NCBI GenBank assembly: GCA_038087875.1
Contig: CM075992.1
Location: forward strand, 2,420,001-2,484,000
DNA from: Malacoraja senta
Taxonomy: Eukaryota
Direction: 5' to 3'
DNA: 64,000 bases
Part shown: positions 1 through 64,000 of the stretch, piece by piece
How the letters are laid out: every line of letters begins with the position of its first letter
Numbering within the stretch: position 1 is the stretch's first letter
Translations under genes and position numbers: made by a program
The notes under the pieces: model-generated
What the model saw: the letters and a program-made list of their open reading frames with translations, nothing else
Database searches by the model: none
Told to the model about the DNA's origin: nothing

Positions 1-1476
1 CAAGAAACTGCCAAGATGTGAATACAGCTCTGTGCCTCTCACAAACCGGCCCCCCCCCCACCCACCCACCAACGACTCCACTTATGAACACACTGCCTTG
101 GGAAAGCAGCCAATATAATCTAAGACCAGCGGGACAGGCAGCATCTCTGCGTTAAATAAATAGCTGATCACCTATTCCTTTACTCCAGAGTTGCTGCCTG
201 TCCCGCTGAGTTACTCCAGCATTTTGTGTCCATCTTCAGTGTAAACCAGCCATCTGCAGTTCCTTCCTATACATAATCTAAGACCACTTACACCCTGGCT
301 ATTCTTTCCTATCACCTCTTTTGTCGGGCAGAAGGTAGAAAAGCTTGAATGCACATGCCACCAGATTCAAAAACAGCTTCTTCCCTGCTGTAATCAGACC
401 CTTAAACATACCTCTCATATGCTAGGGGCAATCTACCATGCTATTTCATCGCAGTCTCACTTTATTTGTACCTTCTCTGTACCTGTGACAGTATTTTCTA
501 CACTGTTTATTTGTTTTCTTCTGTTAGAGTCATAGAGCGGTAGAGTGATACAGCGTGGAAACAGGCTCTTCGGCCCAACTTGCCAACATGTCCCACCGGC
601 CCATGTTTGGCCCGTATCCCTCCAAACATGTCCTACCCATTGTACCCATGTATGGTATATTTTGCTTGGATAACGCTTCACTTTCTGTTATATAGAACTA
701 GATGGTATGTTTGTGTGAATATTGAAATATCTCCAGATAACTAATCAATGTAATGTTTTTTTTATTTGGTAAGTGAACAACAGGGTCTTATTCCAATTTT
801 TAATTTATTTACTTCTTTTTTTCCCCTATCTATTTAATTTTTTATTTTGATTGCTTTTCTTATTTTGTTTTATTTATGGTGATAGTGTTGCACTGTTTTG
901 TATATATCTCTGTGAAAAAGCAATAATAATTTAAGTGGAAAAAAAAGGATAACGCTTCACTTTCTACCCTCACCTCTTACACTTTCTCCTGCTGCTTAAA
1001 GTAGTTCCATTAACTATTTATCTTCTCATTGTATTTAAAACTATCATCGATGCTGCCTTTTTCTCGACCTCACCACACAACCCATTGACAACTTTAAGCT
1101 TCTTGAGACCATCCTATTTCCTCATCCCCGCTCAGTTCGGGTGGAGCCACTCTCAATGATAGTTTTCCTTCCTACATATGATTTATTAATTTGCGAATTA
1201 GGTCTTGCTTTTTAATTTAGCTCCACTTGGAGGCCTGGGTTGACAAACAGAGCCCTTCCTGTTTTTTTCCTGTCCTTTCTCCAACATGGATCACAACAAC
1301 TAAATTTGTCACAATTTCCTTTCAATATTCTAACAACTTCAGCAACAAAGAGCACAGAAACGGGCCCATCAGCCCATCATGTCCATCTACTGAGTACTGT
1401 GTTTACAAACCAGATATGCTGCTGGTGCAAGTAAGAATTTCATTGTTCAATTATGGTACATATAACAATAAACACT

Positions 1477-2310
1477 GACCTTTCTGTCCTAGGCCTCCTC
1501 CATTGTCAGAGTGAGGCTAAACACAAATTGGAGGAACAGCATCTCATATTTCGCTTGGCGAGCTTACATCCCAGTGGTATGAATATTGATTTCTCTAACT
1601 TCAGGTAACCTCTGTATTCTCTCTCTCTCTCTCTCCATTCTCTCTCTCTCTCTCCATTCCTCCCCCACCCAAATCACACCAGCTTTTCTTTCTCACCTAG
1701 CAAACAGCTAACTATGGCCTGTTTCCTTTATCATTGTTACTTTTTTGCATATTTTTTATTAATGTGTTCTATATCTCTCCACTTCATCGTCTATATCTCT
1801 CATTTCCCTTTCCCGTGACTTTCAGTCTGACAAAGGGTCTTGGCCTGAAACGTCACCCATTCCTTCTCTCCAGAGATGCTGCCTGTCCCGCTGAGTTACT
1901 CCAGCATTTTGTGTCTATTTTCTGACACTAAAACACTCTTGGCTCTTGCTTCCACCACTCTCTCAGGTAATACATTCCAGGTACTCGCCACTCCCTGGAT
2001 GAAAAATGTTTCCTTCAGATCCCCTCGAAATTCCTTACCTGTTACCTTAAATCTGTGTCCTCTAGTTGTCCTGTTTGCTTTGTTACCTTCTCCCAACTAA
2101 CAATGATCTATTCTACATTTTCCTTGATCTCCATTCTCTGTGTCCTGTTTTCACACCCTACACTTCTTTATCTATGCACTTCCTTATCTATGTACCTCCC
2201 ACTCTCCTGACATCAGTCTGAAGAAGGGTCACGACCCGAAACGTCACCCATTCCTTCTCTCCAGAGATGCTGCCTGTTACGCTGATTTATTCCAGCATTT
2301 TGTGTCTATC
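1477..2310 (+). mobile_element. Penelope-like 3' fragments (two pLTR ends with a CR1 relic between them)
   Basis: Matches the reverse complement of 11384-11700. Related pieces occur at 14368-14783, 18362-18551, 20421-20660, 24490-24997 and in many shorter copies. Confidence 0.75.
2214..2250 (+). ncRNA. Minimal type-I hammerhead ribozyme motif of the Penelope pLTR (representative copy)
   Basis: CTGAAGA (2218-2224), extra A, stem II GGGTC/GACCC, GAAA (2238-2241), palindromic ACGT stem III, predicted cleavage after C2245. Confidence 0.6.
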
Positions 2311-4610
2311 CTCAAGTTGTATTCATCTCTGATATGGGGCAACATTTTGTGCAGACTACTCCACCTACACCCCTTTTAATTTTATATACCTTAATCGTGT
2401 TACCTCTTAACCTACTCCACTCCAGGGAAAACAGACCTAGTCTCTCCTCATAATTGAAGTACTCCAACATATAGTTGTCTCAAACAGAATGCTTCATACA
2501 CAGAGTAAGGTATAGAATCTGATCAGAGGGAAATTTGGGAAAATGAAAGAAGGCAATTCTCTCTCTTGCCTCATATACTTGGAGAGCTTCATACAAACAT
2601 GAGGCAGAAAGTGACTGTTAGTGTGTTCATTCAGGAAAAGTATTTATAAATAAAATACTAAAGTTACAGAAGAGCAGTGTGTATGTCGAAAGTGCAGGAA
2701 GCCTTCACTGGGCCGAGACTCTTCTGTGTAAATAAGTCTGAAGTAGATGATGCAATCCTGAATTCTTTCAGATTGTGTGAGTAGGAGAATATTTTGACAT
2801 ATAAGGAAGTATGGAGTATCTGGGCAATTTGCTGCAGATGGTGGCCACATCTGGTCAGAAGGATGGCCAACGTGCTAATTACAGCATTTTAGAGCATAAG
2901 GCTTTCCAGAGAGAAGAAAGGCAAAGCTTTGACAATTTTATATTTCAGGAGATGGAATGTTGTTAGGATGGTGTTGTCTTGAAAATGGTGAGGTATTAAG
3001 CGAATATTTCCCATGATAGACCACAAAATGCTGGAGTAGCAGGACAGGAAGCATCTCTGGGGAGAAGGAATGGGTGACGTTTTGGGTCGAGACCCTTCTT
3101 CAGACTGTCACAGAGGGCTGTGGAGGCTAAGTCAGTGGATATTTTAAGGCAGAGATAGACAAATTCTTGATTAGAACGGGTGTCCAGGGTTATGGGGAGA
3201 AGGCAGGAAAATGGGATTAGGAGGCAGAGATCAGCCATGACCGAATGGCGGAGTAGACTCGATGGGCTAAATGGCCTAATTCTACCGCTATAACTTGTGA
3301 ACCTGTGCACTCAATACTTCCCACTCCATTCACTGGCTGGAGAAGTTAGTGATTTGCAGCAGATGGAATTTTGAGGCAAATGATCAATTAAAAGGAGGTA
3401 ATAGATGTCTGAACAGGTTTATAGATGGATAAATGATGGGAAGAGATTGCTGAGTCTCTTCAGCCACATAAGAGGTGCCAAATGACAGTGGTACCTTTAT
3501 CCAAGATGGGGAACAAATATAAGCCAGGTAGTTACACATTGGTGAATCTATCATCAGAGATAAGGAACTTATTGGAAAACATTCTGAGCGACAGGAATAA
3601 TTTGCACTTGGAGGGCAATGTGGCTTTGATAAGGGAAGACTGTCTGTTAAATTGATTGAGTTTTTCAAAGGTTTAGATAAGTGTGTCAATGAGGGTAATG
3701 CAATGGATGTCATCTAGAATTACTCAAGCAAGGTCTTTGACAAAGACTGACTTGAGAGCCTGATTCAACTTTAACAGCCCGTGGGATCCAGGGACTTGGT
3801 AGATTCAACATTTATTTCCTAGGTAATAGGAGGAGAAAGGATGGCTGAGATTTGTTTTTGGATGTTGGTTGAGAGTCGTCAAAAGAAAGGTCTCGCCCCG
3901 AAACGTCACCCATTCCTTCTCTCCAGAGATGCTGCCTGTCCCGCTGAGTGACTCCAGCATTTTGTGGCAATCTTTTGTTTAAACCAGCATCTACAGTTCC
4001 TTCCTACACATGCAATGCATTGAACTTGTTGGGGGCGGAGGGGATGTGTTGTGATGAGCGATTCTGCCGATTCCACTGTGCAGCTGTTTACAGTGTACAA
4101 GGCTTGCAAAGATAGATGTGAACCTGTGTAAATAAGCTGCGACTCTGGCTTGGTATGGAGTGGAGATGTGCAGGCAAAACTGCTTTACCTTTTTACAAAC
4201 ACTCTCATAATTAAAGGCAACAAATCATTTGTCTTCCTAATTGTTCGCCGTGTCTGCAAGGTGATGTGTACATGGACATGTACGTGCTTGTGAACACCCA
4301 AAATATCCTCCTTTTAGATTTTGTGCTCTAAGTGGATGACCTCATATTTTTCACCGCACATCCCATTTGGGAATGCTCCTCCAATTCTTGCATCCTTATT
4401 TTTTGTGAAGAGGGAAGAATGAGTCCATTCAAGCATTTTGATGAAAATCAGTCAGGACAACATGACATTCTTTCAATTCAAGACAACAGACTGTTAAATT
4501 ATCCTGTTTACAGTTAAGTTCAAAGCCACTGGCTATCTTCCAGTGTAATTGCAAATGGCTCAAGGATTCTTGGTTTAGACACAGTGCTGGAGTAACTCAG
4601 CGGGTCAGGC

Positions 4611-6020
4611 AGCAAAGTTCTTAAATGCTTGGCTGGTGAATTGCCTGCCATTATCAGATTGAATTCGCGCAGGGGAGCCATGCACGGAGAGGTGTCGTTG
4701 CAGCTTCTCGATCACTGCCTCTGAGGAAATGGTCTCCAGTAGGTCTATTTCGAACCAGCCCGAGTAAGAGTCGACAAGAACCAGATAGTGTTTTCCATGC
4801 CATTCGAAGATGTCGGTAGCCAAGAAGGACTCAAGAAGAGAAGGGACTGGTTGGGGCAGGAGAGGCTGCTTTTGCTGATGTGGCGCCAGGCTGTTGCAGA
4901 CAGCGCACGTTTTGGTCATGTATTTGGTCATCCCGGGCCAGTAAAACATGCTTTGAGCCTGTTGGAGGGTTTCCTCCGCTCCAGGATGGCCCCTGTGGAT
5001 GTCGTTGTATTTGTTCCGTAGTGCGGCTGGGACCACTGCCTTGTGGCCCTTGACTATGATTCCGTCCTGCAGCACTAGTTCGTCACAAACCAGGAAGTAG
5101 GGTCGTATCTCGAGCGGGGTGTTTGACTGTTTGTGGGGCCAACCGGCCCGTATGACTGTGGACAGCAATTGTAAAGTCTCATCAGCAGCCGTGTGTTCGG
5201 CTAGGCGGCGTAAACCATCAGTCGGCGCAAACAAAACCTTCATGACTGAGAATTCATCTTGTTCGGACAGGTGCTGTTCATTGGTTCTGCGCGGGGCTCT
5301 GGATAGCGTGTCTGCTATGTGCATGTCTTTACCTTTCTTGTAGACGATGAGAAAATCAAAGCACTGAGGCTGCATCATCATCCGTTGCAGTCGTGCTGGG
5401 GCAGCATGAATCGGCTTGTTCAGAATAGTGACCAGCGGCTGGTTCAGTGTCAGTTCAGTGTTGCGAAGCAGCTCAGCTCTCAGCTTGCTATCAATCATGC
5501 CCCCCACCAGTTTTTCTCTCACGAGTTCATCCCGTAACTCACCAAATCGACAACGCGCAGCCATGTGTTTTAGGCCGTTAATAAATCGTTCAATAGGTTC
5601 ATCGACCTGCTGCAAACGAGCATCAAACTTTGTTCTTTCAATTATATGGTTGGAAGGCATATCACACAGTTCTCTGAATTTTCTGAGCAGATCCACAGGG
5701 TCATCTATAGTCTCGGCAGGAACTAGGACCTGCCCGTTGCCATCCAAAACAGCAGGAGCAAATTCGTAGTTGTCAGCTCGATTCATTGCCTCGGGACCCG
5801 CAAGATTAAGCAGAACAGACGCACTCACTTCAGGAGGGTCATTCCGATGAACGATGCGAGTATAATGAGTGAAGTCACGCTCGAAAAGACGCCATCGCTC
5901 AGCAATGTCGGTCAAAGATCAGAGGGCTCGGTCGATGACAAGAATTAGCCATAACGTAGATAACAGAGGCACAAAATAATTAAAGAAAATAAAACCCGAT
6001 AAACTTAGCGGAGTAGGTCA
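4611..6020 (-). mobile_element. Ty3/Gypsy LTR-retrotransposon internal fragment (gag fused to RNase H end + integrase; no LTRs)
   Basis: ORF 4605-5915: gag-like ERTKFDARLQQVDEPIERFI..LKHMAARCRFG, then PLVTIL..ARLQRM..YKKGKDMHIADTLSR, HHCC zinc finger (HRGHPG..YWPGM..CAVC), integrase core LVLVDSYSGW...SDNGRQF. Confidence 0.93.
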
Positions 6021-8705
6021 TCAGTAGGTCGGAGTAGACAGCACCCATAGTCAGGATCGAACCCGGGTCTCTGGCGCTGTAAGTGCTGTAAGGCAACAAC
6101 TCTACCGCTGCGCCACCGTGCCGCCCAACGGCACTGCTCACTCTAGTACATTTTGTAATGCTTTGAGGGATTCTGGCTACAGCACCTTTGTAGATTGTGA
6201 ATTCTAGGCACTCACCACTGTCTGGCTGAAAACATTTCCCTTTAATCCCCTCTAATTCTTCAATCTATAAAACCTGAAGCCTCACTGCGACGAGAAGTAA
6301 AAATTGATTCGATTCACTCGTTCCGCAGTTCTCATAGTTTTAAATATTGCTCCAAAATATAATTGTAATTATCGGTACATTGGTCAACAGCCAGGGAGTG
6401 CGGAAAACCGAGTTTGAATGGGTCAGCAAATATTTGGCAAACACTTGGCACTGAAGGCTGGGCCCCATTCACCAGGATTGCTGTTCTCAAGTGTCGAGCT
6501 GAAGGTTAAATGAAAGGCACCCAAAGTTATTTAACTGCTTTGCACAAGTCAAATGCAGGATGTTTTAAGGAATATAAAAAATTGTTGCTTCCTATTCACA
6601 ATAATAAAAAAAAAAAATTTGTAAGGAATAATCATAAGGAAAAAATAATCAGTAGAATGAGTATTTTGAGGCGAAGTTCTTCCTCTATTCTTAACTTCAC
6701 TTAATAAACTCCTCACACAAAAACTGTTCAGCATTGGCTCCTTACCTTACTGAGGGTCAGTTGCAGTAAACTCCACACTGGCTATGCGGTGAACACCAGT
6801 AAAACTTCTGATTTTAGTTTCGTTTGGAGATATACGACGGAAACAGGCCCTTCGGCCCACCAAGTCCGCGCTGGCCAGCGATCCCCGCACACTAACATTG
6901 TCCTACACCAGGGACAATTTTTACATTTATCCAAGCCAACCAGCCTACAAACCTGTACGTCTTTGGAGTGTGGGAGGAAACCGGAGCACCCGGAGAAAAC
7001 CCACGCAGGTCACGGGGAGAACATACAAACTCCGTACAGACAGCACCCAGGTCTCCGTCACAAAGGGTGGTAGGTGTATGGAACGGGCTGTCAGAGGAGG
7101 TAGTTGAGGAAGGGACTATTGGAACATTTAAAGAGGTACATGGATAGGACAGATTTAGAGGGATATACTGTAGGCCAAACGCAGTCAGGTGGGACAAGGG
7201 TACATGGGACATGTTGGCCGGTGTGGGCAAGTTGGGCCGAAGGGCCTGTTTCACGTTGTAAGCCTCTATGACTATGACTCCAAGCTATTTATACCCATGG
7301 CCCAGAGCTGACCTCCCAGTCATTTCTCATCCTCTGGAGGGGAAGTCACTCACGGTGTCTCTGTGTTTGCCCAGATACAATGTGTGCTGGAGGGGGAGGT
7401 GAGGCTGTGAATCCGCTCACTACCACTCTGTGGTGCGGGCTGTGGGCAGGTGTTTACAGGAACTTCTCTACCACTGTAAGTCAGTCCTGAATCGGCAGAG
7501 AATGTGGAAAGGACATGCCCTGGGCTGCAAAATGAAAGAACAGAAACTTCAATAGAATTAGGAGCAACGTGGGAACAACCGATTGAGAGGAAGTATTAAG
7601 GCTCGGTCATTTACAAAATGGGGAATTAGTGAATGGTGTTCCTTAAAAGCATCATGAACAGCTGATGCTGGAAATCTGGAATTAAAGAGAGAATACTGGA
7701 AACACTCAGCGGTCAGGTAGGGAGAAACAGATTGATGTTCTTTTGTTAGTACCAAAGTTTACTCTGATTCCTTCTCCACACATGCTGCCTGTCCTGCTAA
7801 ATATCTCCAACTTCTACAGATGCGCAGTAGAAAGCATTTTCACAGCATGGTTTGGGAACAGCTCCATCCAAGACTTTTACTGGACTTTATCTTGCACTAA
7901 ACATTATTCACGTTATTCCCTTTTGTCATGTATCTCTACACTGTGGGCGGCTCGATTGTAATCATGTATTGTCTTTCCGCTGACTGGATAGCACGCAGCA
8001 AAAGCTCTTCTCTGTACCTCGGTACACGTGACAATAAACTAAATTAAATTAAACTAAACTAAATCGAAACTAAACATCTCATGTTTTGTTTAAGAAGGAA
8101 CTGCAGATGCTGGACAATTGAAGGTAGACAAAAATGCTGGAGAAACTAAGTGGGTGAGGCAGCATCTATGGAGCGAAGGAAATAGGCGACATTTCTCAGA
8201 CTGAAGTGAGGGTGGGGAGTTCGGGAAGACAGTTAGTTGAGGGAGAGCTGGGAAGGGGAGGGGAAAGAGGGAGAAAGCAGGGACTAATGTATTGTATCTC
8301 ATGTTTTGTATACCCTTATATCAATCACCATTTGCAGTTATGTGCTACACCCATTCAAAGGCCATTCACAAGCACAACCATCAAGATAGTTTGTCACTAA
8401 GTCATTCAGGAAAGGATGTGGGTAGGTAACGCAAAAATATACTTGAAAGAACTGTAGGATTTAAGGAAAGCTGAAGAAGTAAAAAGAGGTTGTGAATTCT
8501 AAGAGGAGGAAGATTCAGAGCCAACAGCTGCCATTGAGTCAAATCCTGAAAGATCAAGTAGCCAGAATTAGCAATGCGGAAATGGAAGACAGCGGAACTG
8601 TGAGAGGTTACTAATACAGGGAGCACGAGGCAATTAGAGGGAACCAAAAATGCAGAAGAGCATTTTTAAATGAATGAATTGCCAAACTGACAACTCATTA
8701 AGTGT

Positions 8706-8921
8706 TAAAGAAGGAACTGCAGATGCTGGAAAATCGAAGGTACACAAAAATGCTGGAGAAACTCAGCGGGTGCAGCAGCATCTATGGAGCGAAGGAAATA
8801 GGTAACGTTTCGGGCCGAAACCCTTCTTCGTCTGAAGAAGGGTTTCGGCCCGAAACGTTACCTATTTCCTTCGCTCCATAGATGCTGCTGCACCCGCTGA
8901 GTTTCTCCAGCATTTTTGTGT
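8706..8921. mobile_element. Young inverted Penelope pLTR pair with 14-bp target-site duplication
   Basis: Perfect 88-bp arms 8742-8829 / 8834-8921, flanked by aactcattaagtgt (8692-8705, 8922-8935). The empty site is present in copy 2 near 40410. Confidence 0.88.
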
Positions 8922-9610
8922 AACTCATTAAGTGTGGTCACCTGAGCCAAGATAATGAGTGAATGGGGTTTGGGGCAAGAACACCAGGGTTGTGGAGGAG
9001 CTCTGGTTTATGGACAGTGAAAGGGGTGAGATTGGCTCAGTATGTGGTGGATTGATTGAGTTTCTGGGAAAGAAGGGCAAGGGTGAGGGTCACAGCAGCA
9101 GAGTGGTGATGTTGTAAAGGACGAAACACATGTTACTGGTGATGGGGAAGATGTGGCGTCAGAAGTTCTATCCTGGGTTAATGGTTCATCATAAGAATGT
9201 CTATGTTAAGCAACTGTAGTCACAGAGGTAATGTTGGGAAAGGCAGCAGTCAATTTTAACAAGCTAATCTGCCACAATCTATCATATAATGTTATGAGAG
9301 GCATAGATAGGGTAGACAATCAGAACCTTTCTCCCAGCATGGAAATGTCCAACACTAGAGGGCATATCTATAAGGTGAGAGGGGTAAAGATAAATGAAGA
9401 TGTGCAGGACATGGGCACGTTTTTTACACAGTGAGTGGTGGGAGCCTGGAACGTAATGCCAGGGGTAAGTTTAGTTTAGAGATACAGCGCGGAAACAGAC
9501 CCTTCGGCCCAAGTCTGTGCGACCAGCGATCCCCGTACACTGACACTAACCCACGCGCACTGGGGACAATTTACAATTTTAACAAAGCCAATTGGCCTAC
9601 AAACCTGTAT

Positions 9611-10273
9611 AAACATAGAAACATAGAAAACAGGTGCAGGAGTAGGCCATTCAGCCCTTCGAGCCTGCACCGCCATTCAATATGATCATGGCTGATCATC
9701 CAACTCAGTATCCCATCCCTGCCTTCTCTCCATACCCCCTGATCCCTTTAGCCACAAGGGCCCTATCTAACTCCCTCTTAAAAATAGCCAATGAACTGGC
9801 CTCAACTACTTTCTGTGGCAGAGAATTCCATAGATTCACCACTCTGTGTGTGAAAAAAAATATTCTCATCTCGGTCCTCAAAGACTTCCCCCTTATCCTT
9901 AAACTGTGACCTCTTGCTCTGGACTTACCCAACATCGAGAACAATCTTCATGCATCTAGCCTGTCCAACCCCTTAAGAATTTTGTACGTTTCTATAAGAC
10001 CCCCCCACAATCTTCCAAATTCTAGCGAGTGCAAGCCGAGTCTATCCAGTCTTTCTTCATATGAAAGTCCTGCCATCCCAGGAATCAGTCTGGTGAACCT
10101 TCTCTGCACTCCCTCTATGGCAAGAACGTCTTTCTTCAGATAAGGAGACCAAAACTGTACGCAATACTCCAGGTGTGGTCTCACCAAGGCCCTGTAAAAC
10201 TGCAGTAGAACCTCCCTGCTCCTATACTCAAATCCTTTTGCAATGAATGCTAACATACCATTCGCTTTCTTCT
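9611..10273 (-). mobile_element. CR1 LINE 3' fragment inserted in a SINE
   Basis: LVRPHLEYCVQFWSP..IEGVQRRFTRLIPGM..FFTHRVVNLWNSLP with a (TTTCTATG)n tail. Absent at the paralogous site ~41095. Confidence 0.92.
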
Positions 10274-11383
10274 AATGTGGGAGAAAACCGGAGATCCCGG
10301 AGAAAACCCACACAGGTCCCGGGGAGAACATACAATCTCCGTACAGACAGCAGCACCTAGTTAGGATCGTACCTGGGTTTCTGGTGCTGTAAGGCAGCAA
10401 CTCTACCACTGTGCCACCACCAATGGTGGCGAGAGATATGATAGTGGTGTTCACGAGGCTTTTAGATAGGCACGGAGGTACAGGAAATACAGGGATATGG
10501 ATCATGTACAGGCAGATGAGATCAGTTTAACTTGGCATCAGACATTGTAGGCTGAAAGGCCCCGTCCTATGCTGTACTGTTCTACAAACTGCGCTTTGGT
10601 TACAACTAGATGATCTTTGTTTGAGATGTTGATTGAAGGATAAACATTAGTCAGGACACAGTTAATAACTTCTCATCTTTATAGTTCTATGGAATCTTGA
10701 ACATCCGCGTAGGAGAGCAGACAAGAGCTCAGCTTAACGTGCAGTGTGAGAGATGGGCTTCTTTTTAATGTTTCCTCCTCAGTGTTGCACCAGAGCAACA
10801 GTGTGGGCATCTCTCTGCTCAAACCTCTGGCTTGGGACTTGAACTCAGACCATTTTGACTCTCGGATAAAGTGTGAACCATTGGTTCACAGCTGATGTCC
10901 ATCATTGTTCCAGATGCTGGCCGGGAATAGGGATGGGGAGAGTGTATAAAGTGTGTGCCAGGGCCCAGGATAATGGTTTTAGAACAGAACAGTACAGCAC
11001 AGGAACGGGCCCTTCAGCCCATAATATCTGTGCCGGGCATAATGCCAACAAGCTCTTATCTGCCTGCACATATCCCATATCCCTCCATTCCCTGCATATC
11101 CATGTGCCAATCCAAAAATCTCTTAAATGTCATTATCATATCTGGCTCAACCATAAAGTCATAAGGTCACAAGGAATAGTAGAATTAGGCTATTCGGCCC
11201 ATCAAGTCTGCACCATTCAATCATGGTTGATCTAACCCCATTCTCCTGCCTTCTCCCCATAACCTCTGACACCTGTGCTAATCAAGAATCTATCTATTTC
11301 AGCCTTAAAAATATCCACTACAGCCTTCTGTGGCAAAGAATTCCACAGATTCACCACCCTCTGGCTAAAGACATTCATTCCTG

Positions 11384-12267
11384 GTAGACAAAAATGCTGG
11401 AGAAACTCAGCGGGTGAGGCAGCATCTATGGAGCGAAGGAAATAGGAAACGTTTCGGGTCGAGACCCTTCTTCAGACTGATGCGAGGGGGGGGGGGGCGG
11501 GAAGAAGAAAGGAAGAGGTGGAGACAGTGGGCTGAGGGGAACTGAGAAGGGGAGGAGAAAGCAGGGACAACCTGAAATTAGAGGTCAATGTTCATACCGC
11601 TGGGGTGCAAACTGCCCAAGCGAAATATGAGATGCCTTTACAGACAATTTACGGTGGTCCTCACTCTGGCCATGGAGGAGGCCCAGGACAGAAAGGTCGG
11701 ATTTGGAATGGGAGGGGGAGTTGAACTGCTGATCCACCGCGAGATCAGGTAGGTTAATGCGAACCGAGTGGAGGTGTTGGGCGAAGCGATCGCCAAGCCT
11801 ACTCTTGGTCACACCAATGTAGAGCAGCTGACACCTAGAGCAGCGGATGCAATAGATGAGGTTGGAGGAGGTGCAGGTGAACCTCTGTCACACCTGGAAA
11901 GACTGCTTGGGTCCTTGAATGGAGTCGAGGGGGGAGGTAAAGCGACAAGCGTAGCATTTCCTGCGGTTGCAAGGGAAAGTGCCCGGAGAGGGGGTGGTTT
12001 GGGTGGGAAGGGACGAATTGACCAGGGAGTTACGGAGGGAGCGGTCTCTGCGGAAAGCAGACAGGGGAGGAGATGGGAAGATATGGCCGGTGGTGGGATC
12101 CCGTTGGAGGTGGCGAAAATGTCGGAGGATTATTTGTTGTACGTGACGGCTGGTAAGGTGGAAGGTGAGGACTAGGGGGACTCTGTCCTTGTTATGAGTG
12201 GGGGGGATGGGGAGTGAGAGCAGTGTTACTGGGTATAGAAGAGACCCTGGTGAGAGCCTCATCTATG
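11384..12267 (-). mobile_element. Penelope-like retroelement 3' fragment (GIY-YIG endonuclease region + pLTR)
   Basis: Translated pieces RVPLVLTFH, GTFPCNRRKCYAC and TKSRLGDRFAQHL..V..QFNSPSHS are typical of Penelope-like EN domains. They run directly into the ubiquitous CTGAAGAAGGGTCTCGACCCGAAACG repeat. Confidence 0.88.
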
Positions 12268-12810
12268 CACCCTGATCCAGGCATCATCCTGTTAAACCTC
12301 CACTGCACTGGGGGGAATAGAGCAGTTAGCTGTCTGAATAGAATATAGCTGTGTGAAGATGGGTCTCAACACAAAACGTCATCCATTCCTTCTCTCTAGA
12401 GATGCTGCCTGGTCCGCTGAGTTACTTCAGCATTTTGTCTATCTTCGCTGTAAACCAGCATCTGCAGTTTCTTCCTACACAGAACAGTTAGCAAGCTTGT
12501 CTCACAGCTCCAACGACTTGTGTTCCATCCCACCCTCTGGTGCTGTCTGTATGGAGTTAGCATTCTCTCCCTATCACTGCTTCCTGGGAGCCCTGGTTAT
12601 CACTCACAACCCGGTAAATAGGTTAACAGGATGTTGTAATTTACTCTGAGTGTAGGAGGGTGGAAAGGGAATCAGAGGCATTCATAGTTGTGTGAAAGCA
12701 AATAGGTTAAGAGGAAATAAATGGGGAATTGGGACAAATGGCACTGCTCTGAGATCTAGTGTATACTCAATGGGCTGAATGACCTTTTATATCGTAATGA
12801 AATACATTAA

Positions 12811-13115
12811 GGGTGGCACGGTGGCTCAGCGGGAGTTGCTGCCTTACAGCGCCAGAGACCCGGGTTCGATCCTGACTACGGGTGCTGTCAGAACGGAGTT
12901 TGTACATTCTCCCCGTGACCCATGTGGGTTTTCTCCAGGTGCTCCGATTTCCACCCACACTCCAAAGATGTACAGGTTTGCAGGTTAATAGGCTTGGTTT
13001 AATTGTAAATTGTCCCCAGTGAGTGTAGGATAGTTTTAGTGTGCTGGTATCGCTGGTCGGTGTGGATTCGGTGAGCCAAAGGGCCTGTTTCCGTGCTGTA
13101 TCTCTAAACTAAACT
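12811..13115 (+). mobile_element. Full-length tRNA-derived V-SINE-type element (representative)
   Basis: A box TGGCTCAGCGG, B box GGTTCGATCC, central GTTTGTACATTCTCCCCGTG domain, CR1-like tail ending (TAAAC)n. Other copies near 6820, 20225, 20900, 21720, 22168, 22984, 27318, 31208, 32590, 34620, 38612, 39660, 40955. Confidence 0.88.
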
Positions 13116-25734: not shown

Positions 25735-28019
25735 GTAAGTAACTTTACATTGATGCCATCGAGTCTGCTCTGCCATTCAATTAGTGTGTAGGATAGTGTT
25801 TGTGTGCTGGTCGGTGTGGACTCTGTGGGCCAAAGGGCACGTTTCCGCGCTGTATCTCTAAACTAAACTAAACTAAGATAAAAAGATGGTATTCTAGAAC
25901 CATTGCAACAGTAACTTGTAGACTCTCTGTTCACATCTACCTGTTCAGGGTGGGAATATTGGGAATGCAGAATTATAATTAATATTGAAGGGAATAATGT
26001 ACATTTTCTATCAGGGAACAAATGGCCTCAGTACAAGGATTGAAAAGGCTGTTTTTTCTGAATGCAACAAAGACCGCTATAATTAATGGGTGTAGGAACG
26101 TATTGCATTGCCGCCTAGTGGATCTGCTCAGAACTGCATGCTTTCTCGTGGTTCTCTTCAAAAAACAGGATACTTCCAATGTAAAACAAGGAGTGTGTCG
26201 GAAGGAACTGTAGATGCTGGTTTAAACCAAAGATAGACACAAAATGCTGGAGTAACTGAGTGGGACAAGCAGCATCTCTGGAGAGAAGGAATGGGTGACG
26301 TTTCGGGTCGAAACCCTTCAACAATGATCTGGTTTACAGACGAGGACACGGAGTGCCGGAGCAACTCAGCGGGTCAGGCAGCATCTCAGGAGACCATGGA
26401 TAAGCAGCTCCTGAGATACTGCCTGACCCGCTGAGCTACTGCAATACTCTGTCTCTTCTTCAGGGTGCATGCAATGCAGAATAGGCATTAATATTGCACA
26501 ACACATCATTTACTGTTCTAAATGCAACTCACAATGCCAACCATAGACATGAAGGTTACAGCCATTAACCTTCAAAGGTTCAAAGGTCTGTTTATTGTCA
26601 CGTGTACCAATTAAGGTACAGTGATAGGCGAATTACCATACAGCCATACTAAAAAAAATGTGGCACCTCAGAAATTCTTTGCCAGTATTTCCCTGGAATA
26701 CCTTTGTGTCCCTGAAATATCTTGGTGTTCGGGACTTGAACCACTAATCTCCTGACCCCAGGCAAGACTACCAGCCGTATACCTTTATGTTAGACTGACC
26801 ACTCTCAGTCTAATGTAAAGGAGACAGTTTGTCCACCAATGCCTTTGTTGAAGCAACTTGGCCATGTCACAACCCTCAGCATCCCCAGTGTCTACACCAA
26901 ACATGCTTAGCAGATAATTAACACAAGGAAACTTCCGGTAGTCCGCAATAAAAGCACAGTTCTGTGAACTCTTGAGAATATTCTGTGACTTCACTCCTCT
27001 TGTTTCTGATTAACCCATAAATAGTAACACCAAAATAATGAAATAACGGCAGGTAGAAAAATGAGCCTTGGTCAATTTCTGGACACTCAAATGTTACCAC
27101 TGTCTGAAGAAGAATCCCGACCCAAAACATCACCTCTCCATGTTCTCCAGGGATGCTGCCTGCGATGGAGAACTGTAGTGACAGGATACCAAAAGTTCAG
27201 AGTTGTCCTTCTGGGTTGAACAGATGTGCTCTACAAGGCATCACCCAATTTGCTTTTGGTGAATACTGGCAAAGAGTCTCGGAAGTGCTACCTTTCAGAC
27301 AAGGCATTAGAACATGCGGGCGGCACGGTGGCATAGCGGTAGAGTTGCTGCCTTACACCACCAAAGACACGGGTTCGATCCTGACTACGGGTGCTGTCTG
27401 TACGGAGTTTGTACATTCTCCCCGTGACCTGTGTACGTTTTCTCTGGTATCTCCTGTTAGTGGGATAACATTGAACTAATGTGAATGGGTTATTGATGGT
27501 CGGCATGGACTCGGTGGGCCGAAGAGCCTGTTTCCACACTGTATTGCTAAACTAAGCTAAACTAAAATGGGATTTATTCTTCAAAAAATATTTAAATGGC
27601 CGTCGAGTAGCATGCCATGCCTTTCGTACGCACAATGTGTTTATAAATATAATGAGAAAATATTGTTTTTGTTTAGTTTATTGTCACATGTAACTGAGGT
27701 ACAGTGAAAAGCTTTTGTTGTGTGCTAACCAGCCAGTGGAAAGACAATTCATGATTACAATCGAGCCGTTCACAGTGTACAGATACGTGATAAGGGAATA
27801 ATGTTTAGTGCAAGTTTAACCAGTAAAGTCCAATCAAAGATAATCCGAGCGGCCCCGATGAGGTAGATAGTAGTTCGGGATATTAAAAGTAAATTATACC
27901 TGCAAATGAGTGCAGGCAAAATTCATGGATTTTGGAAAGAAAGGGTCTGTAGTTTAACAGTAGATGTATTGCTCGGTATGGATGATGATTGTGTAATGGT
28001 TTTTGTGAATTTTCCATAG

Positions 28020-28309
28020 GTGAAGAATCGACAAGGGATATCAACAAAATTCCAATAGTTGTGTGGGCAATAATAACAGTATTATTAATAGTATTATTAA
28101 TGGCAATAATTTGCTATTACCTGATCAACAGAGCTCGGAAAACAGGAGAATATAATCTACTGAATGCAACACCTAACCAAAACCAAGAAATCCCTCGTGT
28201 GAATGAACCTCTGGACATTTTTCCTTTGCAGGAAGTGATTTCAAACGGCAATGACAAAAACTCACAGATTAGTCCAAATAATAAAAGTTATATTACACCT
28301 GTGAGTTAG
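28020..28309 (+). CDS. ICAM/VCAM-like gene, exon 6 (TM helix, cytoplasmic tail, stop)
   Basis: tttccatag acceptor in phase 1. TM IPIVVWAIITVLLIVLLMAIICYYLI, then basic RARKTGEYNL (compare VCAM1 RKANMKGSYSL), stop TAG 28307-28309. The six exons sum to 1527 nt = 508 aa + stop. Confidence 0.9.
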
Positions 28310-29114
28310 ACGGACATATCACAATAATTGTATGAATATTGTTACTGAGGCAACTCCTGATTGCAATGTTACAGTCGACTGATGCCACTTACTCTAGGAA
28401 ATGTAAGGACAGTTCATTCTCAGGAATGTTCTGAATTTTGGGTCGTTTTTGAGTCCATTTGTCAAACTCTGAACTGATACCAGAACTCTGGCATCAAAGC
28501 CAGCTCAGCACCTAGAACATCAGAGCCATGCGACTTTTCTTCCCAATGATGGGAATGGACATCTGATCACACACGGTGCAATAATCTTTCCAAGGTGAAC
28601 TACTTGCTTAAATTACGTGAATGTTGTCTGGTAAAAAATTGTCATAAATGGATAAAATGTGAGTCAATGCCTTTTCCAGTATTCTCGCTCTCTTGTCTAG
28701 GGAGGAACTGCAGATGCTGGTTTAAACCGAAGACAGACACAAAAGGCTGGAGTAACTAAGCGAGTCAGGCAGCATCTCTGAAGAAATGGAATAGGTGATG
28801 TTTTGGGTCGAGACCCTTCTTCAATTTGAAGAAGGGTTTCAACCCGAAACGTCACCTATTTCCTTTCTCCAGAGATGCTGCCTGACCCTCTGAGTTACTC
28901 CAGCTTTTTGTGCCTGTCTTCTCTTCCTCTTGTTTAATTATTGCCATACTCTCATCCCTTCCTATCCCTGTAACCTCCTCCAACTACACAATGCTCAGTA
29001 TTCATTCATGTTCATTTACAAAATCTTATTCATCCTGATTTCCACTCGAGTAAGTCAAATGATCTCTCTGCTGGAGTAATCAGTAGAATTGCACTTAGTG
29101 TTCTAGAATACTGT

Positions 29115-29725
29115 ATCCCAGTGTTATACATGACAGGTTTGTACCCTAGTGTTACACAATGACGCACCTGTCCCCATCAGTACTGTACCCCAGTGTTACA
29201 TAGTGACAGAGTTATCCCCATCAGTACTGTACCCCAGTGACAAAGTTATCCCCATCAGTATTGTACCCCAGTGTTACACAGTGACAGAGTTATCCCCATC
29301 AGTACTGTACCCCAGTGTTACACAGTGACAGAGTTATCCCCATCAGTATTGTACTCCAGTGTTACACAGTGACAGAGTTATCCCCATCAGTACTGTACCC
29401 CAGTGTTACACAGTGACAGAGTTATCCTCGCCAGTATTGTACTCCAGTGTTACACAGTAACGGACCCATCCCCATCAGTATTGTACCCCAGTGTTACATA
29501 GTGACAGTGTTATCCCCATCAGTATTGTACACCAGTGTTATACAGTGACTGACCCATCCCCACCGGTACTGTACCCCAGTGTTCCATAGTGACAAGCGTT
29601 ATCCCCATCAGTATTGTACCCCAGTATTACACGGTGACGGACCTGTCCCCGCCAGTCCTGTACCCCAGTGTCACACAGTGACAGACGTGTCCTCACCAGT
29701 ACCGTACCTGAGTGTTACACAGTGA
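29115..29725 (+). repeat. 44-bp minisatellite (~13 copies) in the putative 3' UTR
   Basis: Unit cagtactgtaccccagtgttacacagtgacagagttatccccat; period 44 checked at 29300/29344. Confidence 0.93.
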
Positions 29726-30177
29726 TAGCCTCTTGTCTATTTGCATAGTTGTAGTGTTTACCTTTTTCTCTTTCTTACTTACTTTTCATGCTAATTCAAT
29801 TCTAACTCCTTGATCCATTTTTGACTCCACCCATTTCAACAATACCCCGATCATCAGGCAAGCACTTTTCACAGCGTTGGGCCTCCTGATGTTAACAACA
29901 CTGTAGACTCTATCCTCAAGCAAATTGTTTATACTGTATTATATTGTGCCTGTTATAGCATTAATTTCACAGTCATATATTAGGCTTTTGTTGCCACTGG
30001 TTCCTGAATACATACTGTGTATTTCACTGCATGTACAGCCTTAAGCCATTTCTTGTCAAGACAATTTTTCCAACAATGCCTCTCATATTTGTAACCACTA
30101 AGTGAAGATGTAGGTAATGATATAACAAGGGCTGTTTCTAATGATACATTTACACAAGTAAACAGAATATATTTTTG

Positions 30178-30183
30178 AATAAA
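30178..30183 (+). terminator. Candidate polyadenylation signal of the ICAM/VCAM-like gene
   Basis: AATAAA at the end of an AT-rich non-repeat stretch ~1.9 kb after the stop, with ATTAAA ~30 nt further on. No transcript evidence. Confidence 0.4.
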
Positions 30184-33100
30184 ATGTAGCTTATTGGTGA
30201 AGCAATATTAAACACAAATGTTGGAAAAAAGAACCTATTTGCACCAGTGTTGGCATTGACAGTAACTACAGCTGTTTTCTCACTTCAACATGGTTGATCT
30301 CACAGCATTGGCCACGGTCAAAGAGTCATAGAGTGATACAGTGTGGAAACAGGCCTTCGGCCCAACTTGCCCACACCGGCCAACAATGTCCCAGCTACAC
30401 TAGTCCCACTAGCCTCCGCTTGGTCCACATCCCTCCAAACCTGTCCTATCAATGTCCTGTCCTGTCTAACTGTTTCTTAAACGATGGGATGGTCCCAGCC
30501 TCAACTTCCTCCTCTGGCAGCTTGTTCCATACACCCACCACCCTTTGTGTGAAAAAGTCACCCCTTGGATTCCTATTAAATCTTTACCCCTTCACCTTGA
30601 ACCTATGTCCTCTGGTCCTCGATTCCCCTACTCTGGGCAAGACTCTGTGCATCTATCCAATCTATTCCTCTCATGATTTTGTACACCTCTATAAGATCTA
30701 TTGTACACCTCTAGAAGTCTCCGCACATACTGTTCTCAGCTAAAGTTTCCCTTAATCTCAGGATTGTATATTTGACACTGCAACAGAACCAACCACTCAT
30801 TGTTTCTGTGGAAAATCAGCTCTACATCAAGTTCCTTCAGTTAAAACCTATGACTCCTACGCCTACAAAAGCTATGATTCCAGGAATAGACGATGACTCC
30901 TTAGAAGGTACAGAAGCTCGGCCCATCTATATCATCCTATAGCCTATTCGCCAACACCATCAGCGTTTGCCTCATGTGCAAGCTTACTCAGACTTCCTAC
31001 ATTCATATCCAAGTTGTTGTATAGAATGTCAGCACTAGTCCTTGTGGTACATCACTGGTCATGTGCTTCCAACCACAAAGCCCACACTCTTCATCACCCA
31101 TGTATCTCCTCATACCAAGTCACTTTTGGATCTAATTTGGCGGCTTGCCCTCGACCCCGTGGAGATGTCCTTCACCCACACCGCTTTTCATTTACATCTA
31201 CATTTAGGGGCGGCATGGTGGCGCAGCGGTAGAGTTGCTATCTCACAGCCCAGCGATCCGAGTTCGATCCTGATTACGGGTGATGTTTCGACGGAGTTTG
31301 TACCTTCTCCCCATGACCTCCACGTCTCAGCCAGTGCATTGTGTGAGTGTCCAACACAGACACCACACATTACGCTGGTTCTCTCAGCGATTACACTATT
31401 GGTAGAGGTGGCCTAACTTTAATGGGATGAAAATACAACCAAAGTGTACAGACTTTTAAACACAGGTTGGCTACATTCCTACCAGGCTTGAGTTTAGTCT
31501 ATTGTCACGTGTACCGAGGTACCAAGAAAAGCTTTTCTTCTGTGCTAACCAGTCAGTGGAAAGACAATACATGATTACAAACGAGCCGTCCACAGTGTAC
31601 AGATACACGATGAAGGGAATAACGGGAATAACATTTAGTGCAAGATAAAGCCAGTAAAGTCCGATCAAAGATAGTCTGATAATAAACTAAACACAAACTC
31701 AAACTCAAAAAAGCAGCATTTATTGAGAGGATTCAAATGTGGCATTCAAGTTTATTTTATACATTCTGAGTTGTCAATGTGTTTCTATCTATTGGTGTTT
31801 GACATTGAATTAAATAACGGAAATTACTAGGTGAACCTTCCCTTTCAATCACAAAAGTAAAACTCCTTCCCCTTAGGCAAGAATACTTGTAGCAACATGC
31901 GAGTCAGGTCAGCTGGGCGTGAGAGAGTTGAGATATTACGTCACATTATAAGGATAACTGAAGAAGTCGGAGGTTCGATCATCCCGACGAGAGGGCCTGT
32001 ACATCGGGCTTTCCGTAGAGGCGACTGCGGAGGGTTCATGGCCCCGACCACGGATGAACAAAGGAGGAGGACTGACTGAACGTTATTGCCTTCCACCACA
32101 GTGAAGAATGTTGATTCCACTGTGGTGGATGTTCATGTTATATTCCATTGTGTATTGTGCTCATTTTGATTGTGTGGCTGCATGGTAAATCAAATTCTAC
32201 TGTACCTTAACAGGTGCATGTGGCAATAAATGTGAACTTGAACAAACTCTCACTGAAAGATGCGTAGTATTCGTTTTTAGTTCCCAAACCATACACTAAT
32301 GTTGACCAATGTAGGCATTAGGCTTGTCATCCAGAAATGTTTGAACGATTTCCAACTAAAATATACCAGCCAGAAATTGTTCCATGTGATATAACGTTTT
32401 TGTGGGCCACCTGATAAAACTTTACCAAAAATTAAATCATGTGGTTTCCAAACTACAGAGTCTTTCTTCCAGATCCTCCATGTGTAACCCATAGAGATGC
32501 CTGGACAATTGGAGTGGGATTTAGCTGGGAACTGACATTAACTGATGACCTTTAAGCTAAACATTACCTTTTACACTTTAGACTTTACTTTAGAGATATA
32601 GCGCGGAAAACGGCCCTTCGGTCCATGCTGACCAATGATTACCCCACACTAGTCCTATCCTACACACCAGGGACAATTTATCGAAGCCAATTAACCGACC
32701 AACCTTTACGTCTTGAGTGTGGGAGGAAACCGGAGCACCCGGAGAAAACCCACACGGTCACAGGGAGAATGTGCAAACTCTGTAGACAAGCACCCGTGGT
32801 CAGGGTTGAACCCGGGTCTCAGATGCTGTAAGGCAGCAACTCTACCACTGCACCACTCTGCACCTCATGGCAACTCTATCCCAGGCCCCCTCCATAGTCA
32901 GCAGCTAATTACAACCATCTAGCCCCAGCAGCAAACCTGACCTACCCTCCCTGTAACCACTAATGATTCAACCCTACCTCACCGCTCCATCCCCCACCCC
33001 ATCTCTCCATTGTTACCCTGATCTAAGCTTCAGGGTCCCAATCCATCCAAGTCCAACTACCGCAATGGGACTTGTTCAAAATAGAATTTTACAGCAACGA

Positions 33101-35334
33101 ACTGTCATTGACAACCTGTATTGAAGCATATTGTCCAGCAGAGAGAGCAATTAAACCATAAGAGGTTTAAGATACTATTTCCAGTTGTAGAATGTTGAAA
33201 CAGTAAACTTTACTGATAACAGAAGGAAGTCACTGTGTGGTCATCAGATCAGAGATTGAGTCTGATCATGGAAGGACACAAAGTGCTGGAGTAACTCAAC
33301 AGGTCAGGCAGTAACCCTGGAGAACGTGGATAGGTGACATTTCGGATAGTCCGTCTCCCTGACTCAGATCACATTTAATAATATTAAGCCCACATAAATA
33401 TGTTAGCCTCTTGCACTCTAAGGAATAAGAAGGCCCTGGTTTGCTCAACTTCAACTTCAGACGCTTCAATCCAGGCAGCATCTTTGTAAGTCATCTCTGC
33501 ATTCTTTTCAGCTTCACGCCATCTTTCGTTAGCAGGGCCAACACAGAACCCAATAAGGGTGGCGAGACTAATATCTTGTACAACTGTAACATAAGATCCC
33601 AACTTTTGTACTCAATTCTCTGAGGCAGGCCAATGTACCCAAAGCTTTCTTCACCACCCTATCTTTAGTCAGGGGGTGTGAATCTGTGGAATTCATTGCC
33701 ACAGAAGGCTGTGGTGGCCCTCAATATATATTTTTAAGCCAGAGATATATATATTCTTGATTAGTACGGGTGTCAGGGGTTATGGGGAGAAGGCAGGAGA
33801 ATGCGGTTAAGAGGGAGAGATAGATCTGCCATGATTGAATGGCGGAGTAGAGCTGATGGGCCGAATGGCCTTATTCTGCTCCTATCACTTATGAACTCAT
33901 ATGTTACACTGCTGTCAGAGAACAAAGCACTTGTACTCCTAGATCCCTCTGCTCTAGAACACTTCATAGGACCCCACCATTCACTGCAAAGATCCTGCCA
34001 TGGGTTGAATTCCCAAATTGCAACACCTTACACTTATCTGGATTATTTTCATTCGTCATTCCTCAGCCCACTTGCCCAGTTTGCCAAGATCCTGCTGAAT
34101 TCTCAAAGAACATCGTCATGCGTTTACTATACCAACTATGTTAGTGTCATCTGCAAACATACAAATCATACCTTGCACATTCTTATTCACATCCAATAAT
34201 GTGAGAGGGAGGTTTTATGTGCATTCACAACCTCAATGGTGGCAGAACCAGGTCTTGAAAATTAAAGACAAGGCAACATAAAAGTGTTCCAAATGAAAAT
34301 CAAAGTCAAAGAGCCTTTATCAGAACTGAGAATGAAAGAAAACAAGTTAATCATTTGGCAGATTTGTAGATTAATTGGTTAATTTACAAAAAAAAGTGCT
34401 GGAGTAACTCAGGGGGTTAGGCAGCACCTCAATTCCATGATTCATAAAACATTTAGCACCTTCCAGTCTACAGGAGTGGCCTCACCACAGCCCAGTACAA
34501 TTGAAACAATTGTTCCCTATTTTTTAACTCCAGCTCGATGCTATTATTGCCAATATGCCATTTGCCTTTCAAACCATTTGCCAGCTGACTTTGTGCAATT
34601 CATACAAGGACAATTCATCGGGTGGCAGGGTGGCGCAGCAGTAGAGTTGCTGCCTTACAGGGCCAGAGACCCAGGTTCGATCCTGACTATGGGTGCTTGT
34701 TGTATGCAGGTTGTGCGTTCTCCCTGTGACCTGCGTGGGTTTCCTCCGGGATCTCCGGTTTCTTCCCACACTCCAAAGACGTACAGGTTTGCTGGTTAAT
34801 TGGCTTGGTATAATTGTAAATTGTCCCTAGTATGTGTGGGAAAGTGTTAGTGCATGGGAATTGCTGGTCGGCACGAACTCAGTGGGCCGAAGGGCCTGTT
34901 TCCGCATTTTATCTCTAAACTACAGCTCTCTCTACACCACTCGTCTCCAAACCTGCACCATGTAGATAATATTTGTAGGAAGGAATCGCAGATGCTGGTT
35001 TAAACCAATGACCCAAAACACCACCTCTTTCTTTTCTCCAGAGATGCTGTCAGATCCGCTACTTACTCCAGCTTTTTGTCCATGTAGATAATAGTCTGCT
35101 TTTAGATTCCTTTTGCTGTAGTGCTTAAATTCCATTTGCCAAGTTTTTGCTCATGCACTCAACCTATCTACTGTATATCCCTTTGCAGACCCCAAATATC
35201 ATCAATGTAACGTGACCTCCAACCTATTTTCTTGTCCTGACCTTGGAACACGTGACAATAAACAAGTCTAAACTACTGGGGGATATCTTTATCCTCTCCC
35301 TACTCCACCCTGAGTTTTCTGTCTGCTTTAAGAA

Positions 35335-36590
35335 GATTACTATTGTCCTGGTGCCAAAGAAAGCAACCCAGTAAGACTGCCGATGCTGGGTTAAACCGAA
35401 GACAGACACAAAATGCTGGAGTAACTCAGCGGGAAAGGCAGCGTCTCTGGAGAGAAGGAATAGAAATCATGAAACGTCACCTATTCGTTCCCTCCGGAGA
35501 TGCTGCCCTGTCCAGCTGAGTTACTCCAACATTTTGTGTCTAAGCCAGTAAGACTAATGGCTAACAGGTTGTGGCTCTGATGTCCACCATCGTGAAGTGC
35601 TTTATGAGGCTGCTCATGCACACATATTAACTCCAGCGTTCCAGACAGCCTCAATCCACTGCAATTCACCCACAGTTGCAACAGGTCCGCAGCAGATAGC
35701 AAGTCCCTGGCCCTAACATTCATTCCTGAAACATCTGAATACCGACGGCACCTAAACCCCCCCCCACCTCCCCACCTCCCCCCCCTATTTATAGACTATA
35801 GCTCCAACAACCAATCTTCTGGACCTATATCTCAGCAACCTCCTCTGCAATTAAATGTTTGATTCCAACCTTGGGACCACCACCTCTCGTTAAGACCCTT
35901 CCCCAGACTCTCGGATGGATCTTGGGGTCAGTTGCTACAAAACCTTGCAGATTCTCTTTATAAATTCACATCAAGAGTGAGTAAATCCTATCTCTGGGGT
36001 TTTCTCCAGAGATTGGTGTCCCACAAGGTTGTGGTCTGAGCCGCTTTCTATACTCCCTTTGCACTCATGACTGTGTGGCTACATTCTGCTCTGACACCAC
36101 AGTGGGCCAGGTTGCAAGCGACTCTAGGAATTAGAGGATGCCAACAGCCTCTCCCTCAATGTCAGCAAAGCAAGGAAGCTGGTTATCGACTTCAGGAAAT
36201 GGGGTGAAGCACACATCCCAGTCTGTGCCATCAATGCTGAGGAGGAGGTGGCCAAGAGCAATTGGTTTCTTGAGGTAAATATCACCAACCACTTGTCCTG
36301 GTCTGACCACATTGATGCAAAAGCCAACAAAGCACACAGACGCCTCTACTTCCTGAGAAGGCCAGGGAATTTTGACATATCGCCAATGACTCTTACTAAT
36401 TTCTATAGACGTAGCACACAAAGTATCCTAATCAGATGCATGGCATCTGCTCTCCCCAAGTTTGCAAGAAACTGCCAAGATGTGATTACAGCTCTGTGCC
36501 TCTCACAAACCGGCCTCTCCCCACCTCCCCCACACACCAGTGACTCCACATAAACACACTGCCTTGGGAAACCAGCCAACATAATCTAAG
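35335..36590 (+). mobile_element. Degraded Rex1-like LINE fragments
   Basis: Remnants such as ctctccctcaatgtcagcaaagcaaggaagctggttatcgacttcagg and the translated NITNHLSWSDHIDAKANKAHRRLYFLR. Confidence 0.7.
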
Positions 36591-38308
36591 ACAAGCTGGA
36601 CAGGCAGCATCTCTGCGTAAAAGAAATAGGTGATGTTTCGGGTCCAGCACAAAATGATGGAATGACTCAGTGGGACAGGCAGCAACTCTGGGGGAAAGGA
36701 ATAGGTGATGTTTCGGGTCATCGATCCAGGGGACTTGATAGATTCCACATTTATTTCCTAGGTAATAGGAGGAGAAAGTGATGGCTGAGATTTGTTTTTG
36801 GATGTTGGTTGAGAGTCGTCTGAAGAAGGATCTCGCCCCGAAACGTCCCCCATTCCTTCTCTCCAGAGATGCTGCCTGTCCCGCTGAGTTACTCCAGCAT
36901 TTTGTGTCTATATTTGGTTTAAACCAGCATCTGCAGTTCCTTCATACACATGCAATGCATTGAGCTTGTTGGGGGCAGAGGTGATGTGTTGTGATCAGCG
37001 ATTCTGCCGATTCCACTGTGCAGCTGTTTACAGTGTACAAGGCTTGCAACGATCGATGTGAACCTGTGTAAACAAGCTGCGACTCTGGCTTGGTATGGAG
37101 TGGAGATGTGCAGGCAAAACTGCTTTCCTTTTTTACAAATACTCTCATAATTAAAGGCAACAAATCATTTGTCTTCCTAATTGTTCGCCGTGTCTGCAAG
37201 GTGATGTGTACATGGACATGTACGTGCATGTGAACACCCAAACTACCCTCCTTTTAGATTTTGTGCTCTAAAGTGGATGACAACATATTTTTCACTGCAC
37301 ATCCCATTTGGGAATGCTCCTCCCTATTCTTGCATCTTTAATTTTTGTGAAGAGGGAAGAATGAGTCCATTCAAGCATTTTGATGAAAATCAGTCAGGAC
37401 AACATGACATTCTTTCAATTCAAGACAATTTAGACTGTTAAATTATCCTGTTAAGTTCAAAGCCACTGGCTATCTTCCAGTGTAATTGCAAATGGCTCAA
37501 GGATTGTTGGTTTAGACACAGAGTGCTGGAGTAACTCAGTGGGTCAGGCAGCATCTCTGGAGAACATGGATAGGTGACGTTTCACAGACTGCTGGAGTAA
37601 CTCAGCGGGTCAGGCAGCATCTCTGGAGAACATGGATAGGTGACACTTTGGGTCGAGACACGAGAAGGAGCCTGACTCAAAACGCCACCTATCCATGTTC
37701 TCTAGACATGCTGCCCGACCCACTGAGTTACTCCAGCACTCTGTGTCCATCTCTGTCATGACCCCAGTAATCTCCTCACTTGCTTCCCTCAGAATCACCG
37801 GATAGATCCTATCAGACTCCAAGAACTTATCCACCTTAATGTTTTTCAAAAGACCCAACAAATTTTTCTTGATACAAATATACTGGATGAGTACCTGAAT
37901 ATGGAAAGTTTAGTGGAATATGTGACAAATAGGACTAGCTTTGATGGGGCATCTTGGTTGACATGCATTAGTTGGACAAAGAGCCTGCTTCCATGTTGTA
38001 TGACTGGAGATGCAACATGGAAATAGGCACTTCGGCCCATCGAGTCCACGCCGACCCGCACACTATATCTTTTGGCTAATGGAGTTGAAGTCTCTCTGTG
38101 AGGCTGTGGCATGTTTCCAAGCTGCATGTCTCTATAAAGATTCCCCACCCTAATCTCACTATCATCCATATCCTTCTGCTTGGTGAAATGCTGATGCAAA
38201 GTACTCCTAAATAACCTCACCCACTTCCTCTGGCTCCACACGTACATGTCTTCCTTTGTACTTGAGTGAACCTATTTTTCCCCTGCCAACCCTCTGCCTT
38301 GGGATACT

Positions 38309-38540
38309 ACTGGGGGCTGTGTTCATCAGCAGCTTGCATGTGTGGAGCAGACCAGCAAACAGCGCAGCACGTCATTTTCGACTGCGCTGTCCTCCGCCCC
38401 CCTGGTGGAGGGGTAGACCTCACGGCCCTCGACAACAGCACATTGAACTGGCTACAGTGCCTGCAGGCCTACAGCGCCTGCACATTGAACTGGCTACAGC
38501 GCCTACATAACCTCTGCTGCCTCAAACGCAAGAAGAAGAA
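38309..38540 (+). mobile_element. 5'-truncated Ingi/Vingi-like LINE 3' end
   Basis: CMCGADQQTAQHVIFDC C-terminal CCHC finger, NWLQRL, tail ACGCAAGAAGAAGAA, 8-bp TSD gggatact (38301-38308, 38541-38548). Confidence 0.7.
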
Positions 38541-41500
38541 GGGATACTCCTTAATCCTACTTGTCTAGAACTTTTATTGGCCTCTTTATAGCTCCCAATT
38601 TCTTTAGTGTCTAGAGATACAATGTGGAAATAGGCCCTCCAGCCTATCGAGTCCACCATTGATCACCGGCACACTAGTTCCAAGTTATCCCACGTATGTA
38701 TGTTATCTCAATGCATCTCACACTATAGGGACAGTTCAGAGAAGCCAATTAACGTACAAACCTGCATGTCTTTGCATACCTTTGGAGTGTGGGAGGGAAC
38801 TAGAGCACCTGGAGAAAACCCACATGGTCACAGGAAGAACGTACACACTCCGCACAGACAGCACCCATAGTCAGGATCGAACCCAGATCTCTGGCACTGT
38901 GAGGCAGCAATTCTATCGCTGTGCTACCTTGCCACCCAAAGTACTTACATTATTTTCTGCGTCATTTGTAATCCTTATGGGCCTTGTCTGATTTCACCTT
39001 CCTAAACCTTACATGGAGTTCCTTTTTCATTTTAACTAAACATGTAATGTCTCATCATCCCAAGTTCCCTAACTGTGTCACAGCTGGTGTACTAGATACT
39101 GTTCTCGTCACCACACTAAAGGAAGGATTTAGAGTCATAGAGTGATAGTGTGGAAACAGGCCCTTCGGCTCCAACTTGCCCACACCGGCCAACATATCCC
39201 AGCTGCACTCGTCCCACCTGCCTGCATTTTGCCCATAACCCTCTAAACGTGTCCTATCCATCCAGTTAGGAGAGAGATCCTAATGTTGGAGACAGGAGGA
39301 TCATCAAAGACACCACATGGGAAGAATCAGGTAAGAGGTACCTTCAATTGTTTCCTCCTGGTGTAAGGATAAGAGATATGTCAGAGTTAGTTGCCCACGG
39401 CTGACAACAATGGTAGTGAACCATCTCAATAAATGGAACAGCGACTCGATTATTGTCAGTCCGAAGAAGCAGCCTGATCTGAATCACCTATCCATGTTCT
39501 CCAAAAATGTTGCTTGACCCTCTGAGTTACTCCAGCACCGTGTGTCTTTTTGTACAAACCAGCATCTGCAGTTCCTTGTGTCTCCATTTCAAAAAAGCCA
39601 TTGAGTCTCCACCCAATTCCCGGCTTTGGTTTGTAGCCTTGTAGTTTGTAGTTCACTTTAGTTTAGCTTGGAGATACAGTGCGGAAACAGGCCCTTCGGC
39701 CTACCGAGTCCGCACCGACCAGCAATCCCCGTACATTAACATTATCCCACACACACTAGGGACAATTTTACATATATACCAAGCCAATTAACATACAAAC
39801 CTATCCATCTTTGGTGTGCGGGAGGAAACTGAATGCGGTGACGGGGGAGAACGTACAAACCGTACAGACAGCACCCGTAGTCAGGATCGAACAGGGGTCT
39901 CCGTCGCAAAGGGTGGTAGGTGTATGGAACGAGCTGCCAGAAGAGGTAGTTGAGGAAGGGACTATTGGAACATTTAAAGAGGTACATGGATAGGACAGGT
40001 TTAGAGGGATATACTGTAGGCCAAACGCAGTCAGGTGGGACAAGGGTACATGGGACATGTTGCCCGGTGTGGGCAAGTTGGGCCGAAGGGCCTGTTTCCA
40101 CGCTGTAAGCCTCTATGACTATGACTCCAGGCTATTTATACCCATGGCCCAGAGCTGACCTCCCAGTCATTTCTCATCCTCTGGAGGGGAAGTCACTCAT
40201 GGTGTCTCTGTGTTTGCCCAGATACAATGTGTGCTGGAGGGGGAGGTGAGGCTGTGAATCCGCTCACCACCACCAAGTAGCCAGAATTAGCAATGCGGAA
40301 ATGGATGACAGCGGAACTGTGAGAGGTTACTAATACATGAGCACGAGGCAATTAGAGGGAACCAAAAATGCAGAAGTGCATTTTTAAATGAATGAATTGC
40401 CAAATGACAACTCATTAAGTGTGGTCACCTGAGTCAGGATAATGAGTGAATGGGGTTTGGGGCAAGAACACCAGGGTTGTGGAGGAGCTCTGGTTTATGG
40501 ACAGTGAAAGGGGTGAGATTGGCTCAGTATGTGGTGGAATGATTGAGTTTCTGGGAAAGAAGGGCAAGGGTGAGGGTCTCAGCAGCAGATTGGTAATGTT
40601 ACAAAGGACGAAACACATGTTACTGGTGATGGGGAAGATATGGCGTCAGAAGGTCTATCCTGGGTTAATGGTTCACCATAAGAATGTCTATGTTAAGCAA
40701 CTGTAGTCACAGAGGTAATGTTGGGAAAGGCAGCAGTCAATTTTAACAAGCTAATCTGCCACAATCTATCATATAATATTATGAGGGGCATAGATAGGGT
40801 AGACAATCAGAACCTTTCTCCCAGCATGGAAATGTCCAACACCAGAGGGCATATCTATAAGGTGAGAGGGGAAAAGATAAATGAAGATGTGCAGGACATG
40901 GGCACGTTTTTTACACAGTGAGTGGTGGGAGCCTGGAACGTAATGCCAGGGTAAGTTTAGTTTAGAGATACAGCGCGGAAACAGACCCTTCGGCCCGAGT
41001 CTGTGCGACCAGCGATCCCCGTACACTGACACTATCCTATGTGCACTAGGGACAATTTACAATTTTAACAAAGCCAATTGGCCTACAAACCTGTATTAGT
41101 GTGGGAGAAAACCGGAGATCCCGGAGAAAACCCACACAGATCCCGGGGAGAATGTACAATCTCCGTACAGACAGCAGCACCTAGTTAGGATCGTACCTGG
41201 GTTTCTGGTGCTGTAAGGCAGCAACTCTACCACTGTGCCACCACCAATGGTGGCGAGATATATGATAGTGGTGTTCACGAAGCTTTTAGATAGGCATGGA
41301 GGTACAGGAAATACAGGGATATGGATCATGTACAGGCAGATGAGATCAGTTTAACTTGGCATCACAGACATTGTAGGCTGAAAGGCCCCGTCCTATGCTG
41401 TACTGTTCTACAAACTGCGCTTTGGTTACAACTAGATGATCTTTGTTTGAGATGTTGATTGAAGGATAAACATTAGTCAGGACACAGTTAATAACTTCTC

Positions 41501-42180
41501 ATTTTCATAGTTCTATGGAATCTTGAACAACCGCGTAGGAGAGCAGACAAGAGCTCAGCTTAACGTGCAGTGTGAGAGATGGGCTTCTTTTTAATGTTTC
41601 CTCCTCAGTGTTGCACCAGAGCAACAGTGTGGGCATCTCTCTGCTCAAACCTCTGGCTTGGGACTTGAACTCAGACCATTTTGACTCTCGGATAAAGTGT
41701 GAACCATTGGTTCACAGCTGATGTACATCATTGTTCCAGATGCTGGCTGGGAATAGGGAAGAGGAGAGTGTATAAAGTGTGTGCCAGGGCCCAGGATAAT
41801 GGCTTTAGAACAGAACAGTACAGCACAGGAACGGGCCCTTCAGCCCATAATATCTGTGCCGGACATAATGCCAACAAGCTCTTATCTGCCTGCACATATC
41901 CTATATCCCTCCATTCCCTGCATATCCATGTGCCAATCCAAAAATCTCTTAAATGCCATTATCATATCTGCCTCAACCATAAAGTCATAAGGTCACAAGG
42001 AATAGTAGAATTAGGCTATTCGGCCCATCAAGTCTGCACCATTCAATCATGGTTGATCTAACCCCATTCTCCTGCCTTCTCCCCATAACCTCTGACACAT
42101 TTGCTAATCAAGAATCTATCTATTTCTGCCTTAAAATATCCACTGCCGGCCTCTACAGCCTTCTGTGGCAAAGAATTCAC

Positions 42181-43367
42181 CGCAACGGCAACGTTCCAAA
42201 CGATCGCGTTCCACAAAATCTCATTCGCAAGATGATTAAAATGCCCATTAATTGACAGGAATTAAACATTAAATTCCTTCCTTGGCCTATAAATTTATGA
42301 CAATGAGATTTAAAAATCATGTTATATTGTGAATTCTTGTGTGAATGTTATTTGGACACTTAGGCTATTTAAAAATGTTAACATTTTCTTAAGAAATGGA
42401 TAGATGTTTAGATCTAGTAATTGAATTTTGTAATTAGCTACAATTAGGTAACTAACTAATGGCTCTGTCCCACGGGTTTGCGGTCGTTGGCAGTGAAGCG
42501 CGGCGTCGCCGGAAGAGGGGACCGCACGGCAACCTCGAGAGCACCGCATGGATGCTGCGCGGGGGGCCAAGTACGGCCGGTTCCACGAGCTTGCGGTTTC
42601 GGCTGATGACGTCTTTCGGATCGCGTGGTGGCGGCGGCCGTGCCGCACATGTACCTCACTGGCGGCGGCTGGTGGCGGCGGCTGTGCCGCACACGTACCT
42701 CACTGGCGGCGGATGTGGCGGCGGCTGTGCCGCACACGTACCTCACTGGCAGCGGCTGTGGCGGCGGCCGTGCCGCACACGTGCCTCACTGGCGGAGGCT
42801 GTGGCGGTGCAGGTTCGACTCACGGCGCTCGTGCCTCACTGGCGGCGGCTGTGGCGGTGACCGTGCCGCACTGGCGGCGGCTGTGCGGTAGGAACATATT
42901 TTTGGACAGTGTTGGGTTTTTTAGCACCGGCACTGTGCGTTTGACCGAGCCCGCGGTCTCTGGCGGCCCAGGAGCGGTAGATAGTTCCTGTTTCGCCGCC
43001 AATGACTGCAGACTCGTGAGACAGGCCTTTAATTATATGCTTTAATTTCAGGTCATCCAAGTAAGATTATTTCATATTTGTTTCAGAATGCTTAAATCTA
43101 TAATAACTAAACATTTCATTCAGTTCTCTTAATTTTAAGAAAGTTATGGGCTTTTGACTGTCCTCGATCACAGCTTTTGTGTTAAGTCAATGGAAAAGCA
43201 ATAGGGAACAAGATGCTAATTTAAGAGTATGAAAATGGCCATAACTTTTTTAATACTGAAGATATGAAAGTGAATTAGGTGTCAAATTAAACTTCTTTTT
43301 ATGCTTTATCTGATGGGATAAATTGCAGACTTGATTTTTTAAATCTCAAAATTTTGTAACATTGCTA
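42181..43367 (-). mobile_element. AT-rich DNA transposon end (terminus TAGCAATGTTACAAAATTTTGAG on the - strand), carrying a nested MITE
   Basis: About 400 bp is the reverse complement of 46773-47140. Absent from duplication copy 1. Confidence 0.75.
42460..43029. mobile_element. PIF/Harbinger-type MITE with internal ~43-bp GC-rich tandem repeats
   Basis: ~30-bp imperfect TIRs (ggctctgtcccacgggtttgc / gcagactcgtgagacaggcc) and a TAA TSD at 42457-42459 and 43030-43032. Confidence 0.8.
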
Positions 43368-44801
43368 GGTATAGATGTAAAAATTGTCCCTAGTGCAGGA
43401 TAGTGTTAATGTGCGGGTATCAGTGGGCCGAAGGGCCTGTTTCCACGCTGTATGTCTAAATTAAACTAAACTAAACTCATTACTGAAGGCTAACAACTGC
43501 TACCACATGGCCATACGTCATATGTACCGTTGTGCCATTATATCTAAAATGGAACCGAGTGAACTACAATCAGTTTTCGATGCATAAGCTATATTGGAAG
43601 AGGATATTGTGGTTAGCTGTGACAAAGACTTGTTTCAATCTTTGCCACAGTCAGACCTAACATCATTAGTGGCTTTGGTGAAAGGCTTTGCAATACTGTA
43701 AAGGCCCCAAAATCCTAAAGTTTAGTTTAGTTTAGTTAGTTTAGATTGGTTGGAAGCTCCTCAAACTGCAGAGCATTTTGGACAATACAGCACACACCCT
43801 CCATGACATATCTTGGGATAATGAACAGATATGGTCGCTAACAGCAGATGATGGTGTTTTGTGTGTTCACGACAGTAGCTAAAACAAAGGTTTGCCCTTT
43901 CAATCTGCTTTGTTTTCTCTGGGAGCATAGTGCCAGGACCAGAAATAGTGATGGGCAATCAGGAAGTCACAGTTGGAGGTGAAGTTTTACTGACTCATTT
44001 CCTCAGAAATATTGTAATGTGATTCTACTCTGTGCATACAAACACAAACTAAAGCGGAAGGTCGACACGAAATGCTGGAGTAACTCAGCGGGACTGGCAG
44101 CATCTCTGGAGAGCAGGAATGGGTGACATTTCTGGTCAAGACCCTTCTTCAGACTGATCCAGCATCTGCAGTTCCTTCCTACTGAAGTGGAATGAAGGCT
44201 AATCCCAGGTGATGTCCAAATCTTCAGCATTTGTCAAACGATCTAAAGCGGTTCAAGAAGGCACTGCAGATGCTGGAAAAATCAAAGGTAGATAAAAATG
44301 CTAGAGAAACTCAGCGTGTGAGGCAGCATCTATGGAGCGAAGGACTAGGTGACGTTTCGGGTCTGAAGAAGGGTCTCGACACGAAATGTCACCTATTCCT
44401 TCGCTCCATAGATGCTGCCTCACCTGCTGAGTTTCTCCAGCATTTTTATCTACTTTCAAGCGGTTCAAGGAACCTATCTATGACTTTTGCAGAGCCTGGA
44501 TAGTGTGGATGTGGAGAGGATGTTTCCACTAGTGGGAGAAGTCTGGGACCACAGGCCACAGCCTCAGAATAAAAGGATGTACCTTTAAAAAGGTGATAAG
44601 GAGGAATTTCTACAGTGGTGAAACTGTGGAATTCATTACTGTGGAAGGTAATATTTTTAAGGAGGAGAATGACAGATTCTCGATTCGTACGGGTGTCAGG
44701 GGTTATGGAGAGAAGGCAGGAGAATGGGGTTGAGGGAGATAGATCAGCAAAGATTGATTGGCGGAGTAGACTTGATTGGTCTAATTCTGCTCCTAGAACT
44801 T

Positions 44802-46101
44802 TTTTTTATTTTATTAGAAGTATTGTACATTACAGTAATCTGCAATAACGTAAGTTTATACTTTTCTTGTACCACTTCTTATTTTAAACTTTAATAAGAG
44901 AAAAGGATAGAAAGAGTTAGTAAAGATAGTAAGTGAGTGATTGAAAGAGTGGTGCAGGAACACCCATATGGACCTAAACCACAAGAAATAGTTTTTTAAA
45001 AAAGAGAAAAAAAGAGAAAAACCAAAAGGAGGAAAAAGAAAAAAGAAAAAATATGATAAGATAGGACAATATGAAAGGGATGTACCTACTTCATATCTTT
45101 ACTCACCCCTCTTCAGGTCCTGAAACCATTTATTATCAACATTTTGTTGCACCCTATGTTTGATTTTTGATAGTCGATTTTTGAAGTCGATAAATGGAGA
45201 CCAAATCTTTTGGAATTGGTCTGGTTTACCTGCTAAGAGGAATCTCGTATCTTCTAGGTGTAACAATTCCGACATATTAGAAGTCCACATTTTTGTCGTT
45301 GGCGTGGGAGCGTTTTCCCAAAATTTCAGTATAGGTTTTTTTGCCGTTATTAAGCCATAATTAAGAAAACTCCTTTGAAACGAAGTCAGCTCCAAACGTG
45401 CTTCTATTGTTCTAAAAATAATCAGTTCTACATTCGGTTTCAGTTTTATTTTAAATAATTTAGTAAAAATTTCAACAATTTAATTCCAAAATTTTTGGAT
45501 TTTTATACAAAAAACAAAAGAATGTGCTATAGTTGCTTCTTGGGTTAGGCATTTATCACAGATAGAAGAGGTATTTGGGTAAAATTTACTTAATTTAGCT
45601 TCCGAATAGTATAATCTATCTAAAATTTTAAATTGAATTAGAGTATGTCTTACGTTAATCGAGCATTTATGCACATATAACAGGTGTTTATCCCAACTCT
45701 CTTTCGAGATTTTTATAGCTAGTTCTTGTTCCCATTCTCTTCTAATCCTATCAGATGATGGAATTTCTATGTTTAGAATGGAATTATACAGATATGATAT
45801 TAAATTAGCTGATTCTGCTTTTATATTCATTATCTCATCTAATAGGTCTGGCATCGTGTATATCATCAAAATATACACGAGCATATTTTGATATGCTCGT
45901 GTATATTTTTTCAAATAGTCACGTATTTGAAAATATTTAAAATATTGATTACTACTCAAGTTGTATTTAAGTTGTAGTTGGTGAAATGTTAAAAACCTCC
46001 ATTATCATACATATCTCCAAACGTTTTAATTCCTACTCTATCCCAATTTGTAAAAGATTTATCTATCATAGAAGGTTTAAACAAATGGTTATTCATTATA
46101 G
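44802..46101 (-). mobile_element. L1/Tx1-clade LINE 3' fragment with 14-bp TSD
   Basis: IQFKILDRLYY..CDKC....ATIAHSFVFCIKIQKFW, poly(A)-like end, TSD tgctcctagaactt (44788-44801, 46102-46115). Empty site at ~16240. Confidence 0.92.
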
Positions 46102-46572
46102 TGCTCCTAGAACTTATGAAGGTATGAACTATGATGGGGAACAGCAGGGGGGGGGGTTGTTACTGTGATGGGAGACTGGGTAGGGAGGGGGTTACAGTGA
46201 TGGGAATGTGGGAGGTTTACTATGATGAGGCAGGAGTAGAGGAGTGGGGTACTGTCAAGGAAGGTGGTGTTTTTTTATGATCGGAATGTAGGTGAGGGAG
46301 AGAAGGGTGGGGAGTAACACCCATTGTGCTGATTATCAGAGCCAGTGTGAATCTTCCACTGATGTTAAGGGCAGTCTACAGCAAAGATACTAGTATCTTT
46401 GGTCTACAGCCTTTTTTTGGAACTGGGGCTTTCTCTGCCTTTAGTTTCTGAATTGTTTCTGGGAAATTAGAGAGATTGTCTGCATTAATAGCGAGCGTGT
46501 GGGCTGCGGGAGCGCTGTGTTCATTTGGACGGGCGGTGATCAAAGAGGCAGCAGGCGCCGAGGGTCGCAGTC

Positions 46573-46639
46573 ATGGTCTCTACACTCACTTCAAGCGGAA
46601 GATACCTTCACCTTGTCTTGTTCGTATTCACGTTAACAA
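46573..46639 (+). CDS. Duplicated signal-peptide exon 1 (second copy; no Ig exons follow inside the window)
   Basis: Identical to 16851-16917 except one synonymous change (GGG>GGA). ATG context and GTTAGT donor are intact. Confidence 0.7.
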
Positions 46640-46772
46640 GTTAGTACAATCCTCATATCAAACGCGTTTCTCCCATGGCGTGTAGCATTTTTATTTCATG
46701 GCCTAGCTATTAAGCGGAGCTCGAGAATCAGCGGGGGGATTTCCTGTCATTTATTAATGTCCAAACAAAAAG

Positions 46773-47775
46773 TAGGAATGTTACAACATTTTGAGATTTT
46801 AAAAATCAAGCATGTAATTTATCCCATCAGATAAAGCTTAAAAAGAACTTTAATTTGATACCTAATTCACTTTTATATCTTCAGTATTAAAAAAGATATG
46901 GCCATTTTTCATACTCGGAAATTAGCATCTTGTTCCCTATTGCTTTTCCAATGGGTTAACACAAAAGCTGCGATCGAGGACAGTCAAAAGCCCATAACTT
47001 TCTTAAAAATTAAGAGAACTGAATGAAAATTAGTTATTATAGATTGAAGGATTCTGAAACAAATATGAAACATCTTACTTGGATGACCTGAAATTAAAGT
47101 ATATAATTAGTTTGTTACCTAATTGTAGCTAATTACAAAATTGACCGTTGTGATAGTAATAAACACCCAGACTGCCTTGAAAATTCAAAAATGTGATATT
47201 CTCAAGATCAGAACTTTATTATTGTATTACATGCTGTAAGTCCGTAACAGATAGGTAAAGAAATCACAATTTCTAGCAATAGATCAAGTCTTTATGGAGA
47301 AGATCAGCTGCAAGCTGGTACATTGGTATATCATAATCAGTAGCATCATCATACTCCTCAGATTGTAACCAATACGCAAACTCTGTACACCCTGTTTTTC
47401 CTCAACTTTTCAATTTTGGCATTGTAAAGTACAGGTTTTTGCTCTTCAAACCACACATGACATGCCTTTCTGCCCACTACTTTCCCACTAAGAATGTCCT
47501 GTAGATCATCACATTTGGCGTAGTCCAAAATCGGATAATCTCTGCGAATGCTGTCTTCTTTGGAGACATCTGTTTAAAATGTGAAGGAAAAAAAACACTG
47601 AACAGCATGAACAGAAACAAGTTCTTATTTCAGTTTTAGAAAAAAAGGTAGAAATAATAACGTTAAATGCTAAAGCAAATAGTAAATACCCAACAAAAAA
47701 TTCATATTCATCATTTTCATCAAATCAATTAAATTCATCTAATCAATTAAATTCATCTAAATTCAATTACTAGAT
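46773..47775 (+). mobile_element. Second end of the same DNA transposon family, including the last coding exon
   Basis: Starts TAGGAATGTTACAACATTTTGAG, is inverted relative to 42181-43367, and contains the decayed exon 47273-47569. Confidence 0.75.
47273..47569 (-). pseudogene. Frameshifted terminal coding exon inside a DNA transposon (C-terminal Tudor/Spindlin-like beta domain)
   Basis: tttaaacag acceptor. Reads ...ILSGKVVGRKACHVWFEEQKPVLYNAKIEKLRKNRVYRV/AYWLQSEEYDDATDYDIPMYQLAADLLHKDLIYC* with one extra base near 47378. The domain assignment is by eye. Confidence 0.5.
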
Positions 47776-48480
47776 GTGTCCCCCATCCTCTCTGTCCCCG
47801 CCCTCTGCCCCCCTCTCTGCCCCCTCCCTCTGCCCTCCCCCCCACCCTCTCTTCCCCCCTCCCTCTCTAGGGAATCCCTCACTTCCCCCATTCCCCCACT
47901 CCCTCTTCCTTCCCCCCCTTCCTCTATCTCCCCCTCTGCCCTCCCTCCACCTCACCAATCTCATCCTCCCCCTCCCCCCACCTCACCCCTCTCCCCCTCC
48001 ACATCCACCTCCCTCTCCTCTACCCCATCCCTCTCACCCCCTACCCTCTCTCTCTCACCCCCCTCCCCGAGGCAGAGAAAGAGAGGGGGGGAGGGGGGGG
48101 GTGAGACGGGGTGGAGAGGGTGGGGGTGGAGGGGGGGATGGAGAGGGCCCATCCTCGCTGCCCCACGACTCTCTGCCCCCCTCCCTTTCTGCCCCCCCTC
48201 TCTGCTACCCCCCTCCCTCTCTAGGAAATCCCTCACTTCCCCCTCCCCCTTCTTTCCTCCCCTCCTTTCTCCCCCCTCTGCCCTCCCTCCACCTCACCCC
48301 TCCCCCATACCTCACATCTCCCCCCGTCTCCCATTCTCCCCCTCTCACCCCACTTCCCCCTCCTCCCCCCTGTGTGTTTGGGGGGTGGTTAGTGTGTGTG
48401 TGACCCCCCCCCCGCCACCATGCCTTGAGGGGACAGGACCCCTTGGTCTAGTATCTTATCTATCTATCTATCTATCTATC

Positions 48481-49145
48481 TTTTTTTTATTTTATTATTT
48501 TTTAATTAAAAAAAAAAAAATTAGAAGTACATTACATTACAACCAATTACATTAGTACTCGTCACGTATATCTTATTACAATTAATGTACTGTCATTTTT
48601 TACACTAATAAAGGGAAAGGATGAGATTGAGAGAAAGGAGAAAGTGAAGGAAAATAGTGAAAGTGTAAAAAACTTGACAACAAAAAAGAACAAAGACCCT
48701 ATAAGAAAGAAATTAAAAAAAAAAATTAAGAAATAGACCCTAAAAAAGAAGAAAAAAGAGAAAGAGGGAAAAGAGAAAAACAAATACTTTGTTGTAAGCA
48801 TCACGCAAATGGGATATACCAACTCTCCAGCTTTCATCCCCCCTTACCTGACTTCAGTTTTATTTTTATTTAAAGTACTTTTGCACCCTATACTTTTAAT
48901 AATTCTATAAATGCAGACCACGTCAGGTGGAAGTGATCTGGTTTACCTGCCAGGAGGAGTCTTATCTCTTCTAGGTGTAATGTTTCGAACATATTTGAAA
49001 TCCACATGTTGGTATTGGAGCGTTTTTCCAGAATTTTAGGATTATCGTTTTTCCAGTTATTAACCCATAGTCTATTAATTTCTTTTGGAACACATTTAGT
49101 TCTGGACTATCTTCCGTTGTTCCGAAGATAATCCATTCTGCCTAG
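48481..49145 (-). mobile_element. L1/Tx1 3' fragment between two Helitron 3' ends
   Basis: Similar to 45150-45430 (ttacctgc..aggag..cttatctcttctaggtgtaa) with a poly(A)-like end. Confidence 0.7.
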
Positions 49146-49237
49146 TTGGTTAGTGTCTGTGTGACCCCCCCCCCCCGCCTTGAGGGGACGGGACCCCTTG
49201 GTCTGGTCTAGTCTGTCTGTCTGTCTGTCTGTCTGTC

Positions 49238-49312
<75 letters not shown>

Positions 49313-52300
49313 TATCTTTATCTATAAGGCATCTGTGCAATTTGCAAAAACGGAACAATTTTTTACATATTCCCGTAGGGTTTTTCCTCCTCTTAATGTT
49401 TGTAAAATTAGAACATTTGGTTCATCCTTTCCCTGCTTTTCGGTAAAAAACATTAAAAATTTCAAAATGTTAAAAAAAAATCCAACTGCTTCTCACCCAT
49501 AGAACGTTGAACTTTCCATCGTGTGATGTCACAATGCCCAATGCTCACAGACGTCCAATCGCAATGGATCTCATTTACATATGCCTTTGCTCCAGCCCCA
49601 GCCCCGCCCCCTGTGTCGATGCGCGTGACTCTCTCGCCCACAACCCGCCCCAAAACTCAGGTTTTACAAACATCTAAGTATTAAAACTCTACCCCTTCCC
49701 TATCTACCCCGCTTCTCCTACTCACCCCCCCCCCTCCTCTCCCCACCCCCTTCTCGGCTGTTGACCCTCACCCAACAGTCGACCATCGCTCCTGGGCTGC
49801 CCAACTAACTGTCAACGCTCACTCCTGGGCGGCCAGACCACACTGTCGACTCGCACTCCTGGGCGGCCCGACCAACTGTCAACGCTCGCTCCCGCCCAAT
49901 GGCGGCCGTTGCTTCCCGCCCCGCCCACACTGAAAGCAGCCGCTTCTTTTCAAATCCTAAATGCCGAGTCATTTTGCCCGGCTTGGCACTGCAGATACTG
50001 GTTTGTACCGAAGATAGATACACAAAACTGGAGAAACTCAGCGGGTCAGGCAGCATCTCTGGAGAAAGGAAGGTGAGGTTTCGTGTCTCTCTCCCTCTAC
50101 TCCCCTCTCTCTCTCTCTCTCTCCCACTCCTCTCCCCCTCTCTCTCTCTCCCTCTCCCCACCCCGTCTCCCCCTCCCCCCTCTCCCCCCGTATGTGTGGG
50201 GATGGTTGTGTGACACCGAATGCCGCCCCCCCCCTGCAACCGCGCATTGTGGGAACCCGCTATTTCCAGCTGTTGATGCCCGCTATTCCAGCGGTTGACG
50301 CCCGTTATTTCCAGCTGTTGATGCCCGTTATTCCAGCTGTTGACGCACGTTGACCGCCCCGCCCACCACATCTGCAGCCGATCCCCTCTCCCGCAAGATG
50401 AACATCCTCAAGCTCCACCGGCCGGTGCGTCGACATTTTATAACCTTGTGACATAAACACATGTCATGTACATATAACAAACACCTTTAATTATTTCCCT
50501 GTATGAAATACCAGATGTGCCTTTTATTTTATAATTCTATTCTCAATGCACCTGTTAACCTTATTGCTAAGTTCAAATGTATTGTTTATAGACAATAGGT
50601 GCAGGGGTAGGCCATTCGGCACTTCGAGCCAGCACCGCCATTCAATGTGATCATGGCTGATCATCCCCAATCAGTACCAATCTCTATACTTATAAAACTC
50701 TGATCTTGGATGTGTGTGTATTTGTGCAATGTTCGGGTGCGTTTCCCCGTTTGTTACTTCCCGTTACTGCACCAAAGATCTTATAGCTATAGGATCTCTG
50801 AGCTGCACCGCCCGGCCCCGCACCTTGCTGTTGGCTGGCGGAGGAGGGGTGGCGCTCGTACGCCCCCTCAACCCCCTTATCCTGGGACCCCTCCACTCTA
50901 TCCCGCACTGATCCCCATTCCCGCCTCTATTCAGTCCTCACTGACATCCCCTGTGCTCCCCTCCCCATCTACCCCCCCCCCCATCTATTCATCCTGCGCT
51001 GATCACCCTATCCACCTCGCATTGATTCTCCTGCCGCCCCCCCCCATCCATCCTACACCGGTTCCCCAATTCACCCTGTACTTACCCCTTTCCCATCCAT
51101 CCTGCACTTCTCCCCCATCCATCCTGTACTAATCCATGCATTCATCCCGTACTGACCCACCCTCCATTTACCCTGCACCTTCCCTCCTTCCCCTCATTCA
51201 TCCTGTAGTGATCCCCCTTTCATCCTGAGCGACCCTCCGATCCACACTGTACTGACCCCCCCCCCCATTCATCCTGCGCTGATCTCCCCCCCCCATCCAT
51301 CCTGTACTGATCCTCCCATTCAAGTAGAATGAGGGGAACAGTCTGAAGAAGGGTCTCGACCCGAAACGTTGCCTATTTCCTTCGCTCCATAGATGCTGCC
51401 TCACCCGCTGAGTTTCACCAGCACTTTTGTCTACCCCCATCCATCCCGTACTGAACCCCCCCATTCAACACCACTGACATCCCCGGTGCTCTCCCCTCAC
51501 AATTTTACCTACTCCAACCAACACGTACTAATTCACCTGCCTCAATCCATCCATTCTGCACCGACTGCCTTTTAACCCCCTCCCCCCCCACCCCGCCATC
51601 TATCCACCCCGCACTGATTCACACACACACCCCTCCCTGACCCTATTGTGCTGGAAATGTCTTCAGAGCGAACATTGACTATGTTTCATAATGGAATGCA
51701 ATCAAATGTGTTTTAATTCCCAATGTTATTATTTGTTTTAATCCATAAAGATGGATTAATTAAATTGTTAACATGTGAAACATTAAAACCGCAGTCTTCG
51801 ATTGTCACTGCTGCCGTTGACACGTTATTACAGAATTCATTTTAACAGCAAATCAATGCTCTTAATATGGAGTATCAGTACTGTAGTTATTTAATGAGCA
51901 ACATTCACAACTATACGTACGCATATATGTTACCGTGGTCCAGGATTTATTGACACAGGTTGATCATACGCTGAATAATCCATCCACATTTTTGTTTGGA
52001 AGTGGAAAGAACTAATAGAAATTGCATTAATTGCAATGTGTAAAAAGAGTTGAGATACTCTCTTATAATTTTGCTGCATGTCATTGTGGGATATATCATG
52101 TGTTGATTAGTGAATATGTTTAGTTTGTGACTTTGAAACAGAAATAAATAAAAAGCTGCCAAAGTTGCCCTGTGCGTCTCTCTGTCTGTCTGTCTGTCTG
52201 TCTCTGTCTCTGTCTCTGTCTCTGTCTCTCTCCCTCCCTCCCTCTCTCCCTCTCCCTCTCTCTTTCTTTCTTCTCCCCCCCCTCTCCCCCTCTCCCCTCC

Positions 52301-52961
52301 CCCGTGTGTGTGGGGGGTGGTTAGTGTGCGTGTGACACCGAATGCCGCCCCCCCTGCCTCCGCGCATTGGGGGAACCCGCTATTTCCAGCTGTTGATGCC
52401 CGCTATTCCAGCTGTTGACGCCCGTTATTTCCAGCTGTTGATGCCCGTTATTCCAGTTGTTGATGCCCTTGACCACCCCGCCCGCCACATCTTGCAGCCG
52501 ATCCCCTCTCCCGCAAGATGAACATCCTCAAGCTCCACCGGCCGGTGCGTCGACATTTTATAACCTTGTGACTATAAACACATGTCATGTACATATAACA
52601 AACACCTTTAATTATTTCCCTGGACAAAATACCGGATATTCCTTTTATTTTATACTTCTATTCTCAATGCACCTGTTAACCTTATTGCTAAGTTCAAATG
52701 TATTGTTTATAGACAATAGGTGCATGAGTAGGCCATTCGGCCCTTCGAACCAGCACCGCCATTCAATGTGATCATGGCTGATCATCCCCAATCAGTACCA
52801 ATCTCTATACTTATGGATGTGTGTGTATTTGTGCAATGTTCGGGTGCTTTTCCCCGTTTGTTACTTCCCGTTTTTTTCCGGTACTAATTTCTTTACAATT
52901 TTAAAAGTTTGCGGTTATTTAATCTTTAAATTTACCTGAATCAAAAATCTCTACCTTCCAG

Positions 52962-53114
52962 AAACTGTTCCATCTACAAGTTCAGAGGCAACTACAACAG
53001 CTTCAAGCACCACATCAGTTCCCACATCAACGACAATAGAAACTATGGGCAGCACAAGTGCCTCTACAACAGAAGCTACCACCACCTTCATGGCCACACC
53101 ACTTAAAACCATCG
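52962..53114 (+). CDS. Mucin-like Ser/Thr-rich exon (TVPSTSSEATTTASSTTSVPTSTTIETMGSTSASTTEATTTFMATPLKTI)
   Basis: ccttccag acceptor, G|GTGAGT donor, 153 nt, phase 1-1, open frame, 29 of 50 full codons Ser/Thr. Not a simple DNA repeat. Confidence 0.7.
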
Positions 53115-54190
53115 GTGAGTCCAGAATGCAACAGTAATGCAAAATAAATTTGTTCCTTACACATCCAGTAAATAAGAATCGTTACAATAGACCAAGTTAA
53201 CATGGATTTGCCATGTGTGTTCCATGGCATATACTGTGGCATATCTTCTGTCAAAAACACCACAGATTTTGTTTCCAAACTCTTTGGTACCTCTCTAGCC
53301 GCTCCTGCGCAGTTGGAGGCTATGCTTGAGTGGATAGGGCAGGGGATGGGGTAAAAGGAGCGAATGAATAATATAAATATAATATCAAGGGGGGTTTAGT
53401 GTGTGAGTTGGGGGGGGGGGGTTAGTGTGCGTGTGGTTTCTTGGTTTCTTGGTCCTCCAAAATATTCCAAATGGAATTTAAACTGGAGGTGGAGGAATTT
53501 AAACTGGTGTGAAACTGCAGCACCCCCCCCCCCCTGCAAACGCACGTTGGGGAAACAGACCCAACGGGTCTGCACTTGGTCTAGTGTATATTTAAAACTC
53601 TCGTGTTGGTTTGTCCGGGATCTATTTCGCGAATATTCGTTTAAGGCGTTTGTGAATCTCCTTCTGCAAAATTTGCAAAAACAGAACATATTCTGGGAGG
53701 GTTTTTCCTCCTTCACTTAATGTTTGGAAAATTAGAAAATTCGGTTCACCCTTTCCCTGCTTTTAAAAATTTCAAAATGTTAAAAAAAATCAAACTGCTT
53801 CTCACCCATAGAACGTTGATGAACGTTCCATCATGTGATGTCACAATGCCATCCCTCACAGATAGCCAATCGCAATGGATCTCATTTACATATGCCTTTG
53901 CTCCAGCCCCGCCCTCCCCGCCGCCTGTGTCGATGCGCATGATCACGTGATCAACATAACGGCCGTTGAGACTCTCTCCGCCCACAACCCGCCCCAAAAC
54001 ACAGGTTTTATAAACATGTAAGTATCCCCTCTGTACCCCCTCCCTATCTACCCCCCTCCTCCTACTCTCCCCCCCCCTCTCCTCTCTCCACCCCCCCTTC
54101 TTTTTACCCGGCCCCCCCCTTCTCCTCTCCCCTAACAGAAAATAACATATTCAGGACAGAATAATATCGAACACAATAATATTTCCTCAC

Positions 54191-54297
54191 CTTTCTTTCT
54201 TATTGGGGAACCTGAAGAAAGACAGATAGGGTCGTCTACATTGTCGATTACAGCAATTTATAGCAGAACAGTGAGCTGTAGATGTAGTGGACCCCAT
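54191..54297 (-). pseudogene. Isolated first exon of a THAP-domain protein (MGSTTSTAHCSAINCCNRQCRRPYLSFFRFPNKKER)
   Basis: C-x4-C...LSFFRFP is the N-terminal half of a THAP zinc finger. Ends at an AG|GTGAG donor with a GC-rich region upstream. No second THAP exon was seen. Confidence 0.7.
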
Positions 54298-56202
54298 GAC
54301 GGCATCGAGGCAGTCCTTCAAAATGGGGCGAACAATCGACACCCCGCGCGGGCGCGTTCTCAACGGCCGCCCAACTTGGCGGGAAGAGGCAGCCAATGGG
54401 ATGCATGGGGGGGGTGGGGGGGTGGATGGTGACAGCGCGCGAGGCCCCGCCTCCCCAAGCATGCGCGGGAAGCCGCAAGGTGCTCACTCCGGCGCCAGCT
54501 GTCGTCGCTCCCCCGCACGGCTCCAACTTTCGACGCCCGTTAACCTCCCGCCTCCCCAACTCTCCAGCCCGTTAACATCCCGCCATCGACGTCCGTTAAT
54601 ATCCCGCCATCGACGTCCGTTAACCTCCCGCCGACCCAATTATCAACACTCGTTCGCTCACGGCCTCCAGCTGTTGACACTCCCGCTCGCCCGCCTTCAC
54701 CCTCTCAATTGTCGACGCCCATCAACCGACCGCACTGGCACCGCCACCTGTGTCCGCCCGTTAACCGCAAGGTCGAACTGTTGCCGATCCTTCTCGCCCG
54801 TACACTCAAATCAATTGTTCAATGCCCGTTAACCGCCCGCCCCGCATCAGTCGACGCTCGGCCGTCCAGCTGTTGACCCTCGCTCATTCACGTACACCAA
54901 CAGTCGACCATCGCTCCTGTGCTGCCCGACCAACTGTCAACGCTCGCTCCCGGCCCAATCCTGCGCAATGGCGGCCGTTGCTTCCCGCGCTGAAAGCGGC
55001 CGCTTCTTTTCAAATCCTAAATGCCGAGTCATTTTGCCCGGCTTGGCACTGCAGATACTGGTTTGTACCGAAGATAGATACACAAAACTGGAGAAACTCA
55101 GCGGGTCAGGCAGCATCTCTGGAGAAAGGAAGGTGATGTTTTGTGTCTCTCTCCTTCTACTCCCCCCTCTCTCTCTCCCCCACTCCTCTCTCTCCCCCCT
55201 CTCTCTCTCTCACCCTTTCTCTCTCTCTATCCCCCTCTCTCTCCCTCTCCCCCCTATCTCTCCCCCCCTCTCACTCCCCTCTCTCTCCCACTCCCCTCTC
55301 CCACTCTCTCTATCCCCCTCTCCCTCCATCTTCCTCTCTCTCACCCTTTCTCTCTCCCCCCCTCTCCCCCCTGTCTCTCTCCCACTCTCTCTCACCCTTT
55401 CTCTCTCTCCCCCCTTTCTCTCCCTCTTCCTCTCTCCCTCTTCCTCCCCCCCTCTCTCTCCCTCTCTCTCTCTCTCCCCCTCTCTCTGCCTCTCCCCACT
55501 CTCTGCCTCTCCCCACCCCGTCTCTCTCTCACCCCCCCCCCCCGTGTGTGTGGGGGGTGGTTAGTGTGCGTGTGACACCGAATGCCGCCCCCCCCCTGCA
55601 TCCGCGCATTGGGGCAACCCGCTATTTCCAGCTGTTGATGCCCGCTATTCCAGCTGTTGACGCCCGTTATTTCCAGCTGTTGACGCCCGTTATTCCAGCT
55701 GTTGACGCCCGGCACATCTGCAGCCGATCCCCTCTCCCGCAAGATGAACATCCTCACGCTCCACCGGCCGGTGCGTCGATATTTTATAACCTTGTGACTA
55801 TAAACACATGTCATGTACATATAACAAACACCTTTAATTATTTCCCTGTACGAAATACCAGATGTGCCTTTTATTTTATAATTCTATTCTCAATGCACCT
55901 GTTAACCTTATTGCTAAGTTCAAATGTATTGTTTATAGACAATAGGTGCAGGAGTAGACCATTCGGCACTTCGAGCCAGCACCGCCATTCAATGTGATCA
56001 TGGCTGATCATCCCCAATCAGTACCAATCTCTATACTTATAAAACTCTGATCTTGGATGTGTGTGTATTTGTGCAATGTTCGGGTGCGTTTCCCGTTTGT
56101 TACTTCCCGTTTTTTTCCGGTACTAATTTCTTTACAATTTTAAAAGTTCAAGGTTATTTAATCTTTAAATTTACCTGAATCAAAAATCTCCACCTTTCCC
56201 AG

Positions 56203-56227
56203 AAACCACTGTACCATCTACAAATCT
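56203..56227 (+). pseudogene. Truncated relative of the mucin-like exon
   Basis: Same upstream intron sequence and acceptor as 52962 (tttcccag AA ACC ACT GTA CCA TCT ACA), then jumps to sequence matching 53262 onward, so the exon body and donor are missing. Confidence 0.65.
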
Positions 56228-58150
56228 ACAGATTTTGTTTCCAAACTCTTTGGTACCTCTCTAGCCGCTGCTGTGCAGTTGGAGGCTATGTGTGTGGATA
56301 GGGCGGGGGATGGGGTAAAAGGAGCGAATAAATATAATATCAAGGGGGGTTAGTGTGCGTGTGAAACCGCAGCACACCTCCCCCCTCTCGCAAACGCGCA
56401 TTGGGGAAACAGTCCCAAAGAGTCTGCACTTGGTCTAGTATATATTTAAAACTCTCGTGTTGGTTTGTCCAGGCTATTTCGCGAATATTCGTTTTAGACG
56501 TCGAAATTCGCTTTGCCCCTCGAGATAGGGTGGGGATGGGGTAAAAGGAGCCAATGAATAATATTAATATAACATCAAGGGGGGTGGTTAGTGTGTGTGT
56601 ATGTGTTGGGGGGGGGGGGGTGGTTAGTGTGTGTGTTGGGGGTGTGGTTAGTGTGTGTTGGGGGGGTGATTAGTGTGTGCGTGGGGGGGGGGGGTGGTGG
56701 TTAGTGTGTGTGTGACGCCGCTACCTCCCCCCCCCCGCAACCGCGCGTTGAATGGACAGGACCCTCTTCCCCTCTCCCCTCCCTCTTCCCCTCTCCCCTC
56801 CCTCTTCCCCTCCCCACTCTCTGCCCCCCCATCCCTCTCCCCTCCTCCACCCCCCCTCTCCCCTCCTCCACCCACCTCTACCCCCCACTAAACACCCTCC
56901 CCTCCTCCAAACCCCTCTCCGCTACCCCCCTCCCTTTCCCGCCCTCTCTTTCCCCTCCTCTTCCCACTCCCCCTCTCTCATCTCTCCCACCTCTCTCCCC
57001 ACCTCCTCTCTCCCCTCCTCTTCCCCCCTCCTCCCTCCCCCTCTCTCTCCCCCTCTCTGCCCTTCCCCCTCCTCAACCTCTCCCCCTCTCCCTCCCTCCC
57101 GCTCCCCTCCCTGTCTCCCCCTATCCCCCTCCCCCCACCCTGTGTGCGTGGGAGGTGGTTAGTGTGCGTGTGAAGCCGCAGGCCCCCCCCCCCCCGCAAC
57201 CGCACATTGAGGGGACGGGACACAGCGGTCTCCCCACCCCGTCTCCCCTTACCCACCTTTACCCCCTCCCCCTTGTGTGTGTGAAGTCGCAGCACCACCC
57301 CCCCCCCCCCAGCGGGTCTGCACTTGGTCTAGTATCTTCTATCTATATTTAAAACTCTGTGTGTGTGTGTTTCTGGCTGTGTGTGTTTCTGTCTGTGGGT
57401 GCCAGCCTTCCTTTGATTCGTTGCTACACCAACACCACACGCAGAAACGCCGAGATTTTTTCCATTTCGGTAGAGATTTCACTTTTCATTCCAAGTAGCC
57501 ACTCCTGATTAAATTTCGTCGTGTTTATGTACACATTTTAAATAAAATCCTTCTCTCCAACCCACCCCCAAAATTTCAAAATGTAAAAAAAAAACAGCTC
57601 TCACACATAGAATGTTGGTGTACGTTCCATCGTGTGATGTCACAATGCCCAATGCTCACAGATGTCCAATCGGAATGGATCAATTTACATATGCCTTTGC
57701 AGCAGCCCCAGCCCCTCCCCCCCGCCCCCGCAGCCTGTGTCGAAGCGCGTCATCACGTGTGTGGGAATAGAGAAAGAGGATTGGGGGTGATAGGGAATGA
57801 GGAACAGATGGACTGTCCCTACCCCTCCCCCTTCCACTCTTCCTCCCCACTATTTCCCCTCTCTCCCCCCACCCCTTTCCCCCTCCCTCCACACTCTTCC
57901 CCCTCCCTCCCCTACCCTATCTCCCTCCTCCCCTCCCTCTCCCCCCCTCCCCCGCACATCTCTCCCCCTCCCCATCCCTCTCTCCTCACCCTCTCCTCCC
58001 CCTCCTCCAACCCCCATCCCTCTCTCTCCCCCACCCTCCTCCCCCCACCACCATTCACTCCCCCACCCCTACCCTCTCGCTCCCTCCCCCACCACCATTC
58101 ACTCCCCCACCATCATTCACTCCCCCACCCCTTTCCCTCTCTCCCCCACC

Positions 58151-58350
58151 NNNNNNNNNNNNNNNNNNNNNNNNNNNNNNNNNNNNNNNNNNNNNNNNNN
58201 NNNNNNNNNNNNNNNNNNNNNNNNNNNNNNNNNNNNNNNNNNNNNNNNNNNNNNNNNNNNNNNNNNNNNNNNNNNNNNNNNNNNNNNNNNNNNNNNNNNN
58301 NNNNNNNNNNNNNNNNNNNNNNNNNNNNNNNNNNNNNNNNNNNNNNNNNN
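58151..58350. other. Assembly gap (200 N)
   Basis: Run of N between C-rich low-complexity sequence and a Penelope repeat. Confidence 0.99.
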
Positions 58351-59796
58351 CCCGTCTGAGGATGGGCTTCGGACCAAAGCGTTGCCTATTTCCTTCGCTC
58401 CATAGATGCTGCTGCACCCGCTGTGTTTCTCCAGCTTTTTTTTTGTGTACCTGTCTCTCTGTCTCTCCTCTCTCTCTCTCTCTCTCTCTCTGCCCTTCTC
58501 TCTTCACAGCCCGCGGCTCGACTCATGCACGCCCGCTCCAACCACCCCCCCTTCACCTCTCTCCCCCATCCTCTCTCCACCCCTCACCTCTCTCCCCCTT
58601 CCTCTCCACCCTCCTCCTCCCCCTTTTCCAATTTTTTTTTTCTAACATTAAATTTTCCCTCTGCCCCAACCCCTCTAGACGCATCTGAGAGTTGAGGGCT
58701 ATTCGTCAGTGCATAGGGTGGAGATCTGATAAAGGAAGCAAATTAAAAAATTAAAATAATATCCAGGGGTGTGATGAGTGTGTGTGTTTGTGGGTGCCGG
58801 ATTCCGTGCTTTGGAGGAAAGGGGGTGATTAGTGTGACGCCACAGCCTCCCCCCCCCCCGCACTTGGCCTAGTGTATTATATAAAACTCTGTGGCTGCCA
58901 TCCGTCCGGCGTCAAAATACCACTTTGATACCGCCCTAGGCCCACACACCACGCGGAAACGCCGAAATTTTTTACCATTTCTAAACAGATTACATTTATC
59001 TTTACGAATAGCCACTCCTGATTAAATTTGGTCGTGTTTATGTACACTTTTTTAAATAAAATACTTCTTCCCCCTCCCCCCCAAAAACATTTCAAAATGA
59101 TTTTAAAAAACAGCTCAGCCATAGAATGTTAGTAAAAATTCCGTTGTGTGATGTCACAATGCCCGATGCTCACAGATGTCCAATCGGAATGGATCCATTT
59201 ACATATGCCTTTGCAGCAGCCCCAGCCCCTCCCCCACAACCCCACAGCCTGTGTCGAAGGGCGTCGTCACGTGTGTGGGGGTGATAGGGAATGGGGAAAT
59301 TTCAAAATGTTAAAAAAAACAGCTCTCAGCAATAGAATGTTAATGAAGGTTCCGTTTTGTGATGTCACAATGCCCAAATCGGAATGGATCCACTTACATA
59401 TGCCTTTGCAGTAGCCACAGCCTCAGCGCCAGCCCATCCCCCCCCAACCCCCGCAGCCTGTGTTGAAGGGCGTCGTCACTTGTGTGGGAATAGAGAAAGA
59501 GAGGGGAACAGATGGACTGTCCCTACCCCTCCTACTTCCACTCTCCCTCCCCACTCTTCCCCCTCTCTCCTCTCCCCCTCCCTCCCCTCCAACACCCTCT
59601 CTTCCCCCTCCACCACCCCTCTTCACCCCATCTCCCCCCCACCCCTTCCCCTCTCTCTTGCACCACTCCCCGCTACCCCTCTGCCCCTCACTCCCCACTC
59701 TTCCACTCTCCATCCCCCACCTCTCTCCCTCCACCCTCCCTCTCTCCCTCTCTTCCCCCTACTCCTCTCACCTTCCCCTCATCCCCTCTCTCCACC

Positions 59797-61632
59797 TCTA
59801 ACATCACTGCCTGCTGCACCTGCATGCCTACTTTCAATGACTGGTGTACCATGACACCCAGGTCTCGTTGCATCTCCCCTTTTCCTAATCGGCCACCATT
59901 CAGATAATAGTCCACTTTCCTGTTTTTGCCACCAAAGTGGATAACCTCACATTTATCCACATTATACTGCATCTGCCATGCCTTTGCCCACTCACCCAAC
60001 CTATCCATGTCACCTTGCAGCCTCCTAGCATCCTCCTCACAGCTAACGCTGCCCCCCCAGCTTTGTGTCATCCGCAAACTTGGAGATGTTGCATTCAATT
60101 CCCTCATCCAGTTCATTAATATATATTGTAAATAGCTGGGGTCCCAGCACTGAGCCTTGCGGTACCCACTAGTCACTGCCTGCCATTCTGAAAAGGACCC
60201 GTTTACTCCTACTCTTTGCTTCCTGTCTGCCAGCCAGTTCTCTATCCACATCAATACTGAACCCCAATACCATGTGCTTTAAGTTTGTATGCTAATCCCT
60301 TATGTGGGACCTTGTTGAAAGCCTTCTGAAAGTCCAGATATAACACAATCACTGGTTCTCCCTTATCCACTCTACTAGTTACATCCTCGAAAATTCTATA
60401 AGATTCGTCAGACATGATTTACCTTTCATAAATCCATGCTGACTTTGTCAAATGAACTCACCACTTTCCAAATGTGCCGCTATCCCATCTTTAATAACTG
60501 ACTCCAGAATTTTCCGCACCACCGATGTTAGACTAACTGGTCTGTAATTCCCCGTTTTCCTCTCTTCCTCCATTTTTAAAAAGTGAGGTTACATTAGCTA
60601 CCCTCCAGTCCTCAGGAACTACTCCAGAATCTAAAGAGTTTTGAAAAATTATCACTAATGCATCCACTATTTCTGCGGCTACTTCCTTAAGTACTCTGGG
60701 ATGCAACTTATCCGGCCCTGGGGATTTATCGGCCTTTAATCCATTCAATTTACCTAACACCACTTCCCGGCTAACCTGGATTTCACTCAGTTCCTCCATC
60801 TCATTTTAACCCCCGGTCCCTTGCTATTTCCGGCAGATTATTTATGTCTTCCTTAGTGAAGACAGAACCAAAGTAATTATTCAATTGGTCTGCCATGTCC
60901 TTGTTCCCCATGATCAATTTGCCTGTTTCTGACTGCAAGGGACCTACATTTGTTTTAACTAATCTTTTCCTCTTGACATATCTATAAAACATTTGCAGTC
61001 AGTTTTTATGTTCCCTGCCAGTTTTCTTTCATAATCTATTTTCCCTTTCCTAATTAAGCCTTTTGTCCTCCTCTGCTGGACTCTGAATTTCTCCCAGTCC
61101 TCTGGTAGGCTGCTTGTTCTGGCTAATTTGTAGGCTTCCTCTTTTGTTTTGATACTATCCCTGATTTCCCTTGTTATCCACGGATGTACTACCTTCCCTG
61201 ATTTATTCTTTTGCCAAACTGGGATGAACACTTGTTGTAGTTCATCCATGCAGTTTTTAAATGCCTTCCATTGCATATCCACTGTCAACCCTTTAAGAAT
61301 CATTGGCCAGTCTATCTTGGCCAATTCACGTCTCATACCCTCTTTAAGTTCAGGACCTATGTTTCTGAATTAACAATGCCACTCTCCATCCTAATGAAGA
61401 ACTCAACCATATTATGGTCACTCTTGCCCAAGGGGCCATGCACAACAAGACTGCTAACTAACCCTTCCTCATTACTCAATACCCAGTCTAGAATAGCCTG
61501 CTCTCTCGTTGGTTCTTCTACATGTTGGTTTAGAAAACTATCCCGCATACATTCCAAGAAATCCTCTTCCTCAGCACCCCTGCCAATTTGATTCACCCAA
61601 TCTATATGTAGATTTAAGTCACCCATTATAAT
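59797..61632 (-). mobile_element. CR1 LINE ORF2 internal fragment (APE end + RT), frameshifted
   Basis: IIMGDLNL..IDW, QHVEEPTREQAILDWVL, GPLGKSDHNM, KSPGPDKLHPRVLKE, VPEDWRVANV, WIENWLADRKQRV, WQMQYNVDKC. Confidence 0.93.
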
Positions 61633-61639
61633 GGTTTTA

Positions 61640-61795
61640 CCATTATATGATGTATGACGTATGATGCGCGGTGTTTTATCAACAATCGCAACATTTTTTT
61701 TGTCGCCGCTGGATTTTGAGATGTTCAAAATCTTTTGGCGACACTGATATGACGCCGGCAGTCGCCGAAAAAATCGCCAAGTGGGACAGATCCTT
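61640..61795. mobile_element. Harbinger-type MITE right half
   Basis: Ends aatcgccaagtgggacagatcc, resembling the TIR of the 42460 element. Confidence 0.5.
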
Positions 61796-63229
61796 TAGTG
61801 TGCTGGTCGGCGCGGACTCGGTGGACCGAAGGGCCAGTTTCTAAACTAAGGGAATATCTAAACTAAGCTAAAAGTAAACCTGCTGGAGTTTATTCTCCCT
61901 TTGCAGGCTTCTCATGACTGAGGTTCCAAGTCCTTTGAACAGAGCCATTGAGAATGGCATTTGCAGAGAATGTACAAGAGTAAAAGTGTTGAGAAAGAAT
62001 CAAAGAATGGCTCAATTGTAATCATGTATTGTCTTTCTGCTGACTGGATAACATGCAACAAAAGCTTTTCACTGTACCTCCATATATGTGACAATAATAA
62101 TAATAAACTAAACTAAGTTGGACTTTGACCATGGAGGCAAGAAACAGACCAGGACTCAAGGCAGGAGCATTAAAATTAACAGGCACATTCGAGTGGTTGC
62201 TAACACAGATGTAAAGGAAACTGATAACTTTCAGCTATTCAAATAAGTACTTCCTGAAAAATGTAACTCCAGCTTAATTCCAAAACAAACTAAGATATCA
62301 ACATATCTGTCATTTGGCTCAATTACTTGAATAAACATAGAATCCAGCGGCGGAGCACAATCAGGCCGTTTTGCATTACGCCAGGGAATTTCTCCCTCTG
62401 ATCATAAACTGATCTGATGTCGTGTAGGACCTGGTTCCTAATTGATCTGATCCTGAAGATTAAGATGGTGAAAACTAAAATTTGTTAATTTATATTTTTA
62501 CTTAATTTAATATGTTTAGATATTTATTCGTGTTTAAATGCAATTTAGCTTTTTAGCAATTTTAGCTCAGTTTAAATTTCTAAGTTTCTAGAGACAATTT
62601 GAATAATTTTGGAAAATGCATGTATATTGTAGACTTTTCACTCTTACAAAAATCTCACAGATTATGCCAGGATTCGAGCCTAGACATGCCTTCTGTCAAA
62701 GTTAACCAAATATTCAGGAGGGTGGGGCCTAATGGGAAGCTGCCTGAGGCCCAGTTATGACTGAGGCCTCACTAATACTTCACCACCCAACTTTAGGGTC
62801 AGAAGGTCAAGAACGTAACGATAAACACAACTATAAAATGATATTTTGGGAATGGGAACAGGACACAGGTTGAGTCCTGGCAGAGCCAAGATAACAATAA
62901 AATCTTTTTTTAAGATATATTGCAATTCTGCTTGTTTGAATTAACAGTGCACAGACTAACAGTAAAAACACTGATCAATACTGAGCATGTACTTGAAAAA
63001 ACACTGCTGAATTTGCAAGTCTTCCCACTTGGAATTTTGTAATTGTGGTATATGTATCTTACCGAGAATATAGACTAACGCTAACTGTTTTTCCTTTTCT
63101 AAGCAGAGGATCAAGAAACTATAGAACATTAATGACACTCGGCCCAGCATATCCACGTTGATAAAAAATACATTTTCAAGTTGACTGTTGTTCTTTATTA
63201 TATTAATAATTTAGATGTGAATGCTGATG

Positions 63230-63920
63230 GCTTGGTTAGTAAAATTGATAAATAGTTAGTGAGTTTGCAAATGATAGTAAAGTAGCAACATAAGTAGACA
63301 GGGTGATAAGAAGGCATTTGACATGCTAGCCTGCATTGGTCATGACATTGGATACAGGAGTCGGGAGGTCATGTTACAGTTGTACAAGATGATGATAAAG
63401 CCACATTTGGACTACGATGTACAATTCTGGTCTCCCTGCTATAGGAAGGATGGCATTAAACTGGAAAGGGGCCTAAAGAGATTTCTGAGGATGTTACTGA
63501 GTCTGGAAGGTTTAAGTTGTAAGGAGAGGCTGTGTAGGTTGAGTTTTTTCTCACTAAGGTGCAGGAAGCTGAGGAATGCACTTATAGAGTGATATAAAAT
63601 CATGAGGGGCATAGATAAGGTGAATAAACACAATCAATTTTCCGAGGGTAGGGAAGTCTAAAATGAGAGGGCATAGGTTTAAGGGAACAGGGGAAAGATT
63701 GAAAAGGTACCTGAGGGGCAACTTTTTCCACACACAAGGTGGTACGTATATGGAGTTACCAGTCAGAGGAAGTGGTAGAAGTGGGTAAAATTATGACATT
63801 TAAAATACACTTGAACCGATACATGGATAGGAAAGGTTTGAGGTATATAGGCCAAGTTCACTTGGACAGTATGGACATAATGGGCCGAAGAACCTGTTTT
63901 CCCCCAGGCTGTATGACTGT
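63230..63920 (+). mobile_element. Old CR1 LINE 3' fragment
   Basis: YRSREVMLQLYK..IKPHLDYDVQFWSPCYRKD and a CR1 3' UTR. Confidence 0.85.
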
Positions 63921-64000
63921 GACGGTTATGATAACGATTACATCAAACGGAAATTCTGGAACTGAACTAACAAACAAACAGTCAATGAATGGATTTATTC

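What the first reader, a model, noticed from the sequence alone, without database searches (positions are those of the whole stretch)
46573..53114. Possible new gene: duplicated adhesion-gene leader exon plus a phase-matched mucin exon inside a Helitron array
Seen: the copied promoter and signal exon (phase-1 donor intact) is followed 6.3 kb later by an intact phase 1-1 exon that is 58% Ser/Thr. Splicing gives MVSTLTSSGRYLHLVLFVFTLT-K-TVPSTSSEATTT... in frame. No such exon was seen in the first gene copy. The exon lies between a Helitron 5' end (52802) and a hairpin-CTAG 3' end (53581). Known: Helitrons capture and shuffle exons, and MAdCAM-1 combines Ig and mucin domains. Inference: either exon shuffling has produced a signal+mucin(+Ig) chimera, or the exon is passive Helitron cargo from an unrelated mucin gene.
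Basis: partly seen in the sequence, partly recalled or inferred. Interest (0 to 1): 0.78.

Follow-up and report, generated by a model that had tools for sequence, protein, structure and literature searches.

The report
Helitron-borne MUC16 exon in skate ICAM
In a skate-like genome an intact exon matching the repeat of a MUC16-like mucin lies between Helitron-type transposon ends behind a duplicated ICAM-like leader exon, and a predicted little-skate gene joins the same exon to ICAM domains, so a transposon likely built a mucin-capped adhesion protein, although no transcript of that splice has been seen.

Summary
In detail: a duplicated ICAM-like leader exon (46573-46639) and an in-frame phase 1-1 exon (52962-53114, 58% Ser/Thr) between TC and CTAG ends. 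New here: (1) the donor. The exon is one 53-codon repeat of a MUC16-like gene on another scaffold (72-80% identical to four Amblyraja repeats; 0 of 5000 shuffles as good). In relatives this exon plus intron forms a ~470-480 bp tandem array, and one putative RNA run shows it spliced head to tail at the same sites. About 370 bp of that unit sits in the element. (2) A Leucoraja erinacea gene model (LOC129714544) joins 2-3 copies of the same exon to ICAM Ig domains; no other held shark or ray ICAM has one. (3) A sister element at 56.0-56.4 kb has lost most of the exon. Against function: no junction read was obtainable, no Ig exon follows within the window, substitutions look neutral, and intactness alone has a 50-70% chance. 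Best reading: Helitron-mediated exon shuffling, probably before this skate split from Leucoraja, likely giving a mucin-capped ICAM (0.5); passive cargo remains possible (0.3). New variant of a known process.

The parts
16851..16917 (+). Gene 1 (ICAM-like) leader exon, coding part
   Evidence: identical in sequence to the leader of Leucoraja XP_055520211
19829..20107 (+). Gene 1 Ig domain 1 exon
   Evidence: ICAM_N 24.8 bits, above cut-off 21
21326..21640 (+). Gene 1 Ig domain 2 exon
23423..23713 (+). Gene 1 Ig domain 3 exon
   Evidence: ICAM1_3_5_D2 32.3 bits, above cut-off 27.5
25450..25734 (+). Gene 1 Ig domain 4 exon
28020..28309 (+). Gene 1 transmembrane and tail exon to the stop codon
36465..46771 (+). 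Patchy duplicate of the region upstream of gene 1, its promoter, leader and first ~130 bases of intron 1
   Evidence: blocks at 2-5% substitutions
39410..39460 (+). Stretch found upstream of copy 2 only; in Amblyraja it begins a gene model (XP_032906715) that continues into ICAM Ig domains
   Evidence: 17 of 17 residues identical
46573..46639 (+). Copy 2 leader exon, coding part, phase-1 donor intact
46773..47109 (-). 340-bp repeat (inverted copy at 43030-43367) at the point where similarity to gene 1 ends
50681..50765 (+). Element C: same Helitron-type 5' end as A and B, no mucin piece behind it
52802..53584 (+). Element A: non-autonomous Helitron-type element, A|TC ... hairpin, CTAG|T
52923..53290 (+). 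Captured piece of the mucin repeat unit: ~39 bases of intron, the exon, ~175 bases of intron (right edge approximate)
   Evidence: contigs of two other runs (X10 record 11, X8 record 24) stop matching at 52923; X10 record 13 stops at 53292
52962..53114 (+). Intact phase 1-1 Ser/Thr-rich exon, one MUC16-like repeat lacking two codons
53545..53584 (+). 3' hairpin region and CTAG end of element A
56028..56438 (+). Element B: sister of A (about 4% substitutions), acceptor at 56203 kept, ~280 bp including most of the exon and its donor deleted; frame stops after 19 codons
48412..58872 (+). Run of Helitron-type ends on the + strand (CTAG ends at 48451, 49211, 53584, 56438, 57332, 58872)
   Evidence: 49211 read from the printed flank
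58151..58350 (.). Assembly gap of 200 N; may hide further exons

Best explanation
A Ser/Thr-rich exon matching one repeat of a MUC16-like mucin lies, with about 370 bp of its native unit, between Helitron-type ends behind a duplicated ICAM-like leader; a non-autonomous Helitron likely carried it there, probably before this skate split from Leucoraja, and it is likely spliced between the leader and ICAM Ig exons to give a predicted mucin-capped adhesion protein. Steps: (1) the donor gene encodes its mucin region as tandem phase 1-1 exons, one repeat each (array and head-to-tail splice seen in relatives; that the array is the MUC16-like gene is inferred from the protein match); (2) capture of one exon with both splice sites and insertion into intron 1 of a tandemly duplicated ICAM gene (inferred); (3) all ICAM introns are phase 1 (shown for gene 1), so the exon fits any of them in frame; (4) local amplification, to about four units in Leucoraja (three whole ones in the model) and two here, of which B decayed (B shown, order inferred); (5) the O-glycosylated segment would sit on top of the integrin-binding domain 1, acting as a shield or lectin ligand (predicted, untested).
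For: Donor: the only mucin-region hit besides Leucoraja among 102 proteins from a search of 1.84 billion is Amblyraja mucin-16-like XP_032902718, 23 SEA domains, 53-residue period; window exon 72-80% identical to its units 1-4, 0 of 5000 shuffles reach the score for units 3 and 4; its record's longest contig (34.66 Mb) differs from that of the Amblyraja ICAM cluster (24.0 Mb). Chimera: Leucoraja XP_055520209/210 carry 3 and 2 copies of the unit (79% identical over 48 residues) directly before ICAM Ig domains; it was the only hit of 645 candidates. Derived state: 3 of 156 held proteins have a 40-residue window with 45% Ser+Thr: these two and the MUC16-like protein. Single origin: window and Leucoraja share Ser at column 8 and Met at column 46 where MUC16 units 1-4 all have Thr; the 8 extra residues of the Leucoraja unit match the window's intron just before the acceptor (4 of 7 residues in A). 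Age of the frame: X1 record 2 (52881-53021) bridges the left junction and X8 record 28 (53253-53347) the right one in other organisms. Hint only, since summed depth is no copy number: X10 depth is 118, 128 and 119 at 52623, 52812 and 52963, i.e. flank, Helitron 5' end and low-depth exon version move together, at about five times a lone contig (23.5). Amblyraja links the copy-2 upstream region to Ig exons.
Against: No transcript of this species was available (no run held half the words; best share 0.22) and the laid stretch did not include the leader, so 46639->52962 is untested. No Ig exon or gene-1 intron match lies in 46772-64000. The Leucoraja records are predicted models without a leader; their read support was not seen, and none of the 6 Logan-sourced proteins in those two clusters has a mucin part. 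Four Amblyraja ICAM models and the Rhinoraja one lack it. The 10 listed exon differences from the array majority give 6 amino-acid changes, each a loss of Thr, and 3-4 synonymous changes against 27.6% synonymous sites, which is what neutrality gives (163 rows were not shown). An exon like this stays intact by chance in 49-70% of simulations at 10-5% substitutions. The leader is not significantly more conserved than its flanks (p = 0.31). Both shared residues also occur in mucin units elsewhere (Met at the N-terminus of the MUC16-like protein; a T at 52982 in part of the X10 depth beyond record 11). X10 record 11, the Leucoraja-like version, leaves the window's sequence at 52923 and so does not show the Helitron-side junction. 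Paralogues within the window (2-5%) are closer than relatives' contigs (8-12%), so the present leader may be a younger duplicate or converted copy.
Confidence: 0.5

Rival explanations
1. Passive cargo: the Helitron carried the MUC16-like exon into the ICAM cluster, but it is not spliced in; the Leucoraja model is a gene-prediction join and the exon here is decaying like its sister B.
For: Neutral-looking substitutions and loss of six Thr; 49-70% chance of staying intact; B is broken; no mucin in Amblyraja, Rhinoraja or Logan-sourced proteins of the cluster; captured fragments are mostly partial genes (PMC12001565, passage).
Against: Two Leucoraja isoforms differing by one unit are annotated; its three units are all in frame and would need a new acceptor 8 codons upstream (inferred); both indels inside exon A are 3 bases while the two listed in its intron flanks are 1 base.
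Confidence: 0.3
2. The exon reached the ICAM cluster by ectopic recombination or segmental copying, and Helitron ends accumulated around it or re-captured it locally afterwards; the chimera may be real but the transposon did not create it.
For: X10 record 11 (Leucoraja-like states) continues 38 letters unlike the window left of 52923; the region is dense with Helitron-type ends; A and B share flanks outside the ends, as local duplication would give.
Against: A short piece cut inside both introns, same strand, bounded by a 5' and a 3' end, is the expected product of capture (PMC4224331, passages); both junctions occur in other organisms and flank, 5' end and exon have equal depth in X10 (hint).
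Confidence: 0.12
3. Copy 2 is a truncated duplicate: leader and mucin exon are spliced but no Ig exons follow, giving a short secreted glycopeptide or a transcript removed by nonsense-mediated decay (B's acceptor leads to a stop).
For: No Ig exon in the 17 kb after the leader, whereas intron 1 of gene 1 is 2.9 kb; B's frame stops after 19 codons.
Against: A 200-N gap and the window edge hide sequence; Amblyraja and Leucoraja have Ig exons behind the equivalent pieces.
Confidence: 0.08

Closest known systems
Helitron gene-fragment capture in bats and Xenopus (PMC4224331, PMC12001565; passages read)
   Same: Non-autonomous TC...CTAG element holding a host exon with intron flanks; tandem arrangement of elements.
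   Different: Cartilaginous fish; donor identified as a one-repeat-per-exon mucin array; the cargo would enter the coding frame of a resident gene, with a matching model in a second genus.
Leucoraja erinacea LOC129714544 (XP_055520209/210, named 'zonadhesin-like' and 'uncharacterized')
   Same: Same mucin unit (79% over 48 residues) tied to the same ICAM-like family; probable counterpart of copy 2.
   Different: 2-3 whole units of 61 residues versus one of 51 codons here; model has Ig domains 1, 2, 4 and a membrane anchor but no leader, the window has the leader but no Ig exon in view.
MUC16-like mucin of Amblyraja radiata (XP_032902718)
   Same: 53-residue Thr/Ser repeat, 72-80% identical to the exon for units 1-4.
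   Different: 23 SEA domains, other scaffold; it is the donor, not the gene in the window.
MAdCAM-1 (PMC13453429, passages)
   Same: ICAM/VCAM-type Ig domains combined with a mucin region; dual integrin and selectin ligand would be the functional model.
   Different: MAdCAM-1 has two Ig domains followed by the mucin region; here the mucin would precede three or four Ig domains and is borrowed from MUC16.
Mucinization by gain of exonic repeats in mammals (PMC9417175, passages); chicken Muc13 (PMC1552070, passages)
   Same: A non-mucin protein gains a PTS segment; one repeat per exon as in chicken Muc13.
   Different: In PMC9417175 the repeats arise in place (the words 'shuffling' and 'transpos' do not occur in its main text); here the repeat is imported from another mucin gene.

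Membership tests
Helitron (non-autonomous), element A | 5' end begins TC with an AT-rich tract | tested here: met
   TC at 52802, same end at 50681 and 56028; criterion from PMC12001565 passage
Helitron (non-autonomous), element A | 3' end CTAG | tested here: met
   53581-53584; five similar ends nearby on the same strand
Helitron (non-autonomous), element A | Inserted between A and T | tested here: met
   A before 52802, T after 53584 (criterion recalled)
Helitron (non-autonomous), element A | GC-rich hairpin just before the 3' end | tested here: inconclusive
   7-pair stem, -6.9 kcal/mol, z -1.95, 11 of 200 shuffles as good; three other ends tested were no better than shuffles
Helitron (non-autonomous), element A | Empty orthologous site and dispersed copies proving transposition of this element | not testable with these tools
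   no genome held; the 3' body is abundant in relatives' contigs, but both whole copies seen are local
Helitron (autonomous) | RepHel reading frame | tested here: not met
   element is 783 bp; no stop-free stretch over 295 codons in 47100-59000; these were not scanned against Pfam
ICAM/VCAM family (gene 1) | ICAM-type N-terminal and D2 Ig domains, leader, membrane anchor | tested here: met
   ICAM_N and ICAM1_3_5_D2 above cut-off; hydrophobic segment in last exon
ICAM/VCAM family (copy 2) | Ig exons downstream of the leader | tested here: inconclusive
   none in 46772-64000; gap and window edge leave it open
MAdCAM-1 | Two Ig domains followed by a mucin region toward the membrane | tested here: not met
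   mucin lies N-terminal to the Ig domains in the Leucoraja model and by exon order here
MAdCAM-1 | Binds integrin alpha4beta7 and L-selectin | not testable with these tools
   needs experiment
MUC16-like mucin (donor P0039) | PTS region followed by multiple SEA domains and a membrane anchor | tested here: met
   multiple SEA as the mark of MUC16 from PMC1552070 passage; orthology to human MUC16 by tree not tested
MUC16-like mucin (the chimera) | SEA domains | tested here: not met
   none in P0013

The most novel reading that the evidence does not exclude
A Helitron lifted one exon out of the MUC16 repeat array and dropped it into a duplicated ICAM gene of rajid skates, where it was spliced in, kept, amplified and re-tuned (new acceptor in Leucoraja): a transposon-built, mucin-capped ICAM, an independent route to a MAdCAM-1-like Ig-plus-mucin receptor and a new way for a protein to become a mucin, by borrowing the repeat rather than growing it.
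Probability: 0.35. Interest if true: 0.82.

Novelty: new variant of a known kind. Interest (0 to 1): 0.62.

Why it matters
Helitron capture is well documented, but cases in vertebrates where donor, carrier and a recipient coding gene can all be named are few (my knowledge; the two vertebrate papers read in passages describe captured fragments mainly as cargo). Here all three are named, the exon phases fit, and a second genus gives a ready comparison, so one junction-read test decides it. If real, it adds import by a transposon to the known ways of gaining a mucin domain and gives skates a lineage-specific adhesion receptor. It also explains two misnamed RefSeq proteins. No paper on it was found in searches (skate, mucin, ICAM; Helitron, captured, mucin; Helitron, elasmobranch, skate), judged from listings only; subscription journals are mostly not covered.

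Tried and rejected
No whole genome is held, so copies of the cargo could not be counted and sequence beyond 64000 could not be read. Sequencing runs: none of 24 listed held half of the 32 words; 4 of the 24 were laid, all contigs of other organisms; the other 20 are no evidence. X5 has no cover on the intron bins beside the exon or on 52896-52947, where the Leucoraja-type extension would lie; missing cover is not used as evidence either way. Summed depths of thousands over the exon suggest a large array but are no copy number. Chance Ser/Thr frame: rejected. Mucin exon native to the ICAM family: rejected, since only the two Leucoraja models among the held ICAM-like proteins have it and the repeat matches MUC16. 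Giant mucin array hidden in the gap as part of this gene: unlikely, both gap flanks are Helitron-type repeats without mucin units and the array protein ends in SEA domains. Copy 2 as an assembly haplotype: unlikely, large indels and different insertions, and Amblyraja and Leucoraja also have tandem copies. BLASTP of the exon against the MUC16-like protein was weak (best E 9e-5) because of composition adjustment; the unit alignment and shuffle test were used instead. Pfam found nothing for the exon. Earlier scan findings: none. No structure or complex was predicted. Signal-peptide cleavage at the new junction was not tested. No supplementary files were read.
Full report
SETTING. The window has no held genome. 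It holds one complete ICAM-like gene: six exons at 16851-28309, all introns phase 1, giving 508 residues with leader, four Ig domains, membrane anchor and tail. Its second Ig exon is 81-83% identical to Amblyraja and Leucoraja proteins and 73% to Rhinoraja, so the source is inferred to be a rajid skate; the species was not identified.

OBSERVATION. Confirmed. The promoter, leader and first ~130 intron bases of gene 1 are duplicated at 46102-46771, within a patchy duplicate reaching back to 36465 (2-5% substitutions). The leader differs at 1 of 67 coding bases, its flanks at 11 of 232, not a significant difference (p = 0.31). The exon at 52962-53114 has AG/GT, phase 1-1, no stop and 58% Ser/Thr, and is the only such candidate above 50% in the window. 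It lies between A|TC at 52802 and CTAG|T at 53584; the hairpin is modest (11 of 200 shuffles as good). No Ig exon and no gene-1 intron match other than common repeats lies in 46772-64000; there is a 200-N gap at 58151-58350.

THE DONOR. A full search with the Leucoraja protein described below returned 102 proteins; besides that protein's own cluster only one matched the mucin part: Amblyraja mucin-16-like XP_032902718, 3584 residues, 23 SEA domains, 53-residue period at its N-terminus, hydrophobic C-terminal segment. The window exon is 72, 74, 78 and 80% identical to its units 1-4 and 57% to unit 5; 0 of 5000 shuffles reach the score for units 3 and 4. The record lies on a different-sized contig from the Amblyraja ICAM cluster. 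Contigs from 4 of 24 listed runs, all other organisms, were laid on 52480-54030. Two DNA contigs hold the exon twice about 470-480 bp apart. Two 3-base insertions bring the exon to 53 codons, and the listed majority letters turn six window residues into Thr as in the MUC16-like repeat (classified by hand). Contigs stop matching at 52923 (two runs) and 53292 (one), so about 370 bp of the unit was taken. That the DNA array is the MUC16-like gene is inferred from the protein match.

THE RECIPIENT. The exon's only hit among 645 candidates was Leucoraja erinacea LOC129714544, whose two predicted isoforms carry 3 and 2 copies of the unit (79% identical over 48 residues) in front of ICAM domains 1, 2 and 4 and a membrane anchor; they start inside a further unit and lack a leader. 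Their accession numbers directly precede those of the plain four-domain ICAM, 93% identical in the Ig part, which suggests a tandem pair as here. Of 156 held proteins, mostly ICAM-like or other Ig proteins, only these two and the MUC16-like protein have a 45% Ser+Thr window, so the mucin cap is a derived state. The window exon and the Leucoraja units share two residues against MUC16 units 1-4, though each variant also occurs in other mucin units. The Leucoraja unit is 61 residues; its 8 extra residues match the window's intron before the acceptor, which suggests Leucoraja lost the donor's acceptor and uses one 8 codons upstream, still in frame (inferred). Both element junctions occur in other organisms (X1 record 2, X8 record 28), and in X10 the upstream flank, the Helitron 5' end and the low-depth exon version have nearly equal depth (118, 128, 119; a hint only). 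An Amblyraja model starts in the copy-2 upstream region (17 of 17 residues) and runs into Ig domains, so Ig exons probably follow copy 2 beyond the window or in the gap.

MECHANISM. Shown: sequence anatomy, phase match, donor match, array and its splice in relatives, the Leucoraja model. Inferred: a non-autonomous Helitron captured one exon with both splice sites (end bypass or compound capture, as in PMC4224331, passages) and inserted it, same strand, into intron 1 of a duplicated ICAM gene; because donor and recipient both use phase-1 introns it fits in frame; local duplication then gave several live units in Leucoraja and one live plus one broken unit here. Predicted: a type I membrane protein with an O-glycosylated cap above the integrin-binding domain, working like MAdCAM-1 in combining both modules (PMC13453429, passages) but in the opposite order.

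WHAT COUNTS AGAINST. No junction read exists in hand; the laid stretch did not include the leader and no run of this species was found. The Leucoraja records are predictions whose read support I could not see; none of 6 Logan-sourced proteins in those clusters, nor the Amblyraja or Rhinoraja models, has the mucin part. The 10 listed differences in the exon are 3-4 synonymous against 27.6% synonymous sites, so neutral-looking, from a table with 163 rows hidden. Such an exon survives substitutions intact in 49-70% of simulations; only the pattern of 3-base indels inside and 1-base indels outside hints at constraint. X10 record 11, which has the Leucoraja-like states, does not show the Helitron-side junction. 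Paralogues in the window are closer to each other (2-5%) than to relatives' contigs (about 8-12%), so the leader now in front of the exon may be a younger copy.

ODDS. Donor is the MUC16-like array: about 0.9. Same event as in Leucoraja: about 0.75. Helitron was the carrier: about 0.7. Chimeric transcript in at least one skate: about 0.55; in this species about 0.4. Whole best reading 0.5; passive cargo 0.3; non-Helitron transfer 0.12; truncated copy 0.08. These are judgements, not computed.

KNOWN AND NEW. Helitron capture is known in bats and Xenopus (PMC4224331, PMC12001565; passages), mucin gain by in-place repeat growth in mammals (PMC9417175; passages), one repeat per exon in chicken Muc13 (PMC1552070; passages). 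Element A meets the TC, CTAG and AT criteria, the hairpin is inconclusive and transposition was not testable. The chimera is not a MAdCAM-1 or MUC16 member. Searches listed no paper on this locus (listings and abstract starts only; no supplements read). Verdict: new variant of a known kind, interest 0.62; a single junction-read test would raise it to about 0.8 or lower it to about 0.3.

Noticed in passing
relatives' contigs on window 52923-53292; P0039: The MUC16-like mucin region of skates appears to be a long tandem array of ~470-480 bp exon-intron units, one 53-codon repeat per exon, as described for chicken Muc13; the public model holds only about five units.
   Followed up: partly
window 19829-25734: Gene 1 domain 1 is 65-66% identical to Leucoraja and Amblyraja counterparts, domains 2-4 76-87%, the leader identical: domain 1 may be under diversifying selection.
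   Followed up: no
P0010 (Amblyraja XP_032906714): 1103-residue model with three tandem blocks of the same Ig domains, so the ICAM-like cluster expands by tandem duplication in skates.
   Followed up: no
window 1-168 and 36465-36634: The duplicate matches the first bases of the window, so the duplicated block begins before the window.
   Followed up: no
window 52939-52961: Intron bases before the acceptor translate to a match with the 8 extra residues of the Leucoraja unit; copies A and B have different frameshifts there, so it is intronic here and probably exonised in Leucoraja.
   Followed up: partly
window 29140-29725 and 42628-42871: Minisatellites of 44 bp (13.5 copies) and 43 bp (5.5 copies).
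   Followed up: no
window 4615-6000: By eye, a decayed retrotransposon coding fragment on the minus strand that interrupts copy 1's upstream region; label recalled, not tested.
   Followed up: no
window 47770-58872: About 11 kb of stacked Helitron-type pieces with C-rich low-complexity bodies, all on the + strand, with an assembly gap inside.
   Followed up: partly
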